The position numbers and the translations under genes are program-made. 64,000 nt of DNA, taken from positions 4,277 through 68,276 of the forward strand of contig CAYVQE010000010.1 of assembly GCA_964454005.1 (NCBI GenBank), in the 5' to 3' direction. Shown piece by piece: positions 1 to 64,000 of the stretch; position 1 is the stretch's first letter; the number at the start of each line of letters is the position of its first letter. The DNA comes from an uncultured Myxococcales bacterium. GTDB lineage: Bacteria > Myxococcota > B64-G9. The notes below the pieces were generated by a model that saw nothing but the letters and a program-made list of their open reading frames with translations, had not been told where the DNA came from and ran no database searches.

Positions 1-1810
1 AGCCGGCCGGCCCGAAGGGCTCACCCGCCGCCGGCGGCCGGCCGGCCGGATCACCGGCGATCTCGACCGCGCTGCCGGAGCAAAGGGCGAAAGACAGGGC
101 CACCACGATCAGCAGCAGCAGCCCGGCGATGATCGCCAGGGCGATGGCGTTCTTGCGGGTGGGCTCCAGGCCGAGGAAATCGAATCCCCGATCGAGCATG
201 CCCGGCGGTCCATCCCGCCGCTGGCGGGTCCGGTTGGCCAAGGCGTCGAGGGCGTCGACGGCCCGATCGAGCACCCCGCCCTCGGGGGCCTCGGCCTGCA
301 CGACCGCGGTGGCCTCGCCGGTCGGCTCGGGCTCGTCTTCTCCCGCGGCTGCTGACAGGTCCGGCGGCAGCTGCTCGAACGGAGGTTCCTCTTCGTCGGC
401 CAACAGCCAGTCGACCTGAAACAGCTGGAACTTGTCGCGCTTGCCCTTGAGGCTGACCCGCGAGTGCGGGTTGACGATGTCGCGGTTTCGGGTCAGCTCG
501 CGCTGGGTATCCTCCGACACCAGAATCTGCTCGCCGTCGGCCTTGGCGCACACCCGGGCGGCCACGTTGACCGCGTCGCCATAGGCATCTCCGTACTCCT
601 GGATGGTCTCGCCGGTGTTGATGCCGATGCGGATGTAGATCCGATCGCCCGCGGCGGGGGTCTGCTGGTTGTGCTTTTCCAGCGCCTGTTGCATGTGGAT
701 GGCCGCCTCGACGGCATCGTCCTCGTCGTCGAAAGCGGCCATGATGGCGTCGCCGATGGTCTTGAGAACGCTGCCGCTGTGCTTGCGGATGATCGGGAAC
801 AGCACCTTGTTGTGGCGATCGATGCGCTGGCGGCCGGCCACGTCGCCGTGCTGTTCGAAGAACGAAGTGATGCCGACGATGTCGGAAAACAGCAGGGTGG
901 CCCGCTCCATGGCCTGGGTCGCCACCGGCCCGGCCGCTCGGTTATCCGCATCGGCGGAAGCCGGTTCCAAATCGGCCGCCGCCCGCCGCGGACGGCGCGC
1001 GCGCACCGACACGTCCTCGACCGTATCGAGCAGCTCGGCGGTGAACTCGCCGACGCTGCGGTAGCGGGCCTCCGGGTTGGCGGCGATGGCTGTCAACATC
1101 ACCTGCTCGAGTTCCGCCGGCACCTGCCGGTTGAGCTTCGAGGGTTTGGGCGGCTTGAGGCCGCGGAAGCCGCTGTCCTGGTGCAGCGGACCGCCGGCCT
1201 CCAGCGGTGTGCGCCCGGTGATGCAGCGGTAGAGGATTGCACCCAGCGAATAGACGTCGGCCGCCTGATCGGCCGGCCGGCCGAACAGCACCTCCTGGGC
1301 GGTGAAGGCCATGTCCTCCTGGCTGACGTTGGCCACGGTCTGGCCACCCATGTCGAGCGATCGGGCGTGGCCGAAATCCATCACCGTGACCATGCCATCA
1401 TCGGCTACCATCAGGTTGGCCGGCTTCAAGCCGCGGTGGACGATGCCGGCCTCGTGGGCCGCGGCCACCGCCTCGCCGGCGGCGCCCACGATGCGCAACG
1501 CATCGCCGATGGTCAGCCGCTGGCGGCGGGCCAGCATCTTGTCCAGCGGCACGCCTTCGACCCAATCCATGGTCAAGAAGCGATGGCCTTTTTCTTCGTG
1601 CAGATCGTGGATGCGGCAGATGCCGGGGTGGTTCAGCCGCCGGGTGAGCAGGATCTCGCGGCTGATGGCCTTGTACATCTCGCCGGCGGCCAACGCCGGG
1701 CTGAGAATCTTCAGCCCGACCGGGACCTCGAGCAGGGTATCCTCGGCCCGAAACACCGTGCCGGTCGCGCTGGCACCGAGCTTGCGCTTGATGCGAAAGC
1801 GGCCCAGCAT
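1..1810 (-). CDS. Ser/Thr protein kinase fused to a class III adenylate/guanylate cyclase domain with a C-terminal TM segment; 3' end runs off the left window edge (partial)
   Basis: My own minus-strand translation; the frame is absent from the ORF track because there is no stop inside the window. MLGRFRIKRKLGASATGTVFRAED..., kinase motifs HRGLKPANLMV and VMDFGHA. Then cyclase core LLFSDIVGITSFFEQHGD...GDAIMAAFD...RIGINTGE. Then hydrophobic AIALAIIAGLLLLLIVVALSF. ATG at 1810 (alt GTG 1837) follows an in-frame stop. Confidence 0.85.
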   Translation of the reverse strand, partial: MLGRFRIKRKLGASATGTVFRAEDTLLEVPVGLKILSPALAAGEMYKAISREILLTRRLNHPGICRIHDLHEEKGHRFLTMDWVEGVPLDKMLARRQRLTIGDALRIVGAAGEAVAAAHEAGIVHRGLKPANLMVADDGMVTVMDFGHARSLDMGGQTVANVSQEDMAFTAQEVLFGRPADQAADVYSLGAILYRCITGRTPLEAGGPLHQDSGFRGLKPPKPSKLNRQVPAELEQVMLTAIAANPEARYRSVGEFTAELLDTVEDVSVRARRPRRAAADLEPASADADNRAAGPVATQAMERATLLFSDIVGITSFFEQHGDVAGRQRIDRHNKVLFPIIRKHSGSVLKTIGDAIMAAFDDEDDAVEAAIHMQQALEKHNQQTPAAGDRIYIRIGINTGETIQEYGDAYGDAVNVAARVCAKADGEQILVSEDTQRELTRNRDIVNPHSRVSLKGKRDKFQLFQVDWLLADEEEPPFEQLPPDLSAAAGEDEPEPTGEATAVVQAEAPEGGVLDRAVDALDALANRTRQRRDGPPGMLDRGFDFLGLEPTRKNAIALAIIAGLLLLIVVALSFALCSGSAVEIAGDPAGRPPAAGEPFGPAG

Positions 1811-2011
1811 ACTGCCCGGCTTGGGAAGATCGCCCACTGGTCTGCCCGTTCATCAGCGGTGCAGGGCATTCGCCCACACCTCGGCTTCCCCCGCTCGCGA
1901 TTGCCCGAATCAATAGCAGATCGACGCGGGTGCGGGCAAGCACGCGGTTCTCAACCCAGGATCTCCCATCACTATCTGTCTGATTTCCCAGATCGGCTGC
2001 GAGGTCAAGGA

Positions 2012-2071
2012 AGACCGGCGGATTCAAGCGGAGTCGTAGTCATCTACGTCGAGCATTGAATCCGCCGGTCT
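2012..2071. repeat. 16-bp perfect inverted repeat (agaccggcggattcaa / ttgaatccgccggtct) with a 28-nt spacer that itself contains cgtag-tcat-ctacg; stem-loop between two minus-strand genes
   Basis: Read directly from the sequence. Lies 36 nt downstream of the stop of the 2107..3963 gene and about 200 nt upstream of the kinase start. Confidence 0.6.
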
Positions 2072-2106
2072 GACGCAGAGATCGCGGCCGAGGTGGGAAA
2101 TCAGGA

Positions 2107-3963
2107 TCAACGCCGCAGGCTCGACTCGAGCACCAACTCAAACAGGCCTTCACGGCGCTGGCCGCGCAGCACCAGACCCGGGCCGCTCATCTCGGCCGCC
2201 CGCTGGCCCAGCACGCGACCGATCTGCAGCAACCGCACCAAGGCGTCGCGCAGCTCGCGCTCGGCCGGATCGCCGTCCGGCGACAGCTCGAGCCGATGCA
2301 GATCGGCGATCAGGGCATCGACCGCCGGCTCGTCGTTTTCTGCGCCGATCGAGCGCTGCAGGCGATCGAGCAGGTCGCGGTGGGCCAGCACCAGCAGCGA
2401 AGCCCGCGGGTGCTGGCCCACCAGCGTGGCCAAGGCGCTGCCATCCCGCGCCGCCCCGGCGGCCTGGCGCCGGATGGCAGCGGTCACCGCCGGCCAGCCG
2501 CCGAGGGCCAGGTGGTCGTCCAGCAGGCCCAGCGCCACCGCGCTGGCCGGATCGCGCTGGCCCTGCGGGCCGGATGGGCCCAACAAGAAGACGGTCCGAC
2601 CCTGAAAAGCGCGCCGCTCGATCTGGGCGCCCAGCCGGGGATCGCGAGCGATGGTCTCGTAGACCGCTGTCAGGGCACGCTCGGTGGCCTGCCGATCGCG
2701 AATGCCCAGCAGCAACAACACCCGGTCGAACACGGCCGGGGTGGGCTTTTCGCCGGGGGTCAACAGCAGGTAGAAATCTCCGGCCAGCAGGGACAACAGC
2801 GCCTGGATGTCGTAGCCGGTGGCCGCCCGCAAGGCCGCCTCGGCGGTGCGTTGTTGGCGCAGGGTCTCTTCGGGCAGCCATCGCTCCGCCGTGCGGTAGA
2901 GCGCGGCCACATCCAGCCGCCACAGTACGCCCAGCCCCCGCTCCAGGCCGGTGGCCGGCAGGCGGAACGCCCGCCCGCTGTCGAGCACCAGCCGCGGCAC
3001 CTCCGGCAGCGGTTCGCGGAAGGTCAGACCGGCGGCCACGCCGTAGCGCAACCGGCCGGGCTCGAGTTCGAACACCAGCCGGCCGCCCATGGCCGAGAGC
3101 CGTTCGATGCCGAAAACCCGCAGTGCCTTCTCGGTCTGCCGGTAGGCGTCCTCGGCCGCCTGTCGGGCCAGGCGTCCCTGGGCCCCGCCCAGCTCGTCCG
3201 CTTCGCGCAACGCCTGCTGGTGGCGCTTCTCCATCCCCCGGCGGCCGAGCGCGGCCGCCGCCCGCAGATCGAGCCAGGCGAACCAGGCCGGATCGTCTTG
3301 TGAGAACCAGATGTGATGGGCCGCATCCGCCAATCCTCCAGGCCGGGCGCGGCTCAACGCCCGCCACAGGCGCCGGGGCACCGGCTCGGCCGAGAACAGG
3401 AAACCGTCGGCCTGACCGACGCTGAATCCGTCCTCGTCGAGCTGGATCAACGCGCCGGCGTCCACCGGCAGCTCGCGCCAGAAAGGAGGGCCGGCCTGAT
3501 GTTGCACCAGTCTCTGTTTCAGCGCGTCGATGAACCCCTCGGCCAAGCGGCTGCCGCAGTCGAACACCAGCCCGACGGTGGGCAGCAGCCCCTCCCCCTG
3601 CGTCAGGCCCACCAGGTGCAGGGGGGTGGTCGGCAAGGCGTCGAGCAGGCCGGGTCGAAACCCGTTGTGCTCGGCCAGTATCAACAGGCTCTGCCAGGCG
3701 CGCTCGGCCTGGGCGCCGAAGGCCTCGGCCCGCCGGGCATCGATGAAGCGCAAGAAGTCGCGCATCTGTCCGAGCAGGCGATCGGGTGCCAGCCGCATGA
3801 AGAACTGGGTGTCGGCCGGCAGGCGCTCGGCCAACGACAGTCGGGGTTGCGGCGCGGTTGCGACCCGGGGGCTGGGCGCGTTTGGTTTGCGGTTGGGCTC
3901 GCCGGCGGCGCAAGCGAGCGACAAGGCCGTTCCCAGCAGCGCTGCCATTCGCAGACCGCGCAT
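2107..3963 (-). CDS. hypothetical secreted lipoprotein
   Basis: ORF 2107..3981. Internal ATG at 3963 is preceded by GGAGG. N-terminus MRGLRMAALLGTALSLAC has a lipobox. No recognisable catalytic motifs. Confidence 0.7.
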   Translation of the reverse strand: MRGLRMAALLGTALSLACAAGEPNRKPNAPSPRVATAPQPRLSLAERLPADTQFFMRLAPDRLLGQMRDFLRFIDARRAEAFGAQAERAWQSLLILAEHNGFRPGLLDALPTTPLHLVGLTQGEGLLPTVGLVFDCGSRLAEGFIDALKQRLVQHQAGPPFWRELPVDAGALIQLDEDGFSVGQADGFLFSAEPVPRRLWRALSRARPGGLADAAHHIWFSQDDPAWFAWLDLRAAAALGRRGMEKRHQQALREADELGGAQGRLARQAAEDAYRQTEKALRVFGIERLSAMGGRLVFELEPGRLRYGVAAGLTFREPLPEVPRLVLDSGRAFRLPATGLERGLGVLWRLDVAALYRTAERWLPEETLRQQRTAEAALRAATGYDIQALLSLLAGDFYLLLTPGEKPTPAVFDRVLLLLGIRDRQATERALTAVYETIARDPRLGAQIERRAFQGRTVFLLGPSGPQGQRDPASAVALGLLDDHLALGGWPAVTAAIRRQAAGAARDGSALATLVGQHPRASLLVLAHRDLLDRLQRSIGAENDEPAVDALIADLHRLELSPDGDPAERELRDALVRLLQIGRVLGQRAAEMSGPGLVLRGQRREGLFELVLESSLRR

Positions 3964-3989
3964 GGATCCGCCTCCGTTCATCGACTCCG

Positions 3990-6900
3990 CTATCCCGCCT
4001 GCAGGTAGATGGCCAGCCGGTCATGGATGGCGAAGATCAGGTCCGGTCGACCGTCGCCGTCGACGTCGCCGATGGCGACCGCCCGCGGCTGGGCGCTGCC
4101 CTTTTTGTTCCGTTTGGCGCGATCGGCCAAACCCCTGGAGTACAGCCGATGGCGCATCACGGGGCGCAGCCGGCCCTTTCGCTGGCGCAGGATCTCGATC
4201 ACCGCCTGGCGCCGATCGAAGAGCAGCACCTCGCGCCGGGCATCGCCATCCAGCTCACCGGTGTGCAGGTTCCAGTACTCGAACCGCTCCAGATCGGCAT
4301 CCAGGGCGATGCGCGGCTCGGCGGCCAGCCGACTCGTGCGTGCCAGCAGAACCAACGCCCCGTCCGGGCGCCAGCCCACCAGGTCGGCCCGGCCGTCCCC
4401 GTCGACGTCACCGACGCTCAGCCGGCCCATCTCCACACCGGTCAGATCGGTCTCGGCGCGCCTCCGGAAGCCATCCGCCCCGGCGAGCCGCACCCGCCGG
4501 GCGCTGTGATCGCCGAAAGCGATCAGCTCGGCGCCCGAACCGGCATCGGGAACGGCGACCAGCTGCTCGATGCGTCCATGCTCCCAGGTGAGCTGGCGGG
4601 CGATGTAGAGCCGATCCTTCTCGTCCACCCGCAGCAGCCGCACGAAGCCGGGCTGGACCTGCAGCGCCTCCCGGCGGCCATCGCCGTCGACATCGGCCAC
4701 CAGCAGCTCCCGATCTTTCTCGTCGTTGATCAGACGCTGCTGGTCGGCCACGGCCACGAAGCGGCCGTCGCCCAGACCCAAATACAGGCTCTCCTTGCCG
4801 GAGTAGGCCCAGAAGATGACCGCATCCAGATGCGCATCCTCGTCGAAATGGGCGAAGGCCAAGCGCTCGATCTTGCCATCCAGCCGCGCTTGTTGGTGCT
4901 CTCCATCCGGTCCGAAGGTCAGCGCGCTGCCGGCCACGTCCACCGAGCCGGGGGGCTGCTCGGCCGCGGTGCGGGCCACGCCGTCGGCCGCTGACCACCG
5001 GACCACCTGCCCGCCGCCGTCGCGTTCGAACCAGATCAGCGCCAGCGACTTTGCCCCCTCGCCCGCCAGACCCTCGAGCCGCTCGAGCTGCATGCCCTGG
5101 ACCTCGCCGGCGGTGTGTATCGGCCGCGGAAACGCGATCCGGCCGTCGCGGATGGGGCTGAAGCCGAACAGTGAGTCGCGCGGCGACAGGCTGAACACCA
5201 CCGCCTGGCCGGCGGCGGTGCGGTGGAGCCGGAAGGCCGACAGACCGGCCGGCGCCGGCGAGCGTCGAACCCGGAAGCCGTCGGCGCTGTGGTCGATGAG
5301 CGTGAACTCGCTGCGGTGGCGATCGACGGCCAGCAGCTCGTCCGCTCCGTCGCCGTCGATATCGAGCCCATCGCCGATCGTATCGCCCGCGGTCGGGTCG
5401 CGCCCCGAAGCGACCGGCAGCGAGACCAGGGCGCGCCGCTGGCCACCAGCGGCGCGGCCGGTCACCAGACGCAGCTCGCGCAGCCGGTTGACACCGGCAT
5501 CCAGAGTCAGGAAACGGGGATGGCTGGCCGGGCCGGCCGGCTCCACCGGGCCGCTGATCGGGCAGAACAAGGGCCGGCCGTGGTCGAACCGCCGATCCGC
5601 GGATTGCAGCCTGGCGGTGACGCCTCGATGGGCGGAGCGCACGAAGAGGATCACGTCCAGGCGGCCGTCGCCGTCAGCGTCCTGGAAGGCCAGCTGGAGC
5701 ACTTTGCCCCGCAGCTCCGCCTCGAGCGGATAGCGCCGCCGCTCGCGACCGGACCATAGCACCGCGAAGCTGTCGGGCCCGAGCACGAACAGGTCGAGTC
5801 GGCTGTCGCCGTCGAGATCGACCAGCTGCAGGGCTTGCGGGTGGCCCACCACCTCCAGGTCGGCCAGCCTGCGCACCGGCTCGAAACCGCCGCCGGACCG
5901 ACCGGCCAACAGGGACAAACCACCGGGCTGGCCGGCGAAGACCAGGTCGGCGGTGCCGTCGCCGGTCAAATCCCCGGCGGCCAGCGAGGTGATGCGGCTG
6001 GCCACGGCGATCGAGTCGACCTGGAACCGCCGGCTGGTGGGCAGCCGGTTGATGTCCCAGCCTCCGGCCAGGCCCGCGGGCTCACCGGCGGCCGGCGGAC
6101 TGCGCCGCCGGCGGAGGATTCCGATCTCCGACTTGTTGTTGTCGGCGAACACCACCTCCTGGGCCGAGCCGCCGCCCAGGTCGACCAGGCGCATGCAGCA
6201 CAGGCCGTGACCGACGCGCACGAAGTCCGATCGGTTGAACCGAATGCGGCCATCGGTGGTGCTGATGGGCGGTTCCAGATAGGCGACGCCGGTATTGGGA
6301 TTGTCCTCGTCGTAGGCGAACGCCTCGATGTTGTCCAAAAACTCCTTGACGTAGACGGTCGGGATGGCGAAGCCCAGTCCGTCCAGCAAGACCGCGCCCC
6401 GGCTGATCACCCCGATCACCTGACCGCGGTCATTGAACAGCGGGCCGCCCGAATTGCCCGGGGCGATCGGGGCGGTGGTCTGTAGAAACAGCCGGCCGCC
6501 GATGTTGCGACCGACCTTGGACACGATGCCCTGCGAGGTGGTGCGTTCGAGGCCCAGCGGGTTGCCGATGGCGAAGACCTCGTCGCCGACCCGCATCCGG
6601 CGCGAATCCCCGATCAGCAGCTGCGGAATCTCGACCTCCAGCGCCTGCTCGATCTTGAGCAGGGCCAGGTCCATCTCGGCGTTGACCGCCACGATGCGCA
6701 CCTTGTCGTAGATCTTGCGGCCCAGGCTGTCGCCCCGGCGGGGGAACACCGTCACCCGGATGGTACGCTCGCCGGCCACCACGTGGTGGTTGGTCACCAG
6801 CAGACCGTCCGGGTTGCAAAACCAGCCGGTGCCCAGCCCGCGGGGGGTCTTGACCACCGCCACCGCCTCGCCCAGCTCGGCCACCAGGCTCTGGACGTCG

Positions 6901-7190
6901 CGCACCCGGCGCTGACCGGTGACGTAGGGGCCCGCATCCCGTTCCGCCGTCGCATCGCGTTCCGGCGCGTCAACCGAGCGCAGGGAGCGCACCCGTTCGG
7001 CCTCGAACCGCAGCGCCTCACCACCGACCAGCAGCAGCACACCGCGGTCGTCGCGGCGCAGCAGCTCGCCTTCGACGCTGTCGCCGCCGTTCAGCTCCAG
7101 CCGCACCCGTTCGCCCGCATGCGCCGGCACGGCAACCAGCAACGCGACCAGGCACAACAGAGCGCGCATCGCCACCAGCTCGATGTTCAT
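3990..7190 (-). CDS. trypsin-like (S1/HtrA-type) serine protease domain fused to a long FG-GAP/VCBS-type repeat region
   Basis: Signal peptide MNIELVAMRALLCLVALLVAVPAHA. Catalytic triad contexts VTNHHVV, DLALLKI, GNSGGPLF. Then repeated DxDGDG motifs (DLDGDSRLDLFV, DADGDGRLDVILF, IDGDGADELLAV, DVDGDGRADLV, DVDGDGRPDLIFA). Confidence 0.85.
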   Translation of the reverse strand: MNIELVAMRALLCLVALLVAVPAHAGERVRLELNGGDSVEGELLRRDDRGVLLLVGGEALRFEAERVRSLRSVDAPERDATAERDAGPYVTGQRRVRDVQSLVAELGEAVAVVKTPRGLGTGWFCNPDGLLVTNHHVVAGERTIRVTVFPRRGDSLGRKIYDKVRIVAVNAEMDLALLKIEQALEVEIPQLLIGDSRRMRVGDEVFAIGNPLGLERTTSQGIVSKVGRNIGGRLFLQTTAPIAPGNSGGPLFNDRGQVIGVISRGAVLLDGLGFAIPTVYVKEFLDNIEAFAYDEDNPNTGVAYLEPPISTTDGRIRFNRSDFVRVGHGLCCMRLVDLGGGSAQEVVFADNNKSEIGILRRRRSPPAAGEPAGLAGGWDINRLPTSRRFQVDSIAVASRITSLAAGDLTGDGTADLVFAGQPGGLSLLAGRSGGGFEPVRRLADLEVVGHPQALQLVDLDGDSRLDLFVLGPDSFAVLWSGRERRRYPLEAELRGKVLQLAFQDADGDGRLDVILFVRSAHRGVTARLQSADRRFDHGRPLFCPISGPVEPAGPASHPRFLTLDAGVNRLRELRLVTGRAAGGQRRALVSLPVASGRDPTAGDTIGDGLDIDGDGADELLAVDRHRSEFTLIDHSADGFRVRRSPAPAGLSAFRLHRTAAGQAVVFSLSPRDSLFGFSPIRDGRIAFPRPIHTAGEVQGMQLERLEGLAGEGAKSLALIWFERDGGGQVVRWSAADGVARTAAEQPPGSVDVAGSALTFGPDGEHQQARLDGKIERLAFAHFDEDAHLDAVIFWAYSGKESLYLGLGDGRFVAVADQQRLINDEKDRELLVADVDGDGRREALQVQPGFVRLLRVDEKDRLYIARQLTWEHGRIEQLVAVPDAGSGAELIAFGDHSARRVRLAGADGFRRRAETDLTGVEMGRLSVGDVDGDGRADLVGWRPDGALVLLARTSRLAAEPRIALDADLERFEYWNLHTGELDGDARREVLLFDRRQAVIEILRQRKGRLRPVMRHRLYSRGLADRAKRNKKGSAQPRAVAIGDVDGDGRPDLIFAIHDRLAIYLQAG

Positions 7191-7369
7191 CCGCCCATTC
7201 CGTCCTTCCCCGCCCCATTCGGCCACCGTAGCAGATCGGCCCGCCCGGCGCACCCGTCAGCCGCCGCTGCCCCACCACCTCTTCTGGCTGTCAATCCGGG
7301 AGCGAACCGGTCTCGCCCCGCACCCCAGATGCGGGTGTCGACACCCATTCGAGGGGGAAAACCGACACC

Positions 7370-7627
7370 TCAGAGGTCTTCGATGGCGCGCAGCTCGGCG
7401 GCCCGCTCCAGTTCGCGGCTGGTATGGCGGATGCGCAAGGTCACCCGCTGCGGGCGGCCTGCGGCCGACAGCACGATCTCGGTCCTGGGCGTCTGCCAGG
7501 TGGTGGTCAGCGCCAACCGGCGCTCGAACGTCACCGCCACCGCGGCCAGCCGCTCGTTCTGAAACTCGAACTTCACCGTGGCCGGGCGTTCGGCCACCTC
7601 TCGCTGCAAGCGCAAGTCGCCGCTCAC
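7370..7627 (-). CDS. small hypothetical protein (85 aa), GTG start overlapping the upstream stop (GTGA)
   Basis: In-frame part of ORF 7370..7942. Strong G/C at third codon positions. GTG at 7627 overlaps the TGA of the Cys-rich lipoprotein gene. No homology recognised. Confidence 0.45.
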   Translation of the reverse strand: MSGDLRLQREVAERPATVKFEFQNERLAAVAVTFERRLALTTTWQTPRTEIVLSAAGRPQRVTLRIRHTSRELERAAELRAIEDL

Positions 7628-8628
7628 TCCGTGCACCAGGCCACCGTGCGCCCGTCGGCGGTGGCGCTGGAGCAACCGGTCAGCCCCTTGGCCTTGCAGT
7701 CCAGGCTGGCCACCTCGCCCAGGGCGCAGAAGGTGATCACACCGCCGGCGCAGCTCTCGTCGTAGCTGTCGACGCGGCATTCGTTGGCTTCGGCCACGCA
7801 GCTCATTCCCGCGAGCTGGGCGTCCGGGCCGCAGGTCAGCTCGGGGGCCAGCTGGCTGCAGTCCAGCCGGGCTTCCTTGCCCTCGCGGCAGCTGACCGCG
7901 ACGTCGCCCTCGCAGACCGTCGCGAAGGACTCCTCGTCGCAATTGGCCCCATCGCCGATGCAGGTCACCTCACCATCGGCGCCGCTGCCGCAGGTGCCGC
8001 CGGCCTCGAGGGTACACTCGAAGCCACCGGCACTGCCCGAGCACGAGACGCTCTGTTCGTAGCGGCAGTCCCGCGCCTGCCAGACGCCGGAATCAGTGCA
8101 CGCGAGCAGCAGCTCGCCGTCGCAGCGCGCCTCGTCGCTGTCCGGATCGCAGGTGCTCTCGCCGCAATCGGCCTCACCGTCGCGCTCGCCGCAGATCAGG
8201 TCGGCCGCAGCGCAGTCGAACGCATCCGGCGGCGCCTCGTCGTCCTGCCAGCACTCGACCAGCACGTCGCCGACGCAGATCTGGTCATCGCCGTGGCCGT
8301 AACAGGCGGCGGTCTGCTCGGTATCGGCCTGCACGCAGGCGCGCACTCCTTCACAGTCGCGGGCCCGATCCACGCAGTCGAGCAGAGAGGCAGTCAGCGC
8401 CACGTCCGAGCCGCGGTCGCGGCCGGCCGCCCGGTCGTACAGATAGAGCATGGCACACTGGCCACCGAAGCTCTCGTGCTCGCCCTCCGCGGCCATGCAG
8501 GCCGAGACCAGAGCACAGGTGTCATAGTAGGACTTCAACGGTCCACCGCCGCCGGAATCGCAACCGGCGCAGACAACGAGCACCAGCGCTGAGCCGATCG
8601 AAGCGGCGGTTGTGAGTAACGCGCGCAT
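7624..8628 (-). CDS. cysteine-rich secreted lipoprotein
   Basis: MRALLTTAASIGSALVLVVCAGC lipobox. More than 35 Cys in repeated D/E-rich C..C modules (myxobacterial Cys-rich repeat style). Confidence 0.8.
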   Translation of the reverse strand: MRALLTTAASIGSALVLVVCAGCDSGGGGPLKSYYDTCALVSACMAAEGEHESFGGQCAMLYLYDRAAGRDRGSDVALTASLLDCVDRARDCEGVRACVQADTEQTAACYGHGDDQICVGDVLVECWQDDEAPPDAFDCAAADLICGERDGEADCGESTCDPDSDEARCDGELLLACTDSGVWQARDCRYEQSVSCSGSAGGFECTLEAGGTCGSGADGEVTCIGDGANCDEESFATVCEGDVAVSCREGKEARLDCSQLAPELTCGPDAQLAGMSCVAEANECRVDSYDESCAGGVITFCALGEVASLDCKAKGLTGCSSATADGRTVAWCTE

Positions 8629-8739
8629 GGCAACCTCCCGGATTCAGGACGCAGGGAAACGGGCCGCCCGGCCCTTCCGATTCGTAACACCGCGCCCGAA
8701 AAGGGTCAATGCGGACACGAATCGCGGGCTGCTTCGCAG

Positions 8740-10101
8740 CTACTTGGTGATGCTGAACTGGTCGAGCTGCTCCTGGCCATTGCCGGAGTAGGCGGTGACG
8801 GTCAACTCATCGCCGGCGACATCGACCACCACGTAGTTGCCCTTGTTGCCGTGGGTCGAGGTGACCGTCCACCAGTCGGTCCCGGCCGAGTAGCCCGGCG
8901 AGTAGAAGGCGCCGGCGACCACGTGGACCACGCCCTGGCCGGCCGGCTTGACCTGGCCGTCGGCCACCGGGTGGGTGCGCTCGTAGTTGTGGTCGTGGCC
9001 GGCGAAGGCCAGATCCACGCCCTGCTCCTCGAGCACCGGCACCCAGTGCTCCAGCACCCGGTCGGTCGAGCCGTGGTTGGAGGCCGAGTAGGCCGGGTGG
9101 TGGAACTGCACCACCGTCCAGACCGTGTTCGGGTTCTGGCGGGCGGCGGCCAGATCGCTGCGCAGCCAATCGACTTGGCCGCGAACGATCTCCACTCCGT
9201 TGGAGTTCAGGCCCACGAAATGGGTATTGCCGTAGTCGAAGGACCAGGCGAACTCCTCGTAGCCCGCCGGCAACCCCGCGGCGCGGGGCAGGGCGAACTG
9301 GTGGTAGTAGACCTCGGCGAAGACCTCGTGGTTGCCCTGGACGGGCATCAGCACGGTATCGTTGACCAGCGGCGCCATGGCGGCGAACCAGGCGTCCCAT
9401 TCCGGCTGATTGCCCATGCCGTTCATGTCGCCCGAGAACAGCCAAAAGTCGGCATCCAGCGCCCGCAGCCGCTCGATGTTGGCGGCGATGCCCTCGTAGC
9501 CGCCGCGGCTATCGCCGGCCACAACGTAGCGGAAGGCGGCGCCGGGCGACGGCGCCGGGGCGGTGGTGAAGCAGTTGAGCGCCGACAGGTTGACGCCCGC
9601 GAAGGTCTGGGTCTGCTCGTCGAATCCCGTCCAGCTGCCGGCCCGATAGCAGTAGCGGGTCTGCGGCTCGAGCCCGGTCAGCTCGACCGTCCAGTTGACG
9701 AACTCGTCCGCCTCCTCGCCGGCCAGGCTCTCCTGGTAGAGCTGGCCTTCGCCCTCGGCCACGTGCTCGGGGCCGAACACGGTGATGGCGGGCGCATCGC
9801 CGCGGCGGTCGACGTACTCGGGAGCATCGGGGGCGAACCAGACCCGCGGCGTGTAAGCCTCCGTGTCCTTGAACGCGGTGCGCCACTGCACGGTCAGGCT
9901 GGTGGTCGGATCCGACTGCCAGGTCAGGTGCAGGTTGATGGGCTGCTTGTCCGCGTCGGTCACCCAGGCGTCGGGCTCGATGACGCGTTCGGGCGGGATG
10001 TCCTCGAAGCCGCATTGCAGCAGCACCACCACACCGACTGCCGACAGGACCAGCGCCAGTAAAAACCCCAGACGCCCGCGTGGTCGACTCGCCATATCCA
10101 T
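8740..10101 (-). CDS. purple acid phosphatase-like calcineurin-type metallophosphoesterase, secreted or membrane-anchored
   Basis: N-terminal TM/signal segment and a PAP-type N-terminal domain (LTWQSD...SLTVQWRT). Metallophosphoesterase motifs GDSRGG, GDMNG, GNHE, VVQFHHP, GHDHNYER. Confidence 0.85.
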   Translation of the reverse strand: MDMASRPRGRLGFLLALVLSAVGVVVLLQCGFEDIPPERVIEPDAWVTDADKQPINLHLTWQSDPTTSLTVQWRTAFKDTEAYTPRVWFAPDAPEYVDRRGDAPAITVFGPEHVAEGEGQLYQESLAGEEADEFVNWTVELTGLEPQTRYCYRAGSWTGFDEQTQTFAGVNLSALNCFTTAPAPSPGAAFRYVVAGDSRGGYEGIAANIERLRALDADFWLFSGDMNGMGNQPEWDAWFAAMAPLVNDTVLMPVQGNHEVFAEVYYHQFALPRAAGLPAGYEEFAWSFDYGNTHFVGLNSNGVEIVRGQVDWLRSDLAAARQNPNTVWTVVQFHHPAYSASNHGSTDRVLEHWVPVLEEQGVDLAFAGHDHNYERTHPVADGQVKPAGQGVVHVVAGAFYSPGYSAGTDWWTVTSTHGNKGNYVVVDVAGDELTVTAYSGNGQEQLDQFSITK

Positions 10102-10143
10102 TACCTCCTGATTTCGGTCCCCCGGCCGTTCGCAGCCGCCCAG

Positions 10144-11454
10144 CTACAGATGATACTGGAAATTGAGCAGGAAGACGTCGTTGTCGAAGCTGTGGCCCTC
10201 GAGTTCCTGGCGGTGGATGTAGTTGAAGTCCAACCGGGCGCCGAAGCCCAGAAACAGGCTCAGCCCGGCGCTGATCCAGCGCTTCTTCTGGTACTTCAGC
10301 TCGTCGATCGACAGGGTCGAGGAGAAACCGCGCACCTGCTCGTCGCCGTCCATTTCCTCGTAGCGCAGGGCCAGGTCGACCACCCCGGGCCAGGCGTGCA
10401 CGATCAGGTCGAGGTGGAAGCCCTGGCCCTGGTCGGCGTCCTGCGAGCCGTCGGGCAGAGCCTGGTGGTAGAAGTACTTGCGCATGGCCTCGGCCTCGAG
10501 CGTGAACAGCCAGATGTCCAGCGCCAGGTCGGCGCCCACCCACTGGTGGCGGGTCTCGGGGTCGAAGTTCTGATCCACGTGGGCGATGTTGGCGGCCAGC
10601 TCCAGCCGGAAGGGCAGCCCGGGGAAGTCCAGCACGTCGATGCCCAGCTCGCGCAGCAACCGGTCGACGCGCAGCGACACCCGCCCCACCGCCATCAGCT
10701 GCTGGGTGGTGCTGAGCTGCTCGATGGCCTGCTTGGCCGAGTTGAACACGCCCAGCTGCACCCGGCCCACCCGCCAGGGATCGCCGAAGGCCAGCGCGAG
10801 CCCGAGCTGGCGCTTGGGGAAGAGCAGGTTGATGGTGGGCTTGTAGATCAGCGCCTGGTGGGCGGTGGATTTCATGTTGGTGCGGCTGAAGGGCACCCGC
10901 ATGCGCCCGATGCGGGCGTCGAAAACCGTGTAGCGGTTCCAGCCCAGGTAGGCGTCCTTGAGGTAGTCCGAGGAGCGGTTGCCATCCTTCTCCCGCGGCA
11001 CCAGTTCGAACTTGACCTTGTAGTACAGGCCCGGATCGTGGAATCGTCCGCCCAGACCCAGCTCGACGTTCTCGATGACGAAGCCCTCGCGGTGGCCCAG
11101 AAAGGACGGGTCCATGTTGGCCGAGTCCAGCTCGAGCTGGCGGCCGTCGTCGGTGGTGAGCCGGTAGGCCTCTTCCTGCGTGCTGACGAACAGCGTGCGC
11201 ACCAGTACCTCGGGCTCGATGCGCGGGTCGAGCACGCGGGCATCGCGCGCCGGCGTGCGCCACAGGTCGGCCGGTGCGATATCGGCGTCGATGGCCGGCG
11301 CGGCCGGCAGCCAGCGCAGCCCGTCGGACTCCAACACCTCATAGAGCCCGGCCCGCGCTCCCGAAGCGGCGAGCAGCCACAATCCCAACAGCCCAAGCCC
11401 CAACCACCGGCCCCGGCAGCGACCCGGCATGGCGAACCTCCGGTTGGTGTCCAT
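10144..11454 (-). CDS. outer-membrane porin, phosphate-selective porin O/P (OprO/OprP) family-like
   Basis: Signal peptide LGLLGLWLLAASGARA. LKDAYLGWNRYTVFDARIGRMRVPFSRTNMKS resembles the Porin_O_P core. Beta-barrel-like alternating pattern to the C-terminus. Sits directly upstream of the phosphatase. Confidence 0.65.
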   Translation of the reverse strand: MDTNRRFAMPGRCRGRWLGLGLLGLWLLAASGARAGLYEVLESDGLRWLPAAPAIDADIAPADLWRTPARDARVLDPRIEPEVLVRTLFVSTQEEAYRLTTDDGRQLELDSANMDPSFLGHREGFVIENVELGLGGRFHDPGLYYKVKFELVPREKDGNRSSDYLKDAYLGWNRYTVFDARIGRMRVPFSRTNMKSTAHQALIYKPTINLLFPKRQLGLALAFGDPWRVGRVQLGVFNSAKQAIEQLSTTQQLMAVGRVSLRVDRLLRELGIDVLDFPGLPFRLELAANIAHVDQNFDPETRHQWVGADLALDIWLFTLEAEAMRKYFYHQALPDGSQDADQGQGFHLDLIVHAWPGVVDLALRYEEMDGDEQVRGFSSTLSIDELKYQKKRWISAGLSLFLGFGARLDFNYIHRQELEGHSFDNDVFLLNFQYHL

Positions 11455-11565
11455 CTCACCGATTGCCGCGCAGTAGACCAGCCCACGGTCGGGGAAGCAA
11501 GACCGCCGCGGTGACGGCTGCGCAACATTTGCGTGCCGGCTCGCGTCTCCGAGCGGCCGCGACGC

Positions 11566-11718
11566 TCAGGACCCGTCCGACCGCGAACCGTACACCTTCT
11601 CCCAGGCGCGCCAGAACGGGCAGAAGCGCCCGTGCAGCGCCATCAGCTTGCCGAACAGGCTGTCCGGCTTCTCCCGCGCCCGCCGGCACAGCGGGCACTT
11701 TTCGCAACGCTTGGCCAT
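11566..11718 (-). CDS. small cysteine-rich protein (50 aa from the internal ATG; ORF extends to 11790)
   Basis: MAKRCEKCPLCRRAREKPDSLFGKLMALHGRFCPFWRAWEKVYG. CxxCxxC plus CP motif, high GC3. Family not identified with certainty. Confidence 0.5.
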   Translation of the reverse strand: MAKRCEKCPLCRRAREKPDSLFGKLMALHGRFCPFWRAWEKVYGSRSDGS

Positions 11719-11941
11719 CAACTCGGTCAGGGTCTTCAATCTCCACCTCCGCTGCAGCGCCAACGCATCTCGAGCGGCCCTCGTCCCCACCGGCGCGGAC
11801 TCCCCCCGGGGCCAGCCACCGCTAGACCCCGGCCCGGGCCCAAACCATCAGGCCGAACAAGAACACGTCAGCGCCTCTCAGTCTACAGGCTGTAAGAACC
11901 TCCACTGGTTTTCCAGATTGAATGTCATTTTGTAAAATCAT

Positions 11942-13177
11942 TTGCCAAAATGCGGGTCCGAAGGCTACCCTGAGGGCGTGGTTGGAACCAGCGCTCAGTT
12001 CGCCGAGTTGCACCAACTCGCCCTCGAAAAGGGGCGCCGCTATCCGCGAGCGCGTTTCCTGCTCGACGCGATCCGGGCGACCGCCGGCCGGGCCTTTATC
12101 GGCATCGTGGGCCCCCGGGGTGTGGGCAAGACCGTGATGCTGCAGCAGCTCGCCCGCAGCGACGAGCGGGCGTTCTACCTCTCGGCCGACACCCTCGACG
12201 GCGAAGACCTGTTCGATGTAGTCAGGCAACTCGTGGCCGACTTCGAAATCGAGCGGCTGCTGGTCGATGAGATCCACTACGCGCCGGATTACGCCGCAGC
12301 CATCAAGCGCCTGTTCGACTTTCTCGATGTGCACGTGATCTTCACCAGCTCGGTGTCGCTATCGCTGCTCGACGCGGCCGAGGATCTGTCCCGGCGGGTG
12401 CAGCTGCGCACGCTGCCGCCCTTCTCCTTTCTGGAGTACCTGGCCTTCACCCAGAGCCGGGCGCTGCCGCCGCTCACGCTGGAGGATCTCTGGCAGCGGC
12501 GCTGGTCCCGCGAGCACCTGCTCGCCGCCGCGCACTTCGATCGCTACCTGCAGGGCGGCCTGATGCCCTTCGCCCTGGAGGAGCCCGACGTGCTCACCCT
12601 GCTGGCGCGCATCCGCGACCGGATTCTCACCCGCGACATCCCGGCCGTGGCGCGCTTGCTCACCGACGAGATCGGCCGTATCGAACGCCTGCTTCGCTTC
12701 GTCGGTCGAGCCGAGGTGGACGGGATCAACTACTCCTCGCTGTCGCGCAACCTCGGCATCACCAAGTACAAGGCCGAGGCTTATGTGGCCCTGCTGGAGC
12801 GGGCCTTCGTGCTCGCTCGGGTGCTGCCCGCGGGCACCAACGTGCTGCGCGAACCCAAGGTGCTCATGCGCCTGCCCTACCGCTTGCTCTACCGGGAACT
12901 GTACGACGCCATCGGCGGGTTGCGCGAGGACTTCGCGGTCGAGATGCTGCAAACCAGCGGCCTGACCTGCGACTATCTCAAATCGACCCGCGGCGCCAAG
13001 ACGCCGGACTATCTGGTCCGCACGGACGAAGGTGCGCTGGTGGTCGAAGTCGGTGGCAAGGGCAAGGGGCGCAGCCAGTTCAAGGGCGTCAGCGTCGAAC
13101 GCAAGCTCGTGTTCGCCCACGGCGAGCGCAAAGACGGCCCATTCCGCCCGCTGCACCTGCTCGGGTTCCTCCGTTAG
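11942..13177 (+). CDS. AAA+ ATPase of the AAA_14/DUF4143 type
   Basis: Walker A GPRGVGKT and Walker B LLVDEIHY. C-terminal region typical of DUF4143 ATP-binding proteins. Start uncertain (ATG 11942 or GTG about 11978). Confidence 0.85.
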   Translation: MPKCGSEGYPEGVVGTSAQFAELHQLALEKGRRYPRARFLLDAIRATAGRAFIGIVGPRGVGKTVMLQQLARSDERAFYLSADTLDGEDLFDVVRQLVADFEIERLLVDEIHYAPDYAAAIKRLFDFLDVHVIFTSSVSLSLLDAAEDLSRRVQLRTLPPFSFLEYLAFTQSRALPPLTLEDLWQRRWSREHLLAAAHFDRYLQGGLMPFALEEPDVLTLLARIRDRILTRDIPAVARLLTDEIGRIERLLRFVGRAEVDGINYSSLSRNLGITKYKAEAYVALLERAFVLARVLPAGTNVLREPKVLMRLPYRLLYRELYDAIGGLREDFAVEMLQTSGLTCDYLKSTRGAKTPDYLVRTDEGALVVEVGGKGKGRSQFKGVSVERKLVFAHGERKDGPFRPLHLLGFLR

Positions 13178-13184
13178 CCCGAAG

Positions 13185-14894
13185 TCACGCGATCCGGCGC
13201 CGGAGTAGGAGCAAGCCGATACACAGGCCCGGCAGGATGGCCGGCCAGCCCGTGCCGGCGGCCGCGCAGCTGCAGCCGCTGCCGACGATCTTTTGCCCGG
13301 CGGCGCCGGCGTCCACTCCGGAACCCGCATCGCTGCCGGGGTCGGCCCCGGCGGCATCGCCCCCGCCATCCGGGCCAGCGTCCAGCCCGGCATCCGTATC
13401 GGCATCCGTACCGGCGTCCGTCCCGGCATCCAACCCGGCGTCCGGGCCGGCGTCGGCCCCGGCATCGGAACCCGCATCCACCCCGCCGTCGGGTTCGACC
13501 CCGGTGCTGTACTCGTAGGCGCCGATGTCGAAGCCCGCGCCCTGCGGTCGGGCCACGCCCTCGATGTCGATGGCCGGAGCAGCCTCGGCGGAGCCGGCGT
13601 CGACCGCGACCGCATCGGCCAGCAGGTGCAGATCGCGCGCCGCCGGATCGGAGAACAAAGCGGCCGCATCCTCGATGATCAGGTTGTGATCCACGGCCAC
13701 GTCGTGCTGCTCGTCGACGCTGACCGCCGTGGCCAGGTTGTTGCGCACGATACAACCCGTCGGCTCGGTGCCGTCCTTGTGGGCCCCGATGGACAACCAG
13801 GGCGGGCCGGGCCGCTCGTCGTTCGGATCGAGCACGGTGTTGTTGACGAGGCGGCAGCCGCGCGCGCCCAGCAACGTGATGCCGTGCCAGTGGTCGGTGA
13901 CGATGACGTTGTTCTCCACCACCCAGTCGACGAAGGTGCCGTCGAAACAACCGATGCCTTGCAGCGTGCCGCGATGGGGCTGGTCCGCATCGACGTAGTT
14001 GACGATGCGGTTGCCGCGCAGCTCGATGCCGACCACCTCGCCGCTGCCCACCCCGTCGGGTCCGTTGGACCAGGACTGGAAGCCGTCGTCGTGGTTCTGG
14101 TTGACGTCGTAGCAATTGCGCACCGTGTTGTACTGAAACACGCTGTAATCGCCCAACCCGCGCAGGCCGTCGCCGGAGAAATTCTCCACCAGGTTGTGCT
14201 CCACCAGGGCGTGGCTGGCACCGACCGAGATGCCGAAGTCGACGTTGCGCAGCGTGTTGCCGCGGACGGTCATCCGGGTGCCGTCGACGCCGATGCCGTT
14301 GCAGGCCAGCGCGTTCCAGTCCGCGGCCGACCAGCCGCTGCTGTCGGCCACCGACTGCAGCCGGCAGTCCTCGATCACCACGTCACGTATTGGACCCTGC
14401 CAGCCGTGGGAATCCAGGTCGATCAGGGTGGCCGGCTCGTAGTCCGGGGCGTACTCCGGGCTGACCGCCAGCCCGCGCAGCAGCCAGTGGCCGCAGGCGC
14501 GCAGCAGGATTCGGCTGAACTGCGGTTGGTGGCCCGGGGCGGCGGCGATGGTGATGAAATCGGTGTTGTAGTAGCCGCTGATCGACAGCGCGCCGTGGAA
14601 GCCCGAGTGCAGGTAGATGGTGTCGCCGGCTTTGACCGGCGCGCCCGGGTTGCGGGCCACCAGCGACGCGCCCTGCTCGTAGGGCAGCGACTCCCACCCG
14701 CGGCTCTCGATCAGACCGGCGTCGACCACCGCCTGCAGGTTCTGCCAGGGATCGGCGGCGCTGCCGTCGCCGTCCGGGCTGCCGGCCTGCGGGTCGATGT
14801 AGAAATCGGCCGTCCGCCCAGCCGGCATGCAGACCGTGCAACACAGCAAGACCATCCAGCCGATCGAAGGTCCGTTCCTCATGCCACCCCTCAT
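13185..14894 (-). CDS. right-handed parallel beta-helix (pectate-lyase-fold) protein with a DAG-rich linker and a MYXO-CTERM-type tail
   Basis: Beta-helix repeat signatures (NLVENFSGDGLRGLG, NTVRNCYDVNQNHDDGFQSW, NNVIVTDHWHGITL). DAGSDAGADAGPDAGLDAGTDAG low-complexity tract. C-terminus GSGCSCAAAGTGWPAILPGLCIGLLLLRRRIA. Start at ATG 14894 or 14882. Confidence 0.8.
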   Translation of the reverse strand: MRGGMRNGPSIGWMVLLCCTVCMPAGRTADFYIDPQAGSPDGDGSAADPWQNLQAVVDAGLIESRGWESLPYEQGASLVARNPGAPVKAGDTIYLHSGFHGALSISGYYNTDFITIAAAPGHQPQFSRILLRACGHWLLRGLAVSPEYAPDYEPATLIDLDSHGWQGPIRDVVIEDCRLQSVADSSGWSAADWNALACNGIGVDGTRMTVRGNTLRNVDFGISVGASHALVEHNLVENFSGDGLRGLGDYSVFQYNTVRNCYDVNQNHDDGFQSWSNGPDGVGSGEVVGIELRGNRIVNYVDADQPHRGTLQGIGCFDGTFVDWVVENNVIVTDHWHGITLLGARGCRLVNNTVLDPNDERPGPPWLSIGAHKDGTEPTGCIVRNNLATAVSVDEQHDVAVDHNLIIEDAAALFSDPAARDLHLLADAVAVDAGSAEAAPAIDIEGVARPQGAGFDIGAYEYSTGVEPDGGVDAGSDAGADAGPDAGLDAGTDAGTDADTDAGLDAGPDGGGDAAGADPGSDAGSGVDAGAAGQKIVGSGCSCAAAGTGWPAILPGLCIGLLLLRRRIA

Positions 14895-14954
14895 CGTCCG
14901 CAAACCCTCACACCTCCAAGATGGCACAGCCCCTCGACCGGAGAGAGAAGGCAG

Positions 14955-16216
<1,262 letters not shown>

Positions 16217-16220
<4 letters not shown>

Positions 16221-17494
16221 GGGTTCTCTCCATCCCCGCCCGTCTTGGCATCGCCAGCCCGGCGCGACAGCTTCAGCGCCCGCCGCTCGAGTTCGGCCTC
16301 GACTGCCTCCAGCTCGACCCCGGCCCGGGCCAGGGCCACCAGGGCGAAGTAGAACACGTCGGCCGCCTCCCAGGCCACCGCCGCCTCACCCTCGGCCGCG
16401 GCCAGCTCGCCGGCCTCCTCCAGCAACTTGGCCCGCAGCAGCTCGGGGTCATCGAGCAGGCGCCGGGTATAGGAGCCGACCGGCGCCCGCTCGGCGCGCG
16501 CCACCAGCCTGCGGGCCAACGCCGGCAGGCCGCGGCCCGGGCCCCAGCAGCTGCGGCTGCCCAGGTGGCAGAAGCCGCCGCCGGCCTGGCGCACCCGAAA
16601 GCGCAGCGCGTCGCGGTCGCAGTCGGCGTCGACCGCCAGCAGCCGCTGGCTGGCCCCCGAGGTCTGGCCCTTGATCCACAGCCCGCGCGAGCGCGAATGG
16701 TAGACGCCCTGGCGCCGCTCCAGGGCCGCGGTCAGGCTCTCCAGGTCCGACCAGGCCAGGCCCAGGGCCTGATCGTGCTCGTCGACCACCACCGTTGCCC
16801 ACAGCCCGTCGGGCCGGTCGGAGCGCAGCGGCGCGGCGAAGGCCGCGGCCAGCGGCAGCCTGCCGGTGTAGATGGCCATGCCCACCTGGGCGTCGGCGCC
16901 CAGCCGATCCAGCTCGGCGATCTCGGCCGCGGTGGTGATGCCGCCGGCCACGGTCACCCGGGCCGCGCCGGCGGCTTCGACCAGCGCGGCCACCTGCTCC
17001 AGCGCAGTGCCGCCCAGCCGACCCTCGCGCTCGACGAAGGTGACCAGAAAGCCGCCCACCAGGCCCTCCAGCTCACGCATGCGCTCGAGCACACCGCGGC
17101 CGGTACCCCGCTGCCAGCCCTCGACCACCACCTCGCCATCGCGGGCGTCCAGCGCCGCGATCACCCGCTCGGGCGGCAGCCCGCGCAGCAGCGCCGGCTC
17201 GGCGGCGGTGCCCAGGATGACGGCGCGGGCGCCGGCATCCAGCCAGCGCCGGGCGCTGTCGCGGTCGCGGATGCCACCGCCGACGCGGCACGGCGCCCGA
17301 GCCAGCAGGTCTTCCATCACGGCCCGGTTGTGGCCGCGGCCCAGCGCCGCGTCCAGGTCGATCACCGCCACCTCGCCCACCAAGCCGAAACCCTCGGCCA
17401 GCGGCCGCGGATCGCCGGCGTCCAGCGCCTTGTCGCACCCGCCCACCAGCTGCACCGCCGAGCCGTCCTGCAGGTCGATCGAGGGCACGATCAT
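16217..17494 (-). CDS. hisA-hisIE: fusion of ProFAR isomerase (HisA-like) with phosphoribosyl-AMP cyclohydrolase / phosphoribosyl-ATP pyrophosphatase (HisI-HisE)
   Basis: N-terminal part [19 protein letters not shown]...VIDLDAALG...VGGGIR...AGGITT (TIM-barrel HisA type). Middle part [16 protein letters not shown]...[13 protein letters not shown]...[10 protein letters not shown] (HisI). C-terminal part [25 protein letters not shown]...[13 protein letters not shown] (HisE). Internal ATG at 17494 overlaps the hisF stop. Confidence 0.9.
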
Positions 17495-18249
17495 CGGCGC
17501 ACCTCCAGCCCGGCCTCGGCCATGGCCGCCTTGAGCGAGCCCACCGTGGTCTCGCGGAAGTGGAAGATCGAGGCCGCCAGCACCGCGTCGGCCCCGGCGC
17601 GCACGGCCGCGACCAGGTGCTCGGGCCGCGAGGCGCCGCCCGAGGCGATCACCGGCACCTCCACCGCGGCCGACACCGCCGCCAGCAGCTCCAGGTCGTA
17701 ACCGCTGCGGGTGCCGTCGCGGTCCCAGCTGGTCAGCAGGATCTCGCCGGCGCCGGCGGCCGCCGCCTCGGCCGCCCAGGCCACCGCGTCGCGGCCGGTG
17801 CGCTCGCGGCCCGACAGGATCACCAGCTCCCAGCCGCCGCCCGGCAGCGCCGCCGCGTCCAGCGCCAGCACGGTGCACTGGCGGCCGAAGCGCTCGGCCA
17901 GCTCGCCCAGCAGCGCCGGCCGGCGCACCGCCGCCGTGTTGACGCCCACCTTGTCGGCGCCGGCCTCGAGCAGGGCGGCCGCGTCGTCCACCGCGCGCAC
18001 CCCGCCGCCCACCGTCAGCGGCACCGACAGCGCGGCGCGCGCCCGGCGCACCGTGTCGCGGGCGGTGGCCCGGCCGTCCGGGGTGGCCGACACGTCGAGC
18101 AGCACGATCTCGTCGGCCCCCTGGGCCTCGTAGGCGGCGGCCAGCTCGGCCGGATCGCCGGCGTCGCGCAAGCCCTGAAAACGCACCCCCTTGACCACCC
18201 GCCCGGCGCGCACGTCCAAGCAGGGGATGATCCGCGCCGCCAGCGTCAT
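17491..18249 (-). CDS. hisF: imidazole glycerol phosphate synthase cyclase subunit
   Basis: [24 protein letters not shown]...LTVGGGVR...KVGVNTAAV...SWDRDGT...VIASGGA. The real start is the internal ATG at 18249; the track ORF is 5'-extended. Confidence 0.95.
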
Positions 18250-18872
18250 GCCTGCGCCTCCTGCTCCCCTTCGCATTCCAGCCAGCGGCGCAGCAGCGCC
18301 TGGCCCCAGTCGCCCGACAGCTCGGGATGGAACTGGCAGGCCAGCACCGCGCCGCGTTCCAATGCGGCCACGAAGAGCCCGCCGTGGTCGGCCCGAGCCA
18401 CCGCCCAGCCGGGCGGCGGCTCGACCAGGCGGTAGGAGTTGGCGAAGTAGGCCCAGCCGGGCTGCAGCAAGCGGCAGCCGGCGTCCGGCGCGACGCGGTT
18501 CCAGCCCATCTGCGGCACCCGCAGCCCGGCGCCGAAACGGGTCACCCGGCCGGGGAGCACGCCCAGCCCGACCCGGCCGGGACTCTCCTCGGAGGCGCTG
18601 CACAGCAGCTGCAGGCCCAAACAGACCGCCAGCGTGGGCCGGCCGACCGCGATGCGCTCGACGAGCACCTCGCCCAGCCCGTCTGCCTCGAGCCGCTCCA
18701 TGGCCGGGGCCAGCGCGCCCACGCCGGGCAGCACCACCCGCCGGGCGGCGGCCACCCGCTCGGCGTCCTCGACCACTGCGGCGGTGGCGCCGGCGCGCTG
18801 CAGCCCGGCCAGCACGCTGGCGGTGTTGGCAGTGCCGGTGCGCACAACCAGCACCGGCTCGGCGGTCATCAC
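18246..18872 (-). CDS. hisH: imidazole glycerol phosphate synthase glutamine amidotransferase subunit
   Basis: LPGVGA, CLGLQLL (nucleophile Cys), QFHPELS. ATGA overlaps at both ends. Confidence 0.95.
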
Positions 18873-19456
18873 AGGCTCCCCTTGGTCGACGGCACCCGGG
18901 CGTCGCCGTCTCGGCCCACGGCCGCGCGCAGCGCCAGGGCCAGGGCCTTGAAGGCCGCCTCGGCCCGGTGGTGATCGTTGGCGCCGCGCAGCAGATCGAC
19001 GTGGAAGCAGCTGCGCCCGGCCAGGGCCAGCGAGCGCAGGAAGTGCTCGGCGTTCTCGGCGGCCAGCCCGCCGACGGCGTCGCGCTGTAGCGCCAGGTCC
19101 ACCTCGGCCCAGGGCCGGCCCGACAGGTCGACCACCGCCCGCGCCAGGGCCTCGTCCAGCGGGGCCAGAGCGTGGCCGAATCGCGCGATGCCGCGGCGCT
19201 CGCCCAGCGCCTCATCCAGCGCCGCGCCCAGCGCCAAGGCGCAGTCTTCGGCGGTGTGGTGCTCGTCGACCTCCAGGTCGCCGCTGCAGCGCAACTCCAG
19301 GTCGAAGCGGGCGTGGCGCACCAGGCTGGTGATCAGGTGATCCAGAAAACCGATGCCGGTGGCCACCTCGGCCCGGCCGCTGCCGTCCAGGCTCAGCTCC
19401 AGCCGGATGTCGGTCTCCTGCGTCCGGCGCGCGATCGCGGCGTTGCGGGTCTCCAT
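18869..19456 (-). CDS. hisB: imidazoleglycerol-phosphate dehydratase (monofunctional, 195 aa)
   Basis: [25 protein letters not shown]...[10 protein letters not shown]...[14 protein letters not shown]...[16 protein letters not shown]. No phosphatase domain. Confidence 0.95.
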
Positions 19457-21177
19457 CACAGCAGCTCCTCCAGCTCGTCCATCGCGCCCAGCACGCGGCC
19501 GGCCCCGGCCGCCAGCAGCGTCTCGTCGACCGCTTCCGGGTCGCCCGGGGCGCGCACGCCCAGCGGCAAAACCCCGGCGGCCCGCGCCGCGCGCAGATCG
19601 TCGGGCGCGTCGCCCAGCATCCAGGCCCGCTCCACCCCCAGCTTGCTGCAGGCCAGCGCCACCGGCTCCGGGTCGGGCTTGGCCGCGGCGTCTTCCATGC
19701 ACACCAGTGCGGCGAACAGCTCGTCCACGCCGGCCCGGCGCAGGAAGCGCTCGGCATCGGCCCGCGGCCGACCGGTGACCACGCCGAGCTGCCAGATACC
19801 GGCCAGCCGGCGCAGCAGCTCCACATCCGGGATCAGCCGCTCGCGCTCGCGCAGCCCGGGCCGGTCGGGCCCGCCCTGGTAATGGGCTTCGAAACAACGG
19901 GTCACCTCGTCGAGCCCGACCTCCACCCCGCGGCGGGCCAGCAGCCGCCGGGTCACCCGCCAGTCGTTGTTGGCGTCCGGCTCGGCCTTGGACGCGGCGA
20001 TGGTGGCCGCGTCCAGCTCGACGCCGAAATCGGCCGCGGTCAGGCGGATGGTCTCGCGATAGGAGGTGGACACGTCGGCCAGCACTCCGTCCATGTCGAA
20101 CAGCAGCGCCTCGGGCGACAGGGCCACCCGCAGCGCGCGCTCCAGCCGCGCGTAGGCGGCCGGTTCGCCCGGGCAGGTGATGCGCACCCGGTCGGCCAGC
20201 CGCTGGCGGCCGGGCCAGGCGCGCACGGCGATGCCCTGGCCGGCCAGGGCCTGGCGCAGCCAGGCCGGATCGCGGTGGCGGGCCAGCACGAAGTTGGCCT
20301 GCGAGGGCAGCGGCGCACAGCCCAGTTCGTCCAGCAGCCCGGCCAGGGCCCAGCGCTCTCGGCGCACCCGCTCGATGAAGCGCTCGACCCGCTCGCGGTC
20401 GCGCTCCAGCCGCAGCCCGGCCAAAGCCAGCGAGGGCCGCGCCACCGCGTAGGGGTTGCCGGCGGCGCGCAGCGCGGACACCGCCTCGGTCGGGCCCACC
20501 GCGTAGCCCACCCGCAGCCCGGCCAGACCCCAGGCCTTGGACAACGAGCGCACCACCACCGCGTTGGGCAGCTCGAGACAGACGGCGGTCAGGTCCTGAT
20601 CGGCGAACTCGGCGTAGGCCAGATCCACCAGCAGCAGCACGTCCGGCCGTTCGGCCGCCAACCGCTGTACCGCCTCGGGTGTGGCCACGGCGCCGGTGGG
20701 GTTGTTGGGGCTGACCACGGTGACCACAGCCGTGGCCGGGCCGCAGGCGGCCAGCACGGCTTCGACCGGAAAGGGCCCCGAGGGCCAGTCCACCTCGACC
20801 ACCAGACCGCCGGCCAGGCGCACGTAGCGCGGGAACATCTCGAACGAGGGCACCGGCATGACCAGCTCACGGCCCGGCTCCAGGTAGGCGCGGCAGATGC
20901 GGTCGATGGCGTCGTCGCCGCCGGCGGTGACCAGCACCCGCTCGGGCGCCACGCCGAGCTGGGCGGCCAGCTCGGCCTCGAAGGCCCAGGGGTCGGGGTA
21001 GCGCCGCAGCGACTCGGGGCCCAGTCGGGCCAGCTCGTCGAGCAGCTCGGGGCCGGGCGCGGCGCCCTCGTTGCCGTCCAGCCGCAGATCCACCGGGGTG
21101 GGCGGCGGCGGGGCGCGGTAGGCGCTGGCGCCGATCATGCGGTCGATGGGCTGCGGACTGCGGCGCGATTCGGACAT
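19456..21177 (-). CDS. hisC: histidinol-phosphate aminotransferase fused to a C-terminal HAD-superfamily phosphatase domain
   Basis: Class II aminotransferase motifs (YPDP, SPNNPTG, RSLSKAWGLAGLRVGY). From about residue 365, HAD motifs LLFDMDGVLADV, VVTGRPR, AKPDPEP, GDAPDD. Confidence 0.9.
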   Translation of the reverse strand: MSESRRSPQPIDRMIGASAYRAPPPPTPVDLRLDGNEGAAPGPELLDELARLGPESLRRYPDPWAFEAELAAQLGVAPERVLVTAGGDDAIDRICRAYLEPGRELVMPVPSFEMFPRYVRLAGGLVVEVDWPSGPFPVEAVLAACGPATAVVTVVSPNNPTGAVATPEAVQRLAAERPDVLLLVDLAYAEFADQDLTAVCLELPNAVVVRSLSKAWGLAGLRVGYAVGPTEAVSALRAAGNPYAVARPSLALAGLRLERDRERVERFIERVRRERWALAGLLDELGCAPLPSQANFVLARHRDPAWLRQALAGQGIAVRAWPGRQRLADRVRITCPGEPAAYARLERALRVALSPEALLFDMDGVLADVSTSYRETIRLTAADFGVELDAATIAASKAEPDANNDWRVTRRLLARRGVEVGLDEVTRCFEAHYQGGPDRPGLRERERLIPDVELLRRLAGIWQLGVVTGRPRADAERFLRRAGVDELFAALVCMEDAAAKPDPEPVALACSKLGVERAWMLGDAPDDLRAARAAGVLPLGVRAPGDPEAVDETLLAAGAGRVLGAMDELEELL

Positions 21178-21189
21178 GCTCCCCTCCCC

Positions 21190-22068
21190 TCAGGGCACCA
21201 GCTGGGCCAGCCGGGTGACCACCACGTCGCTGCCGCCACGGGCCTTGATCTCGGGGATGATGCGCGGCAGCTCGGCCCGCGGCACCGCGGCCTTGACCGC
21301 GAAGCCGGCCTCGCCGTGCAAGGTGGAGATGGTGGGCTCGCGCATGCAGGGCAGCGCGGCGACCACCGCCTCCAGCCGCTCCGGCGGCACGTTGACCTCG
21401 ACCATCACCCGCCGCCGCGCCTCGAGCACCGAGCCGAGCAGCAAACACAGTCGCTCCAGCGCCTCGCGCACCCGGGGCCGCTCGAGCGCCCGCGGGTTGG
21501 CGTAGAGCCGGGTCGACGAACGCATCAGCTCGTCGACAATCTGCAGACCGTTGGCGCGCAGGGTCGAGCCGGTGGCGGTGTTGTCGACGATGCAGTCGGC
21601 GTCGTCGGGTGGGAAGACCTCGGTGGCGCCGTAGGACAGCGCCAGCCTGGCATCGAGCCCGGTGCGCTCGATCCAGCCCGCGGTCAGCTGCTCATACTCC
21701 GAGGCCACCACCAGCGGCCGGGCCGGCAGGCGGCCTCCGACCAGCAGCCCGTGCGGCGCGGCGGCGACCAGCCGCACCGGATCCAGCCCGGTGTCGAGCA
21801 GCTCGACCAGGTCGGCGCCCCGCTCGGCCACCCAGTCGGCGCCGGCGAAGCCGGCGTCGCGCGAGCCGATGTGCAGCATCTGCACGATGTTCTGCGGCTT
21901 GAGCACCTTGACCGCGTAGCCCGGCAGCGAGATGCCCGGCCGGTAGTCGCGCTCGCCCAGGGCCACCTCGATGCCGGCGTCGGCCAGCAGGCCCAGCACG
22001 CCGCGCTGCATGCGTCCCTTGGGCAGGGCCAGCCGGATGGTCTCCTGTCCGCTGTCCTCTGTCGCCAT
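21190..22068 (-). CDS. hisG: ATP phosphoribosyltransferase, long form with C-terminal regulatory domain
   Basis: RLALPKGRM...VKVLKPQNIVQML..GSRDAGFAGADWV...DCIVDNTATGSTLRANGL. It occupies the last 292 codons of the spurious 1274-aa track ORF. ATG at 22068 is preceded by GGAGGTGAGGGG. Confidence 0.95.
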   Translation of the reverse strand: MATEDSGQETIRLALPKGRMQRGVLGLLADAGIEVALGERDYRPGISLPGYAVKVLKPQNIVQMLHIGSRDAGFAGADWVAERGADLVELLDTGLDPVRLVAAAPHGLLVGGRLPARPLVVASEYEQLTAGWIERTGLDARLALSYGATEVFPPDDADCIVDNTATGSTLRANGLQIVDELMRSSTRLYANPRALERPRVREALERLCLLLGSVLEARRRVMVEVNVPPERLEAVVAALPCMREPTISTLHGEAGFAVKAAVPRAELPRIIPEIKARGGSDVVVTRLAQLVP

Positions 22069-22126
22069 TCCCCTCACCTCCCGAACCCGACCCACTCCCC
22101 GAACCGCGTATTCCGCTCGCAGCGGC

Positions 22127-22246
22127 CGAAACGCAACGACGCCGGCTCTAGGGCCGGCGTCGATGGAGTTCGCGGCACGCGAACCACCACCGTCAACCGG
22201 CCCCGCCGGGATGATGATGCCGCTGCTGCAGCGCACCGCCCAACAT
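22127..22246 (-). promoter_or_regulatory. candidate his leader: 17-codon ORF MLGGALQQRHHHPGGAG followed by two hairpins, the second terminator-like
   Basis: Minus strand: ATG 22246, CAT CAT CAT at 22219..22211, TGA at 22195..22193. Hairpin gttcgcg-tgc-cgcgaac (22168..22184). A 10-bp GC stem (22137..22146 / 22153..22162) is followed by UUGCGUUUC. hisG ATG is 55 nt further on. Confidence 0.4.
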
Positions 22247-22398
22247 GCGCCAATCGTGATCCAATTCCACCGACCTGTCAAGCTTGTGCATCCCGGCCGG
22301 GCCGATGCAGCCGAAATGTTCCGAGAACGTGGGAACCCGGGGCGCTTCGTGGTACCCTGACGCTGGTTTGATTCAGCCTGTAAAAGGAGGCTTGGCCC

Positions 22399-22824
22399 TT
22401 GTTCGGTTCGAATCGGGTTGGTGCTTTGCTGGCAACGGTTCTGGTCGGGTTGGCGGCCCTGGGACTCATGGCGGGCTGCGAGGACGACGAGGAGCTGGCG
22501 CCGAGCCAGGAGCTGCTCGAACGGCTGTTCGATGCGGGCTTTTCGATCGAGCGCGATCAGGTGCGGGCGCGGCCGGTCAATCAGATGCTGGACTACGTCA
22601 CCTCGGAGTGCTACCGCGCCTACCATCATCCGACCGAGATGTTTTTCTGCTTCCACCACTTCAAGACCGGCATCAAGGCCCGCGAGGCCCGGGTGGCGCT
22701 CGACCGGCGCAAGTGGCCCCAGGGGCGCTACTGGGCCACCGAAGTCAGCGGCCGCAGCCTGGTGCTGGTCGACGCCCAGATCAAAGACCGGCCGGTGGCC
22801 AACAAGCTGATCGGTTTCTTCTGA
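22399..22824 (+). CDS. hypothetical lipoprotein
   Basis: AAGGAGG lies 8 nt before the TTG start. MFGSNRVGALLATVLVGLAALGLMAGC lipobox. Confidence 0.7.
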   Translation: MFGSNRVGALLATVLVGLAALGLMAGCEDDEELAPSQELLERLFDAGFSIERDQVRARPVNQMLDYVTSECYRAYHHPTEMFFCFHHFKTGIKAREARVALDRRKWPQGRYWATEVSGRSLVLVDAQIKDRPVANKLIGFF

Positions 22825-22862
22825 ACCACATCTGGCTGGAGTCCTCCCCCGGGAATCCGATC

Positions 22863-24944
22863 TCAGGGACAGCCGCCCACCTCGCGCCAGGCCAGCACCT
22901 GGCCCTGGCCCTCGGTGATGAAACCGTAGAAGCGCGCCAGCCAGTATGGCTCGCTCAGGTCGCGGCCCGGCGACTGCACCTGGCCGTCGACCGGCCGCGG
23001 ATCGCCGATGCGGAATGGGCTGCGCTGCCACATGTAGTCGGCGTAGCGCCGCAGCGAGGCGGGCAGGCCCTCGCTGGCCAGTCCTTCGGCACACTGGCCG
23101 TCGTCGAATGGGCACTCGGCCGCCCGGCCATCGCACTCGTAAGAGATGTCGCGGTGCTCGAGCGGGATGCCGAACAGGGTGACCGGCTCCTCGCAGGTCT
23201 GGCGCTCGTCGGCCGTGGGGCAGCGCACCTCGGTGCCGGCCGGCAGCTGATCCAGAATCTCCTGGCGCGACACGTCGTGGGTGCGCCGCGGCGCGTTCTG
23301 CACCCCGTCGTTGCCGCCGAAGTCGTGCAGCTGGGCAACCAGCTCGTCGATCGCCCGCTGGCGCTCGCTGGCCACCGCGGCCGGCACCACCCCGGCGTAC
23401 ATGGCATTGTACTTGGCGCTCTTGTGGTTGTAGAGCGCCTTGTCCCAGATCTCCTCCTCCATCACCGCCACCATGCGCTCGCGCAGCTCGCCGGCCGGCA
23501 GCATGGTGACGAACTGCCAGTGGGTGCCGAAGGTGATGTGATCGCCGTAGTACTTGAAGCAGTAGTCGGGCTGGCGGAAGGCCATCATGGTGTCGGCCAC
23601 CGCGGGCGCGTCCAACTCGCCGATCAGCTCGTCGAACAGGAAGCTGCGGTACTGCTCCTCGCCGGTCAGGTAGTAGGCCATGGTGGCCAGGTGCATCAGG
23701 TGCGAAGCGTCGCCGCCGCGCAGCGAGACGATGTAGAAGTGATCGATCTGGCCGGGCACCGGCTGCTCGGGCTCGGACAGGTCGGCGGCCAGATCCAGCA
23801 TGTCGGTCATGAACGCATCGGACGCGGCGTCGATCACCCGGTAGGGCTCGAGCTGCACCCGCTCGGGGCAGGAGCGGTCGAAGCCGTCCCGGTTGGCCGG
23901 GTTGATGCCCAGGTGGACGTACCACACCAGCCGGTCGATCTGCATCAGGTCGGGGTCGCCCGGGTCGAGCTGTATGTCGGCGCCGGCGAAGTAGTCGGAG
24001 ATCTCGGCCAGCACCTCGGGGTTGTCCTGCAGGTTGATAATCTCCATGCGCCGCAGCCGCTTGAGGTAGCAGGTCAGCGCCTCGACGATGGCGGCCTTGA
24101 GCTGGGCGTCGGCGAGCAGGTTGTAGACGATGGGAAAGGCCATCATGGGCCCGGTGTACTGGTCGATCGAAGGATGGCCGTTCCACATGGGAGTGCCCTG
24201 GACCAACTGGCCCTGTTCGTCGGGCAGGCCCGCGGTGTAGGCCTCGGGCAGGCCGGCGACCAGGTCGGCTTGGGCGATGGGCAGATCGCGGGTGGCGCCC
24301 GGCTCGCCCCAGCGGACGATGAGCTGATCCGAGTTGGGGCCGCGCTCCGGGTAGCGCAAGTAGTGGTAGCGCGCCAGGTAGCCCGGGATGCCGGTCACCT
24401 GGAAGTTGCGCAGCAGGGCTCGGGTCTTGGCCTCCATGCGCTGGTAGTCGGCCCGGGTGCCGGTGGCCACGTAGCGGAAGGCATCGGCCACCAGGGCGGC
24501 GCCGGTCCAGATGGCCGCGTCGCCGCAGCCGGCCCAGCGGTCGAAGTTGTCCGCATCGCCCCATTCGGCCTCTGGAGTATCGCCCGGCATGGGGCCGGTG
24601 AAGACCCGCTCGGCGGTCAGCCCGGCCGGCGAGCTGTGCAGATCGTACCAGCGGTCGTAGAGGTAGACCCGCTCGAGCAGCGGATCCGGCTGGTCGACGA
24701 AGTCGCCGGTGGCCGTATCGTAGATGGCGCAGCGTTCCAGCCGGCCGGCGACGCAGCGTTGCTGTTGGTAGATGGGACAGGACACCACCTCGCTGCCAGC
24801 CAGCGGATCGGTCGGCGGCTCGGCCACGGTGGGCTGTGGCGCGAAGGCCGGCGGACCTCCGTCCCCACCCCCTCCATCTCCACCGCCGTCGCAGCCCAGC
24901 GGCAGCAGGGCTGCCGCAGCACAGAGAATCAATGACCGGCTCAT
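22863..24944 (-). CDS. large hypothetical lipoprotein
   Basis: ATG 24944 preceded by GGGAGG. MSRSLILCAAAALLPLGC lipobox followed by a Gly/Asp linker. No catalytic motif recognised. Confidence 0.75.
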   Translation of the reverse strand: MSRSLILCAAAALLPLGCDGGGDGGGGDGGPPAFAPQPTVAEPPTDPLAGSEVVSCPIYQQQRCVAGRLERCAIYDTATGDFVDQPDPLLERVYLYDRWYDLHSSPAGLTAERVFTGPMPGDTPEAEWGDADNFDRWAGCGDAAIWTGAALVADAFRYVATGTRADYQRMEAKTRALLRNFQVTGIPGYLARYHYLRYPERGPNSDQLIVRWGEPGATRDLPIAQADLVAGLPEAYTAGLPDEQGQLVQGTPMWNGHPSIDQYTGPMMAFPIVYNLLADAQLKAAIVEALTCYLKRLRRMEIINLQDNPEVLAEISDYFAGADIQLDPGDPDLMQIDRLVWYVHLGINPANRDGFDRSCPERVQLEPYRVIDAASDAFMTDMLDLAADLSEPEQPVPGQIDHFYIVSLRGGDASHLMHLATMAYYLTGEEQYRSFLFDELIGELDAPAVADTMMAFRQPDYCFKYYGDHITFGTHWQFVTMLPAGELRERMVAVMEEEIWDKALYNHKSAKYNAMYAGVVPAAVASERQRAIDELVAQLHDFGGNDGVQNAPRRTHDVSRQEILDQLPAGTEVRCPTADERQTCEEPVTLFGIPLEHRDISYECDGRAAECPFDDGQCAEGLASEGLPASLRRYADYMWQRSPFRIGDPRPVDGQVQSPGRDLSEPYWLARFYGFITEGQGQVLAWREVGGCP

Positions 24945-25054
24945 GCTGCCTCCCATGAACTATGCGCAGATAAAGAGATTCTTCCACGCCCCGCCGCCCG
25001 GCTGCAAGCCGCACTGAGACTGGATCGGAGAGCGAAAAAAAACAAATTTCGGGA

Positions 25055-25117
25055 TTGACTGGTCCGTCCGTTTCGATCTAGACTGGGTTCAGGAACCGAG
25101 AAAACGCGCCTGAACCC
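25055..25117 (+). promoter_or_regulatory. candidate sigma-70-type promoter (TTGACT-N18-TAGACT) followed by a 9-bp inverted repeat gggttcagg-N15-cctgaaccc (possible TetR operator)
   Basis: Read from the sequence. Sits 13 to 75 nt upstream of the 25130 ATG of an operon that encodes a TetR regulator. Confidence 0.35.
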
Positions 25118-25129
25118 CGGAGGACGAGC

Positions 25130-25642
25130 ATGGAATCGACCACTGCCAGCGAGCAGCCGGCGGCCAAGACGGGCGGCCGGCTGGCCTTTCGGATGCGCGA
25201 GACCATGGCCGGCGAGCACCGCTTCGTCGACGGCGCCGGCCCGCCGGGCAGCCACCCGCTCAGCTTCACCCTGGACTGGGGTCCCGAGCGGCTGGCCGCC
25301 TATCTCAACCCGCTGGACGCCGCTTTCATGGTCAACCGGGCGCTGGGCGAGATCGACGTCGGCGGCCTGGTGCGCGCGGCGCCGTGCAGCGGCGAGCTCG
25401 AGCTGCGCTACCTGCGCGATGCCAGCATCGTCTACCGGCTGGACTTCTCCGGCCCCGACGGCACCGCTTACCGCTACCAGGGCTGCAAGAGCGACATCCG
25501 GCCCTGGAACCTGCACCGCACGCACACCACCTGCCGCGGTACCATCGAGCGGGTGAGCGACGGCCGGCTGATCAGCGAGTCCACCGTCTACTTCGACCTA
25601 CGCACACTGCCGGCCTTTTTGGCCTCGTTCAGGCTGGGCTGA
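25130..25642 (+). CDS. hypothetical protein
   Basis: ORF with GGAGGA RBS and high GC3. First gene of a three-gene unit with TetR and SDR. Confidence 0.6.
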   Translation: MESTTASEQPAAKTGGRLAFRMRETMAGEHRFVDGAGPPGSHPLSFTLDWGPERLAAYLNPLDAAFMVNRALGEIDVGGLVRAAPCSGELELRYLRDASIVYRLDFSGPDGTAYRYQGCKSDIRPWNLHRTHTTCRGTIERVSDGRLISESTVYFDLRTLPAFLASFRLG

Positions 25643-25653
25643 GGGGGACGCGC

Positions 25654-26325
25654 TTGCCCACCGACCTGAGACAGCGCAAGGACGCTGCGCGCAAGGCGCA
25701 GACGCGGCGCAAGCTGCTCGACGCGGCCGCCGCGGTCTTCGCCCGCGACGGCTTCCACGGCCCGCGCATCTCGGACATCGTGGGCGCGGCCGGCGTGGGC
25801 CAGGGCACCTTCTACCGCTACTTCGACTCCAAGCGGGCCATCTTCGACGCCCTGTTCGACCGCCTGCTCGAGGAGCTGCTGGCCGAGTTCCAGCCCATGA
25901 GCGAGCAGCTGCCGCGCGACCTGGCCGAGTACCGCCACGCCTCGCGGGCGGTGGTGGGCCGGCTGGCCGCGGTGCTCGAGCGCGAACGGGCGCTGGTGCT
26001 GCTGCTGCTGCGCCAGGGCGCCTCGATCGACGCCGACTTCGCCGCCAAGCTGAACCGCACCACCGACCGCTTCGCCCAGATGGCCCGGTTCTATCTGGAG
26101 CACGCCATCGACCGCGGCTTCGCCCGGCCCTGCGACGCCGGGCTGGTGGCCCGCGGCCTGGTGGGCATGGCGCTGCACCTGCTGGAGCGCTGGCTGGACG
26201 ACGGGCTGGAGGGGCGCAGCGCCGAGGCGGTGGTCGACGAGATGGTCGAGTTCGCCTTTGCCGGCTTTGGTCCGAGATCGAACGGTCAAGAGTCGCCTGG
26301 AACTTCTGCAACGGGAGGGAGCTGA
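25654..26325 (+). CDS. TetR/AcrR family transcriptional regulator
   Basis: HTH region RRKLLDAAAAVFARDGFHGPRISDIVGAAGVGQGTFYRYFDSKRAIF. TTG start at 25654 after GAGGGGGA; the track ORF is 5'-extended through the previous gene. Confidence 0.9.
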   Translation: MPTDLRQRKDAARKAQTRRKLLDAAAAVFARDGFHGPRISDIVGAAGVGQGTFYRYFDSKRAIFDALFDRLLEELLAEFQPMSEQLPRDLAEYRHASRAVVGRLAAVLERERALVLLLLRQGASIDADFAAKLNRTTDRFAQMARFYLEHAIDRGFARPCDAGLVARGLVGMALHLLERWLDDGLEGRSAEAVVDEMVEFAFAGFGPRSNGQESPGTSATGGS

Positions 26326-26327
26326 AC

Positions 26328-27149
26328 ATGAGCCGGATGGAGAATGAGCGGGTGCTGATCACCGGCGGGGCGCGCGGCATCGGCCTGGCCACCGCGCGGG
26401 CCTTCGCCGCGGCCGGGGCCGAGCTGATTTTGACCGATGTGGACGAGGCCGCGCTGGACGCCGCCCGCGATGAGCTGGCCGGCATCGGGGAGCCCGGCCC
26501 CGGGGTGCACACCCGGCGGGTGGACGTGACCGACGCGGCCGCGGTGGCCGCGCTGGCCGCGTGGGTCGAGACCGATCTGGGCGGGCTGGACGTGCTGATC
26601 AACAACGCCGGCATCGGCCACCACGGCGAGATCGCCAAGACCCCGCTCGCCACCTGGCGCAAGCTGGTGGCGGTCAACCTGATGGGGCCCATCCACCACC
26701 TGGATGCCTTCCTGCCGGGCATGATCGAACGCGGCGCCGGCCAGGTGGTCAACGTCTCCTCGGGCCAGGCCTTCTTCCGCATGCCCACCTGGGGCGCCTA
26801 CGCAGCCATCAAGGCGGCGCTGGGCGTACTCAGCGAAGTGCTGCACTACGAGCTGCGCAAGCACGGCATCGCGGTGACCACGGTCTATCCCTACATGGTC
26901 AACACCGGCTTCTATGACGGCATCGAAGGAGAGACCTGGGCCGGGCGGCTGTCGATGAAGCTGCTGCCCTACTACTCGGACAGCCCGGAGAAGGTCGGCC
27001 GGCGCATCTTCGAGGCGGTGCGGCGGCGCAAGCGGGTCGAGCTGATCAGCCCCATCAACGAGGTGGCCTTCTACGGCCGGGTGCTGCCGCTGTTCAACCA
27101 GCTCATGTCGCGCACCAGCGCCTACTTCCTGGCCGGACGGGCCGACTGA
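26328..27149 (+). CDS. short-chain dehydrogenase/reductase (SDR)
   Basis: TGGARGIG, NNAG, S...YAAIKAA (YxxxK). Confidence 0.9.
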   Translation: MSRMENERVLITGGARGIGLATARAFAAAGAELILTDVDEAALDAARDELAGIGEPGPGVHTRRVDVTDAAAVAALAAWVETDLGGLDVLINNAGIGHHGEIAKTPLATWRKLVAVNLMGPIHHLDAFLPGMIERGAGQVVNVSSGQAFFRMPTWGAYAAIKAALGVLSEVLHYELRKHGIAVTTVYPYMVNTGFYDGIEGETWAGRLSMKLLPYYSDSPEKVGRRIFEAVRRRKRVELISPINEVAFYGRVLPLFNQLMSRTSAYFLAGRAD

Positions 27150-28576
27150 CGGCCGCGGCGGCGGCCGATCAGCACCAGCAGCCCGCCCAGGGCCACGGCC
27201 AACAGCGGCGCGGCCGGGAACCAGCGCGAAAACCAACCCGGCTCCAGCGGCGGCGGAGGGGCCGGTGCGGCCACGGCGATGTCCGGCGGTGCCGGCAGCT
27301 CGGGCAGCGGCCGGTCGGCGGCGGCCGCCGCCTGCGCGCGCAGCTTCTCGTTCGGCGCGGCGGTGTCGTCCCAGTGGGGGTAGTCCAGCTCCAGCTTGCG
27401 CATCAGGAAGTGGCGCTCGATCCAGTCGATCAGCCCGGGGCTCAGGTTCAGATCGCGGGGCTGCTCGGCGCCCGACAGGTCGAAGCTTCGACTGCGGCCG
27501 TCCGGAGCCTCGAGCGTCAGCCGGCGCGGCAGGGCCAGCGCGCTGAAGTCGACCGCCTGGGCGTCGTAGTGGTTGGAGCGCAGCGCGCCGGAGCGGGTGG
27601 CGTAGACCACGTCGTAGGCGTCGGCCATGCGCCGGGCCGCCTCCACCGTGGCCCGCCAGCCACCGGGGTGGAACCAGCGGATGGGCACGTCCAGCTGCCA
27701 CTCCTGGTTGACCCGCTCCAGCTCGCGCACGAAGCGGATCACCGCCGCCCGGCTCTTCTTGCGGCTCAGGGCGAAGGCGCCCCACATCAGGTAGCCGCGG
27801 CGGCGGCGGCGCACCGTGGTGTACAGACCCACCTCGGCGCCCTGGGCCTCGAGCTGCTCGATCAACGAGCGCACCCGGGCGGCGAAGGTGCCCGATGGGT
27901 TCTGCTCGGCCAGGGCGCGCAGCTTGCGCTCGCGGCCGCGGGGGTTTTTGTAGCGCATCACCCAGTTGGGCCCCAGCACGGCGCCGTCGGCGGCCGGGGG
28001 CATGTCTGGCCGGCGCTCGGGCCGGTCCACGGCCAGCTGATCGCGGCGGTAGGGGTAGCTGCGCGGGCCGCGCGACTTCGGCCGGAAGACCTCCTGCGGG
28101 TGCACCAAAGCGCCCACCTTGCGCACGCGGCCCGGCAGCAGGAACACCCGCCGGCCGTACAGCCCGGCGCGGCCGGCGCGCAGCACGTCGTCGAGCAGCA
28201 GCAGCAGGTCGTGGGGGGCGACCGGCCGCTTGAGCCCCTCGCGCAGCACCCGGGTGAAGGGCTCGCCGCGCCGGGTGCGTGCCAGGCGCAGAAGCAGCGC
28301 CCCGTCGACGCCGGTGCCGGCGAAGTCCAGCGTCCAGCGGCCGAGCAGGCGGCCGGCCTGGGCGTAGGCGCGGCGGTAGTCGGGCTGCTCGGGATCGAGG
28401 CGGATCACGTCGAAGCGATCGTCGATCGGAATGTGCCGTGGCCAAGAGCGCTCGACCGCCCCGCCCTGCCCTGTCTGTCCTTTCTGTCCGGCCTGCACCG
28501 CACCGGCGGCCAACAGCAGCCCGAGCACGGCGATCGCCGGCAGCACAGGGGTCGGGACGCGGGGACGGGACGGCAT
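27122..28576 (-). CDS. secreted protein with C-terminal TM anchor; contains a peptidase M15/VanY-like (LAS-type) motif pair
   Basis: Signal peptide AIAVLGLLLAAGAVQA. RSNHYDAQAVDF has the same spacing as SxHxxGxAxD. Later DYPHWDD. C-terminal LLAVALGGLLVLIGRRRGR. Confidence 0.6.
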   Translation of the reverse strand: MPSRPRVPTPVLPAIAVLGLLLAAGAVQAGQKGQTGQGGAVERSWPRHIPIDDRFDVIRLDPEQPDYRRAYAQAGRLLGRWTLDFAGTGVDGALLLRLARTRRGEPFTRVLREGLKRPVAPHDLLLLLDDVLRAGRAGLYGRRVFLLPGRVRKVGALVHPQEVFRPKSRGPRSYPYRRDQLAVDRPERRPDMPPAADGAVLGPNWVMRYKNPRGRERKLRALAEQNPSGTFAARVRSLIEQLEAQGAEVGLYTTVRRRRRGYLMWGAFALSRKKSRAAVIRFVRELERVNQEWQLDVPIRWFHPGGWRATVEAARRMADAYDVVYATRSGALRSNHYDAQAVDFSALALPRRLTLEAPDGRSRSFDLSGAEQPRDLNLSPGLIDWIERHFLMRKLELDYPHWDDTAAPNEKLRAQAAAAADRPLPELPAPPDIAVAAPAPPPPLEPGWFSRWFPAAPLLAVALGGLLVLIGRRRGRQSARPARK

Positions 28577-28595
28577 CGTCGTTCGATCGCTCCTT

Positions 28596-29408
28596 TCAGC
28601 CTCCGGCGCCGGAATCGAGCGCGGTGCGCACCGCGGCGAAGGCGGCCGGGTCGAGCAGGTAGCTGTAGTGGGTGGCCGGGGTCAGGTCGATGGCCGCGGC
28701 GCCTTCGAGCAGGGCCGACTCGGGCGGCAGCACGAACAGGTCGTTGCGGCTGGAACAGCAGATCAGCCGCACCCCGGCCGGCGGCCGGCCGGCGTCCAGC
28801 CGGCGCATCAGCGGGCTGTCGGGCCGCAGCGCGCGCAGGGTATCGGTGTTGGCGTAGCGCGCCGGGTAGGTGCCGTGGTGCGGCACGCCCAGGCTGACGA
28901 AGGCGCCCACCCGCGGCGCCAGGCCGTGCTCCTGCAGCGCCAGCCGGGCCACCACGCCGCCCAGGCTGTGGGCCACCAGGTCCACTTGCTCGACGCCGTT
29001 GACCGCGCACACCCGCTCGACCTTGTGCGCCAGCTCGGCGGCCTGCTCGGCGATGGAGCTGTCCGGGCTGAAACCGATGCGGTAGGAGCGCTTGCGGCCG
29101 TTGAGCCAGAACCACCAGCTCATCAGCAAAAAGTTGCCCCGGGTGCCGCCCAGGCCATGGACGAAGACCAGCGGCGGGTGGCCGTCGTCCGGCACCGGAG
29201 CGATGGCGGCGTCGCGCCGTTCGAACAGGGAGTGGGCCAGCAGCGGCAGCTGCAGCAGGTGGCGCTGCACGTCCGGATCCACCGTCCGGTAGCCGGCCGC
29301 CGCCTTGCGCCCCAGCCAGACGCCGCCGGCCGCCACCCCGCGGCCGGCCGCGCTCAGCCCGCGCATCAGCCAGTGGGCCCCTTCTCGCTCGTCGCGCTCG
29401 TCGTCCAT
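28596..29408 (-). CDS. alpha/beta hydrolase (lipase/esterase-like)
   Basis: VFVHGLGG oxyanion region, nucleophile elbow AHSLGG, GVPHHG. Confidence 0.85.
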   Translation of the reverse strand: MDDERDEREGAHWLMRGLSAAGRGVAAGGVWLGRKAAAGYRTVDPDVQRHLLQLPLLAHSLFERRDAAIAPVPDDGHPPLVFVHGLGGTRGNFLLMSWWFWLNGRKRSYRIGFSPDSSIAEQAAELAHKVERVCAVNGVEQVDLVAHSLGGVVARLALQEHGLAPRVGAFVSLGVPHHGTYPARYANTDTLRALRPDSPLMRRLDAGRPPAGVRLICCSSRNDLFVLPPESALLEGAAAIDLTPATHYSYLLDPAAFAAVRTALDSGAGG

Positions 29409-29519
29409 GCCGCCGACCAGACTATACGCAGCCCGGCGCGCAGTTCAATCCGTGCGCTGCCGGAAACTTCCGCCAAAAACGTTCATTCCCCCTTGCGCCC
29501 GGGCGCCGCGGGGTGTTTG

Positions 29520-30206
29520 ATGCCGCCCATGGCCGACAATGACTTCACTTGCAGCAAATGTGGAAAGAGCTTCAGCGTGCCCGAGGCCGCTTTGAAGAAA
29601 TACCCCGGTTGGACGCCGCGGGTCTGCCTGGGCTGCCGCGACGCCGCCAAAGGCGGTCGGGCCGCGGGCGGGGCCAGGGCCAACTCCAAACGCCCGCGCA
29701 ACAAGCCGGCCGGCCGGGCGGCCGAGGGCGAGCTGAGCCTGGACGAGGTGCGGGTGCGCTACAGCGCCGGGCCCCAGGACGGCCTGTTCACCGACGGCTC
29801 GGCCCGGCCCAACCCCGGCCCCGGCGGCTGGGGCGCGGTCTACGTGCGCGGCGGCGAGGTGCTGGCCCAGCAGCACGGCCACGAGTCGCACACCACCAAC
29901 AACCGCATGGAGCTGATGGCCCTGATCGAGGGCAGCCGGCTGGTGCCGGCCGGCGAGCCGACCGTGGTCTACACCGACAGCGAGCTGTGCTTCAACACGC
30001 TGACCAAGTGGGCGGCCGGCTGGGAAGGCCGCGGCTGGAAGCGCAAGGGCGGGCCCATCAAGAACCTGGAGCTGGTCCAGCGCGCTTACCGCATCTTCCA
30101 GCAGCGGCCCGAGCTGGAGCTGCGCTGGATCCGGGCCCACGACGGCTCGCTGTGGAACGAATACGCCGACAGCCTGGCCAATGCCTGGGCCCGCCAACGC
30201 CTCTGA
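29520..30206 (+). CDS. rnhA: ribonuclease HI with an N-terminal CxxC...CxxC zinc-ribbon extension
   Basis: FTCSKCGKSF...RVCLGCRD, then RNase H core TDGSARPNPGPGGWG...TNNRMELMAL...YTDSE...W..AHDG...NEYADSLA. Confidence 0.9.
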   Translation: MPPMADNDFTCSKCGKSFSVPEAALKKYPGWTPRVCLGCRDAAKGGRAAGGARANSKRPRNKPAGRAAEGELSLDEVRVRYSAGPQDGLFTDGSARPNPGPGGWGAVYVRGGEVLAQQHGHESHTTNNRMELMALIEGSRLVPAGEPTVVYTDSELCFNTLTKWAAGWEGRGWKRKGGPIKNLELVQRAYRIFQQRPELELRWIRAHDGSLWNEYADSLANAWARQRL

Positions 30207-30240
30207 TCTCTGATTTCCCGCCTCGGCCGCCCCCCATGAT

Positions 30241-31020
30241 TCATTCCGCCCAGGTTAGATCGGCGCGGACCGGGAAGTGATCCGACGGCCAGCGGCCGTC
30301 CTGTTCGCGCTCGACCTTGGCGACGGCGCTGCAGCGCAGCGCCGGACCGATGAGGATCCAATCCAGCCGCCCCTTGCGCGGCTGGCCGTCGAAGCGGTGC
30401 GCGGTCCAGGCCGGCTTGCCCTCGCCCAGGCCCAGCGCCCGCCAGCAGTCGCTGAGCCCGGTGCGCTGCTCGAGCAGCGCGCGGTGGGTGGGCGAGCCCG
30501 GCGCGTCGTTGAAATCGCCCATCACCACCACCGGCTCGGTGCATTCGGCGGCAAAATCGGCCAGCAGCCGGGCCTGGTTGGGCCGGGCGATATCACCCAG
30601 GTGGTCGAGGTGGGTGGCCACGGCCACCAGAGCGCTGCCACCGGCGCGCTGGCGCAGCCGGGCCCAGCTCATCATGCGCGGGAAGGCGCTGTCCCAGCCC
30701 TTGGACAGGGGCTCATCGGGCGTGGGGCTCAACCAGCGGTCGCCGCCGGCGAGCAGCTCGAGCGATTCGTTGCGCACGAACAGGCTCGGGTACTGGCTGT
30801 TCTCGTCGCGTGCCCGCCCGTCCGGCCAGTGCAGGCCGTAAGTCGGGGCCAAGCGCTCGGCCAGCCAGTCGAGCATGCTGGTCAGGCCCTCCTGGGTGCC
30901 GAGCACGTCCGGGGCCTGCTCCTCGATCAGCCGCGCCACCAGCTCGCGCCGCAGCGACCAGGCGTCGTCGCCGTCGCGCTCATTGGCGAAGCGCAGGTTG
31001 AAGGTCATCGCCCGCAGCAT
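30241..31020 (-). CDS. endonuclease/exonuclease/phosphatase (EEP) family protein
   Basis: TFNLRF, GTQE, ATHLDH, GDFND, SDHFPV. Confidence 0.9.
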   Translation of the reverse strand: MLRAMTFNLRFANERDGDDAWSLRRELVARLIEEQAPDVLGTQEGLTSMLDWLAERLAPTYGLHWPDGRARDENSQYPSLFVRNESLELLAGGDRWLSPTPDEPLSKGWDSAFPRMMSWARLRQRAGGSALVAVATHLDHLGDIARPNQARLLADFAAECTEPVVVMGDFNDAPGSPTHRALLEQRTGLSDCWRALGLGEGKPAWTAHRFDGQPRKGRLDWILIGPALRCSAVAKVEREQDGRWPSDHFPVRADLTWAE

Positions 31021-31063
31021 GATCCGGACTCCTCCGCCCCCCGGCCACCCGGTCGCCGGCCCG

Positions 31064-32185
31064 TCACAGATCCTCCAGCGCCTCCTGATCGGCCCGGCTC
31101 GGCTGGCGCTTGAACTCGACCACCGCCTTGTAGGCCAGCGTGATCCGCGGCCGGCCGCCTTCGCCGATGCAGGACAGCACGATGCGCGTCCAGTCGGTCT
31201 CCCAGACCGCCTGCAGGGTCAGCTGGCCGGCGGCCACCGCCCGCATGGTGTCGCTCTGGCGCCGATCGGCGGCGGTCTGCCAGACCCGGCCGCTGCGGTA
31301 GGCCTGGCCGTACTTGCGGCCGAGCAGCTCGCGCAGCCGCTGGTAGTCGGCCAGCACCCGCCCGCCGCCGCGCCGGGTCGAAGGCGGCTCGAACAGCACC
31401 ACCGCCTCACGCACGATGCCTTCCGAGAAGCGGTAGAACACCTTGGCCGGCCGTCCGGCCACCGCACCCTGCCAGACCAGATCGCGGCTGTTGGCCAGCG
31501 GCATCACGTCCGGCTCGGCCTCCATCACCTGCGGTCGCGTCATGCCCCAGCGCACGTCGCGCAAGCCGTGGCAGCGCGGCAGCGCACCGGCCTTGCGCCG
31601 CTTATACAGCCGCAGCGCGCGCACCGCCTTGCCCGAGCGGGCCCCGTGGGCGGCCAGCGCGCGCAGCGTCTCGGCACGGCCGGGCCCGCGCGCGAAGCGC
31701 GCCTGCTCCAGCGGGGTCTGGCCCTCGGCGTCCAGGGCGTTGACCTCGGCCCCGACCGCGATCAGCCGCCGCACCAGCCCGGCCCGGCCGCGGCTGGCCG
31801 CCCGGTGCAAGGGGGTGACCCCGTTCTGATCGGCCTTGTTCACGTCGGCCCCGGCCGCCAGCAGCCGCTCGGCGAGCGCGCTGTGGCCGTTGGCCACCGC
31901 CAGCTGCAGCGGTGTGATGCCCTCGGCATCGCTGACATCGGGCGCAGCGCCGTGCTCGAGCAGCAGCTCGGCGATCTCGTGTTGGCCGTGGGCGGCGGCG
32001 TGGTGCAGCGCGGTCCAGCCGCGGGCGTCGTGGGCGTCCACATCGGCGCCGGCGTCGAGCAGGCGCTGCACCGCGTGGAAGCGATTCTGGCGGGCGCGCT
32101 GGACCAGTTCCGGCGCTGCGCCGGCGGCGGCCAGCGCCGGCAGCAGCCAGACCAGTAGCGGGATCGCCAATCGCAGCCGCTCCAT
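31064..32185 (-). CDS. secreted ankyrin-repeat protein with an uncharacterised C-terminal domain
   Basis: Signal peptide LLVWLLPALAAAGA. Four ANK units (GWTALHHAAAHGQHEIAELLLEHGA, GITPLQLAVANGH, GVTPLHRAASRGR, GQTPLEQA). Confidence 0.85.
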   Translation of the reverse strand: MERLRLAIPLLVWLLPALAAAGAAPELVQRARQNRFHAVQRLLDAGADVDAHDARGWTALHHAAAHGQHEIAELLLEHGAAPDVSDAEGITPLQLAVANGHSALAERLLAAGADVNKADQNGVTPLHRAASRGRAGLVRRLIAVGAEVNALDAEGQTPLEQARFARGPGRAETLRALAAHGARSGKAVRALRLYKRRKAGALPRCHGLRDVRWGMTRPQVMEAEPDVMPLANSRDLVWQGAVAGRPAKVFYRFSEGIVREAVVLFEPPSTRRGGGRVLADYQRLRELLGRKYGQAYRSGRVWQTAADRRQSDTMRAVAAGQLTLQAVWETDWTRIVLSCIGEGGRPRITLAYKAVVEFKRQPSRADQEALEDL

Positions 32186-32256
32186 CGCCTATCGACCTCC
32201 GATCGCGCGCCAGCCACTGCGGCTGCGGATCCGCCCGGTGCGCAGCCTCGTTCCGC

Positions 32257-32604
32257 TCATGGCTCGTCCAGGCGGCAGCGGGCGCCGATGAAGTCCCGCT
32301 GGCCGCTGCAGTCGGCGTTTTCGTAGACGGTCATCTCGTAGGCGTCGATCCAGATGGGGTGGCCCGGCATGGGAACCATCACCCCGCCGTTCGACTCCAC
32401 GCAACCCGCCTCGCAGCGCCCCCGGGCCGTACAGGCCGTACCGGCCAGACAGTCCGTATCGTCGGCACAATCGAAAACGCAATCCCCTTCACGGCAATAG
32501 AGCCCCGCCGCACAGTCCGCATCCCGCGCGCACTCCGGCCCCCCGCCGCAGCCCGCCGCCAGGGCCCAGCCCAGTGCCGTAATAATCGAGGCCCAGCGCC
32601 ACAT
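32257..32604 (-). CDS. small Cys-rich lipoprotein ending in what looks like only the first part of an FGE/SUMF1-type domain
   Basis: MWRWASIITALGWALAAGC lipobox. Cys-rich DxDC modules. MVPMPGHPIWIDAYEMTV resembles the start of formylglycine-generating-enzyme-like domains but the ORF stops about 25 aa later. Confidence 0.55.
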   Translation of the reverse strand: MWRWASIITALGWALAAGCGGGPECARDADCAAGLYCREGDCVFDCADDTDCLAGTACTARGRCEAGCVESNGGVMVPMPGHPIWIDAYEMTVYENADCSGQRDFIGARCRLDEP

Positions 32605-32813
32605 GGCCCCAGTCTAGCGCCGCCACTCGCGTCTGGACAAGCCCCGCAGAGAGCAAAATCAAGAGTCGGAGGATGCGGAAACACGGGAACGGAGGTCGAT
32701 GCCGTAGGCGGCCGCGCCCCGGGGGCCTGGCCGGTGCGGCGAATCGGCGGCCGGGGGTCTTGTCAAACGCAGCTGAGTGATTAGATTCCGTTACGGATAG
32801 GGAGGACGCCCCG

Positions 32814-32958
32814 GTGGTGGGGTCGCACCAGCGTAGCAGAGCAGCACGACCTGGCGGGATTGCGGTTGCGAGCGGACTCCGATGCTGGCGTGCTGACCGT
32901 ACGCCTGCCCAAGATCGAACGCGCCCGCAAGAGCGCGCGCAAGGTCGAGGTCGAGTAA
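32814..32958 (+). pseudogene. remnant of an Hsp20/alpha-crystallin gene: promoter-like element, RBS and start retained, C-terminal motif in a different frame
   Basis: 32881..32958 translates DAGVLTVRLPKIERARKSARKVEVE-stop (classic sHSP C-terminal GVLTV.LPK). TTGTCA-N16-TAGATT at 32760..32787. GGGAGG at 32800 with GTG at 32814 out of frame with the motif (145 nt span). Confidence 0.35.
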
Positions 32959-32972
32959 GGCCGAAAGAAGCA

Positions 32973-32996
32973 CGGGCCCGCTCCCGGCGGGCCCGC
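32973..32996 (+). terminator. GC-rich hairpin (cgggcccgc-tcccgg-gcgggcccg) 15 nt after the sHSP-remnant stop
   Basis: 9-bp perfect stem read from the sequence. No clear U-tract. Confidence 0.35.
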
Positions 32997-33053
32997 ACCT
33001 ATCGCTGCATCCTGTAACTCCACTGCCATGCGGATGAATCAGGCCTTCTCCCC

Positions 33054-33170
33054 GCGATCCCGGGAAGACCTCCGTCCCCTTCCTGCGTGCGCGATCCCGG
33101 GCAGATTTCCGTCCCCCTTCCTGGCCGTCCCCAACCTGGCCCGTCCTCAGCCTGGCCGACCTCCGTCCCC
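33054..33170. repeat. intergenic repeat cluster: two about 32-nt units (gcgatcccggg.ag....ccgtcccc.ttcctg, period 37) and four copies of ccgtcccc
   Basis: Units at 33054..33085 and 33091..33123. ccgtcccc at 33072, 33109, 33126 and 33163. Confidence 0.7.
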
Positions 33171-33209
33171 AGATCAGAGCGCAAACGGCTTGGAGAGAAC
33201 CCGGCGCGT

Positions 33210-34052
33210 TCAGGCTGCGGCGCGGGCGGCGGCTCCGGTGGACAGCAGCAGCACGCCGATCAGGATCAGGCCGATGATGCCCAGCTGGGCGATCGGGGGT
33301 GGGTCGGCGTAGAGGCCGGCCTCGAGCAGCAGCGGGGTGATGACCGCGGCGGCGTTGACCGCCGGCACCACCTCCAGGGCGCGGCCGCGCAGGAAGCCGA
33401 GCTGGGTCACGGCGGTGGCCGTGCCGGCGAACAGCAGGGCGATGTAGGGATAGGGTGTGGTCAGCTGGCCGGCCAGCGAGCCGCCGGCGCGCACCAGCCC
33501 GGCATCGCCCAGAAAGATGGCCAGCCCGATGCAGGCGCCGGCCGCCAGGCCGTATGCCATGCCGTGGATGCGCCGCCAGCGCAGCGCCGCCAGGCAGCCG
33601 GCCGCGCACAGCAGCACCATGCCGGCGGCGGCCCACACCAGCTGGCCGTCGTCCAGCCGGCGGGCGCCGATCTCGTGTTCGGCGCCCAGCAGCGCCAACA
33701 CCGAGGTGCCCACCACCACCAGCGCCATGCCCAGCCAGTCGGTGCGGCCCATGGGCTCGCCGATGACCTTGAGCGCGTAAAGGGTCAGCCCGATCAGACC
33801 GACGCCGGTCATGGCGGCGATGGCCGAGGGTGACTTGGACAGCATCAGCCCCACCGAGTAGGGCAAGGCCGCCCCGGCGGTGATGGCCAGGCCCAGCAGC
33901 CAGATAAACAGGTCGCGGCGCTGCGGCCGGGCGAACATGCGCCGGCCGTGTAAGAACACGCCCACCTTCTGCTTCTGCACCCCCTTGCCGATGTTCATCA
34001 TCAGCGCGGCCAGGATGCCGAACAGGATGCCGAGGATGAATCCGCTGTCCAC
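33210..34052 (-). CDS. integral membrane transporter, DMT superfamily / NIPA-like
   Basis: About 9 hydrophobic segments. N-terminal ILFGILAALMMNIGKGVQK resembles the NIPA/DUF803 signature. Confidence 0.75.
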   Translation of the reverse strand: MDSGFILGILFGILAALMMNIGKGVQKQKVGVFLHGRRMFARPQRRDLFIWLLGLAITAGAALPYSVGLMLSKSPSAIAAMTGVGLIGLTLYALKVIGEPMGRTDWLGMALVVVGTSVLALLGAEHEIGARRLDDGQLVWAAAGMVLLCAAGCLAALRWRRIHGMAYGLAAGACIGLAIFLGDAGLVRAGGSLAGQLTTPYPYIALLFAGTATAVTQLGFLRGRALEVVPAVNAAAVITPLLLEAGLYADPPPIAQLGIIGLILIGVLLLSTGAAARAAA

Positions 34053-34076
34053 GTTTGCCGTTCCTTCGCGGGTGCT

Positions 34077-34889
34077 TCAGGAAAACCTCTCGTACAGGCC
34101 CCAGCGGCTGGAGCGCGCCCAGCGGATGGCCCGCTCGACCAGGCCCGGCGACAAGCGGTGGACCCAGCGGCCGAGCTGGCCCACCGGTGTCATAACCAGC
34201 TCGCGGCGCCGGCGGCGCATCATGTGCAGGATCTGCCCGGCGGCCTCGTCCTGGCTGTGGTGCGCCGGCCGGTCGGGCGGCACCGGGCTGCCGTCGGCGG
34301 CCAGGATGCTCTTCTGCGGGTCGTGCTCGGTGAAGCCCAGGTAGATCACACCCACGTGCACCCCGGCCGCGGCCAGCTCGATGCGCAGCGACTCGGCCAG
34401 CCCGGTCAGCGCCATCTTGGAGGCGCAGTAGACCGAGGCGCCCGGCAGGCCGAACAGCCCGGCGATGCTGGAGACGAACAGCAGCTGGCCGTGCGCGGCG
34501 ATCAGATGTTCGGCCGCCGCCCGCGACAGGTAGACGCTGCCCAGCAGATTGGTCCGAATCACCCGCTCGCAGACTGCCGGGTCCAGCTCGGCGAACTCGC
34601 CGCGCATCGACACCCCGGCGTTGTTGACCACCGCATCCAGCCGGCCGAAGCGCTCCACGGCCGCGGCCACCAGCCGCTCGGCGTCGTCTCGCTGGCCCAC
34701 GTCGCCGGCCAGCGCCTCCACCCGGCCGCCGTCGCGCCGCAGCGCATCGCGGGTCTCGATCAAGCGCTGCTCGCCGCGGGCGCCCAGCATCACCCGGGCC
34801 CCCTCGGCCACCAGCCGGGCCGCCAGGGCCCGGCCCACCCCGCGGCTGGAGCCGCTGATCAACACCACCTTGTCCCGATAGCTATCCAT
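34077..34889 (-). CDS. short-chain dehydrogenase/reductase (classical SDR)
   Basis: SGSSRGVG, NNAG, S...YCASKMA. Confidence 0.9.
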   Translation of the reverse strand: MDSYRDKVVLISGSSRGVGRALAARLVAEGARVMLGARGEQRLIETRDALRRDGGRVEALAGDVGQRDDAERLVAAAVERFGRLDAVVNNAGVSMRGEFAELDPAVCERVIRTNLLGSVYLSRAAAEHLIAAHGQLLFVSSIAGLFGLPGASVYCASKMALTGLAESLRIELAAAGVHVGVIYLGFTEHDPQKSILAADGSPVPPDRPAHHSQDEAAGQILHMMRRRRRELVMTPVGQLGRWVHRLSPGLVERAIRWARSSRWGLYERFS

Positions 34890-34904
34890 GGCTGCACCCC
34901 TCGA

Positions 34905-35903
34905 TCAGATGTGGCCGTAAGTCCGCAGGCTGCGCACGCTCTGGGCGATGGCCGCGTCGACCGGCGTTTGCTGCAGGCTCAGCTGCTCCACCGCCCGCGA
35001 CGCGTCGTAGTAGGTGCCGCACAGCGCCAGCCGCGCCAGGCGCCGGTCCAGCGGCGGCCGGCGGCCGCTCAGCCGGCCGTAGAGCGAGCCGGCCAGACCG
35101 GCTGCCCGCACCGCCCCGGCCGGCAAGGTGGCCAGCGGCGCCGGCGCGCCGCCGGCGATGCGCGCCACCCGGGTGAAGAAGTCGCGGTAGCTCAGGTTGT
35201 GGCCGCCGGCGATGTAGCAGCCGCCGCGCTCGCCCTTGTGGAAGGCGGCCAGCAGGGCGCCGGCCACGTCGCCGGCGCAGGCGAAGTTGCGCCCGCCGGG
35301 CGAGACGAAGCGCATGCGCCGCAGCAGAAACTGCCGGATCAGCTCGCCCGAGCTGGGCCGCCAGTCCAGCTCGCCCAGCAGAAAGGTCGGCGCCACCACC
35401 ACCGCGTCCAGCCCGCGCTCGGCCGCGTAGCGCTGCACCAGCCGGGTGGCCCGGTGCTTCGACTCCATGTAGGCGATGCCGCGGTAGGCCTCCGGAAAGC
35501 CGCCCCGCTCGTCGCCCGGCCGCTCGCGGGAGCCGAACTGGAAGGACGAGGCCGAACCGGTGAACACCAGCCGCTCGACCCCGGCCGCCAGACAGGCGTC
35601 GGCCACCCGCCGGGTGCCCTCCAGGTTGACCGCCCACACCTTGGCGGGCGGCGCCCACAGGTCGGTGATGGCCGCGCAGTGGAAGACCGCCCGGCAGCCG
35701 TCGGCGGCCCGGGCCAGCTCGGCACCCCGGCCCAAGAGATCGCCGGGGGTCTGTTCGATGTCCAGCCCCTCGAGCACCGGCGAGTCCGAGCCCGGCTGCA
35801 CCAGCACCCGCACCCGCCAGCCTGCCTGCAGCAGCCGGCGCACCAGGTGGGCGCCCAGCAGGCCGTCGCCGCCCAGCACCAGGGCCCTGTCGCTCGTGGT
35901 CAT
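34905..35903 (-). CDS. NAD(P)-dependent epimerase/dehydratase-family (extended SDR) reductase
   Basis: VLGGDGLLGAHLVRRL Rossmann motif. YMESK (YxxxK). Dihydroflavonol/aldehyde-reductase-like length. Confidence 0.9.
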   Translation of the reverse strand: MTTSDRALVLGGDGLLGAHLVRRLLQAGWRVRVLVQPGSDSPVLEGLDIEQTPGDLLGRGAELARAADGCRAVFHCAAITDLWAPPAKVWAVNLEGTRRVADACLAAGVERLVFTGSASSFQFGSRERPGDERGGFPEAYRGIAYMESKHRATRLVQRYAAERGLDAVVVAPTFLLGELDWRPSSGELIRQFLLRRMRFVSPGGRNFACAGDVAGALLAAFHKGERGGCYIAGGHNLSYRDFFTRVARIAGGAPAPLATLPAGAVRAAGLAGSLYGRLSGRRPPLDRRLARLALCGTYYDASRAVEQLSLQQTPVDAAIAQSVRSLRTYGHI

Positions 35904-35945
35904 GTCCGCCTCCTCGTCCGGCTCTTCCGGCTCGTCCCGCCCGCG

Positions 35946-36851
35946 TCAGCTCCAGCGCGGCGCGAACCCCTCGTGTGCAAATGCGGCCGCGAAACGCTCG
36001 CGCCCGGCCGCGTCCAGCGTCTCGCGGGCCATATCGGGCTGGCCGCGGCCGATGCGGCGGTGCTTGCCGCGGGCCAGGCTGTTGTAGGCCAGCAGCTCCA
36101 CCGGGCCGCGGCAGCCGGCCGCGGCCAGGGCCCCGGCCAGGCCGGCGGCCGCCGCGGCATCGGCGTTGAAGCCCGGGATCACCGGCACCCGGGGCAGCAC
36201 CCGCTGCGGCCCGACGCGGGCCACCAGGGCGGCCAGGTTGGCCAGGATGCGGCCGTTGCCGCGACCGCTGCCGGCCCGGTGGGCCGCGTCGTCGGCGTGC
36301 TTGAGGTCGTAGAGGAACAGCTCCACCCGCGACGCCAGCGCCTCGAGCAGCCCGGCCGGGTAGAGACCGCAGGTCTCCACGGCCCGGTGCAGCCCGCGCG
36401 CGCCCAGCGCGTCGAGCAGGGCCAGCAGGAAGTCCGGCTGGGCGCTGGGCTCGCCGCCGCTGATGGTGACCCCGCCGCCCGAGCGCTGGTAGAAGGCGGC
36501 GTCGCGGGCCACCCGCTCGGCCACCGCCGCGGCGCGCATGGGCTGGCCGATGCGGTGCTGGGCGCCCTCAGGGCAAACCGCGGCGCAGGCGCCGCAGCCG
36601 CGGCAGCGGGCCGCATCGCGCACCAGGCCCCGCGGCCCGTCCAGCAGCGCGCCCTGCGCACAGGCCCGCAGGCAGCGGCCGCAGCCGCGGCAGCGCGCCG
36701 GCCACCAGCCCATCTCGGGCGCGGCCCGCTGCGACTCGGGGTTGTGACACCAGGCGCAGCGCAGCGGGCAGCCCTTCAAGAAGACGCAGCTGCGGATGCC
36801 CGGCCCGTCGTGCAGGCAGTAGGCCTGGATGTCGAACACGAGGCCGGTCAT
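35946..36851 (-). CDS. glycyl-radical enzyme activating protein (radical SAM, with two extra ferredoxin-like clusters)
   Basis: FDIQAYCLHDGPGIRSCVFLKGCPLRCAWCHNPE (CxxxCxxC). CRGCGRCLRAC and CRGCGACAAVCP. GGGVTISGGEP. Confidence 0.9.
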   Translation of the reverse strand: MTGLVFDIQAYCLHDGPGIRSCVFLKGCPLRCAWCHNPESQRAAPEMGWWPARCRGCGRCLRACAQGALLDGPRGLVRDAARCRGCGACAAVCPEGAQHRIGQPMRAAAVAERVARDAAFYQRSGGGVTISGGEPSAQPDFLLALLDALGARGLHRAVETCGLYPAGLLEALASRVELFLYDLKHADDAAHRAGSGRGNGRILANLAALVARVGPQRVLPRVPVIPGFNADAAAAAGLAGALAAAGCRGPVELLAYNSLARGKHRRIGRGQPDMARETLDAAGRERFAAAFAHEGFAPRWS

Positions 36852-36930
36852 GGCTTCGGTTCTCGTTGCGGCTGCCGCGTCCACGCGCTCTCCTGGTTCC
36901 TCCCCCGCCCTGCGGGCGGCGGGCGCCGGC

Positions 36931-39531
36931 CTAGGCGTGCTCCGTGCGATCGATGATCTCCTGCTGGATCTCGGGGCCCAGCTCGGTGAAGTAGCTCGAG
37001 TAGCCGCCCACCTTGACCACCAGGTCGCGGTACTCCTCGGGCTGCTGCTGCGCGGCGCGCAGCATCTCGGCCGAGGCGCAGGTGGGCTGCAGCTGGGCGC
37101 CGCCCAGGGCGAAGTAGGTGCGCAGCAGCGCGACGAACTTGGCGCGCTGGGCCGGGCTGCGGCCCACCGCGCTGGGGTGCAGCTTGACGTTGACCGCCGA
37201 GCCCATCACGTCGGCCAGCGGCAGCGCCGCCACCGAACGCAGCGCCGCGGTCAGCCCGCAGCGCTCCACGTTGGCCGGGTTGCAGGAGGCAGCGAAGGGC
37301 ACCCCGGCCCGCCGGCCGTCCGGGCTGGCGATGGACAGCCGGCCGTCCAGGGTGTGGGTGATCATGCTGATGACGTAGACGACGAAGGGCCCGCCCTTGT
37401 GCGAGCGCAGGCCGTAGGTCTCGGCGAACAGCGCGCCCATCACCTCGGCCGCCAGACCGTCGCAGGCCGGATCGCCGTTGCCCCACTTGCCCGGCAGCTC
37501 GCGGATCCGGCGCAGCATGTCGCCGCAGCCTTCGAAGTCGGCGTCGATCGCTCGCAGCAGTTGCTGCAGGCTGAAGCGGCGCTGCTCGAACACCAGCTCG
37601 CGGATGACGTGCAGCGAGTCGGCCAGGTTGGCGATGGAATTGATCATGGAGATGCCGGACAGGTCGTAACGCGCCCCGCCGCAGGTGACGTCGGCGCCGC
37701 TGTCGGCGCAGCCGTCCATGAAGGCCGAGATCAGCGGCGCCGGCAGCTGCTCGGCCATCACCGCGTCGCGCAGGTTGGACGCCGCCGCGATCTGGTCGAT
37801 GGCCGCGCGGCCCTGGCGCACCACGGCGGCCTTGAAGTCGTCGAAGCGCTCGAAATCGGCCGCCGCCCCGGTGCGCGGCCCGGCGCCGCGTATGGTGCCG
37901 GCCAGCAGCCGGGCGTCGCCGTTGCGCAGGGTCATGTCCAGCAGGCGGGCCAGCAGCAGGGCGTTGGCCCCCATGGAGCCGGTCTTGCCCGGCACGCAGG
38001 TCTCGACACAGCCCATCACGGCATAGTCGCGGGCGTCGGCCGGGCTGACGCCGCGGCGCTCGAGCGCCTCGATCTGCACCTCGTCGTTGAACAGCGAAAA
38101 GCTCGAGGTGCCGGCGGCCAGGTAGGCGGCCACCGCGTCCAGCAGCCGCTGCGGGGTGCCGGGGTGGACGCGCAGCGACACGTTGGTCACCGCCTTGGAG
38201 CCGTGGGCGGCGGCCAGCACCAGCTCGGTCACGGCGTTGCTGGCGTCGCCGCCGCCGGGCCGCTGGCCGCCCACGGTCACCGGCGCCGAGCCCAAAAAGC
38301 GGTGGTAGAAGTTGGACAGCAGCCCGGACTCGGGGCGGATGTTCTGGCTCATGATCTTGAGCAGCAGCTCCTCGAGCAGCATGCGGGCGCCGGCGGCGTC
38401 GATGCGGCCGGCGGCCCGATCGGCCTGGTAGAAGGGCTGCAGCGACTGATCCAGCCGGCCGAAGCAGTGCAGGTTCATCGGGTGCGCCAGCTCGACCGCG
38501 GTCTTGACAGTCCACAGCGCCTGCACCGCCTCGGCGAAGGTGGCCGCCGGGCGCAACGGCACCCGGGCGCAGCGCGCGGCCAGCGCGGCCAGCTCGGCGC
38601 GGCGCTGCGGATCGGTGGCGGCGGCGCGCCGGGCCGCAACGTGCGCGGCCAGCCGCCGGGCGAAGACCATCACGCCTTCCAGGGCCAGCTCCTGGCCGCG
38701 CAGGTCGGCCGCCCGCCGGCCGCCGGCGGCCCGCTCGGCCGCCGCCCGGCGCTCGGCCAGCTCGTCGCGCATGGCCAGCAGGCCGCGGGCCAGCACCCGG
38801 TCGTAATCCAGGATGACGTGGCCCTGCAAGGTGGCGATGGTGGCGCAGGGGCTGACCATCATCACCTGGCGCGAGGTATTGCCCGGCACGGCGGTGACGA
38901 AATCGTGCATATCGGCCGAGTACAGCCCGCTGCGCTCGAGCTCGCGCTGCAGCGCATCGACCATGCTGCGGCCGCGCCAGTAGGGCAGCAGCTCGCCCAG
39001 CAGCTCGCGGCGGTCGGCCGCATCGATGGCGAAGGCGTTGATGGCGCGGCGGGTCATGGGTGTCAGGCCCACGTCCAAAGGGGCCCGGCCGTCGCTGCGG
39101 GTGCGGCGCTGGTTGCGCGCGAACTCGAGCAGGGCCCGCTTGCGCAGCAGGTAGCCCAGGGCCTTCGACAGGCTGCGGCCGCGGTGGCGCAGCATGGCGC
39201 CGGTGCTCAGCTCGGCCTCCAGCACCTGGTTGAACACGCCGCGCTCGATGTCGATGGGCACGCCGAAGAAGTGCTCCGTCCAGGCGCCGGCGATGCGCTC
39301 GTCGCCGTCGAGCTGGTGGTCCATGTGCTGGTACACGTGGCGCATGGCCAGCGCCACCCGCTCCACCCGGGCCAGGCCGCGGCCCTCGGTGGCGCGCCAG
39401 CTGGCGGTGTACAGCCGGGCGCGCTGTACGGAGATGCGCGGCGGGGTATCCTGGTAGCGGCGCCGCAGCCGGGTTGTGCGGGCGGCGTCGCGGCGTTCGG
39501 CGTCCGGCGCGACGGCGGCTTCGGCGCTCAC
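36931..39531 (-). CDS. glycyl radical enzyme, PFL2/glycerol-dehydratase-like family, substrate unknown
   Basis: 866 aa. Thiyl-loop MGCVETCVPGKTG (GCxE). C-terminal glycyl motif VVKVGGYSSYFTEL. GTG start overlaps the TetR stop (GTGA). Confidence 0.92.
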   Translation of the reverse strand: MSAEAAVAPDAERRDAARTTRLRRRYQDTPPRISVQRARLYTASWRATEGRGLARVERVALAMRHVYQHMDHQLDGDERIAGAWTEHFFGVPIDIERGVFNQVLEAELSTGAMLRHRGRSLSKALGYLLRKRALLEFARNQRRTRSDGRAPLDVGLTPMTRRAINAFAIDAADRRELLGELLPYWRGRSMVDALQRELERSGLYSADMHDFVTAVPGNTSRQVMMVSPCATIATLQGHVILDYDRVLARGLLAMRDELAERRAAAERAAGGRRAADLRGQELALEGVMVFARRLAAHVAARRAAATDPQRRAELAALAARCARVPLRPAATFAEAVQALWTVKTAVELAHPMNLHCFGRLDQSLQPFYQADRAAGRIDAAGARMLLEELLLKIMSQNIRPESGLLSNFYHRFLGSAPVTVGGQRPGGGDASNAVTELVLAAAHGSKAVTNVSLRVHPGTPQRLLDAVAAYLAAGTSSFSLFNDEVQIEALERRGVSPADARDYAVMGCVETCVPGKTGSMGANALLLARLLDMTLRNGDARLLAGTIRGAGPRTGAAADFERFDDFKAAVVRQGRAAIDQIAAASNLRDAVMAEQLPAPLISAFMDGCADSGADVTCGGARYDLSGISMINSIANLADSLHVIRELVFEQRRFSLQQLLRAIDADFEGCGDMLRRIRELPGKWGNGDPACDGLAAEVMGALFAETYGLRSHKGGPFVVYVISMITHTLDGRLSIASPDGRRAGVPFAASCNPANVERCGLTAALRSVAALPLADVMGSAVNVKLHPSAVGRSPAQRAKFVALLRTYFALGGAQLQPTCASAEMLRAAQQQPEEYRDLVVKVGGYSSYFTELGPEIQQEIIDRTEHA

Positions 39532-40184
39532 GATTCCTCCTCGACCACTGCGGCCGGCGGGGCGATGTCGGCCAGCAGCACCTCGATCAGGTGGTGCAGG
39601 TGGCGCTTGCGCGCGGCCAGGCCGGCGGGCGCCAGCGGGTCGGCGCCCAGCAGCCGGCCCAGCACGCCGTCGTAGGTGAAGTAGGTGATGATCATGCCGT
39701 AGACGCTGGTCAGCAGCTGGGCCGCGTCCATGGCGCCGCCGCGGGTGGCCGGGAAGGCCTGCTGCAGCAGCTCGATGCCGGTGGCGAACAGCGGCTCGGT
39801 GCGCGCGTGCACCAGATCCATGTGGCGGCCGCCCGAGGCCTCGCGCTGCACGATGCGCAGAAAGCCGCGGTTGGCGGCCAAAAAGTCGACGTAGCCGTCG
39901 ACCAGCCGCAGCAGCTTGTCGCGCAGATCGGCCCCGGCGGCCAGGGCCTCGAGCAGGGTGGTGGCCAGCGCGTCGTAGTAGCGGTCCAGCACTTGGACCA
40001 GCAGGCCGTCCTTGTTCTCGAAGTGGTAGTGGATCAGGGCCTTGTTGACCCCCGAACGCTCGGCGATCTCGCGGGTGGAGGCGGCGTCGAAGCCCAGCTC
40101 GCCGAACAGAGCGTCGGCCGCGTCCAGGATGCGCTCGCGGGCACCGGCCGCTTGGCGGCCGTTCTGGGCGGCGCCGCGGCTCAT
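39528..40184 (-). CDS. TetR family transcriptional regulator embedded in the GRE cluster
   Basis: ILDAADALFGELGFDAASTREIAERSGVNKALIHYHFENKDGL. ATG overlaps the ACAD stop (ATGA). Confidence 0.9.
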   Translation of the reverse strand: MSRGAAQNGRQAAGARERILDAADALFGELGFDAASTREIAERSGVNKALIHYHFENKDGLLVQVLDRYYDALATTLLEALAAGADLRDKLLRLVDGYVDFLAANRGFLRIVQREASGGRHMDLVHARTEPLFATGIELLQQAFPATRGGAMDAAQLLTSVYGMIITYFTYDGVLGRLLGADPLAPAGLAARKRHLHHLIEVLLADIAPPAAVVEEES

Positions 40185-41383
40185 AGCTGCTCGGCCGCCT
40201 TGAGCATGAGGGTCTCGTTGGTGCCGTCCATGATGCGCAGCAGCTTGGCGTCGCGGGCCAGCTTCTCCAGGCTGTACTCGCGCGAGATGCCGTAGCCGCC
40301 CAGCACCTGCACCATCTCGGCGGTGTGTGCCACCGCCTGCTCGGTGGCGAAGACCTTGGCCGACAGGCTGGTGGCCAGATCGCCCGGGAAGCGGGTGGCG
40401 GCCAGCCAGGAGCCGCGCCACAGGTAGGCGCGGGCGGCCTCCAAGGCCGTTTTGCAGCGCATCAGCTTGTCGGCCACCAGCTGGTGGCCGAGCAGGGGCT
40501 TGCCGCCCTGCACGCGCTCTCTGGCGTGGGCCAGCGCGTCTTCGAATGCGGCCCGCATCAGGCCCAGCGCCAGGTAGCCCACCCCCAGGTTGCCCACCGT
40601 GATGATGGCGTTGTGCAGCATGGGGTAGCCCTCGCCGTGGGGAAAGAGCAGGTGGTCGTCGGGGATCTCGACGCCGTCGAAGTAGACCGCGGCCTGGTTC
40701 AGGGTGCGCAGGCCGGTCTTGTCCAGCGCCTTGCCGGTGCTCACCCCGGGCGCGTCGGCCGGCACCACGAAAGCGCCCGAGCCGCAGATGCCCTGCTCGG
40801 GCTCGACGCAGGCGAAGACCAGGTGCACCGAGGCGATACCGCCGTTGGAGATGAAGTCCGACTTGGCGCCGTCGATCACCCAGCCGCCGTCGATCTTGCG
40901 CGCCCGGGTGCGGTGGCGGATCCGCGGATCGTGGTAGTTCTTGCCGTCCGAACCCACCTCGGGCTCGCTCGAGCACCAGCCCGAGATGTGCTGCGCCCGC
41001 TCGTCGGCGCAGAAGGGCTGCAGGTAGCGCTCGATCAGGGTCTGGTTGTCGGGCGCCAGAAAGGCGATCAGCCGCGGCACGGTGGCCGCCGGCATCAGGC
41101 TGGCGGCGAAGCCCGGGCCCCAGCGGCCCAGCTCCTCCCAGACCATGCCGCTGGTGTTGGCGTCGAGCCCCAGGCCGCCGGCCGCCTCGGGCAGGGCCAT
41201 CTTGTGGAAGCCCAGCCCGTAGGCGCCGCGCATGGCCGACCAGAAGCGCTCGCTGGCGAAGACCGCCTCCGGCTCGGCCCACAGGTCCAGCTCGCGCTCG
41301 GCCGGCTGCAGCACCTCCTGGCCGAAGCCGCGGGCGGTCTCGATCACCATCTTCTGGGTCTCGGTCAGGGCGAAGTCGATCAT
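40181..41383 (-). CDS. acyl-CoA dehydrogenase-family flavoprotein
   Basis: ACAD fold motifs (GSDGKN.., GWVIDGAKSDFISNGG, LGGYGISREYSLEKLARDAKLLRIMDGTNE). Asp sits where MCAD has the catalytic Glu (IYEGT). Confidence 0.9.
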   Translation of the reverse strand: MIDFALTETQKMVIETARGFGQEVLQPAERELDLWAEPEAVFASERFWSAMRGAYGLGFHKMALPEAAGGLGLDANTSGMVWEELGRWGPGFAASLMPAATVPRLIAFLAPDNQTLIERYLQPFCADERAQHISGWCSSEPEVGSDGKNYHDPRIRHRTRARKIDGGWVIDGAKSDFISNGGIASVHLVFACVEPEQGICGSGAFVVPADAPGVSTGKALDKTGLRTLNQAAVYFDGVEIPDDHLLFPHGEGYPMLHNAIITVGNLGVGYLALGLMRAAFEDALAHARERVQGGKPLLGHQLVADKLMRCKTALEAARAYLWRGSWLAATRFPGDLATSLSAKVFATEQAVAHTAEMVQVLGGYGISREYSLEKLARDAKLLRIMDGTNETLMLKAAEQL

Positions 41384-41386
41384 GGC

Positions 41387-42154
41387 TCACCCCCCGGTGC
41401 TGAAATCAGTCATCTTGAAGTAGTGCGGCAGGAAGGCCTCGGCGTCGACCTCGCCCAGCACCTCGCCGGGCCGCATCACGTTGTCGCTGACCAGCAGGGC
41501 GGCCACCATCACGTCGACCACCTCCACCTCGGCCCAGGGATCGAAAGCCGACTCGCGCAGCGTCACCTCGGCCGAGCCCACCCGCACCTGCCGCGGCGTC
41601 ACCTCGGTCTGCTGGCGGCACAGCAGGACGGGTCCGTCGAAGCCGGGCTGCAGGTCGATGCGCGGGCTGGCCTTGAACAGGAAGTTGGGCCCGGCCGCGG
41701 GCAGCTCGTCGAGCTCGGCCAGCAGCCGGGCCTCGATCTCGACGAAGCGCACGCCGTGGCGCTCGACGCTGCCGCGAACGCTGTCGCCGTCCTCTTCGAG
41801 TTCGATGGAGGCCTTCTTCTTGGGGAAGCCGAAGATGTCGCGGCCGTTGTAGATGCGCGACTCCTGGCTGTCGATGGGCATGGACAGGCAGTAGTTGCCG
41901 GCCTCGCCGGCGTGGCGGCAGCCGATGAACAGCGCCGCCTCGCGGTAGCCCGGGCCCAGGTTGGTCTGCGGGTAGCTGGCGATGAACATCATGGCCCGCG
42001 CCACCTCGTCCGGCTCCAGCGGCGGCGGCAGCAGCCGCTCGACGATCTGCGGCCGGGTGGTGAACATGACCGCCAGCATGCGGGCGCCTTCGAAGCGCCG
42101 CTCACCGAGCGCGTAGTAGGCCTCGAGTTCCTCTTGCGACTTGACGAATCCCAC
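41387..42154 (-). CDS. acetoacetate decarboxylase (ADC) family protein
   Basis: GRDIFGFPKKKA matches the ADC Schiff-base Lys-Lys region. 255 aa. GTG start after AAAGGGGGAG. Confidence 0.85.
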   Translation of the reverse strand: MGFVKSQEELEAYYALGERRFEGARMLAVMFTTRPQIVERLLPPPLEPDEVARAMMFIASYPQTNLGPGYREAALFIGCRHAGEAGNYCLSMPIDSQESRIYNGRDIFGFPKKKASIELEEDGDSVRGSVERHGVRFVEIEARLLAELDELPAAGPNFLFKASPRIDLQPGFDGPVLLCRQQTEVTPRQVRVGSAEVTLRESAFDPWAEVEVVDVMVAALLVSDNVMRPGEVLGEVDAEAFLPHYFKMTDFSTGG

Positions 42155-42230
42155 GGCTCCCCCTTTCCTCAGGGCAATTGACTGGGCGCCCGGTTAAGAT
42201 GACAGCATAGACCACCCTCGTCAAGCCCTT

Positions 42231-42248
42231 TTTGGGCGATCGCCCAAA
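42231..42248. promoter_or_regulatory. perfect 18-bp palindrome TTTGGGCGATCGCCCAAA in the divergent intergenic region (candidate operator)
   Basis: Read from the sequence. 77 nt upstream of the ADC-family start, adjacent to a TTGACG on the minus strand. Confidence 0.45.
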
Positions 42249-42286
42249 TTCTTCGTCCCCTCGCGCCACCGCGATCGGTTTCGCTG

Positions 42287-42315
42287 TTGACATACTGATG
42301 CAATGCATGTATGTC
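42287..42315 (+). promoter_or_regulatory. candidate sigma-70-type promoter TTGACA-N17-TATGTC for vapBC
   Basis: The -10 element ends 7 nt before the vapB ATG (42323), implying a leaderless or near-leaderless transcript. The spacer contains atgcaatgcat palindromic motifs. Confidence 0.45.
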
Positions 42316-42322
42316 TGGATGC

Positions 42323-42571
42323 ATGAGGACCACCATTCGACTCGACGATGCCCTGCTGGCCGCGGCCAAGCAGGAGGCGGCCCGCTCGGGCCGGACTTTG
42401 ACCGCGGTCATCGAGGATGCGCTGCGCCAGGCCCTGGCGCAGCGGGATGGCGGGCGCGGCGAGCCGGTGGAGCTGATCACCTGCGGCGGCCGCGGGTTGC
42501 AGCCCGGGGTGGATCTGGACGACTCGGCCGCCTTGCTCGACCTCATGGACGGCGGCGGTGATCCTGCCTGA
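42323..42571 (+). CDS. vapB: type II antitoxin, ribbon-helix-helix VapB-like
   Basis: MRTTIRLDDALLAAAKQEAARSGRTLTAVIEDALRQAL is a typical RHH antitoxin N-terminus. Overlaps the vapC start. Confidence 0.8.
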   Translation: MRTTIRLDDALLAAAKQEAARSGRTLTAVIEDALRQALAQRDGGRGEPVELITCGGRGLQPGVDLDDSAALLDLMDGGGDPA

Positions 42572-42986
42572 CGTCAACGTGCTGGTCTACGCCCACCGGC
42601 GGGACGCGCCCGATCATCGGGCCTACCGCGACTGGCTGGCGGCCGTGGTCAACGGCGATCAGGCCTACGGCCTGGCCGACCTGGTGCTCAGCGGGCTGTT
42701 GCGGGTGATCACCCACCCGCGCGTGTTCGATCCGCCCACCCCGCTGGCCCAGGCCCTGGCCTTCGCCGACCAGCTCCGCCTGCGGCCGCACTGCGTGCCG
42801 ATCGCGCCCGGACCGCGCCACTGGGAAATCTTCCTGTCGCTGTGTCGGGATAGCGCGGCCCGCGGCAACCTGGTGCCGGACACCTACCTGGCCGCCCTGG
42901 CCATCGAGTCCGGCAGCCAGTGGATCACCACCGACCGCGACTTCAGCCGCTTCCCCGGCCTGCGCTGGCGCCATCCGCTGGCCTAG
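42558..42986 (+). CDS. vapC: type II toxin, PIN-domain ribonuclease VapC
   Basis: ILPDVNVLVYAH..., ...YLAALAIESGSQWITTDRDFSRFPGL (PIN acidic residues D5, D/E about 40, D about 98, D about 117). Confidence 0.9.
   Translation: MILPDVNVLVYAHRRDAPDHRAYRDWLAAVVNGDQAYGLADLVLSGLLRVITHPRVFDPPTPLAQALAFADQLRLRPHCVPIAPGPRHWEIFLSLCRDSAARGNLVPDTYLAALAIESGSQWITTDRDFSRFPGLRWRHPLA
42590..42698 (+). repeat. copy 1 (inside intact vapC) of a 109-bp direct repeat
   Basis: Identical to 45440..45548 except one base (g/t at 42684/45534). Confidence 0.9.
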
Positions 42987-43217
42987 GCCGGCCAGCCCAG
43001 AACGGCCGCCAGCAAGACCACCTTGAGCCGGCACCCGACCGTCCAACCCTAAACGGCATCCCACCGGGTTCCCATCCAGCCGCTGCGCGCTCCCTCCAAG
43101 CCACACCTGCCCGCACCCGCAAGCGAAGTCCGATTCTCGCCGAGACATTCAAGCATGGCACAAGCCCTGACCGTCACGAGCGTCTGCGGTGGTAGCGGAT
43201 GGGACCGGCGCGGCCGG

Positions 43218-45122
43218 CTAGAGATCCGGCTGGGCGAACAGGCCTCCGGAGCCGGCGACCACGATTTGTCCTTCGGGCGTAAAAAATACCGCTCGTAGCG
43301 TGTAGGCCTCGGGGATCCACTCCGGCTGCCAGCGCTCCCCATCGTAGCGCACCACCGCGCCGCCGTAACCCACGGCCACCACCCTGTCTCCGGCCGTGCC
43401 GCCGACGGCCCGAAGCCCATCGTCGCAGCCCGAATCCATGTGGACCCATCGATCGCCGTCGTAGTGCAGGATCAAGCCCCTGTTGCCGACAGCGAAGAGG
43501 TCCTCGGGACCGCTGCCCCATACCGCGTCGAGCCTGCCTTCGACCTCATGGACCACGCTCCACTGCTCACCGTCGAAGTGCCACACCTCGCTGCGCATGC
43601 CCGGATTGTTGTATTTGTGTATGTGGCCAACGGCGTAGGCCTCGGTCTCGCTCGCGGCCCAGACGCCGTGCAGCGAGACAGCGCTGGCGGCACGCAGCAC
43701 CTGCAGCGTGCCGTCCCGGTAACGGCCGACGTCGCCGTGGTCCCCAACCAGTAGCACGTCGTCGGGGGCCAGGGGCCAGGCATCGAAGTATTCCGCGTTT
43801 TCATGCCGCTGCTCGGCGAAGGCCCCGTCGGCGAAGGTGTAGAAGGTATCCTCGACGACGGCGGTGAAGCGTTCCGCCGACTCCCCCCAGGCCGTGTCCA
43901 CCTCGTGATCGAACTCCATCAGCGGCGAGACGGTCGCGCCGTCGTCCAGGAAGATCCCCTGCTCGCGGGTGAACAGCAGCAGCCCATCGGCGTCGAGATC
44001 GACCAGCTCGAACACATCGTGTTCGAGGCGCTTGTTCCACACCTTGCAGTCCGCGAAAGGGATCTCGATGGTCTCACTGTGGGCGCCGCCGCGCACCGCG
44101 GCGCGGACACGGCAGGCGCCCTGGCCGGTGGAGTCGATCCGAACCTCGGGCTCGTAGCGCTGCCCGGCGACCTCGCCGTCGCCCAGCACCACGTTCAGAT
44201 CGTCTTGTCCATCCAGGACGAGAAACCGACAGGCCTCCGGCGTCTCGATGTGCAGCTCGGTGAAGAACCAGCCGTTGCAAAACTCGTCTCGTTCGCCAAC
44301 CGCCGGTCGGGCGCTGAGCACGGTGCGGCAACTCTCGGCTTCGTAGCGCAACCCCAGGTCGTCGACCGCATCGGGGGTGTACACGTGAAAGTCCAACGCC
44401 ACCTCCGGGTCTGCGGGGGAGCTGACCTCGATGACGGTCTCGCGCTCGGGAAAATCGACCGCGAAGTGAGCGAAGTCCTTCTTGTCGGGGGTCAGCCCGC
44501 CCAGCTCGAAGGGGTAGTAGTCATAGCCCACCAGGCGTTGATCGTCGTGGTACAGCTCGAAATAGAAGCGCTGGGGCCAGCCGCCGATCACGTCCACGCG
44601 TCCCGGTCCGTCTACGGCGGGATGCTTTCCGTCACACCGCGGGGTCAGCTTAACCCGGTTGGTCTCGGCCACCGTGTAGGTGGCGCTCAGCGCATAGTCA
44701 CCGGTCGAGGCTTCGATCTCGGCATCCAGCCGCGCGCTGCCCGCGGCCAGCGCCTCGAGGGTCACGATGCCGTGGGTGCCCAGCGCCCGGATCTCGTCTA
44801 CCGCGAGCACGCCGGGGTCGCTGCTGGTGGCCGAAGGAATGTCTTCGACCTCGGAGAACTCGCAGCTCTGGACACCGATGTCGATGCCGATCGAGGTCGG
44901 GATCTTCCCCTGGCCCGAAGCGGCGATCTCGGTGGCCGCGTCGCTGCAGGTGTCGACCACCGCCACGTCATAGAACGCGCCGGCGGCGATCACGCCTTCG
45001 CGGGAAATAAACTCGACCCCGGTCTCGCCCGAGCCGTGGAGCCATATGCAGCCGGCGAACAGACCCAGGCCCAAGACCAGTCCGCCGGCTCCACCCACCC
45101 AGGCCAGCTTGCGATGGCGCAT
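43218..45122 (-). CDS. lipoprotein with a C-terminal beta-propeller-like repeat region
   Basis: ATG 45122 after GGGAGG. MRHRKLAWVGGAGGLVLGLGLFAGC lipobox. C-terminal repeats of the type L.AVWG....D.FAVG..G.I..YDG..W. Confidence 0.75.
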   Translation of the reverse strand: MRHRKLAWVGGAGGLVLGLGLFAGCIWLHGSGETGVEFISREGVIAAGAFYDVAVVDTCSDAATEIAASGQGKIPTSIGIDIGVQSCEFSEVEDIPSATSSDPGVLAVDEIRALGTHGIVTLEALAAGSARLDAEIEASTGDYALSATYTVAETNRVKLTPRCDGKHPAVDGPGRVDVIGGWPQRFYFELYHDDQRLVGYDYYPFELGGLTPDKKDFAHFAVDFPERETVIEVSSPADPEVALDFHVYTPDAVDDLGLRYEAESCRTVLSARPAVGERDEFCNGWFFTELHIETPEACRFLVLDGQDDLNVVLGDGEVAGQRYEPEVRIDSTGQGACRVRAAVRGGAHSETIEIPFADCKVWNKRLEHDVFELVDLDADGLLLFTREQGIFLDDGATVSPLMEFDHEVDTAWGESAERFTAVVEDTFYTFADGAFAEQRHENAEYFDAWPLAPDDVLLVGDHGDVGRYRDGTLQVLRAASAVSLHGVWAASETEAYAVGHIHKYNNPGMRSEVWHFDGEQWSVVHEVEGRLDAVWGSGPEDLFAVGNRGLILHYDGDRWVHMDSGCDDGLRAVGGTAGDRVVAVGYGGAVVRYDGERWQPEWIPEAYTLRAVFFTPEGQIVVAGSGGLFAQPDL

Positions 45123-45424
45123 GGCGACCTCCCGTCCAGGGGCTCTTTCCTGTTTCTCCACCGCTATGACGATCAGGCTAACATACTTTTGCGGGCCGGT
45201 CCCCATTCCCCGGCCCGAATCCCCTGACCCCTCGGAGGACCCCTCGGCGAGGACCACTCAGGTGCTGCCACCCAGATCGGCTCCTCCGAATCTTTTCCCC
45301 TGCCCCCGGATCCGCCTCCCGGAGTCGATCGAGAGGTGGCTGCAGCCGCAGCCGCCGGCGATGGCGGTGGCAGCTTCGCCGCGCGGGCCGTCCAGCAGCT
45401 CCAGCGTCTCGTCGCGCTAGCGGC

Positions 45425-45548
45425 CCACGTCGCCGTGGGCGCCCACCGGCGGGACGCGCCCGATCATCGGGCCTACCGCGACTGGCTGGCGGCCGTGGTC
45501 AACGGCGATCAGGCCTACGGCCTGGCCGACCTGTTGCTCAGCGGGCTG
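45425..45548 (+). pseudogene. decayed 5' fragment of a second vapC copy (codons about 5 to 47)
   Basis: 109 bp are 99% identical to vapC 42590..42698. The preceding about 15 nt are still recognisably related with indels. There is no start codon and no rest of the gene. Confidence 0.85.
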
Positions 45549-45594
45549 ACCCCTCGAACCGGACCCCTCGAACCGGGCGCACGGGACCTTCAGG

Positions 45595-45660
45595 CTAGGG
45601 CTGCGGCGGGGCGAACAGGCCGCCGGTGCCGGCGAGCAGCAGCAGCCGGTATGACGCCCA
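45595..45660 (-). pseudogene. 3' remnant of a paralog of the 43218..45122 lipoprotein gene
   Basis: Translates ...YRLLLLAGTGGLFAPPQP-stop versus the intact gene end ...GQIVVAGSGGLFAQPDL-stop. It sits in the same position relative to vapC sequence. Confidence 0.45.
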
Positions 45661-45798
45661 GTCTAGCACGGGTATGCATACCGAAACACCTCCGTCCCCG
45701 TGGTTGCCCCAGCCCGAACGCTGGCGTGTCCGGAGCTGTCGCAGCCTGCAGGCCGAGCCCGTACCCGGCCCGCCTTGAAATGGATCCCGCGGCGCAGT

Positions 45799-45848
45799 TT
45801 GCAATTGTGCGCCTTGCGGTTGTGCGCCGAATCTTGCGGTGCTATAGC
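45799..45848 (+). promoter_or_regulatory. tandem 15-mers ttgcaattgtgcgcc / ttgcggttgtgcgcc plus partial third ttgcggtgc, overlapping a TTGTGC-N17-TATAGC promoter-like element
   Basis: Read from the sequence. 80 to 130 nt upstream of the 45927 ATG. Confidence 0.35.
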
Positions 45849-45926
45849 TGACAGTGGAAAATCGGCCTCCACGGGGGCGGGTCGAGCATATTGGGACAAA
45901 CGCGAGATGACGTCAGGGGAAAACCG

Positions 45927-48860
45927 ATGGGCAAGACAGATCTGCACCTGTATCTGATTATCGCCGCGGTCAGCATCTGGTCGGCGCCGGTGGCCGCCGA
46001 CATGTACCTCGACCAGCCCGAGGGCGGCGAGGTCTTCATCAGCGGCGAGACCATGAGCATCAGCTGGCTGACGGTGCCCGGCGACGAACCCAACGGCGAC
46101 TGGGTGTCGCTGTATTACCTCTGGGCGCCCGACAACAATCGCGAGCTGATCACTTCGATCGGCGATCCGGGAGCGGTCCACGAAGGTTCCTACGAATGGA
46201 CGGTCCCGACCGTACAGGAGACGTCCTACCTGTCGATCGAGGTCTGCGGCGATACCGATGGCCAATCCTGCATCTCCTCGGATCGCAGCCTCAACATGAC
46301 CATCCTGCCCTCGGCGGACACACCGTCGATCTTTCTCAGCGACCCCCGACCGACCGAGGAGGAGTTGCTCAGCCTGCAGGGTGGATCGACCTACACCGTG
46401 CGCTGGGAGGTCACCGGCTGCGATGCGAGCACCACGGACGTGCCCATGATGGTTCGCTTCAGCCCGAGCGGCATGCCGGGCGACTGGACCGATCTGGGCA
46501 CCGCCCTGCCCTGCCAGGACGACGGCTTCGTCTGGGACGTGCCGGACATCGAGACCCAGAACGCCCACCTGCGCCTGAACTGGGGGGAACTGAGCTGGTC
46601 GGGCCACAACACACCCTTTGCCATCACCGCCGATCCAGACCCCAACCACCCCCCGGTGGCCGATGCCGGGCCCGACCAGACCGTCGCCGAGCGCAGCCTG
46701 GTCACCCTGGACGGCACCGGCAGCAGCGATCCCGATGGCGATTATTTCCACTCCCACTGGGAACGAGTCGACAGCACCGTGGGCTATGAGATCGAGATCG
46801 GCAGCGAGTTCATGCGCGAAGCCTCGTTCATCGCACCCGACATCGACGTCGAACAGGTCACCTTCGTCTTCCGCCTGACCGTCCGGGACACCGGGGACCT
46901 GGAGAGCTATGACCTGGTTCAGGTCACCGTCACAGCCGCCGAGCCGGCCGTCGAGAGCGTCGAACCGCTGCAGGGCTGGTACAAGACGCCGGTGACGGTG
47001 ACGGGCATCGACCTGCGCAGCTGTGAAATCTACCTGGACGATGTGCTGGCGGCCACCGTACCGGATCGGCCCGACGCCGACACCGGGATGACCTTTCCCC
47101 TGCCCGAACTGGAGCCGGGACCGTTCGAGCTGCGGCTGGAGTGCCCGGACGGCGAGACGGTGACCTACGGGGAGACGTTCAACGTCCAGCGGGTGCCCTA
47201 CCAGTGGGACTGGGGCCTGAGCTTCCGCAACCCAGGCGGATACCTGATGGCCTACCGGGATCTGGAGAACTGCTTCGGCCGCGCCGCCACCCACATCGGG
47301 CTGTGCTGCGAGTGGGACGGCGTCTTTTGCACCAGGGCCTGCCACGACCCGCTGATGCAGCTGCTCTTCGACTACTATGGCCGGGAGCTGGCCTGGGGCG
47401 GCAGCTGCTGGGGCATGTCGGCCCTCAGCGCCAAGTATGCGATGGGGACGCTCGAGCTGGAAGCGGACCGCGACCTGCGCGACTACGGCTTCGTTCTCGA
47501 ACCCACCGAGAGCAGCATGGCCACCGCCATCAAGCAGCATCACCTCAGCCAGGTCTCGGCCGAGTCGATCGGATACCTGCTCGACCACCTGGGCGATGAC
47601 CCGCTCGACATCGCGGCCCGCATCGACGCCGACACCCGGGAAGGCCGCCACGGCGTGATCAGCATCAACGATATGGAACGGGGCATCTCGCCATTGGATT
47701 TCGTGGGCCACGCCCTGGTACCCGACCGGGTGGTGGAGATCTCGGAAACCGAGTACCGCATCTACGTCTACGATCCCAACGTCGAGGAGTTCTCGGTCTG
47801 CCGCGATCTAAACGACTTCGACCAGTTCGAGCGCGTCACCAGCCAGCAGGAGTATCCCTACATCCTGGTCGAGCAAAGACCCAGCGGCACGCGCGCCTGG
47901 TCTCTCGAGATGGTCAACGGCTCCGTCTGGCGCGGCGACGACCGCTACCGGATCACCATCAACGACGAGGACGTCAACTTCTATGGGCTGACCTACTACC
48001 CGCCGCATGTGGTTCGCGGGCCCTACACCGCTCCGCTCAGCCTCAATGGCATCCTGATGATCCTCAGCTCCGGAGCCGACGCAGGCATCCGCGACGACCA
48101 GAACCGGCTGACCGGCGTCGACGCCGACGGCGAATTTCACCTCGACATTCCGGACGCCGTGCCGGTGCCGGCGCTGGCCGCCGGCGACGAGGGCCCGGGC
48201 GAGATGTTTCTGGTCCCGGACGGGGCCTACTCGCTCGCGGTGCGCGGCCGCCAAGCGGGCAGCTACACCTTCAGCAGCATCGCTCGCGGACGCATGCTGG
48301 CCATCCGCGACGCGGGCATGAGCGAGAGCACCGCCGACGAGCTGGACATCGACCCAGACCGGGGCAGCTTGCGGCTGCAGACCGAAGATGCCTTGAAGGA
48401 CTACCAGGCGCTGATCGTGGAACCGATCGAGCGCGACGGCGAGCACTTGCAGCGCACCTTCGAGCTGCTGGCCGCTCGCATCGGCGCCGGCGAAAGCGTG
48501 ACCCTGGCCACCAGCGACGATCGCGGCACCTTGACAATCGACAACGAAAGCGATCGCGACATGCACTTCGACATCCGCCTGATCCAGGCCGCTGTGGAGC
48601 CAGAGTCCGAGCCGCCGGATCTGGCCGATCACAGCCTGACCGTGACGGACGTGACGGTCCCGGCCGGAAAGAGCTTGCGATTGGCCCCCAGCGACTGGGA
48701 TCAGCTCGGCCAGGCCAGCGCCGAACTCCAGGTGGCCGACGCCGGCGGCGAGAGCGGCTGCGCCTGCTCCAGCCACGGTATGCCGGCCGGCCCCTGGCTG
48801 TGGCTGCTCATCGTGCTCGGTCTGGGCCTGCGACCGCGCGCTGCGCGCCGGCGCCGCTGA
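45927..48860 (+). CDS. large secreted multidomain protein: PKD/REJ-like and IPT-like Ig domains, papain-like Cys/His motif region, MYXO-CTERM tail
   Basis: Signal peptide MGKTDLHLYLIIAAVSIWSAPVAA. PVADAGPDQTV...LDGTGSSDPDGD. WGGSCWGMSALS and FVGHALVP. C-terminus GESGCACSSHGMPAGPWLWLLIVLGLGLRPRAARRRR. Confidence 0.85.
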   Translation: MGKTDLHLYLIIAAVSIWSAPVAADMYLDQPEGGEVFISGETMSISWLTVPGDEPNGDWVSLYYLWAPDNNRELITSIGDPGAVHEGSYEWTVPTVQETSYLSIEVCGDTDGQSCISSDRSLNMTILPSADTPSIFLSDPRPTEEELLSLQGGSTYTVRWEVTGCDASTTDVPMMVRFSPSGMPGDWTDLGTALPCQDDGFVWDVPDIETQNAHLRLNWGELSWSGHNTPFAITADPDPNHPPVADAGPDQTVAERSLVTLDGTGSSDPDGDYFHSHWERVDSTVGYEIEIGSEFMREASFIAPDIDVEQVTFVFRLTVRDTGDLESYDLVQVTVTAAEPAVESVEPLQGWYKTPVTVTGIDLRSCEIYLDDVLAATVPDRPDADTGMTFPLPELEPGPFELRLECPDGETVTYGETFNVQRVPYQWDWGLSFRNPGGYLMAYRDLENCFGRAATHIGLCCEWDGVFCTRACHDPLMQLLFDYYGRELAWGGSCWGMSALSAKYAMGTLELEADRDLRDYGFVLEPTESSMATAIKQHHLSQVSAESIGYLLDHLGDDPLDIAARIDADTREGRHGVISINDMERGISPLDFVGHALVPDRVVEISETEYRIYVYDPNVEEFSVCRDLNDFDQFERVTSQQEYPYILVEQRPSGTRAWSLEMVNGSVWRGDDRYRITINDEDVNFYGLTYYPPHVVRGPYTAPLSLNGILMILSSGADAGIRDDQNRLTGVDADGEFHLDIPDAVPVPALAAGDEGPGEMFLVPDGAYSLAVRGRQAGSYTFSSIARGRMLAIRDAGMSESTADELDIDPDRGSLRLQTEDALKDYQALIVEPIERDGEHLQRTFELLAARIGAGESVTLATSDDRGTLTIDNESDRDMHFDIRLIQAAVEPESEPPDLADHSLTVTDVTVPAGKSLRLAPSDWDQLGQASAELQVADAGGESGCACSSHGMPAGPWLWLLIVLGLGLRPRAARRRR

Positions 48861-48906
48861 TGGCGCCGGCCGCACCAGCCGGTCGCCGTGACACCCCGGG
48901 CGCGGC

Positions 48907-49926
48907 TTACTTCGAGCCCATCTCGGCAGTCTTCTCGGCGTAGTTGTAGACCACGGTCTCGGCCAGCTTGCCGGCCTCCCAGGTGATCGACTGCGGCTTC
49001 TCGGTGCCCAGCATGGCGTGGATGGCGCCGAGGCGCTTGGCCGCCTTGCCGCCGAAGCCGCCGTGCTCAGCCTGCCATTTGATTAGGGCCTCGCCCTCGA
49101 GGCCCGGCCGGTGGACCAGGTTCAGGTCCTTGAACCCGATCATGCGTTCGATCACCACCGGCGCCCCGGCCACCGCCTTTTTATCGATGCCCAGCGCGGC
49201 CACGTCGCCGCCCGGCATGGTGGCCACCGAGTAGGCGATGTCCCGGTGGGGGTCGATGATCAGCCCCATGCCCATCACCTTGCCGCCGCCGGCGGCGGGC
49301 GCCAGCAGGCGCTCGATCTCGGCCGGCGGCACGCCCTCCTCCTCCAGCGCCACCTCGATCTTGGTCCGCGTCAGGCCATCGACACCGGCCCGCGCGATGG
49401 GGTCTGCGCCGAACTGCATGGAGAAGTACGCCCCACCCCAATCGTTGAAGTGGCCCAGGGTGAGCACCTTCTTGCCCGCCTTTTTGTTGACCGTCGCCCC
49501 GACCAGCTCTGCCACCGTGCGGCCGAACTGCTTGCCCGAGCCATGGGCGGTGAGCCCGAAGCGCTTGCCATCCGGCGACATCAAGTAGCCGATGTGGTCG
49601 GCCCCGGCTTTGATCAACACCTTGGCCATCTCGACGAACTTGGGCCGCTTCTTCATCTCCACGGTCTGGCGCGAGCGCATGAACTCGAGCCTGGACTCAG
49701 CCTGGCTGACCCGCTTGAGCAACTCGGCCTCGTCCAACTCGGTCTCGGCCGCACCCTCATCGGCCGCCGCGCTGTCCGCAGCCGGCTCGTCGGTCTGGGC
49801 CGGGTCGTCCGGCTGGGCCGCCGGCTGCTGCGGCGCGGGCGCATCCTGCCCGGCCTCCTTCTCGCAGCCAAGCGCCAGAACCATAAACAAACCCGACAAC
49901 ACACACCATGCGCAGCGCCCAGACAT
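48907..49926 (-). CDS. hypothetical lipoprotein
   Basis: ATG 49926 after AAAGGAGA. MSGRCAWCVLSGLFMVLALGC lipobox. Pro/Ala/Asp-rich linker followed by a globular domain. Confidence 0.75.
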   Translation of the reverse strand: MSGRCAWCVLSGLFMVLALGCEKEAGQDAPAPQQPAAQPDDPAQTDEPAADSAAADEGAAETELDEAELLKRVSQAESRLEFMRSRQTVEMKKRPKFVEMAKVLIKAGADHIGYLMSPDGKRFGLTAHGSGKQFGRTVAELVGATVNKKAGKKVLTLGHFNDWGGAYFSMQFGADPIARAGVDGLTRTKIEVALEEEGVPPAEIERLLAPAAGGGKVMGMGLIIDPHRDIAYSVATMPGGDVAALGIDKKAVAGAPVVIERMIGFKDLNLVHRPGLEGEALIKWQAEHGGFGGKAAKRLGAIHAMLGTEKPQSITWEAGKLAETVVYNYAEKTAEMGSK

Positions 49927-50080
49927 GAGGTCTCCTTTCGGCTCGGTTGGTTTGAGCGCGGATGATAGCCGGCCGGGCCGACGAAAGCAAACCGCCTGGC
50001 ACCCCCCGGGCGCTGGGAGGTGCCCTGAGCAGCGCCTGTTTTCGGTTGCGAACTGCACGCCCGTTCAGTATGCTGGCCGC

Positions 50081-51211
50081 ATGTCGGATCCGCGCAAGCT
50101 CGAGCTGTTGGCCGGACAGGCGGCTTTCGATCTGTCGTGCGCCTGCGGGCTGGAGCCCAGCCGGCGGCGGGCGGCCGGGGAGCGCTGGGTGGTGCCCATC
50201 GCCCTGCCCGACGGCCGGCGGCTGCGCACGCTGAAGGTGCTGCTCGACAACCGCTGTCCCAACGATTGCGCCTACTGCGCCCAGCGGGCCGCGGCCGGCG
50301 GGCGGCGGGCGCACTTTCGGCCCGAGGAGCTGGCCCGGCTGGCCGCCGAGATGGTGCGCGCCGGGCGCATCGAGGCGCTGTTTCTGTCCTCGGGGCTGGG
50401 GCCGGACCCGCGGCGCACCATGGATGCCATGTTGGCCACGGTCGAGATCCTGCGCCGGCGCCACGGCCACCGGGGCTTCATCCACCTCAAGGTGCTGCCC
50501 GGCGCCCAGCGGGCCCAGATCGAACGCGCCGCCCAACTCGCCCAGCGGCTGTCGATCAACCTGGAGGTGCCGGCCCAGCGCCACATGCGCGCGCTCAGCC
50601 GGCGCAAGGATCTGGACGGCGACATCCGCCGGCGGCTCGCCTGGATCGCGGCCGCGGTGGCCGACCCGCGCAGCCGGGCCCGGGGCCATACCACCCAGTT
50701 CGTGGTCGGCGCGGCCGGCGAACGCGATCGCGACATCGTGCGTGCCGCCGGTGCGCTGTACCGCGACCAGGGCCTGAGCCGGGCCTACTACTCCAAGTTC
50801 CAGCCGCTGGCCGATACCCCGCTGGCGCAGCAGGCCCCGGTGCCCTTCATGCGCGAGCACCGGCTGTACCAGGCCGACTTCCTGATGCGCTGCTACGGCT
50901 TCGGCGCCGAGGAGATCCCCTTCGGCCCGGAGGGCGATCTCGACCTGGACCAGGATCCCAAGGCCCGCTGGGCCGCGCTGCACCCGGAGCGCTTCCCGCT
51001 GGAGGTCAACCGGGCCGCGCCGGCGGCGCTGCTGCGGGTGCCCGGCCTCGGCCCGACCGCGGTGCGGCGCATCGTCGCCGCCCGGCGGCGGGACAAGCTG
51101 CGCCGGCCCGAGGAGCTGACCCGGCTGGGCGCACGGCTGCGCGCCGCCGCCGGCCACCTGCTGCTCGACGGCCGGCTGGCCAGCAGCTGGGGCCAGCAAA
51201 GGCTGTTCTGA
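50081..51211 (+). CDS. radical SAM protein of the putative DNA modification/repair type with a C-terminal helix-hairpin-helix
   Basis: LLDNRCPNDCAYCAQR (CxxxCxxC). REHRLYQADFLMRCYGF. LLRVPGLGPTAVRRIV (HhH). Confidence 0.8.
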   Translation: MSDPRKLELLAGQAAFDLSCACGLEPSRRRAAGERWVVPIALPDGRRLRTLKVLLDNRCPNDCAYCAQRAAAGGRRAHFRPEELARLAAEMVRAGRIEALFLSSGLGPDPRRTMDAMLATVEILRRRHGHRGFIHLKVLPGAQRAQIERAAQLAQRLSINLEVPAQRHMRALSRRKDLDGDIRRRLAWIAAAVADPRSRARGHTTQFVVGAAGERDRDIVRAAGALYRDQGLSRAYYSKFQPLADTPLAQQAPVPFMREHRLYQADFLMRCYGFGAEEIPFGPEGDLDLDQDPKARWAALHPERFPLEVNRAAPAALLRVPGLGPTAVRRIVAARRRDKLRRPEELTRLGARLRAAAGHLLLDGRLASSWGQQRLF

Positions 51212-51306
51212 CGACCATCGCTTCTGGGAACCAGGCGCGGTCGAGCTCGAACCGGCGGCGCTTGCGTGAGGGGATGAACCCCTCCCCTACGGATTCGACA
51301 CGCTTA

Positions 51307-51326
51307 CGTCCCGGCTGCGGCCGGGA
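51307..51326. repeat. 20-nt hairpin-forming motif cgtcccggctgcggccggga; second copy at 52205..52223
   Basis: 19 of 20 identical direct copies bracket the low-GC toxin-antitoxin cassette. Confidence 0.8.
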
Positions 51327-51457
51327 CCGTGATCAGTAGTGTTCGGGGTGTTTCTGATTCCGGCTGTGGCTGCCATGGCGGCTTGGTTGGAACGCTCGCG
51401 CAGCGGCAAGCGAACGGAACCGTTCGCTGTCACCAGGCGGCGACTGCTCGCAGTGCA

Positions 51458-51670
51458 TTACCGCTGCGGATCAGCCGGATCGAACGAGTCGCCTCGATCG
51501 GAAGAATCGGTGGCGGTGCTGCCAGGACCCGGCTCCCGGCGCAGTCGATCCGCAAACCGCTCCTGGTACTCCAAGTAGTAGTCGATCAGGCGTCGTGGCT
51601 CATTGCCGTGCTCACGAGAGATCGCCTCTCGTGCGTGGCGGGTGGCCTCTAGCCCGCGATCAGTGCTCAT
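51458..51670 (-). CDS. putative antitoxin partner of the upstream PIN toxin
   Basis: 70 aa. Overlaps the toxin stop by 11 nt. EATRHAREAISREHGNEPRRLIDYYLEYQERF resembles small partners encoded downstream of this PIN subfamily. Confidence 0.55.
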   Translation of the reverse strand: MSTDRGLEATRHAREAISREHGNEPRRLIDYYLEYQERFADRLRREPGPGSTATDSSDRGDSFDPADPQR

Positions 51671-52142
51671 CGTCTCTCTCCTGCAACTCGAGTGGGGTCA
51701 CCAAGTCCGGACTGTACAGCCCCAACAATGTGTTGACCCTCCGGATATGCCCAAACTTATTGGCATTCGCAAGATGCCTGCAGTTCCAGGTGACCAGGAA
51801 ATCGCAGCGGTGATACGAGGCCAGCGCCAGGTGGAGAGCATCACCAGCGGGGTCTGCGGGCATGACCCGGCGGGCGATATAGGTCTCGACGATGTCGACC
51901 ACCGGTTCCTCGATCGCGAGGAGCGGGAGTCGGCTGACCAAATCGAGACATTCCTTTCGCCGCGGGTAGTCGCCGCGCTCCAACTCATCGAGGACCGCAG
52001 GGCTCGTCACCAAGTCATGCCGTTCAATGGCCGCCTTCCACCAGGCTCGGGTCCAGTCGCGACGGGCGATCATGTCCGGTTCGGTGCGCACTTCGTGGTA
52101 GAAGCTCGGAACACTTGTCTCGATGTAAACCATGGGCTTCAT
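51660..52142 (-). CDS. PIN-domain toxin (VapC-like subfamily with TWN.RH motif)
   Basis: VYIETSVPSFY..., ...GDALHLALASYHRCDFLVTWNCRHLANANKF. The track ORF is 5'-extended into antisense of the neighbouring gene. 50-58% G+C in the two lines I counted. Confidence 0.8.
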   Translation of the reverse strand: MKPMVYIETSVPSFYHEVRTEPDMIARRDWTRAWWKAAIERHDLVTSPAVLDELERGDYPRRKECLDLVSRLPLLAIEEPVVDIVETYIARRVMPADPAGDALHLALASYHRCDFLVTWNCRHLANANKFGHIRRVNTLLGLYSPDLVTPLELQERDDEH

Positions 52143-52228
52143 CTTGTTGATATTAGCGTTGCGCGTATTGCTGCACAAGAGGCTCTGAGGACTCGATGCG
52201 CCGCCGTCCCGGCTGCGGCCGGAATTTC

Positions 52229-52954
52229 TCAGGCGCGGTCGCGGTCGAGTTCGAACTGACGGAAGTGGAGGAAGGCGGGCAGCACGGCCAGGGCGCTGAG
52301 CAGGTGCCAGACCACGTGGCCGTGCCAGAAGGCGTTGTCCGGCTGGCACCAGATGCGGTTGACGTCGAGCAGGCTGAACCCCTCGGCCAGCGCCAGCAGC
52401 ACCACCGCGACGGCGAACCAGCGCACCCGGTGGCGCGGTGGCCGGGCGCGGCGCCACAGCGCGATCTCGAAGGCGATCAGCAGCAAGGCCAGCCCGGCGA
52501 TAAGCAGCTGGAACGGAAAGTCCAGCCGGTAGAGGCCCCAGACCAGGATCGACATGCCGACGACGAAGAGCCAGTAGAACAGCCGCCCGCCGCCGCGGCC
52601 CAGCCAGCCGCAGCGGCGCAGATCGATGGCCAGCATCAGACCCACCCAGAAGAACATGCCGACGAAGTCGAGCAGCTGGCCCGGGAAGATGTTGGACATG
52701 TGGTAGAGCAGGCTGAAAGTCCCCATGATGGCCGCAGTCGGGGCGAACCAGGCCACGGTGGGGTTGCGCCGGCGCAGCCACAGCGCGAAGCACACCCCGG
52801 CCACGACCAGATAGGCCAGGTTGGACCAGGTATTGGCCGGCTCCGAGACCAGCGCGCAGACGGTGGGCTCGCACCACTTGATGTTGGGCGGGCCGAAGCG
52901 CTCGGCCCAGTCGTGCCAGAAGCAGCCCGCTGGATGGGGGTTGATCGCGTTCAT
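52229..52954 (-). CDS. alkaline ceramidase-family (PF05875-like) integral membrane hydrolase
   Basis: WCEPTVCALVSEPANTWSNLAYL, FSLLYHMS, WHGHVVWHLLSA (His-rich zinc-site-like motifs). 7 hydrophobic segments. Confidence 0.7.
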   Translation of the reverse strand: MNAINPHPAGCFWHDWAERFGPPNIKWCEPTVCALVSEPANTWSNLAYLVVAGVCFALWLRRRNPTVAWFAPTAAIMGTFSLLYHMSNIFPGQLLDFVGMFFWVGLMLAIDLRRCGWLGRGGGRLFYWLFVVGMSILVWGLYRLDFPFQLLIAGLALLLIAFEIALWRRARPPRHRVRWFAVAVVLLALAEGFSLLDVNRIWCQPDNAFWHGHVVWHLLSALAVLPAFLHFRQFELDRDRA

Positions 52955-53072
52955 GGCCCCGCAGTCTATGCCGCCGCGGCGACCGGCGCAATCCACCGGC
53001 GCCCGCCGCCGGCCGAAATGCTGAACGCGGTCGAACGCTGGAGAACTTCAGCGCAATGAGGTATCAAACAAC

Positions 53073-53088
53073 TGGCATACCGAATGCA
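53073..53088 (+). promoter_or_regulatory. sigma-54 (-24/-12) promoter candidate TGGCATaccgaATGCA
   Basis: GG and GC elements have the canonical spacing of TGGCACG-N4-TTGCW. About 50 nt upstream of ATG 53138, whose RBS is GAAGGAGGAAG. Confidence 0.5.
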
Positions 53089-53137
53089 TACCGCCGGCGC
53101 AGCCGATGATCGCGAATCCGCGAAGGAGGAAGCTGCC

Positions 53138-55945
53138 ATGCGACGTGGAATGCCCCTGATACTGGCCGGGCTGTGCCTGCTGCTCGCGGCCGCAGCCTAC
53201 TGGCTGTGGGCCAGCGACACCCCGGCCCCGGTGGAGCCGGCCGCCGTGGCCCCCGCGGCAAAGCCGGACAGCGATCCCGAAGCGCCGGCCGCAGCGGTAA
53301 AGCCGAAGCCGCGGCGGCGGCCGGCCCGGGCGGTGCTGCCCGAGCCGCGCCAGCAGGCCGAGCCCGAGGGCAGGCTGCGGCTGGAGGGCCAGGTGCTCGA
53401 CCGCGGCGACCTGCCGGTGGCCGACGCCCGGGTGGCCATCGACACCGAGCCGCAGCGCACCACGCGCACCGGCCGCGACGGCAGCTTCCACTTCGACCGG
53501 GCGATCGGCCGGCGCTACCGGCTGACCGCGCGCAAGGCCGAGCGGGTGGGCGGGCCGGTGCAGCACCAGCTCAGCGCGGAGTCGGATCCGGTCATCCTGC
53601 GCCTGCGCCTCGGCGCGGTGCTGGCGGTGCAGGTGGTCGCGGCCGGCAGCGGCGAGCCGGTGGCCGGGGCGGTGGTCGAGCTGCGCGGCGACCAGCGGCT
53701 GGTGACCAGCAGCGGGGCCGAGGGCCGGGCGCGGTTCGTCGGCGTGGCCGGCGGCGGCGCCGTGCTGCACGCGGCCGCGGCCGGCCACGCACCGGCCCAG
53801 CAGCTGGTGGCCGTGCCCGACGGGGCGGTGGACGAGCCGGTGCAGGTGCGCATCGCCCTCGAGCGCGGCGCGCCGGTGCGCGGCCGGGTGGTGGACAGCC
53901 AGGGTGCTGCAGTGGCCGGCGCCAGGGTGGTGGCGGTCGACACCGGCGCCCTGCTCGATCTGCAGGACGCGGAGCACGACGGGGCGGCCAGCGACGCCGA
54001 GGGTCGCTTCGAGCTGCCGGCGGTGGCCGCCGGCAGCTACCGGGCGCTGGCCACCGCCGCGGGCCACCCGCGCTCGAGCTCCGCGCCCTTCAGCAGCGAC
54101 GGCCAGCGGCCGGTGACCGGAATCGAGGTCGTGCTGGCCGATGGCGGCACCATCGCCGGCCGGGTGGTCGGCCGCGGCGGCCGGCCGGCTGCCTGGGCCC
54201 GGGTGCGCGTCGGGCCGGCCGGCGATGCCATCCGCCCGGGCGTGCTCGGCGGCCTGGGCCGGCGTACGGCCACCGCCGACGCCGACGGCGCCTTCCGCAT
54301 CGAGGGCCTCGAGCGCACCGAGCTCGAGGTGCTGGCGGTGGGCGAGCGGGCCAGCAGCGAGCCGCTGCCCGTCGATCTGCGCACAAGCCCCACGGCCGAG
54401 GATCTGGAGCTGCGGCTGGTGGTCGACGGCCGCATCGCCGGTCGCGTGGTCGACGGCCGCGGCCAGCCGGTGGCCGAGGTGACCGTCAGCGCCGCGGCCG
54501 ACATCTGGGCCCAGGGCCTCGACAGCGCGGCCAGCTTGCGCGGCCGCGCCAGCGACCTGACCGACGGCGGCGGCAACTTCGCGCTCGAGGGCCTGCCCGA
54601 GGGCCGCTACCGGCTGCGGGCCAGCCGTTCGGCCGGCGCCTTCGTCCAGCACTTCCGGCCCGGGGTGGCTGCCCGCACCGGCGACGAGGACGTGGAGCTG
54701 GTGCTCGAGCGCGAGGGGGCCCTGCGCGGCCGGGTGGTGTTCGCCGGCGGCGGCAGCCCGCGGCGCTTCAGCGTGGCCGTGGGCGGTCCGCCGGGCGTGC
54801 CCTTCGCCAGCGGCGACGGCGGCTTCGAGCTGCCCGAGGTGCCGCCGGGCGAGTACACCATCAGCGTCCACGGCGATGCCTTCGCCGACGTCGATCTCGA
54901 CGGCGTCGAGGTGCAGGCCGAGCAGGTGACCGACCTGGGCACCATCGAGGTCCAGCCCGGGCGCACCATCGCCGGCCGGGTGGTCGACGGCCGGGGCGAG
55001 CCGGTGGCCGAGGCCAGCGTGATGCTGGCCAACCGCCTGATCGGCGACGGCAGCCGGGCGGCCACCGAGCTGGGCGCGGCAGCCGCCCAACAGATGGGTC
55101 TGCGGCGCACGCGCAGCGGACCCGACGGCCGCTTCCGCATCGGCGGCATCGACGATCAGTCCCAGATCGCGGTGGCCGAACACGAGCAGCTGGGCCGCTC
55201 GCTGCCGGTGCAGGTGCCGGCCGGGGCGGCCACCCCGGAGCTGGAGCTGGTGATCGAGGGCTTCGCCAGCCTGTCCGGCCGCATCAGCAGCGGCGGCCAG
55301 CCGGCGGCCGGGGCCCTGGTCTCGGCCAGCGCCACCGGCCAGGCCGAGCAGGCGGTGGTGGTCCACGCCGGCGACGACGGCCGCTACCGCATCGACAAGC
55401 TGCCCGCCGGCGAGCACCGCGTGTCGGCCAATCTGGTCGACAAGACCAGCCTGGGCGGCCACGGCGAGGCGCGCATGATCACGCTGCGCGCCGGCGAGCA
55501 GCAGCAACTGGACATCGACATCCCCAAGGGCCAGGTGGAGCTGACCGTGCAGGTGCGCGGCGTCGAGGGTGCGCCCATCGACTCCGCCCAGATCTCCCTG
55601 ATCCCCGGCCAGGTCGACATCGCGGTCGCCGCCGAGCTGAACCAGATGGCCGCCTCCAGCGGCGGCAGCCTGATCAGCGGCTTCTGGCTGCCCCAGAAGG
55701 CGGCCGTGCTGGCCGACCTCCAGCCCGGCGGCTACAGCCTGTGCGTCATCCCCATCAACGGCGACATGAACGACCCGGCCTTCCTCATGAAGCTGCAAAA
55801 GCACCGGCACAGTTTGCAGGTGCACTGCCAGCCGCTGCAGATCGCGGCCAGCCCGGTCGAGCAGAGCCACACCGCGGTGGTCCCGCCCATGGCGCCCTTC
55901 CCCGAAGAACCGGCCCCGACCGACGGCGGCAGCGCCGCGCCCTGA
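53138..55945 (+). CDS. membrane-anchored protein made of tandem carboxypeptidase-regulatory-like (CarboxypepD_reg) domains
   Basis: N-terminal TM MPLILAGLCLLLAAAAYWLW. At least eight repeats of the G.VVD..G.PVA.A.V pattern (GRVVDSQGAAVAGARV, GRVVDGRGQPVAEVTV, GRVVDGRGEPVAEASV and others). Confidence 0.85.
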   Translation: MRRGMPLILAGLCLLLAAAAYWLWASDTPAPVEPAAVAPAAKPDSDPEAPAAAVKPKPRRRPARAVLPEPRQQAEPEGRLRLEGQVLDRGDLPVADARVAIDTEPQRTTRTGRDGSFHFDRAIGRRYRLTARKAERVGGPVQHQLSAESDPVILRLRLGAVLAVQVVAAGSGEPVAGAVVELRGDQRLVTSSGAEGRARFVGVAGGGAVLHAAAAGHAPAQQLVAVPDGAVDEPVQVRIALERGAPVRGRVVDSQGAAVAGARVVAVDTGALLDLQDAEHDGAASDAEGRFELPAVAAGSYRALATAAGHPRSSSAPFSSDGQRPVTGIEVVLADGGTIAGRVVGRGGRPAAWARVRVGPAGDAIRPGVLGGLGRRTATADADGAFRIEGLERTELEVLAVGERASSEPLPVDLRTSPTAEDLELRLVVDGRIAGRVVDGRGQPVAEVTVSAAADIWAQGLDSAASLRGRASDLTDGGGNFALEGLPEGRYRLRASRSAGAFVQHFRPGVAARTGDEDVELVLEREGALRGRVVFAGGGSPRRFSVAVGGPPGVPFASGDGGFELPEVPPGEYTISVHGDAFADVDLDGVEVQAEQVTDLGTIEVQPGRTIAGRVVDGRGEPVAEASVMLANRLIGDGSRAATELGAAAAQQMGLRRTRSGPDGRFRIGGIDDQSQIAVAEHEQLGRSLPVQVPAGAATPELELVIEGFASLSGRISSGGQPAAGALVSASATGQAEQAVVVHAGDDGRYRIDKLPAGEHRVSANLVDKTSLGGHGEARMITLRAGEQQQLDIDIPKGQVELTVQVRGVEGAPIDSAQISLIPGQVDIAVAAELNQMAASSGGSLISGFWLPQKAAVLADLQPGGYSLCVIPINGDMNDPAFLMKLQKHRHSLQVHCQPLQIAASPVEQSHTAVVPPMAPFPEEPAPTDGGSAAP

Positions 55946-56218
55946 TACGCACCGGGGTCAGCCGGCTGGCCGCGTGCGCCGGGCAGACGTTCGGGCTCCG
56001 ACGTCTACGCGCCGGACAGCTGGTGCGGCGGGGCACCGCCGGTGGGCAGGCCCGCATCCTCGACGATCTCCTCGACGGCCAGCAGGCTCAGCGTCTCGCC
56101 GTGGAGTTCCACCAGGTTGGTCGAGACCCGCAGCCGGTGCTCGCCGTGCGCGTCGCCGCCGCCGAAGGTGGCGCTGGTCTCGACCTGGCGCTGGGCCTGG
56201 CCGCTTTGGAAGGTGCGC
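55858..56218. repeat. copy 1 of a 361-bp direct repeat (3' end of the CarboxypepD_reg gene + spacer + 3' part of a PAS gene)
   Basis: Aligned by eye to 59639..59999 at an offset of 3781 nt. 9 mismatches, all in the last 165 bp; the first 198 bp are identical. Confidence 0.95.
56005..56218 (-). pseudogene. 3' fragment (about 71 codons) of a PAS-domain gene, duplicate of 59786..59999
   Basis: Translates ...VETSATFGGGDAHGEHRLRVSTNLVELHGETLSLLAVEEIVEDAGLPTGGAPPHQLSGA-stop. Homology ends abruptly at 56218. Confidence 0.8.
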
Positions 56219-56249
56219 CTCCGGGGCAGCGCCGCTGGAGCCGCGCGGC

Positions 56250-56438
56250 CAGGTATTGCTGGGCTTCGTCATGGGGGCGTTGCGGCGGCCGGACGCGATG
56301 GACCCGGCCGGCCTGGAGGCGCTGCGCGCCCAGGGCTTCGCCGACGCGGACGTGATCGAGGCCTGCTTTTTCGACGCCGACCTGATCGGCAAGGCCCGTT
56401 TGGTCAGGGCCTTCGGGGTCGAGTCACTGCGGGCCTGA
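56250..56438 (+). pseudogene. possible 3' fragment of a carboxymuconolactone decarboxylase/AhpD-like gene
   Basis: ...LLGFVMGALRRPDAMDPAGLEALRAQGFADADVIEACFFDADLIGKARLVRAFGVE resembles CMD-family C-termini. There is no plausible N-terminal part upstream. Confidence 0.35.
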
Positions 56439-56692
56439 GCGTCAGGACCGGCCCCAAAAAATTCGACACTTGGCACGGCTCCGAAAACGCAGACGGAGCA
56501 ACTGTGTCTGATTATTCGATACACCATGCCCGGTTTCCGGACACCCCCGCTTGAAAACGCCACACCCCAAAACCTCAACTTTTCAGATGGTTACTTAGAA
56601 GGCCAGCTTTGGCCCGTCGGTTGCGTTGGGCCGGACCCAGCGATTACGCGGTCGACGAGGTCGCCAACCTAACCCTTTTGAAGGAGGGAAGC

Positions 56693-57625
56693 ATGTCTCT
56701 GTACAAGTTCAAGATGCTGGCCACTCTGTTGTGCTTCCCGTTCATCTTCGCAACCCAGACCTCGGCCAGCGCCGCCGAGCGCATGACATTGGAAGACTTG
56801 GCTGCCGCCAAGCGCGAGTTGGATCGCGAGTCCAACGCCCGGGCCATCGCTAAGGCATTCCATGACTGTCTCCACGATCCCGAGTTGGCCGCGATCATCA
56901 CCTCGGCCTTCGAGACCCAGATCTACTCCAACCGGCCGCTGGCTTTCGTCAACGGCTACTGGGCCAAGCCCATCAATCTGTCGGCCATCTACGCCGATAG
57001 GGACATCAACCTCGTCCTACAGCAACTCTTGTCCGACAACCCCAGCGCCCTGCAGGCCCTGGCCGACGCAGTGGCCGCCGTCGAGGACGGCCAGATCATT
57101 GACCCCGCAGTGGGCGCGGGCCTGGTTTTCATCCCCCATGATGTGGCTGCGGATGAGGCCATGACGGACCTGATCGGACTGACGGAGTCAATCGCTGGCG
57201 GCGCTTTCCTGGATGACTTGCAGGGAATCAGGGAGATGGGCGCCAACGACTTCATCGTCGGGCTCATCATTGGTGTTGGCGCTTCTCTGATAGCCGGAGC
57301 CATCCTCGATAGCTGCGAGGACGACCCGACAGATCCTCATGCTGATATCGATGGGGATGGGAAGGAGAACTGGATCGACGGCGATGATGACGGTGATGGC
57401 ACGGCTGATCATGAGGACGGCTATCAATACGACGATGAGCAGAGCATCACCCATTGCCCTCCGCCCGGGTTGTGCTTTTCGACCAACGGCCTGGTTGGCT
57501 CGTCGGCCGAGGCCGTGATGGATGTGACCACCCAGACATGGGTCGACGTCATGGAGACGCAGGATATCATGTCGATCGAGCCTCGTTCTGGCGTCGGAAT
57601 GCTCCTGGCATTCCCTGGGCTTTGA
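56693..57625 (+). CDS. secreted protein with an acidic calcium-binding-like DxDxDG tract (lower G+C)
   Basis: GAAGGAGGGAA RBS. Signal peptide MSLYKFKMLATLLCFPFIFATQTSASA. DIDGDGKENWIDGDDDGDGTADHED. 52-57% G+C in the two lines I counted. Confidence 0.75.
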   Translation: MSLYKFKMLATLLCFPFIFATQTSASAAERMTLEDLAAAKRELDRESNARAIAKAFHDCLHDPELAAIITSAFETQIYSNRPLAFVNGYWAKPINLSAIYADRDINLVLQQLLSDNPSALQALADAVAAVEDGQIIDPAVGAGLVFIPHDVAADEAMTDLIGLTESIAGGAFLDDLQGIREMGANDFIVGLIIGVGASLIAGAILDSCEDDPTDPHADIDGDGKENWIDGDDDGDGTADHEDGYQYDDEQSITHCPPPGLCFSTNGLVGSSAEAVMDVTTQTWVDVMETQDIMSIEPRSGVGMLLAFPGL

Positions 57626-59559
57626 TGGTCAAACCACAGTTTCAGCTGGTCAGCCGGGCGATGTCCGGCTGGCCGGTTGTTTGCTTGTTTGGGTGTTTGG
57701 GCTGTGTATCATCTCAGTCTGTTGAATCCGGGGGCAAAATGATCCTTCGCGAGAAAAAGATCGCTGGACAGGTGCTGGGCTTGATCGTCGGGGTTGGTAT
57801 CGGGCTCTTGCTGCTCGACTTGTTCGTTCTGAGCGACGCAGGGGGCGGGCTGGAGTTCATCGAGCGGCCCTTTGTCGACGGTGTCGATGCTTCCTACGCC
57901 GGCAAGTATCAGGACCACCCGGAGGTGAAGCGGCTGTTGGCGCTGGCCGGCGACCTGCGGCGGGCGGCGCTGCAGCGGGTGGTGCGCAGGACGGGATTGG
58001 CGGTGATCGATGCGGACGCCATCGTGCTGTCCTTTCGCGACGCCTCGGACGAGTTCGTCCACAAGGCCGTCTCGCGGCGCGTGTCGTCACCGGATGGCGT
58101 GCTGCAGTTGTGCGAGATCGGGCTGGAGCGCTTCGTAACCGGCTGCCTGGACATCGAGCGGACGCTGACCCACGAGTTCAGCCACGCCGTGATGCGCCAG
58201 GCGATGAAGGATCGTTACGGCGAGCTGCCGCGCTGGTTCCGCGAGGGGGCCGCGGTGTGGACGGCCGAGCAACTGGACGCCAAGGTGCGGCTGGAGGTCG
58301 CGCGCCGGATCATGCGGGGCAAGGACCCCGCATCCGCCCTGGACGGGCTGGCCGGGGAGCGGATCGATGGGACCAACTACCTCGACGAGGGGTTCGTATT
58401 TGCCTTGCTGGAGCGGCGACACGGCATGGCGGGGGTGCAGCGGGTGCTCGAGCGGGTCGTGGTGGCCGGCGAGGATCACAACGCGGCGCTGGAGTCGGTG
58501 ACCGGGGTGCCCGTGGCGGAGTTCATCACGCGCTCGCAGCGCCACGGTGCGGCCTACCTCGAGACGATCCTGCGCGACAGCGGCTCGGACACCTTCGCCG
58601 CGGCCGTGGCCCGGCGAAAGGCGGACGATGATGCTGCCGGCATCCGCCACCTGCGCAGCCTGTTGCAGCGGCATCCGGATTCCTTCCTCGTCCAACCCGC
58701 CCTTTTCCTGCTGGCCACCCTGGTCTACGACGCCCACGCACCGGAAGCGACCCTGGCCGGGCTGGATGCGCTGATCGCCGAGGGCACCGACTACCCCTGG
58801 CTGGCCACGAAAGCCGCCTACATCCGCGCTAGGAGATTGCTCATGGCCGGGCATTACGGCAGGGCGGTGCAGGCCTTCGAGCAGTTCATCCGGGACTACG
58901 CCTGGAACGGCCCCGCGCGGATGGCCGATGCCAGGTGCAACCTGGCCGCGGCCTGGATCGGAGCCGGCCGGCCCGGCCGCGCCGTGGAGCTCATCCGCCC
59001 CTCGCTGCGGCATCTGCAGCCCGCTCAGGCCGAAAACACCCGAGCGATGCTGCGCGATGCTCTGCGCATGCTGGACGGAGACGGGGCCGCTGCGCGGGCG
59101 GACGCAGGCGACGGGGCGAGCTGGCGCGACTTCGAGGCCCGGGCAGCCTATGCGCGGATGGGCACCTATGCCGACTACGAGCGTTTGGCCGCGCAGTGCC
59201 GGGCCAACGCCGATTGCGTCGTCGTTACCCTGCCCGGCTGCCGCCCCGGCCCCAGCGGGCGCATCGACCGGCAGGCCCGGGCGGCGGTGAACAGGGAGGT
59301 GAAAAGCCGCTATCTGGCCATGCTGCGGGATCGCGCGCGGGCTGCGTGCGCCGGCGTCGTCTGTCCGCCGCGCGCGGCGCCCGGCCAGCCGGTGCGGACC
59401 GGGCCCGAGGCGACCTCCTCGCCCGAAGCACCCCTTCGAGCCGTATGCGCCCAGGGGCGTTGCGTGCTCACCGGCCGGACGGCTGAGAGGTCTGCTGAGC
59501 CGACCTGCTCGCGCCATCGCCCGAGCGCGTCCCCGACGTCAACTACATTTCCCCATTAA
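57625..59559 (+). CDS. putative zinc metalloprotease (HExxH) with a TPR-like C-terminal region
   Basis: ATG overlaps the upstream TGA (TGATG). N-terminal hydrophobic/lipobox-like LFGCLGC and a TM segment. TLTHEFSHAVMRQ (HExxH). Helical-repeat-like C-terminal half. Confidence 0.7.
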   Translation: MVKPQFQLVSRAMSGWPVVCLFGCLGCVSSQSVESGGKMILREKKIAGQVLGLIVGVGIGLLLLDLFVLSDAGGGLEFIERPFVDGVDASYAGKYQDHPEVKRLLALAGDLRRAALQRVVRRTGLAVIDADAIVLSFRDASDEFVHKAVSRRVSSPDGVLQLCEIGLERFVTGCLDIERTLTHEFSHAVMRQAMKDRYGELPRWFREGAAVWTAEQLDAKVRLEVARRIMRGKDPASALDGLAGERIDGTNYLDEGFVFALLERRHGMAGVQRVLERVVVAGEDHNAALESVTGVPVAEFITRSQRHGAAYLETILRDSGSDTFAAAVARRKADDDAAGIRHLRSLLQRHPDSFLVQPALFLLATLVYDAHAPEATLAGLDALIAEGTDYPWLATKAAYIRARRLLMAGHYGRAVQAFEQFIRDYAWNGPARMADARCNLAAAWIGAGRPGRAVELIRPSLRHLQPAQAENTRAMLRDALRMLDGDGAAARADAGDGASWRDFEARAAYARMGTYADYERLAAQCRANADCVVVTLPGCRPGPSGRIDRQARAAVNREVKSRYLAMLRDRARAACAGVVCPPRAAPGQPVRTGPEATSSPEAPLRAVCAQGRCVLTGRTAERSAEPTCSRHRPSASPTSTTFPH

Positions 59560-59637
59560 CGACAACTACACTTCCCCAGAAGTGGGTGAAGAAACGACAA
59601 CTACACTTCCCCAGAAGTGGGTGAAGAGTGGGTGAAG
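59558..59637. repeat. perfect 35-bp tandem duplication (aacgacaactacacttccccagaagtgggtgaaga x2) plus a partial third unit, abutting repeat copy 2
   Basis: Units at 59558..59592 and 59593..59627, then gtgggtgaag. A degenerate caactacatttcccca lies at 59540..59555. Confidence 0.9.
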
Positions 59638-59638
59638 C

Positions 59639-59999
59639 CGAGCAGAGCCACACCGCGGTGGTCCCGCCCATGGCGCCCTTCCCCGAAGAACCGGCCCCGA
59701 CCGACGGCGGCAGCGCCGCGCCCTGATACGCACCGGGGTCAGCCGGCTGGCCGCGTGCGCCGGGCAGACGTTCGGGCTCCGACGTCTACGCGCCGGACAG
59801 CTGGTGCGGCGGGGCACCGCCGGTGGGCAGGCCCGCCTCCTCGACGATCTCCTCGACGGCCAGCAGGCTCAGCGTCTCGCCGTGGAGCTCCACCAGGTTG
59901 GTCGAGACCCGCAGCCGGCGCTCGCCGTGCGCTTCGCCGCCGCCGAAGGTGGCCGTGGTCTCGACCTGTTGCTGGGCCTGGCCGCTGTGGAAGGTGCGC
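59639..59999. repeat. copy 2 of the 361-bp direct repeat
   Basis: See copy 1. Here the PAS gene is intact. Only the last 29 codons of a CarboxypepD_reg-type gene are present (59639..59726, ending ...FPEEPAPTDGGSAAP-stop). Confidence 0.95.
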
Positions 60000-60361
60000 T
60001 CGATGGTGCGCCGCAGTCCGCACTGGCCGCAGGGCTCGCTGTGGCCGCAGCCGTCCGGGTGCAGCTGGGCGTTGGCGCAGCCGATGGCCACGCCGGTCAC
60101 CTGATCCAGCATCTGGCGCGGCACCTGTCCGGCCAGTCCCGCCGCCAGGCGGTTGATTTTCAGCACCCGGCGCTCGGCATCGACCAGGATCAGGGCCACC
60201 GGGGCGTGCTCGAACAAAAGCGCCGCATCACCGGCCGGCCGGGCGGAGTCTTCGGGCTGCTCCAGGGCCAGCTGCGGGTGGCGTTGCCGCAGCGAGCGCG
60301 AGACGACCTCCAACTCCTCGGGATCGCCGCGCAGGACCAAACTGGTGCTCTTGCCGTCCAT
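59786..60361 (-). CDS. PAS-domain protein with a Cys/His-rich insert
   Basis: LLFEHAPVALILVDAERRVLKINRLAAGLAG (PAS core). GCANAQLHPDGCGHSEPCGQCGLRRT. Start at ATG 60361 or upstream TTG 60403. Confidence 0.8.
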   Translation of the reverse strand: MDGKSTSLVLRGDPEELEVVSRSLRQRHPQLALEQPEDSARPAGDAALLFEHAPVALILVDAERRVLKINRLAAGLAGQVPRQMLDQVTGVAIGCANAQLHPDGCGHSEPCGQCGLRRTIERTFHSGQAQQQVETTATFGGGEAHGERRLRVSTNLVELHGETLSLLAVEEIVEEAGLPTGGAPPHQLSGA

Positions 60362-60452
60362 CGGACCTCCTGGATGGCTGATGGCGATACCATGATAGCG
60401 CAACCGGTGCCGGCCGTAAAAGGAGACAATCCCGATTCGCCGCAGCGCGCGT

Positions 60453-60854
60453 TCAAGCGCGCAGCTGATCTAGGCAGTCTTCCAGGATGTGCGGGGTGAC
60501 GGGCTTGGGCAGGAAGCGTTCGACCAGCCCGTCTTGCAGGTGGTCGTCGATGGCGGGCACCGGACCGCCGGACATCAGCACCCTGCACATGTCCGGGCAC
60601 CTGCGGCGGACCTGATCGAGCAACCACAGGCCGTCGTGACCGGGCATGGAGTAATCCGAGACGATCACGCCGAAACGTTCTCGACCCAGCCAGGCGAGTG
60701 CCGCGGCAGCGTCATTGGCTCTGTACGGTGTGCGACCCAGGTGCGTCAGGCAGCGCCCGAGCAGATCGAGCACGGCAGGCTCGTCGTCGACCAGCAGCAC
60801 CCGTCGGCCGGCGCTCGGGTCGACACTGTGGGGCGGACCTCCATCTGGGATCAC
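60453..60854 (-). CDS. single-domain response regulator (CheY-like receiver)
   Basis: VLLVDDEP, VIVSDYSMPGHDG (phospho-acceptor Asp), RVLMSG, KP. Confidence 0.9.
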   Translation of the reverse strand: MIPDGGPPHSVDPSAGRRVLLVDDEPAVLDLLGRCLTHLGRTPYRANDAAAALAWLGRERFGVIVSDYSMPGHDGLWLLDQVRRRCPDMCRVLMSGGPVPAIDDHLQDGLVERFLPKPVTPHILEDCLDQLRA

Positions 60855-60895
60855 GCCTAGCGCCCTCCGCTGGTGGAGCCGAAGTGAACGATAAA

Positions 60896-60915
60896 GAGGG
60901 CCATAAATGGCCCTC
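60896..60915 (-). terminator. rho-independent terminator candidate downstream of the TolB-like gene
   Basis: Minus-strand RNA gagggcca-uuua-uggcccuc followed by UUUAUCGUU. Confidence 0.55.
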
Positions 60916-61082
60916 CGTCCCCACGAGCAGACCTATTGTGTGGCCCACTTCCCCCGTAGTAACCAGACAAGCACAACCCGCGAGCCCGCCGGGTGCTCCG
61001 AGCAGACGAGCCAGCGTCCCATTCCCACCTCCGACAATGCCGGCGGATTGCAGGTGGTTCGCTTTTTCTCGGGCGCTGTCGT

Positions 61083-62669
61083 TCAGGGGTGGTTGAAGGG
61101 CTGGCAGACGCAGAGGCGCCGGCCGCCGCCGGTGGTCAGCTCGCAGTCCTGGCCGACGCCGGCGGCCCGGTAGTAACAGCCGTGCGATGATCCTCCGGGC
61201 ACGTACAGGTATGGGGCATGGGCACCGTAGGATGGATTGTTGGCGGTCGACCGGGGCTCGCCGGTCAACTGGGTGCAGATGGCGCTGGTGGCCAGGTCGT
61301 TCCAGTCGCCCGGATCACAGTCCAGCCCGCGGTCGGCGCAGGCGCCGGTGCACGACTGCTCGAGCTCGGCGACGAACCAGCATGCCTGGCCGTCGCGCCC
61401 ATCGCCGGCCCACAGTCCGCCGGCCGCCACACAGCTCTGCTCGGCCCAGGCGGGCAGGCGACCCGGTGCCCAGTCGAGTTCCTTGTAAAAGAACGGCGCC
61501 TCGAACAACAGCCGCGGCCGACGTCCGTCCGGGCCGCAGGTCCACACCCGGTTGCCGGTCTGGGCCGCGGTGGTGAACACCAATCCCCCGTCGGCCCAAT
61601 CGACTTCCGCCACTCTGTCCTCTTGCTCCGGCAGGTCGACCGCGATGGCTTCGGGCTGGGCATCCGGTGGACCGAGACCGAGCGTGTGGATGGCGGTGGA
61701 GTATTGATCGGTCCAGGCCAGCTGGTCGCCTTCCGGCGACCAGCGCAGGCTGTAGATGTGGGCTTCGCCGCTGGGCAGTGAGTCGACCTGATCCGAATCG
61801 AGCTGCCGTAGCCGCAGCCCGCCGTCGTCACCGCCGCAGTTGTAGGCGGCGTAGACCACCATCTCCGGGTCCTCCGGATGGGTATCCAGGCAGCGCGGGC
61901 TGAGGTGGTCTCCGTCGGCATCCTCGAACACCGGCTGGCTGGCCCCGGTCTCGACCGCCACCTGCTGGACGTAATCGTCGCAGACCCGGTGTACCACCGT
62001 GAGGATCCGAGCGCCATCGGCCGCCCAGGCCATCTGGCCGATGTAGAGCACATCGTCGTCGCGGATCTCGCGCTGGGCCCCGGCTGCGAGGTCGTATTCC
62101 AGCAAGCGCGAATCGGGCAAGTCGGTATCGGTGCTGGCGTGCACGCCGTAGTAGTAGGCCAACCGTTGTCCTTCCGGGTCGAAGCGCGGCCGCTGCGCCC
62201 CGAGGTGCTGCTGTTGGCCCGGCGCTTCGAAGGACACCCGCCGCAGCTCGGTGCCGTCGTCGTTGGCCAGCCAGACCTCGAAGCTGCCGCTGCGGTCGGA
62301 GACCATGGCGATCTTGCCGCCGAAGCCGGCAGCGACGCAGGCGCCTTGCCGGCAGGTCTGGAACCGGTCGGCGCAGTCGCGTTGATCGATCCAGGCGTCG
62401 CAGCCGTCTTCCGCCGGGGCACAGACCTGGATCCAGTCGTCGCGGCAGCGGGTGGCGCCCAGCGGGGCGCATTCGTCTTGACAGATCAGGTCGCTGCTCG
62501 GCCGACAGCGACCGGTGGTCGCGTCACAACGCTGGCCGAAGGGCAAGCAGTCGAGGTCGCTGCTACAGCGCGTGCCGTCCACATCGACCAGACAGCCGGT
62601 GGCGCCGGCCAGTAGCAGGCCGATGGCGATGGCCAGCGACGGGGTATTCGGCTCGCGATGCACAGTCAC
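61083..62669 (-). CDS. lipoprotein with a Cys-rich N-terminal module and a TolB/PD40-like beta-propeller
   Basis: LAIAIGLLLAGATGC lipobox. KIAMVSDRSGSFEVWLANDDGTELRRV and related PD40-type repeats. Cys-rich C-terminal module. Confidence 0.8.
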   Translation of the reverse strand: MTVHREPNTPSLAIAIGLLLAGATGCLVDVDGTRCSSDLDCLPFGQRCDATTGRCRPSSDLICQDECAPLGATRCRDDWIQVCAPAEDGCDAWIDQRDCADRFQTCRQGACVAAGFGGKIAMVSDRSGSFEVWLANDDGTELRRVSFEAPGQQQHLGAQRPRFDPEGQRLAYYYGVHASTDTDLPDSRLLEYDLAAGAQREIRDDDVLYIGQMAWAADGARILTVVHRVCDDYVQQVAVETGASQPVFEDADGDHLSPRCLDTHPEDPEMVVYAAYNCGGDDGGLRLRQLDSDQVDSLPSGEAHIYSLRWSPEGDQLAWTDQYSTAIHTLGLGPPDAQPEAIAVDLPEQEDRVAEVDWADGGLVFTTAAQTGNRVWTCGPDGRRPRLLFEAPFFYKELDWAPGRLPAWAEQSCVAAGGLWAGDGRDGQACWFVAELEQSCTGACADRGLDCDPGDWNDLATSAICTQLTGEPRSTANNPSYGAHAPYLYVPGGSSHGCYYRAAGVGQDCELTTGGGRRLCVCQPFNHP

Positions 62670-62672
62670 GGG

Positions 62673-64000
62673 TCAAAACCTCACGCCCAGCCTGGCAGCC
62701 GCTCCTCCGGCTCCCACCGCAGCCGATGCCTCCATCCCGGCTGGTTCCCCGTCGAAGTGATCGATCAAGAACAACACCAGCGAGCCGGCGGCCAGGGCGC
62801 CGGCCAGCCCGGCGGTGATATTGGACGACAGGGACAGATCGCGGGCGCGGTCGGCCTTGGTCCGCCAGGCCGGCGTACCCCAGAGTTCGTCGCGGGCCGC
62901 CTGCGACTCCTGCTCGGCCAGGGTGCCCAGCGCCACCGCCGAGCCGCCGGCCAACAGGGCCAGTCCCAGACCGCTCCACTTCAGCACGGCCAGCGGACGG
63001 ACGGGGCTGGCGCGTCGTTCGATGGCGATGGTCCGGCCGAACTCGGCGGCCCGCAGCTCGGCCAACCCGACCGCTAGCCGGGCCCCGCGCAGAAAGGCGC
63101 TGCGGAAGTCGGCCAGCGCCCGCCGGCCGAACGGCTCGGCGAACAGGCGGCGCAGGGCGCGGTCGCGCGCGCTCTTGGCCCGCGGCTGTTGCAACCGGCT
63201 GTCCCGGACCTCGGACAGCCGGCAGCGCCCGCTCCGCTCGACCGTCCACTCCCGCTCAGCGTCCCGCGAGCGCACGAACAGGGGCCGGCTGGCCGGCAGA
63301 TGCAAGCGCGCCGCAAAGCCTGCGGCCGGATGGACGTCGAGCACCCGGCGGCCGGCGGGATCCTCGACGAACACGTGGCCCACGGGCCGATCGAGCAGCA
63401 GGACGTTGTCGTGCGGCGCCCAGCGGAACAAGACGCGCGACAGTTCACCGGGGAAAGGGCCTGGAGGCCGAACGAAAAAGCTCGGTCGCAGTCGAGGCGA
63501 GGTGATGCTCCGGTTGGCCGCCTCCAGAAAGGCCCCCAGCTCGGCGTAGGTCACCGTGCCGTCGGCGTCCACGTCGGCACCACCGCGCAGCCCGGACAGG
63601 ACCTGGTGGCTGAACACACCCGACCGAATGCGCTCCCACTCATGGCTCTCGCGGTCCGCCGAGGTGGAGACGACGAAGCCGATGTCGCCGCTTCGGCCTC
63701 CCCGGGTGAGGCCGACGAAGGGCTCGGGGTAAGGCGCCCGCTGCCCGCCCGAACCCTTGTCGAACACCATGAAGTAGGAGCGGCAGGCGTCGATCATGAC
63801 GTGGATGCGGCTGGCCGGCAGCCCGGCCAACAGCTCGGACAGCGCCCCGCGCGACAGGGTTCCGTCCTGCAGAGCGAGCTGCCCCTCTCCGTGCTCGATG
63901 GCGCCGTGGCCGCTGTAGAAGACATACAGCGCAGTCAGCCGCCCTCGCTCGGCCGCGCGCTCGAGCGCGACCCGAATCTGCGCGGCAGCCAGGCGCAGGT
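62673..64000 (-). CDS. caspase-like (peptidase C14) protein with an EF-hand-type loop and a hydrophobic C-terminal region; 5' end outside the window (partial)
   Basis: The reading frame stays open to position 64000 (my translation ...LYVFYSGHGAIEHGEGQLAL...). His-Gly and IDACRS catalytic dyad contexts. DVDADGTVTYAE 12-residue EF loop. Ends ...ARLGVRF. Confidence 0.8.
   Translation of the reverse strand, partial: LRLAAAQIRVALERAAERGRLTALYVFYSGHGAIEHGEGQLALQDGTLSRGALSELLAGLPASRIHVMIDACRSYFMVFDKGSGGQRAPYPEPFVGLTRGGRSGDIGFVVSTSADRESHEWERIRSGVFSHQVLSGLRGGADVDADGTVTYAELGAFLEAANRSITSPRLRPSFFVRPPGPFPGELSRVLFRWAPHDNVLLLDRPVGHVFVEDPAGRRVLDVHPAAGFAARLHLPASRPLFVRSRDAEREWTVERSGRCRLSEVRDSRLQQPRAKSARDRALRRLFAEPFGRRALADFRSAFLRGARLAVGLAELRAAEFGRTIAIERRASPVRPLAVLKWSGLGLALLAGGSAVALGTLAEQESQAARDELWGTPAWRTKADRARDLSLSSNITAGLAGALAAGSLVLFLIDHFDGEPAGMEASAAVGAGGAAARLGVRF

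Follow-up and report, generated by a model that had tools for sequence, protein, structure and literature searches.

A candidate histidine attenuator with a probably leaderless leader ORF ahead of the his operon of an uncultured Myxococcales bacterium

The DNA analysed here (the window) is a 64,000-nucleotide stretch of an uncultured Myxococcales genome whose minus strand carries a complete his operon of seven genes with hisG first (14955..22068). Pfam assignments give the order hisG, a hisC-HAD fusion, hisB, hisH, hisF, a hisA-hisIE fusion and hisD. The hisG gene itself (22068..21190, minus strand) encodes a long-form enzyme matching the Pfam families HisG and HisG_C, and is separated by an intergenic gap of 330 bp from a divergent, plus-strand, lipoprotein-like gene that starts at 22399 and matched no Pfam family. 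Upstream of the hisG ATG at 22068 lies a strong Shine-Dalgarno sequence, GGGAGGUGA (also written GGGAGGTGA; 22074..22082, minus strand), showing that Shine-Dalgarno sequences are in use in this organism for its ordinary genes. Read along the minus strand, the gap holds TTGACA, CACGAT, a leader ORF, a 7-bp hairpin, a 10-bp GC stem and a U-rich tail, in that order, and then hisG. An earlier note on this DNA had described the minus-strand leader ORF with its His run, the 7-bp hairpin and the GC stem with its tail, and we found each of these features in the sequence; its spacer of 55 nt to the hisG start has to be corrected, as the distance from the end of the U-rich tail to the hisG ATG measures 58–59 nt.

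The leader ORF, MLGGALQQRHHHPGGAG plus a TGA (22193..22246, minus strand), begins with the ATG at 22246, stops at the TGA at 22195-22193 and has 17 sense codons. It reads ATG TTG GGC GGT GCG CTG CAG CAG CGG CAT CAT CAT CCC GGC GGG GCC GGT TGA. Codons 10–12, CAU CAU CAU in the RNA (22211..22219, minus strand), are the putative regulatory codons, where the predicted switch point also falls; coming one after another in so short an ORF ahead of hisG-hisD, the three form a cluster of codons for the operon's own amino acid. A longer in-frame ORF could start from an ATG at 22291; a stop codon breaks the matching frame in the same-genus genome.

Two promoter-like hexamers precede the leader, a −35 box TTGACA (22276..22281, minus strand) and a −10-like box CACGAT (22253..22258, minus strand), the latter placed 17 nt past the former and 6 nt ahead of the A of the ATG. 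The placement of the −35 box is conserved: in 36 of 41 leaders of the family, the distance from the end of a TTGAC-type hexamer to the ATG is 29–32 nt, whereas chance would put one at that spacing in ~0.5% of loci. In ~30 of 36 relatives, a NANNNT hexamer follows at 16–18 nt spacing, 6–9 nt upstream of the ATG. From this geometry, transcription is predicted to start at A22246 or at most 3 nt upstream, and the leader mRNA is probably leaderless, which would account for the missing Shine-Dalgarno sequence: none was found ahead of the leader ATG in any leader of the family. The earlier note had listed the lack of a clear Shine-Dalgarno sequence as a weak point; the absence is real, and the promoter geometry fits a leaderless transcript.

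Past the leader ORF, a 10-bp GC stem with a 6-nt loop, CGACGCCGGC-cctaga-GCCGGCGTCG (22162-22137, minus strand), is directly followed by the U-rich tail TTGCGTTTCG (22136-22127, minus strand). Based on a terminator scan and on the relatives, we predict that stem (CGACGCCGGC/GCCGGCGUCG) and tail (UUGCGUUUCG) make up an intrinsic terminator (22127..22162, minus strand); the region holds 2 terminator-like sites vs 0.4 expected from shuffles. Upstream of the stem, a 7-bp central hairpin, GUUCGCG-UGC-CGCGAAC (22168..22184, minus strand), is possible in both states of the proposed switch and would top the antiterminator stem. Relatives also have a hairpin at this position, with variable sequence. 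The predicted antiterminator would pair leader codons 15–17, GGGCCGG (22197..22203, minus strand), with the complementary CCGGCCC (22151..22157, minus strand), which comprises the last five bases of the terminator 5′ arm and the first two loop bases. A second antiterminator segment, GACGG (22190..22194, minus strand), overlaps the stop codon and pairs with CCAUC (22162-22166); the family consensus is GAUGG, and the window copy has one C-A mismatch.

The comparison drew on hisG loci from 40 relatives and from 80 public genomes whose HisG falls in the same clade. The same-genus genome has the leader peptide MLGGALQQWHHHHPGEAG, same-family genomes have MNSCVHHHHHHHQTRGVG, MRCESTRLHHHYHATGWAG and MNCCVQNKLHHHRHHHHHGPGWVG, and equivalent His-rich ORFs lie 100–215 nt upstream of hisG in many further loci; leaders of relatives contain 3–9 His codons, that of the window 3. 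A crude scan recovered a His mini-ORF in 43/92 loci, and a covariance model (R1) matched ~40 of 88 distinct loci of the HisG clade on the hisG-proximal strand. Mini-ORFs that start with ATG and have 4 or more His within 8 codons were present in 35/85 hisG upstream regions vs 1/85 of their reverse complements, and the same test applied to any other amino acid gave at most 10/85, so that His alone is enriched. Across the genus, the family and several phyla, relatives keep the His run within its mini-ORF as well as the hairpins. Judged by NCBI titles, which are not always reliable for MAGs, the carriers belong to Myxococcota/‘Deltaproteobacteria’, Phycisphaerae/Planctomycetota, Acidobacteriota, Bdellovibrionota, Eisenbacteria and two gammaproteobacterial lineages.

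We set the cut-off for a leader at 50 bits or more and consider that matches below ~45 bits should not count; matches of 35–41 bits in other genomes were rejected, since most of them proved to be ordinary terminators at gene ends that have the ACGCCGGC core as well. The element occurred in 12/301 genomes of the window's own phylum. In Planctomycetota, the model matched in 14/251 genomes, where 5 matches scored at least 50 bits and were taken as leaders, and the weaker ones were a mix of further His leaders and ordinary terminators. By these counts, the distribution is patchy. The downstream gene encodes the long-form HisG at all strong covariance-model matches examined, and a hisC homologue adjoins hisG at 39/39 leader-bearing loci vs 27/51 loci without a leader (p = 7e-8). 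A Geminicoccaceae-type alphaproteobacterial clade of the same HisG has neither the leader nor the hisC neighbor.

We also compared codon choice in the leaders with that in the genes that they precede. Genome-wide, CAU makes up 14% of His codons in high-GC3 ORFs; in the window it accounts for 3/3 His codons of the leader vs 0/3 in hisG. The same skew runs through 41 family leaders, with CAU at 125/220 His codons (57%) vs 16/131 (12%) in the adjacent hisG (p = 1e-17), whereas among the remaining Y-ending codons of the leaders T stands at just 28% (p = 1e-11). The genome has one tRNA-His gene, tRNA-His(GUG), so CAU is read by wobble and would be the slower codon. A reasonable reading is that the sensor prefers the slower CAU codon. 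The earlier note had cautioned that the His run might arise from a simple atgatgatg repeat; the repeat is present, yet the rare CAU is enriched in leaders throughout the family.

Both proposed helices were evaluated in a 24-member alignment of relatives. The terminator stem is paired in 91.5% of cells (slid controls: 20–54%), with compensatory changes at 6/12 pairs and an invariant CGCCGG core. The antiterminator is paired in 85.6% of cells overall (slid controls: 25–51%), with 91.5% for the GGGCCGG/CCGGCCC helix and 73–80% for helices 2 and 3 (GAUGG with CCAUC). It shows compensatory changes at 5 pairs, in single sequences each, and, because the core of both helices is near-invariant, covariation support for the antiterminator is thin. 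Two loci display concerted changes, one in all three strands (L062: GGUCGG / CCGACC / GGUCGG) and one in two (L097: AGCCGG / CCGGCU). The complementarity between the leader end and the terminator 5′ arm, to which the earlier note had drawn attention, thus holds as GGGCCGG against CCGGCCC, and the helix is kept in relatives with some compensatory changes.

To model the translating ribosome, we removed the nucleotides under its footprint (the first base of the A site plus 10 to 14 nt) and folded the remainder. As long as the 3′ arm is untranscribed, a ribosome stalled at the first His codon is predicted to let the terminator 5′ arm and the leader end pair in 32/34 loci, and one stalled at the last His codon in 28/34. 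With the ribosome at the stop codon, antiterminator pairing occurs in 0/34 loci, an outcome that follows from the construction of the simulation. In the window, an A site placed no further than codon 11 (the second His) gives the antiterminator a probability of 1.0, which at codon 11 itself falls to 0.7 if the footprint is the longest one (+14 nt). Once the third His occupies the A site, the probability ranges from 0.14 to 0.85 depending on the footprint, and from codon 13–14 onward it is ~0, with a terminator probability of 0.9–0.98 (footprints of +10 to +14 nt). The predicted switch therefore lies at the His run, and past the three His codons a stall would no longer permit antitermination; given the footprints assumed, it is clearly favored by stalls at the first two of the three only.

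Equilibrium folding of the full leader was discarded as a test, since the terminator is preferred in most relatives at any ribosome position; only co-transcriptional folding, with the 3′ arm not yet made, separates the ribosome positions. At equilibrium, the window's own untranslated leader prefers the antiterminator (terminator probability 0.01), so this variant should read through when its leader is untranslated. An untranslated leader is predicted to keep the antiterminator strand occupied in 19/34 loci, and the window can form a CCGGC-GGG-GCCGG hairpin (−8 kcal/mol). The classical upstream ‘1:2’ hairpin, which would tie up the antiterminator strand and make untranslated RNA terminate, is unsupported in the family, with a mean energy over 34 relatives of −6.8 vs −6.7 for shuffled sequences. 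When the alternative RNA structures are folded with the ribosome footprint imposed, the antiterminator behaves as the earlier note had proposed.

Taken together, conservation, both helices and the footprint simulation support the candidate histidine attenuator that the earlier note had placed upstream of hisG. We put the probability at roughly 85% that the element is a leader-peptide (ribosome-mediated) transcription attenuator that adjusts expression of all seven his genes to the available charged tRNA-His, a reading built on sequence. The transcription start, the occurrence of termination and the response to histidine are steps that we infer. Part of the remaining doubt comes from the weak U-tract of this copy. 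Transcription would start at the A of the leader AUG, and a 70S ribosome would load on the 5′ end as the RNA leaves the polymerase. With His plentiful, the ribosome would pass CAU-CAU-CAU and reach the UGA, covering GGGCCGG and GACGG and leaving CCGGCCC to pair within the terminator stem (22162-22137) only; the stem, once formed, would halt transcription ahead of hisG. When His-tRNA is scarce, the ribosome would stall once its A site reaches the first or second His codon and leave GGGCCGG free to pair with the terminator 5′ arm before the 3′ arm is made. The resulting long antiterminator stem, capped by the central hairpin, would let the polymerase continue into hisG-hisD.

The alternative that survives best accepts that the mini-ORF senses His-tRNA and differs in the output, which would be Rho-dependent termination (polarity), mRNA stability or translation, with the GC hairpin serving as a pause or stability element. 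The U-tract of the window lends itself to such a reading: it is weak and interrupted (UUGCGUUUC), and intrinsic termination may accordingly be inefficient or need helper factors. There is also a precedent in the mycobacterial polycysteine leaderless short ORFs, which sense amino-acid supply through ribosome stalling and act on translation, not termination (Canestrari et al., bioRxiv 10.1101/834739). Those ORFs unmask a downstream ribosome-binding site, whereas the window has a predicted terminator in which the hisG Shine-Dalgarno sequence is uninvolved, the hairpin not overlapping it and ending, tail included, 58–59 nt ahead of the gene. Several relatives, moreover, carry clean U7–U9 tails past the same stem, and the alternative pairing hits exactly the terminator 5′ arm. 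We therefore regard an output other than a terminator as improbable.

A functional peptide is less likely still. The ORF could make a His-rich small peptide that binds metal or acts in trans, with hisG regulation secondary, and leader peptides can act in trans, as has been proposed for S. meliloti trpL (PMC7298713). Against this, the sequence outside the His run is not conserved, the His codons are skewed to a slow, rare codon, and the element is strictly tied to hisG-hisC operons. The conserved 3′ motif UGAUGGUGUAG, which surrounds the stop codon, is moreover read in two frames among relatives: in most members the ORF ends at the UGA of the motif, giving peptides that finish in ...AG or ...VG, and in others a shifted frame stops at its UAG, giving ...RLMV or ...RRMV. 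The motif is thus conserved as RNA, and the constraint acts on RNA, not on the peptide.

We give a chance ORF in GC-rich intergenic DNA, created by the plus-strand atgatgatg repeat beside an unrelated terminator-like palindrome, very little weight. In its favor, the ORF has only three His codons, and the region folds no more stably than shuffles of its composition (z = −0.5), so the case for structure rests on conservation and not on free energy. The palindrome core GCCGGC also recurs in ordinary terminators: the terminator core ACGCCGGC...GCCGGCGU is found in gene-end terminators of these phyla, is a generally favored terminator sequence and, taken alone, is no proof of common descent. Chance does not readily produce the rest, however: His runs, promoter spacing and both helices are kept across genus, family and phyla, and the reverse-complement and other-residue controls are negative. 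The configuration is also singular within the genome. A strict scan of the 6.6-Mb assembly (TTGAC-N28–32-ATG opening an ORF that is no longer than 40 codons and contains a residue run, with a terminator-like hairpin behind it) returned 4 sites, among which that of the window is the sole one with His. Covariance models of the leader family find one real copy in the genome, the window's own (75.7 and 69.3 bits); the weak own-genome matches (E 0.1–0.9) all lie inside coding DNA and were discarded.

Equally improbable is a riboswitch-type leader binding a ligand, tRNA or protein (T-box-like or a histidine-binding RNA) with the ORF incidental: although primary-sequence conservation from the stop codon to the terminator (UGAUGGUG...CCAUCGACGCCGG) exceeds what pairing alone needs, the stretch enclosed by the conserved ends differs among members in both length and sequence, the His codons alone are common to all members, and no T-box or other Rfam family matched. 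This last statement comes from a search with Rfam 15, in which neither the region, at E values of up to 10, nor any of 20 related loci, at up to 0.1, matched a family; at the same limits, neither RF00514 His_leader nor the T-box model matched in the window or the related loci. The sole near match, to Thr_leader at one related locus (L006), reached 31.6 bits vs a gathering score of 55 and was set aside as sub-threshold.

The proposed attenuator follows the logic of the enterobacterial hisL leader, in which a stall at the His codons leads to read-through and a ribosome at the stop codon leads to termination (PMC9413887): both have a short His-run ORF before hisG followed by mutually exclusive antiterminator and terminator hairpins. 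Several features set the two apart. The enterobacterial leader has 7 His codons (window 3, relatives 3–9). The leader of the window is without a Shine-Dalgarno sequence and probably leaderless, and the layout is simpler, with the leader end, the terminator 5′ arm, the 3′ arm and one central hairpin, and no supported upstream ‘1:2’ hairpin in the family. Its carriers lie in Myxococcota, Phycisphaerae, Acidobacteriota and others; the earlier note was right in calling the lineage very different from the enterobacteria, and the RNA has no match to the Rfam His_leader. Unlike the E. coli trp leader, the untranslated RNA of the window is predicted to read through.

Leader ORFs that start at the 5′ end of the transcript are established for S. 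meliloti trpL (PMC7298713) and C. glutamicum ilvBNC (PMC11857589). Like the predicted element of the window, these combine a leaderless ORF with terminator/antiterminator attenuation, though they concern other amino acids in other phyla (Trp in Alphaproteobacteria; Ile/Leu/Val in Actinomycetota), and their starts were mapped experimentally, whereas that of the window comes from promoter geometry only. His leaders have been predicted by comparative genomics in Firmicutes, namely in the Bacillus cereus group, Peptostreptococcaceae and Erysipelotrichales (PMC9413887; PMC2965389). These candidates resemble the leader of the window in having 3–5 consecutive His codons, terminator/antiterminator hairpins and no RF00514 match; they differ in being independent low-GC Gram-positive families located upstream of hisZ or in other his-operon layouts, and a leaderless start is unreported for them. 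In the literature outside subscription journals, our searches turned up no His attenuator described for Myxococcota, Planctomycetota or Acidobacteriota.

The sequence family and its leaderless variant are thus probably new, as far as we found, and the mechanism is textbook, so that the finding extends a known principle without changing it. It provides a concrete, testable mechanism for the control of his biosynthesis in Myxococcota, Phycisphaerae and Acidobacteriota, groups in which, to our knowledge, almost no cis-regulatory RNAs have been characterised. If true, leaderless translation and tight transcription-translation coupling would both operate in these lineages. RNA family databases could gain a leader family, and with it the means to correct how hundreds of regions upstream of hisG are annotated. 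The leaders' bias to the rare CAU suggests that the choice of codons determines how sensitive an amino-acid sensor is.

A broader reading joins these observations into one undescribed family of leaderless His-attenuator RNAs with 5′-AUG loading, a CAU-tuned sensor and a modular 3′ scaffold; we advance it tentatively, as having somewhat less than an even chance of being right. Such a family would accompany hisG-hisC-type operons in at least five or six phyla, having spread by ancient descent or by horizontal transfer along with the operon. Loading on the 5′-terminal AUG would synchronise the first ribosome with the polymerase with no pause hairpin, and the sensor would be tuned through its preference for the rare, wobble-read CAU codon. 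The 3′ scaffold could be re-armed with other codons, for which a Lys-rich Phycisphaerae leader is the supporting case.

On the HisG tree, the leader is clustered, needing 18 gains or losses vs 28 for shuffled labels. The tree is star-like with phyla interleaved, so that vertical descent and horizontal transfer are inseparable on it. The Lys-rich paralogue, for which a DNA search of 150 genomes of its class returned terminator fragments only, comes from a single Phycisphaerae genome, where it has an almost identical scaffold and precedes a LysX/LysY/LysZ cluster.

The scaffold of the probable histidine attenuator before hisG also occurs with a different codon content. A second copy, L125:254-385 (G306:C4:174853-174984), lies in the genome of locus L030, a 'Phycisphaerae bacterium' MAG, and scores 53.7 bits with R1 and 66.1 bits with R2, covariance models built from members of the probably leaderless His leader-peptide family. 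Its promoter has the same leaderless spacing as the His leaders, its ORF ends in GCCGGCUGA, and its terminator differs from the His-leader terminator of its own genome by only a 1-base deletion and one loop substitution. The peptide that it encodes, MMSRLTTKKPQKNAKRKQSAAG, has five Lys within ten codons and contains no His. Downstream are genes for LysX (RimK / LysX_preATP_grasp), for a semialdehyde dehydrogenase similar to LysY, and for an amino-acid kinase. We regard L125 as a candidate lysine (or arginine) attenuator, in which the His module would have been re-armed with other codons; a Lys leader peptide is known from the lysine cluster of Thermus thermophilus.

Coding content also varies in its register over the RNA. 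The conserved motif UGAUGGUGUAG provides the leader stop codon in two different frames, as a UGA in most members and as a UAG 8 nt downstream in others, when leaders of the L028/L069 type are compared with those of L075, L077, L083, and L129. The His ORF has therefore moved from one reading frame to another in the course of evolution, over an RNA scaffold that stayed fixed.

A further candidate attenuator, acting on a transporter gene, was found at L121 (G140:C37:2206-2311, minus strand) within the window's phylum. Here, a mini-ORF in leaderless geometry, MNRLIHVTTKVTVTTTTVCVAVVDMS, is rich in Thr and Val and is followed by a terminator, CAACGCCGGCC...GCCGGCGUU-U9. Immediately after the terminator comes the gene for a branched-chain amino acid transporter of the BrnQ type (Pfam Branch_AA_trans).

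The terminator core (A)ACGCCGGC-loop-GCCGGCGU(U), together with U-tracts, is shared by ordinary gene-end terminators in Planctomycetota and the window's phylum (L117, L122, L132, L134, L135, and L136), which give false covariance-model matches at 35-41 bits. This core is apparently a terminator sequence that these high-GC lineages favour in general.

Taxon names of the compared loci are approximate, because record titles and genome-based placement conflict for L062/L113 (G121 = G304), L021, and L053. An 'uncultured Bdellovibrionales' MAG is placed by its genome in the window's own phylum, the title 'uncultured Enterobacteriaceae' is borne by a 73%-GC locus, and a 'Nitriliruptorales' HisG falls within an alphaproteobacterial clade of the HisG tree.

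Within the window, the product of the divergent neighbour (22399-22824, plus strand) is 141 aa long and carries a signal of the lipoprotein type (…GLMAGC); a Pfam search returned no family for it. The 697-aa ORF beyond it (22863-24956, minus strand) likewise had no Pfam match and may be spurious, given the GC content of the DNA. Two his enzymes are fusions by Pfam, both on the minus strand: a 425-aa protein joining His_biosynth (HisA-like), PRA-CH, and PRA-PH domains (16217-17494), and a HisC-like aminotransferase with a C-terminal HAD hydrolase domain (19456-21177) that is possibly the missing histidinol-phosphate phosphatase.

Follow-up and report, generated by a model that had tools for sequence, protein, structure and literature searches.

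The eight genes at positions 33210-42154 of the window (the whole stretch of DNA analysed, 64,000 nucleotides from an uncultured Myxococcales bacterium) are, judging from their sequences and those of their relatives, a genuine self-regulated operon built around a glycyl radical enzyme (GRE) of an uncharacterised clade. The operon probably encodes a hitherto undescribed anaerobic breakdown pathway for a hydroxylated compound. The first-pass annotation had placed the pairing of a GRE with an ADC-family protein and an ACAD-family flavoprotein outside the characterised pathways, and this is upheld: no paper linking a GRE with ADC and ACAD partners was found in the literature searched, and a June 2026 review of GREs has no such system among those it covers.

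Gene layout, conservation and regulation

All eight ORFs lie at the positions originally given, on the minus strand, and are tightly packed. Reading from the ADC gene onwards, neighbouring genes are first 3 nt apart, then twice overlap by 4 nt (ATGA, GTGA), and are thereafter separated by 46, 42, 15 and 24 nt. The TetR-family regulator (39528-40184, minus strand; 218 aa, TetR_N at E = 4e-17 plus TetR_C_29, translation verified) is translationally coupled at both ends, to the ACAD gene through ATGA and to the GRE gene through GTGA. Seven of the genes have a GC3 of 0.95-0.97; the eighth, TetR, is absent from the filtered list. Since the genes on either side (PIN, ankyrin repeat, Exo_endo_phos and PKD) are unrelated to the block, it forms a discrete island.

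Gene neighbourhoods were compared across 50 loci, all from MAGs, whose GREs are at least 54% identical to that of the window and which, by their record labels, represent about ten bacterial phyla. The extended SDR (xSDR) is present in 40 of them, the classical SDR in 39, ADC in 36, ACAD in 35 and TetR in 35, most commonly in the order TetR-GRE-(AE)-xSDR-SDR-ADC-ACAD-(MEM). The neighbours are thus co-conserved with the GRE across phyla, and the arrangement is far beyond chance: other phyla have the same gene set at dozens of loci. A single MAG has the cluster twice, and the cluster may spread horizontally among uncultured anaerobes. MAGs labelled Myxococcota or "Deltaproteobacteria" account for at least 13 of the related loci, and the 95%-identical relative (L005) is an uncultured Myxococcales MAG. 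The occurrence of the cluster in Myxococcota is therefore not surprising, contrary to the initial impression that a GRE was out of place in a mostly aerobic lineage.

A TetR ortholog lies directly upstream of the GRE gene in 35 of the 50 loci, and a candidate operator accompanies the cluster. A 20-bp palindrome (TTGACTGGGCGCCCGGTTAA, 42178-42197), 24 nt upstream of the ADC start codon, is the sole match in the 64-kb window, where 0 are expected by chance. In 757 kb from 41 related loci the motif TT[AG]AC[CT][GA]N2-6[CT][AG]GT[CT]AA has 18 matches, spread over 15 loci, all of them no more than 400 nt upstream of a cluster gene. We regard this palindrome as the probable TetR operator. The 18-bp perfect palindrome that had first been singled out (TTTGGGCGATCGCCCAAA, 42231-42248; like the 20-bp element, assigned to no strand) is common only to the window and L005 and is absent from the other loci compared. 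TetR control as first proposed is thus supported by a cluster-specific operator, but the conserved element is the 20-bp one.

The glycyl radical enzyme and its activase

The GRE (36931-39531, minus strand; 866 aa, PFL-like 396 bits, Gly_radical 66 bits) falls outside every characterised clade, as judged from NCBIfam models and solved GREs, in keeping with the unassigned function given in the first-pass annotation. It misses all NCBIfam equivalog cut-offs by a factor of about 3, the best equivalog match being the sulfopropanediol dehydratase HpsG (355 bits), and also misses the subfamily model TIGR01774 (438 versus 678 bits). The solved GRE eliminases and isomerases are approximately equidistant from it, at 24-27% identity. 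Searching with an AF2 model (pLDDT 86), the closest structures found by Foldseek are the glycerol and 1,2-propanediol dehydratases, HypD and CutC (TM about 0.8, 24-27% identity), with the two diol dehydratases as top matches.

These diol dehydratases (B12-independent, C-O-cleaving GRE 1,2-eliminases; PDB 1r8w, 5i2g, 9rco) share with the window GRE the ten-stranded barrel (TM 0.79-0.81), a Cys-x-Glu loop and a dedicated activase with a ferredoxin insert; probably, window Y719 is the Tyr at the strand position resembling Y640 of glycerol dehydratase. However, the identity is only 24-26%, and the window GRE carries a Lys in place of the fingerprint Arg and an N-terminal insertion of approximately 50-70 residues, also seen relative to CutC (at about residues 85-155). 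Furthermore, the window lacks microcompartment shell genes and PduP/PduQ/PduL-type or DhaT-type partners, and the GRE is instead accompanied by two SDRs, ADC, ACAD and TetR.

The key residues of the GRE are C508, E510, H238 and G843. The thiyl loop reported earlier is indeed there, as MGCVET at residues 506-511 (Cys508-x-Glu510). The Lys-for-Arg glycyl motif is likewise present (VVKVGGYSSY, 838-847), but it is no peculiarity of this gene: KVGGYS (K840-V-G-G843-Y-S) is invariant in 86 GRE relatives and is a hallmark of the whole superclade. His238 aligns to D216 of CutC and occupies what we take, from published alignments, to be the position of His164 of glycerol dehydratase. That residue is the acid for the leaving hydroxyl (PMC13450708).

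The substrate-binding residues of glycerol dehydratase, CutC and HypD are not kept, their window equivalents being N353, S415, G521 and L525, which we count against our main model. N353, S415 and G521 stand opposite T334, F395 and T502 of CutC, positions that presumably correspond to S282, Y339 and D447 of glycerol dehydratase. Q236, H238, N353, S415 and H726 of the pocket are kept in nearly all 86 members of the superclade, although six loci of the cluster clade vary at positions 236-237 and 353. The loop at 400-415, which may lie in the pocket and bear on the charge of the substrate, holds the invariant residues R411 and Y409, a further point against the main model.

The GRE isomerases YbiW and PflD, which open the ring of 1,5-anhydro-hexitol 6-phosphates ("anhydroglycolysis"), offer a second comparison. 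The CXE motif is common to both sides, and the chemistry is similar in that hydrogen abstraction from a carbinol is followed by C-O cleavage to a ketone, with carbohydrates as the YbiW/PflD substrates. The sequence scores between these isomerases and the window GRE (277-278 bits) are similar to those for the other eliminases, but the clades are separate (about 26-28% identity) and neither a kinase nor an aldolase belongs to the window cluster. Kinase and aldolase neighbours do occur, as they do for YbiW and PflD, in the sister clade of the window GRE, where a sugar transporter, FGGY kinase, DeoC aldolase and Fe-ADH point to a carbohydrate-type substrate for the superclade as a whole.

The gene for the radical-SAM activase (35946-36884, minus strand; 312 aa, or 301 aa from an internal ATG) adjoins the GRE gene in 28 of the 50 loci. 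The protein scores 290 bits against TIGR02494 (cut-off 174) and has a C39-x3-C43-x2-C46 motif and Radical_SAM and Fer4 domains, with a two-cluster ferredoxin insert.

Partner enzymes and the membrane protein

The xSDR (34905-35903, minus strand; 332 aa) is of the HpnA/3-beta-HSD/SdmB-like type, scoring 207 bits against HpnA (cut-off 368), 136 against SdmB and 82 against OleD, with PDB matches to 3wj7, NSDHL (6jkg) and DFR/CCR enzymes. The classical SDR (34077-34889, minus strand; 270 aa, adh_short at E = 5e-49, with a C-terminal extension) exceeds the cut-off of NF004825 (250 versus 215 bits), a family without assigned function, and matches (3R)-hydroxyacyl-CoA dehydrogenase, clavaldehyde dehydrogenase and FabG in the PDB. 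A G-A-R sequence after its beta-strand 2 suggests use of NADP(H). The two genes are always side by side, and in three lineages (Hydrogenedentes, Myxococcota and Actinomycetes) they are fused to encode one protein of 600-611 aa.

The ADC homolog (41387-42154, minus strand; 255 aa, PF06314 at E = 3e-46) retrieves only true ADCs from the PDB (3bgt, 3c8w, 3bh2). Its residues R19, Y70, E72, G109, P111 and K112-K113 line up with the catalytic set of ADCs; among 40 aligned sequences Y70, E72, G109, P111 and K112 never vary, R19 is retained in 37 and K113 in 38. We predict that it is a Schiff-base beta-keto-acid decarboxylase. The alignment of Arg, Glu and Lys-Lys with the catalytic residues links it to the family I acetoacetate decarboxylases (PF06314) of clostridia and Chromobacterium. 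It differs from these in scoring 71 bits against the 150-bit cut-off of NF002614, in lacking the CoA-transferase CtfAB, and in having an ACAD-like gene as its partner and a link to a GRE.

That ACAD-like gene (40181-41383, minus strand; 400 aa, three ACAD Pfam domains) adjoins ADC in 35 of the 36 ADC-bearing loci, in the order ADC then ACAD. In the PDB its product best matches dehydrogenases of the short-chain and butyryl-CoA types (E = 1e-44 to 1e-52). At the usual site of the catalytic Glu there is Asp386 (IMDGT versus IYEGT in homologs), and neither Met385 nor Asp386 varies among the 37 aligned sequences. A catalytic Asp in place of Glu is also found in the 4-phosphoacyl-CoA eliminases LvaC and ACAD10/11, which show that non-standard chemistry on substituted acyl-CoAs is within the reach of Asp-type ACADs (PMC10802472). 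The window ACAD is, however, closer to the short-chain and butyryl-CoA dehydrogenases, none of the 37 window-type ACADs has the HCMR motif, and no LvaA-type kinase lies nearby.

The eighth gene (33210-34052, minus strand; 280 aa) encodes a polytopic membrane protein, possibly a DMT-superfamily permease. It had been called a NIPA/DMT-type transporter, the only weak label among the eight. The window protein has no Pfam match at threshold, there is a weak match to ArnE, and its orthologs give sub-threshold EamA and SMR matches (E = 0.0015-0.04). These orthologs close the cluster in nine loci, mostly of Myxococcota, and are 49-61% identical to the window protein, or 97% in the near-identical L005.

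A proposed pathway and its alternatives

Our main model, which we hold tentatively, is that the operon is induced by a ligand and serves to break down a hydroxylated, probably carbohydrate- or polyol-like compound anaerobically, combining TetR, a GRE dehydratase, the SDR pair, ADC-ACAD and transport. TetR would sit on the 20-bp palindrome over the promoter, an element whose conservation is observed, and be released by an inducer. The activase would then set the radical on Gly843. By analogy with glycerol dehydratase, from which we infer the chemistry around the residues observed here, a Cys508 thiyl radical would take a hydrogen from the carbinol carbon, Glu510 would deprotonate that hydroxyl and His238 would protonate the neighbouring oxygen leaving group. 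The net reaction would be a C-O 1,2-elimination to an aldehyde or ketone, in which either a vicinal diol or polyol loses water or the C-O bond of an ether or ring is opened. An aldehyde:ferredoxin oxidoreductase adjoins the cluster twice, which we count as a hint of an aldehyde.

The two SDRs would act on the carbonyl product of the GRE or its immediate precursor, interconverting alcohol and carbonyl and possibly taking an aldehyde to an acyl-thioester. ADC and ACAD are separable from the other genes, since some loci (e.g. L002, L019, L029 and L030) have GRE, xSDR and SDR without ADC-ACAD in the sequence covered. They may form a downstream module, in which ADC, whose catalytic residues are observed, would decarboxylate a beta-keto acid via a Lys112 Schiff base and the ACAD-like flavoprotein, with Asp386 as base, would convert a short acyl-thioester; we grade the latter as the weakest step. 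No substrate-specific gene recurs around the related loci, be it for a binding protein, kinase, CoA ligase/transferase, hydratase, thiolase or ETF, so the thioester for ACAD has no evident source. The small membrane protein would move substrate or product. Asgard archaeal relatives retain the GRE paired with ADC, which we count in favour of a GRE-ADC link, but have a GlcD-like flavoprotein and a CCG protein instead of the SDRs and ACAD, a swap that does not map simply onto the main model.

In an unlikely alternative, decarboxylation would come first: the xSDR would oxidise a 2,3-dihydroxy (sugar) acid at its 3-hydroxyl, ADC would remove CO2 from the beta-keto acid so formed, the NADPH-type SDR would reduce the resulting alpha-hydroxy-ketone to a 1,2-diol, and the GRE would dehydrate this neutral diol to an aldehyde. 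The xSDR-ADC-SDR trio would then be redox-neutral, like ERG26/ERG27 in sterol C4-demethylation, where the ERG26/NSDHL/SdmB plus ERG27 pair likewise sets a 3-beta-HSD-type extended SDR beside a classical SDR. By analogy, that sequence of beta-hydroxy-acid oxidation, decarboxylation and ketone reduction fits the presence of a beta-keto-acid decarboxylase. The SdmB and NSDHL matches of the xSDR extend the likeness, but the scores fall short of the cut-offs and no sterol or hopanoid genes lie nearby; the two are analogous, and membership is not implied. The named relatives of the xSDR (SdmB, NSDHL and OleD) all use beta-hydroxy or beta-keto acids, the ADC catalytic set is intact, the G-A-R sequence is a sign of NADPH use, the xSDR-SDR fusion suits an oxidise-then-reduce pair, and small-diol dehydratases head the structural matches of the GRE. 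However, ADC travels with ACAD rather than with the SDRs and is missing at several loci that have GRE, xSDR and SDR; the GRE precedes the SDRs and ADC in gene order; ACAD is left without a role; and the Asgard loci have a GlcD-type (2-hydroxy-acid) dehydrogenase in place of the SDRs.

It is improbable that the GRE is a radical ether (C-O) lyase, taking a hydrogen from the carbinol beside an ether oxygen and expelling an alkoxide or aryloxide, with alkyl glyceryl ethers or the arylglycerol beta-aryl ethers derived from lignin as candidate substrates. Breakdown of the hydroxy-ketone side chain via a beta-keto acid would then fall to the SDRs, ADC and ACAD. His238 could act as proton donor to an ether-oxygen leaving group, YbiW and PflD set a precedent for ring C-O cleavage by GREs, the pocket residues T231, S415, G521 and L525 are smaller than those of CutC, glycerol dehydratase and HypD, and the N-terminal insertion is extra. 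In seven loci a URO-D-family protein, distantly related to the corrinoid methyltransferases CdmB and MtaA, is encoded between TetR and the GRE, with a corrinoid-binding protein beside it in one Actinomycetota and one Asgard locus; this protein would strip methyl ethers. The URO-D-like gene is, however, confined to a minority of loci and is also found on its own, with neither a corrinoid protein nor a GRE. Genes for aromatic-ring catabolism do not recur near the related loci, and the proposal is a chemical analogy and nothing more.

Still more improbable is a biosynthetic or tailoring role, with the operon making a membrane lipid, for example one of the hopanoid, sterol-like, diol or ether type. 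The best family matches of the xSDR are the hopanoid-associated HpnA (207-245 bits) and the sterol demethylase SdmB, and the TetR HTH region resembles the lipid regulators FasR, PsrA and FadR. In the fused proteins the SDR half is similar to that of PRK07201 (NF005539, 145-152 bits), a family to which NCBIfam gives no function and which, we assume, comprises fatty acyl-CoA reductases of the FAR type, with an extended SDR at the N-terminus and an SDR at the C-terminus. Yet the xSDR falls short of the HpnA and SdmB cut-offs, genes of hopanoid, sterol or lipid biosynthesis do not recur nearby, the distribution is patchy and cuts across phyla, one MAG has two copies, and a unit with its own repressor and operator is more typically part of accessory catabolism.

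It is very improbable that the GRE is a C-S or C-N lyase for a sulfonate or an amino alcohol, working like IslA/HpsG or CutC. HpsG is the best equivalog match of the GRE, and a TauE/SafE-family permease, which might export sulfite or another anion, adjoins the cluster in ten loci; these recurring permeases hint at an anionic product and have no place in the main model. The window, however, has no TauE gene, the equivalog cut-offs are all missed about threefold, and both sulfonate-anchoring arginines are replaced (I232 and Y719), with the Gln alone retained. On the CutC side, D216 is replaced by His and the aromatics Y208, F395 and Y506 by T, S and L.

Finally, that the genes are chance neighbours, or the GRE a decayed inactive copy, is scarcely credible given the synteny across about ten phyla, the invariant catalytic residues, the GC3 of 0.95-0.97 in seven genes, the two junctions with overlapping start and stop codons and the cluster-specific operator.

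Gene content and setting of the cluster

Eight minus-strand ORFs occupy positions 33210-42154 of the window, which has a G+C content of about 70%. Listed from the high-coordinate end, they encode an acetoacetate-decarboxylase-family protein (ADC, 41387-42154), an acyl-CoA-dehydrogenase-family flavoprotein (ACAD, 40181-41383), a TetR regulator (39528-40184), an 866-aa glycyl radical enzyme with PFL-like and Gly_radical domains (GRE, 36931-39531), its activase (AE, 35946-36884), an extended SDR (xSDR, 34905-35903), a classical SDR (34077-34889) and a membrane protein of 280 aa (33210-34052). The junctions comprise one 3-nt gap and two 4-nt start/stop overlaps, with the remaining gaps measuring 15-46 nt. 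GC3 lies between 0.95 and 0.97 in seven of the eight genes, the TetR gene not being in the filtered list. The gene assignments of the first-pass annotation are upheld by Pfam and NCBIfam for all but the eighth gene. Its "NIPA/DMT" label is weak, resting on sub-threshold matches to EamA, SMR and ArnE, and no transporter family was reached at threshold. The gene adjoining that of the GRE encodes its cognate activase, which carries a CX3CX2C motif and whose TIGR02494 score of 290 bits exceeds the cut-off (174).

The flanks are unrelated to the cluster, and consist of PIN, ankyrin repeat, Exo_endo_phos and PKD genes. The ankyrin-repeat protein (373 aa; 31064-32185, minus strand) is encoded immediately downstream. 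About 6 kb from the cluster, at 25384-27149 on the plus strand, a second TetR gene (313 aa) lies directly ahead of a classical SDR gene (273 aa), and between 16000 and 22000 the G+C content rises to 75-77%, clearly exceeding the window mean.

The glycyl radical enzyme and its superclade

Matches to PF02901 (396 bits) and PF01228 (66.5 bits) define a PFL-like barrel followed by a C-terminal glycyl radical domain. The AF2 model of the protein (pLDDT 86, pTM 0.89) matched at least 40 GRE structures at a TM score of about 0.8. Against the structures of CutC, IseG, HpsG, YbiW, PflD, glycerol dehydratase (GD), 1,2-propanediol dehydratase (PD) and HypD, TM scores are 0.76-0.82 at 24-28% identity, with the glycerol and 1,2-propanediol dehydratases ranked top. 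In a comparison with all PDB sequences, the window GRE is roughly equidistant from these same enzymes, at approximately 263-345 bits.

In NCBIfam scoring, the enzyme falls below every curated family cut-off, and the earlier suggestion that it lies outside the characterised clades is borne out by scores, active-site residues or both. Membership of the GD/PD group is rejected at 438 bits versus 678 (TIGR01774), with the binding positions mapped from CutC also differing. CutC itself is rejected at 336 bits versus 1050 (TIGR04394), with D216, Y208, F395 and Y506 replaced by H238, T231, S415 and L525; HypD at 343 bits versus 1100 for the equivalog NF043068; and the C-S lyases IslA/IseG/HpsG at 355 bits versus 1000 (NF048011), with the sulfonate-anchoring arginines absent.

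The catalytic loop is nevertheless of a familiar kind: in the HMMER alignment, G507-C508-V509-E510 aligns with CutC C489/E491, and the Cys-x-Glu loop is present. CutC T334, F395, T502 and Y506 correspond in the same alignment to N353, S415, G521 and L525; the first three of these CutC positions are, as we take it from published alignments, the substrate-binding positions S282, Y339 and D447 of GD. H238 is invariant and stands at CutC D216, presumably the position of His164 in GD, again judging from published alignments. In GD, His164 protonates the leaving hydroxyl (PMC13450708). The window GRE also has some 50-70 extra basic residues (~85-155) relative to CutC. Residue mapping to CutC and the sulfonate lyases leads us to describe it as a predicted CXE-type eliminase with a dehydratase-type His, lacking the binding residues of any known substrate class. 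Its glycyl motif, K840-V-G-G843-Y-SSYFTE-L-GPEI-Q-QE-I-ID-R, fits the GRE fingerprint RVxG[FWY]x6-8[FL]x4Qx2[IV]x2R (PMC13450708) except at the first position, where Lys replaces Arg.

Relatives of the enzyme that are 58-66% identical over the full length form more than 300 protein clusters (at 90% identity) in metagenomes, none of them informatively named. The superclade to which the window GRE belongs consists of a cluster-linked clade and a sister clade. KVGGYS, H238, S415 and H726 are common to all 86 members compared, and the glycyl-motif Lys is invariant among them. Q236-G237 and N353 are kept across the superclade except in a subgroup of six loci from other genomes (L010, L014, L015, L017, L020 and L033), which read H/Q/L-A-H at 236-238 and Tyr at 353, a change that may mark a shifted substrate specificity. 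The MAG DATKZS01 has the whole cluster twice, as L010 and L017.

In the cluster-linked clade, the loop reads GCVE and residue 719 is Tyr. The sister clade, 45-53% identical to the window GRE (60% for L030), has G/S-C-V/T-D and F719; it comprises loci L030, L055, L057 and L059-L083 (for example, the GRE gene at L072:9998-12574), and often carries two tandem GRE paralogs for one activase. Its loop is Cys-x-Asp, whereas every characterised GRE eliminase and isomerase has Cys-x-Glu. Since sister-clade GREs adjoin an MFS_2 sugar transporter, an FGGY kinase, a DeoC aldolase and an Fe-ADH, their neighbourhood suggests that the whole superclade acts on carbohydrate-type, polyhydroxylated substrates. 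Both the invariant glycyl-motif Lys and the Cys-x-Asp sister clade would be useful for probing how specific activases are and what the CXE glutamate does.

Conservation and variation of the gene neighbourhood

A scan of species-representative genomes yielded 79 loci, all in MAGs. Their labelled sources include Myxococcota, Hydrogenedentota, Actinomycetota, Planctomycetota, Nitrospirales, Thermodesulfobacteriota, Gemmatimonadota, Dehalococcoidia and Spirochaetota, and loci from Promethearchaeota and Helarchaeota appear at 45-53% GRE identity. The GRE clade is large and restricted to uncultured anaerobes of sediments, groundwater and digesters. An oxygen-sensitive enzyme of this kind had at first been called unexpected in Myxococcota; this does not hold, because many Myxococcota MAGs have the cluster. 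The locus L005, 95% identical, is itself from an uncultured Myxococcales MAG.

Conservation of the neighbourhood was assessed by tblastn of the eight window proteins against these loci, and the same partners recur across phyla. Among the 50 non-redundant loci with a GRE at least 54% identical, the xSDR is found in 40, the SDR in 39, ADC in 36, ACAD and TetR in 35 each, the activase in 28 and the membrane protein in nine; these counts are lower bounds, as many contigs are incomplete. The commonest order is TetR-GRE-(AE)-xSDR-SDR-ADC-ACAD-(MEM), where MEM is the membrane protein. The partner genes vanish when GRE identity drops below about 53%. Of the 36 loci with ADC, 35 also have ACAD, and in several loci GRE, xSDR and SDR occur without ADC-ACAD. 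In MAGs of Hydrogenedentes, Myxococcota and Actinomycetes, xSDR and SDR are fused into a single protein, 600-611 aa long (L002:12651-14453, L084:13505-15340 and L086:13362-15167). Because of these fusions and of the loci lacking ADC-ACAD, the cluster looks like two modules. In the Hydrogenedentes locus L002, a nine-gene haem biosynthesis operon lies ahead of the GRE (L002:1-9879), spanning GlutR (hemA-type) to ferrochelatase and a protoporphyrinogen-oxidase-like amine oxidase; its position is probably coincidental.

All flanking ORFs were clustered, and 148 neighbours were subjected to a Pfam census. The recurrent accessory genes encode TauE, a URO-D-like protein, extra TetRs and, in just two cases, AFORs; no CoA ligase or transferase, hydratase, thiolase, ETF or binding-protein transporter recurs near the cluster in this census. 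We also considered a GRE-associated microcompartment (GRM), and rejected it: tblastn with a PduA-like probe found no BMC shell genes in the window or in the related loci covered by that search, and the Pfam-annotated gene tables list no shell protein.

The URO-D-family protein, of 500 aa, lies between TetR and GRE in seven bacterial loci (as at L008:8444-9970 and L004:8424-9959). It is distantly related to the corrinoid methyltransferases CdmB and MtaA, and its N-terminal domain resembles HMG-CoA_red_N and CGDB. It also adjoins the GRE in a Promethearchaeota locus (L049:12569-14074), with 68% identity between a bacterium and a Promethearchaeota MAG, and a corrinoid-binding protein is encoded beside it in L004 and L049. 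It occurs alone in L087 and L089, and with just the same kind of TetR in L088. In homologue searches, the GRE, ADC and URO-D proteins matched nothing but unnamed proteins of metagenomes and MAGs.

In the Promethearchaeota loci L042, L047, L049 and L051, an ADC-family gene and one for a GlcD-like FAD protein accompany the GRE, and neither SDRs nor ACAD occur. L049, the sole fully annotated Asgard locus, adds a CCG iron-sulfur protein, a TrmB regulator and a second, unrelated GRE.

Partner enzymes, proposed pathway and regulation

ADC scores 158 bits with PF06314 against a cut-off of 29.8, and its matches in the PDB are true acetoacetate decarboxylases only, while the equivalog-like model NF002614 was missed (71 versus 150 bits). 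Of the catalytic set it retains Arg, Glu and the G-x-P-K-K motif; Y70, E72 and K112 are invariant, and R19 and K113 are found in 37 and 38 of 40 sequences. In ACAD, PF02771, PF02770 and PF00441 all exceed their cut-offs, and the nearest enzymes are short-chain/butyryl-CoA dehydrogenases. It reads I-M-D386-G-T where PDB homologues read I-Y-E-G-T: the catalytic Glu of the YEG motif, at the MCAD Glu376 position, is absent, and Asp386 is invariant (37/37). The Asp-type ACADs LvaC and ACAD10/11 perform eliminations (PMC10802472). The window protein has the Asp in common with this type, but no HCMR motif and no kinase nearby, and we rejected the assignment. In its orthologs, the TEPxxGSD-type motif is followed by a family-specific insertion (residues ~140-160, window 40900-40970), in which G147, Y150, D152 and H157 are invariant. 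The classical SDR belongs to NF004825, a family without assigned function, and its sequence suggests use of NADP(H).

A June 2026 review, covering all eliminases (GD, PD, HpfG/HpsG, HypD, HpyG, HpzG, CutC and IslA/IseG) and isomerases (HplG, YbiW and PflD) characterised so far, reports whole GRE clades, as well as all archaeal PFL-like GREs, to be without a function. Unlike the window cluster, none of the systems in this review has ADC/ACAD/SDR/TetR partners. We found no account of the cluster in the GRE literature searched (ADC/ACAD partners, Myxococcota, Asgard, ethers/lignin/corrinoids, and all GRE papers since 2023), and a paper on benzene activation had no bearing on it. The cluster would work like a GRE eliminase pathway, yet belongs to no known family. 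Very probably it is a catabolic operon, functional and regulated, whose GRE represents a new clade.

As to the chemistry, we tentatively favour a layered scheme. A small molecule would release TetR. The substrate of the GRE, hydroxylated and probably carbohydrate-like, would undergo C-O 1,2-elimination of the dehydratase type, yielding an aldehyde or ketone. The SDR pair would act directly on this product or on its precursor, ADC would decarboxylate a beta-keto acid, and ACAD would convert a short acyl-thioester. The best matches of the xSDR are HpnA, SdmB, NSDHL, OleD and DFR/CCR enzymes, several of which act on beta-hydroxy or beta-keto acids. A different arrangement of the same enzymes, in which xSDR, ADC and SDR form an oxidative-decarboxylation trio supplying a diol to the GRE, would fit the diol dehydratases as top structural matches of the GRE, but has the absence of ADC from several xSDR-SDR loci to accommodate; we think it unlikely. 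That the GRE is a radical ether lyase is quite unlikely, and lipid tailoring is very unlikely. A C-S or C-N lyase is highly improbable. A TauE/SafE-family permease gene does end or adjoin the cluster in 10 loci (including L004, L013, L015, L022, L024, L025, L026, L054 and L058; for example, L025:18180-18932), but it is not in the window. Taking two Arg and one Gln anchoring the sulfonate as the mark of a C-S lyase, the HMMER alignment places I232, Q236 and Y719 of the window GRE at IseG R187, Q191 and R676. Finally, that genes recurring together across phyla are associated by chance is hardly conceivable.

No class of anaerobic radical enzymes is growing faster than the GRE eliminases, and each new clade has so far led to a new route for an abundant compound (choline, hydroxyproline, isethionate, anhydro-sugars). 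The KVGG-type superclade may catalyse a transformation not so far described for GREs, for instance one in which Schiff-base decarboxylation is coupled with the radical cleavage of a C-O bond in a substrate abundant in sediments (a polyol, an ether or a sugar-acid-derived compound), an idea that we put forward as doubtful. If it were true, the operon would stand for a new pathway of anaerobic carbon degradation, common to about ten bacterial phyla and, in a reduced form, to Asgard archaea. It would also provide the first clue to the function of an archaeal PFL-like GRE.

The self-contained gene set is unusually informative. It includes a repressor of its own and a defined putative operator, with which the inducer, and through it the substrate, could be sought directly by experiment. 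The TetR has a TetR_N HTH domain (E = 4e-17), and a 20-bp palindrome, TTGACTGGGCGCCCGGTTAA, lies at 42178-42197, 24 nt ahead of the ADC gene; within the 64-kb window this is the sole match, with 0 expected by chance. The consensus is TTAACYGG-N-CCRGTTAA, and a shorter variant, TTGACCGnnCGGTCAA, is often doubled, 30 nt apart. Across 757 kb of sequence from 41 related loci, the strict pattern matched 18 times, in 15 loci, and every match lies upstream of a cluster gene at a distance of no more than 400 nt. There is good in-silico evidence that this putative TetR operator and the repressor form a dedicated, autoregulated unit. The 18-bp palindrome at 42231-42248, which the first-pass annotation had singled out, is real, but is shared with L005 alone; the conserved palindrome is the 20-bp one, and the 18-bp element was rejected as the operator. 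Divergent from the cluster promoter, at 42311-42986 on the plus strand, a PIN-domain gene (142 aa) follows a small overlapping ORF (86 aa), and the pair is probably a toxin-antitoxin system.

Follow-up and report, generated by a model that had tools for sequence, protein, structure and literature searches.

The window, a 64-kb stretch of myxobacterial DNA, contains 3,420 bp of additional DNA between two convergent genes, which we tentatively interpret as a lineage-specific gene gain brought about by homologous recombination of the host, with no recombinase encoded by the incoming DNA. The simplest route would be one crossover with a 3.78-kb circle, a reading that we consider plausible, if somewhat short of probable. 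Bacterial gene gain is usually credited to elements that carry their own recombinase, and gain by host homologous recombination is known but rarely documented. The locus offers a clean natural example of it, with a footprint that points to host homologous recombination alone: the repeats are long and made of sequence from the locus itself, one of them has a foreign allele, relatives show an empty site, and mobility genes are lacking.

The insert is enclosed by two direct repeats of 361 bp (55858–56218 and 59639–59999, period 3781) that differ at 9 positions (56056, 56107, 56138, 56152, 56173, 56174, 56188, 56189 and 56206 in the left copy). The leading 198 bp of the two copies are identical and all of the mismatches fall within the trailing 163 bp; identity between the copies ends sharply at both borders. 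Each copy comprises the last 29 codons of a CarboxypepD_reg-repeat protein gene, including its stop codon, a 59-nt spacer (55946–56004 in the left copy) and the last 71 codons of a convergent PAS-like gene. On its outer side each repeat runs on into the native gene; on its inner side it meets a novel joint, which in the left copy leads into a fragment of an AhpD-like gene. The left copy retains the CarboxypepD_reg gene whole and the right copy retains the PAS gene whole. The extent of the repeats, the number of mismatches, the 198-bp identical block, the gene content and the gene that each copy retains had been described in the initial annotation and were borne out. Besides this pair, self-comparison of the window gave only one other direct repeat of at least 100 bp, so the 361-bp pair is not part of a repetitive background. 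A further repeat in the window, D2, bears only a partial likeness to the geometry that flanks the insert. A simple tandem duplication was rejected, because only 361 of the 3,781 bp are repeated and nothing else in the insert recurs within the window.

Both genes at the junction are intact. The CarboxypepD_reg gene (53084–55945, plus strand) is a 953-aa open reading frame with eight stretches matching Pfam PF13620 (E=4e-64), and its last 29 codons lie inside the left repeat. The PAS-like gene (59786–60361, minus strand) encodes 191 aa from its ATG; its match to PAS_4 (E=4e-4) is below the cut-off. Downstream of it, in the native flank, lies a gene for a response-regulator receiver protein (60453–60854, minus strand; PF00072, E=4e-15). 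On the inner side of the repeats each of the two convergent genes has left an orphan 3' fragment. The CarboxypepD_reg fragment (59639–59726, plus strand, 29 codons) is identical to the functional copy. The PAS fragment (56005–56218, minus strand, 71 codons) is a distinct allele, in which 7 codons differ from the intact copy by six conservative replacements and one synonymous change, with no stop codon and no frameshift. Accessory genes can thus enter between convergent genes with neither of them being inactivated.

The insert is a mosaic of chromosomal pieces. It begins with a 3' fragment, about 65–72 codons long, of an AhpD/carboxymuconolactone-decarboxylase-like gene (56220–56438, plus strand), which has no Pfam match and resembles TIGR01926 at profile positions 110–155 of 178 with a score below the cut-off (E=3e-4). 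An intergenic stretch of 56.7% GC follows (56439–56692, plus strand), in which a GGAGG ribosome-binding site stands ahead of the next gene (56693–57625, plus strand; 60.2% GC, GC3 77%). Its product is acidic, 310 aa long, and has both a signal peptide and an Asp-rich motif of the calcium-binding type. This protein belongs to an uncharacterised family; nothing matched it in Pfam, PDB or PADLOC. It has homologs that are 48–61% identical, and a search of 1.8 billion representatives yielded 61 clusters at E<1e-3. A terminator-like hairpin of 17 pairs (57643–57679, plus strand) is located 3' of the gene, and DNA homology to the related contig L002 begins within it, at 57671. The next gene (57739–59559, plus strand, 70.3% GC) encodes a 606-aa membrane-anchored protein with an HExxH motif (MA-clan-like) and TPR repeats. 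Its matches to Peptidase_MA_2 (E=4e-4), flagellinolysin (NF033876, E=2e-11) and MXAN_6640_HExxH (E=1e-5) are all below the cut-offs. It is 79% identical in amino acids and 82% in DNA to its homolog P0002 on L002, and 81% identical in DNA to the one on contig L012. A 1-nt frameshift near the native stop codon (an out-of-frame TGA at 59484–59486) has lengthened the open reading frame to 59559. The insert ends at the right joint in a repeat tail of 57% GC (59541–59637, plus strand) built of a 16-mer present three times, a 35-bp unit present twice and an 11-bp unit present twice. The two 35-bp copies (59558–59627; 2.0 copies, 100% identical) are followed by the 11-bp tandem (59616–59637); the motif of the tail is absent elsewhere in the window, and the tail shows no notable fold (z=-1.6).

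These contents were recognised in the initial annotation too, where an AhpD-like fragment, an HExxH metalloprotease-like gene and a 35-bp tandem repeat had been listed; all three were recovered, the former two through weak profile matches. The description of the whole 3.4-kb segment as lower in GC stands in part. At 59.5% GC, positions 56439–57950, about 1.5 kb, have the lowest value among all 1.5-kb windows in the 64 kb, and GC falls as low as 54% in 300-bp windows, but the AhpD-like fragment (about 72.6–72.7%) and positions 57951–59487 (71.8%) are host-like (window mean 70.7%); the entire insert has 65.8% GC. Homologs of the acidic protein and the HExxH/TPR protein are also encoded next to each other on an unrelated contig (L006), and the two genes form a conserved, uncharacterised pair. 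At a guess, this cargo provides a zinc protease that is anchored in the membrane and, as its partner, a secreted protein that binds calcium.

The two closest public relatives of the window are a metagenome-assembled genome of an uncultured Myxococcales bacterium (L001) and a Logan assembly of run SRR12689834 (L009). Both are collinear with positions 49.9–64 kb of the window and 87–95% identical to it; their CarboxypepD_reg genes are 93% identical to that of the window, and L009 has a full-length 191-aa ortholog of the PAS protein. Each has a single junction and lacks the insert, as had been expected of relatives without it, though their spacer differs: it is about 195–200 nt long and has little similarity to the 59-nt spacer found in both window copies, so neither relative is an exact empty site. 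Likewise, variants at the 3' end of the CarboxypepD_reg gene are common to both window copies and absent from L001 and L009. Because the 59-nt spacer and these variants occur in both copies and not in the relatives, the incoming junction copy probably had its source in a very closely related strain and not in some foreign element that by chance contained it. Judged from these comparisons, the insertion appears to be recent and to have taken place within the lineage of the window.

The mismatches between the repeats suggest where the left copy came from. At all 9 sites it is the left copy that has changed relative to L001, and the right copy agrees with L001 at 9 of 9. At five of them L001 and L009 also differ from each other (hypergeometric P=3e-5), and at three of these five the left copy carries the base of L009. 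Together with the conservative nature of the changes and the absence of a stop codon, this pattern indicates that the left PAS fragment is an allele of a functional gene brought in with the insert; the polymorphic sites and the L009 states rule out a decayed copy. Beyond position 198 of the repeat, a foreign allele in the left copy faces L001-like sequence in the right one; before it the copies are identical, so that any reciprocity is invisible there. The identity between L001 and L009 drops from 96.6% on the left side of the PAS gene to 85% on its right side, a shift from which recombination appears to be active at this locus. The Logan contig L013 (run SRR7048225), which encodes an exact copy of the response-regulator receiver protein, is 100% identical to window positions 59858–61035 and ends exactly 30 nt left of the mismatch at 59888. 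With both copy variants among the reads, a unitig with k=31 must end at this very point, and L013 therefore hints that both copies exist; it indicates that both variants were present in the reads of that run and says nothing of their linkage.

Scans of the insert with Pfam, NCBIfam and PADLOC detected no tyrosine or serine recombinase in any open reading frame, in agreement with the earlier statement that integrase and transposase are missing. There is no tRNA or tmRNA gene in the 64-kb window and no pair of terminal inverted repeats at the ends of the insert. The initial annotation had pointed to plasmid and phage databases for the cargo; blastn of the insert found no match in PLSDB or INPHARED, and IMG/VR does not contain the 30-mer taken from the tail, so the insert is not plasmid- or phage-like and an origin of that kind was rejected. 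A site-specific integrative element (prophage, ICE or IME) was set aside for want of a recombinase and a tRNA or tmRNA gene, and because the repeat consists of 361 bp of local sequence; a transposon or insertion sequence, for want of a transposase and inverted repeats at the ends, and because the duplication is 361 bp long with 9 differences. A diversity-generating retroelement is excluded, since no reverse transcriptase domain was found and the differences (A/C, T/C, G/T and GC/CG) occur on either strand. Nor is this a C-terminal displacement locus of the Rhs type: Rhs/YD and toxin domains are missing, and the orphan fragments are near-identical in coding to the retained ends.

In the route that we favour, the donor DNA would come from a closely related strain, in which 3.4 kb of DNA from elsewhere in a chromosome had become attached to a copy of the CarboxypepD_reg/PAS junction, namely the AhpD-like fragment, the acidic secreted-protein gene, the HExxH/TPR gene and the repeat tail. 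This DNA, in the form of a 3,781-bp circle unable to replicate, would recombine with the resident junction in the chromosome by one reciprocal crossover of the Campbell type, within the 198-bp identical block. Both convergent genes would stay intact, each leaving an orphan 3' fragment on the inner side of a repeat, and a module of two genes would be gained. Campbell-type integration had already been proposed in the initial annotation; the geometry, the single junction of the relatives, the foreign left allele and the lack of a recombinase agree with it, but unequal exchange with a linear donor would yield the same product. The circle, a dependence on RecA and the way in which DNA entered the cell are presumed. 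Several points speak against this route. If the incoming copy was diverged, a pure Campbell crossover should leave differences to either side of the exchange, and here one side, the 198 bp, is identical, which requires either that the donor was identical there or that gene conversion followed. The circle also needs two illegitimate joints, 56218/56219 and 59638/59639, and the donor arrangement, a PAS fragment beside an AhpD fragment, was absent from every collection searched.

Unequal exchange between sister chromatids bridged by a linear donor, by transformation-type or homology-facilitated illegitimate recombination, would need no circle, and we regard it as possible though unlikely. One end of the donor would pair by homology with the junction in one chromatid, and an illegitimate joint would connect the other end, the repeat tail, with position 55858 in the sister. 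The identical left 198 bp would then be recipient sequence in both copies and the right 163 bp a donor allele set against a recipient allele, which explains the succession of identical and diverged sequence at least as well as a circle does. The same succession recurs in L002 and L012, and the short tandem duplications and a 1-nt microhomology at the right joint resemble error-prone end joining. Experiments in Streptococcus pneumoniae have demonstrated that donor fragments can integrate between chromatids and so create duplications (PMC3784515), but in the documented cases the tandem duplications are large and lie between repeats that already existed, unlike a small insertion with an illegitimate joint, and a donor with a PAS gene already truncated and joined to the AhpD fragment would still be required.

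An ancestral repeat-flanked arrangement, from which recombination between the repeats removed the insert in L001 and L009, is improbable. Direct repeats of 361 bp easily delete the DNA between them, and in a parallel case the single copy in L002 looks like a hybrid of the two copies in L012, making deletion plausible there. Still, the different length of the spacer in L001 and L009 means that they are not simple deletion products, the identity of the 198-bp block between the two copies, although the lineages differ by 5–13%, argues for a recent duplication, and the lowest-GC 1.5 kb of the window lies in the insert. We consider an assembly artefact, in which a separate molecule or a strain variant carrying the 198-bp block was threaded into the contig of a chromosome with one junction, quite improbable, even though the source is probably a metagenome-assembled genome and the identical block exceeds common k-mers. 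At neither novel joint do the adjoining sequences have anything in common that would lead to a de Bruijn mis-join, so both must be physically real; the sole alternative that uses both of them is a 3.78-kb circle without a replication gene, in other words the excised element; and independently assembled contigs show a like geometry. Very improbable, in our judgement, is a degenerate site-specific element that was mobilised in trans, with the imperfect repeats as attachment sites. Integrase-less islands with long imperfect direct repeats that excise and integrate are documented (PMC3191183), and the 16-mers of the tail could be protein-binding sites. Against this, the window has no remnant of an integrase or excisionase, no tRNA, no dif-like target and no inverted repeats, the repeat is the local chromosomal sequence of the lineage itself, neither the rest of the window nor viral contigs contain the tail motif, and the parallel cases in L012 and L002 have unrelated repeats.

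In the first of these parallel cases, comparison of L012 with L002 revealed 206-bp repeats with 91% identity and a 2.7-kb insert after the homolog of the HExxH gene; in the second, 179-bp repeats (13049–13225 and 13996–14172 of L002) surround a DUF302 gene. Counting the window, this makes three insertions of such geometry in about 150 kb of related sequence. They might reflect a recurrent, recombinase-free movement of cargo blocks of about 1–4 kb, which could be called homology cassettes, between conspecific myxobacterial chromosomes, a generalisation that we regard as doubtful. Homologous recombination would release a block with duplicated gene-end flanks as a loop, which would pass to another cell and integrate at the corresponding gene end by a single crossover; if so, homology cassettes would be a regular source of variation in gene content. 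If the parallel cases are general, some of that variation in myxobacteria could come from insertions of this type, which would be overlooked by island finders keyed on integrases, tRNAs or short attachment sites.

Among known systems, merodiploidy induced by transformation through interchromatid integration produces duplications of 100–900 kb between IS-derived repeats (Johnston et al. 2013, PMC3784515). In this process and in homology-facilitated illegitimate recombination, a partly homologous donor bridges chromatids to give a duplication, with one homologous and one illegitimate end, as may have happened here; at the locus studied, only 361 bp are duplicated, around 3.4 kb of new DNA. The microcin H47 island of Escherichia coli, which excises in a recA-deficient host and whose attachment sites are widespread (Azpiroz et al. 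2011, PMC3191183), and cis-mobilisable elements are similarly small, lack an integrase and have long imperfect direct repeats with blocks of identity for exchange. In contrast to the island, the repeats in the window are local junction sequence and give no sign of site-specific recombination. Phages and ICEs that target the 3' ends of genes likewise supply those ends with the incoming DNA, leave their targets intact and are flanked by direct repeats, but here there is no integrase, short core site or tRNA, and the repeat is hundreds of base pairs of ordinary sequence. Campbell-type integration of non-replicating circular DNA by a single crossover is a routine route of plasmid insertion in Myxococcus genetics. 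A circular intermediate was also put forward in a model for rhs C-terminal displacement (Jackson et al. 2009, PMC2935791), although the present locus is no polymorphic-toxin locus and exchanges no variable tip or immunity gene. It departs from both in that the duplicated piece spans a convergent two-gene junction, that the circle is presumed and that half of the repeat is undiverged. What it shares with them are direct repeats equal to the shared homology, intact native genes, orphan 3' fragments on the inner side, independence from a recombinase of the element and incoming homology that would stem from a close relative.

We confirmed the pair of direct repeats described in the initial annotation at 55858-56218 and 59639-59999. 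The repeats are 361 bp long with a period of 3,781 bp and differ by 9 mismatches, all of which are confined to the final 163 bp, and identity is lost sharply at both edges. As had been described, each copy joins the final 29 codons of a gene for a CarboxypepD_reg-repeat protein (53084-55945, + strand; PF13620, E=4e-64), through a 59-nt spacer, to the final 71 codons of a PAS-like gene that converges on it and is intact at 59786-60361 (- strand). The left copy completes the CarboxypepD_reg gene and the right copy the PAS-like gene, and each copy also holds an orphan 3' fragment of the opposite gene. Chance is not an issue for a repeat of this length, because self-comparison of the whole window gives only one other direct repeat of more than 100 bp. 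That repeat (42590-42698 and 45440-45548; 109 bp, 1 mismatch, period 2850) has its left copy inside an intact PIN/vapC gene (42558-42986, + strand; PF01850) that is closely preceded by an ORF for a vapB-like antitoxin. Its right copy consists of an internal stretch of vapC (approximately codons 11-47), orphaned in the gap between a gene for a 679-aa protein (43218-45257, - strand) and a gene for a 989-aa PKD-domain protein (45891-48860, + strand). Since both borders of this orphan are novel, it does not have a clean Campbell geometry, i.e. that of a single homologous crossover with a circle. The self-comparison also showed a weak direct repeat of 62 bp at 11821-11881 and 16312-16373 (81% identical, period 4491).

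The expectation that relatives without the insert would have a single junction was borne out by the two closest ones: L001, a metagenome-assembled genome of an uncultured Myxococcales bacterium and the sole genome match, and L009, a Logan contig from SRR12689834 that was reached via the CarboxypepD_reg protein. Both are collinear with the window over approximately 50-64 kb at 87-95% identity. The PAS gene is full-length (191 aa) in L009 and short by 304 bp (window 60060-60363) in L001, and the spacer is about 195-200 nt long in both, unlike the 59-nt spacer of the window. Because the two window copies have in common this 59-nt spacer and identical variants of the CarboxypepD_reg 3' end, and the spacer of the relatives differs, the duplication must have arisen within the window's own lineage, later than its split from L001 and L009. 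A more distant ortholog context (L010, 54% identity) is without any PAS gene. L001 and L009 are 96.6% identical to each other on the left, CarboxypepD_reg side (L009 3380-6865) versus 85% on the right, response-regulator side (7170-12761). The PAS gene and junction thus mark a recombination breakpoint between these two strains, and recombination between diverged strains is evidently active at this locus, judging from the identity levels. A partly palindromic element of about 150 bp, which may be a small mobile repeat, is found at different genomic positions in the window (1955-2105) and in L001 (9036-9186, between CarboxypepD_reg and ceramidase genes) with 93% identity.

The nine mismatches are informative about the origin of the left PAS fragment. 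The right, intact copy has the L001 base at all nine sites. Seven codons are affected in the left fragment: one change is synonymous and six are conservative replacements, and none introduces a stop or frameshift. Five of the nine sites are also polymorphic between L001 and L009 (P=3e-5), and at three of those five the left copy has the L009 base. The orphan CarboxypepD_reg fragment, which is equally functionless, and the duplicated spacer show no changes between copies. Pseudogene decay was rejected as the source of the mismatches, given this unchanged fragment and spacer and the population polymorphism at five of the sites. The conservative changes, the shared polymorphic sites and the unchanged orphan fragment and spacer show that the left PAS fragment is another natural allele, brought in already joined to the insert, and no decaying duplicate.

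The insert itself is 3,420 bp long. The low G+C content initially ascribed to it holds for 56439-57950 (59.5%, the lowest 1.5-kb stretch in the window) but not for the remainder: the host average of 70.7% is matched by the AhpD-like fragment, at 72.7%, and by the greater part of the HExxH gene, at 71.8%. The AhpD-like fragment (56220-56438) comprises the 3'-terminal 65-72 codons of an AhpD/peroxidase-related gene (TIGR01926 positions 110-155 of 178, E=3e-4) and meets the truncated PAS fragment head-on. It is followed by a low-GC spacer with a strong ribosome-binding site (56439-56692) and a gene for a 310-aa acidic protein (56693-57625). Besides its signal peptide and a hydrophobic segment, this protein has an Asp-rich motif of the calcium-binding type and a second, conserved motif, THCPPPGxCFS. 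Beyond a terminator-like hairpin (57643-57679) lies a 606-aa HExxH/TPR gene (57739-59559), whose product combines an HExxH region and TPR repeats with a membrane anchor at the N-terminus, and matches the Peptidase_MA_2, flagellinolysin and MXAN_6640 models weakly. A 57%-GC repeat tail of nested short tandem repeats (59541-59637), in which folding detected no significant structure (z=-1.6), adjoins the right repeat copy. The reported absence of an integrase or transposase in the insert was upheld, and no other recombinase, replication gene, tRNA or terminal inverted repeat was found in it. The insert had no blastn match among plasmids and phages, only noise in tblastx against the window and a single sub-threshold chance match in Rfam; a 30-mer of the repeat tail had no match in IMG/VR.

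DNA similarity to the nearest homologs of the HExxH gene, on contigs L002 (82%) and L012 (81%), starts at 57671, within the hairpin, and stops near the native stop at approximately 59486; L002 carries the HExxH gene without an acidic gene ahead of it. The insert is thus a mosaic. L006, a contig from another organism with 59% GC, carries an HExxH/TPR homolog (41% identity) behind two acidic paralogs (8621-12244). The genes for the acidic secreted protein and for the membrane HExxH/TPR protein are therefore a conserved pair of uncharacterised function. Tandem acidic paralogs are also present on L007 (390-1674). The acidic family is small and unannotated, with 61 clusters among 1.8 billion representatives. 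Neither cargo protein had a Pfam family above cut-off, a solved structure, a match in a PDB sequence search or one in PADLOC, and exact-protein look-ups of both, as well as of the PAS and CarboxypepD_reg proteins of the window, returned no record. For the acidic protein, AlphaFold gave, from an alignment of 4 sequences, a model of too low a quality (mean pLDDT 44.6) to be used in a fold search. The HExxH protein varies at its C-terminus (window 59343-59559; L002 11555-11640; L012 2540-2654): a 1-nt deletion just ahead of the native stop extends the window ORF by 25 codons into the repeat tail, and the L002 gene has an in-frame deletion of about 100 nt compared with the window and L012. Upstream of the HExxH homolog, L002 and L003 have what looks like an island (1-9800), with genes for an N6_N4 methyltransferase, a UvrD/PD-(D/E)XK helicase-nuclease, RadC, an AraC-type regulator and DUF5131.

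An assembly artefact is very improbable as the source of this arrangement. The two novel joints have no sequence in common with anything able to cause a graph mis-join, and the only other structure that uses both joints is a 3.78-kb circle plus an empty chromosome, i.e. the same element excised. In addition, L013, a Logan contig from run SRR7048225, is 100% identical to 59858-61035 and ends exactly 30 nt left of the mismatch at 59888; a k=31 unitig must end there if both variants are present, so this end is an independent hint of both copy variants in the reads. Also improbable is an ancestral arrangement deleted in the relatives; both window copies have the short spacer, and L001 and L009 the long one. 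A site-specific element mobilised in trans, of the H47 island type (PMC3191183), we consider the least probable explanation. A dif/Xer-type element was rejected, since the repeat, judged by eye, is GC-rich and has no AT-rich core. A template/variable repeat pair of a DGR was rejected on the copy-to-copy differences, and a transposon with a giant target duplication and a tandem duplication were rejected as well.

The footprint is consistent with host functions having recombined the DNA through the 361 bp of homology, and to that extent the Campbell-type integration proposed at the outset is supported, but a linear donor gives the same product. Simplest would be the entry of a 3,781-bp circle into the chromosome by one crossover, a route also proposed for rhs C-terminal displacement (PMC2935791), and we give it somewhat less than an even chance. 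Rather unlikely, but well ahead of the other alternatives, is unequal exchange in which a linear donor, paired by homology with the junction on one chromatid, becomes attached at its far end to 55858 of the sister by an illegitimate joint, resembling interchromatid integration during transformation (PMC3784515). Such a donor would explain more naturally why the left 198 bp are identical and the right 163 bp diverged, and also why the right joint has tandem repeats that look like slippage products. Either route requires that the PAS gene had been broken and fused to the AhpD fragment beforehand, in the donor. No such donor was found: searches of JGI metagenomes with a conserved 41-mer of the junction gave no match, and a protein-guided scan of them with the HExxH protein gave no confirmed locus.

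Two further insertions of this geometry were met without being sought. L012 (a JGI 3300037318 contig) is 98% identical to L002 upstream and has an additional 2.7 kb directly after the HExxH homolog, containing a 320-aa gene and a low-GC radical-SAM gene. This insert is bracketed by 206-bp direct repeats (2457-2659 and 5363-5567; 91% identical) of the last 66 codons of the homolog. Contigs L002-L005, with the same 98% upstream identity to L012, have a single copy and no 2.7-kb insert (L002 region 11480-11870); the single copy of L002 is an apparent hybrid of the two in L012. In L002, a DUF302 gene lies between the two copies of a 179-bp direct repeat (13049-13225 and 13996-14172; 88% identical), one copy being the 3' end of a gene for a 465-aa protein and the other an orphan duplicate. 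The copies are near-identical over about the first 105 nt and diverged thereafter, a mosaic like that of the window repeat. Three such insertions (window, L012 and L002) in approximately 150 kb, outside which the vapC-fragment repeat falls by its different geometry, are a suggestive but anecdotal recurrence. A recurrent "homology cassette" habit in myxobacteria is a possibility, and it is this part that deserves a systematic survey. For the window, the initial interpretation is partly supported: most likely, a two-gene block of mosaic make-up was taken in from a close relative through homology and without an integrase. Laboratory genetics offers the same kind of event, as do models of how rhs and T6SS effectors are displaced.
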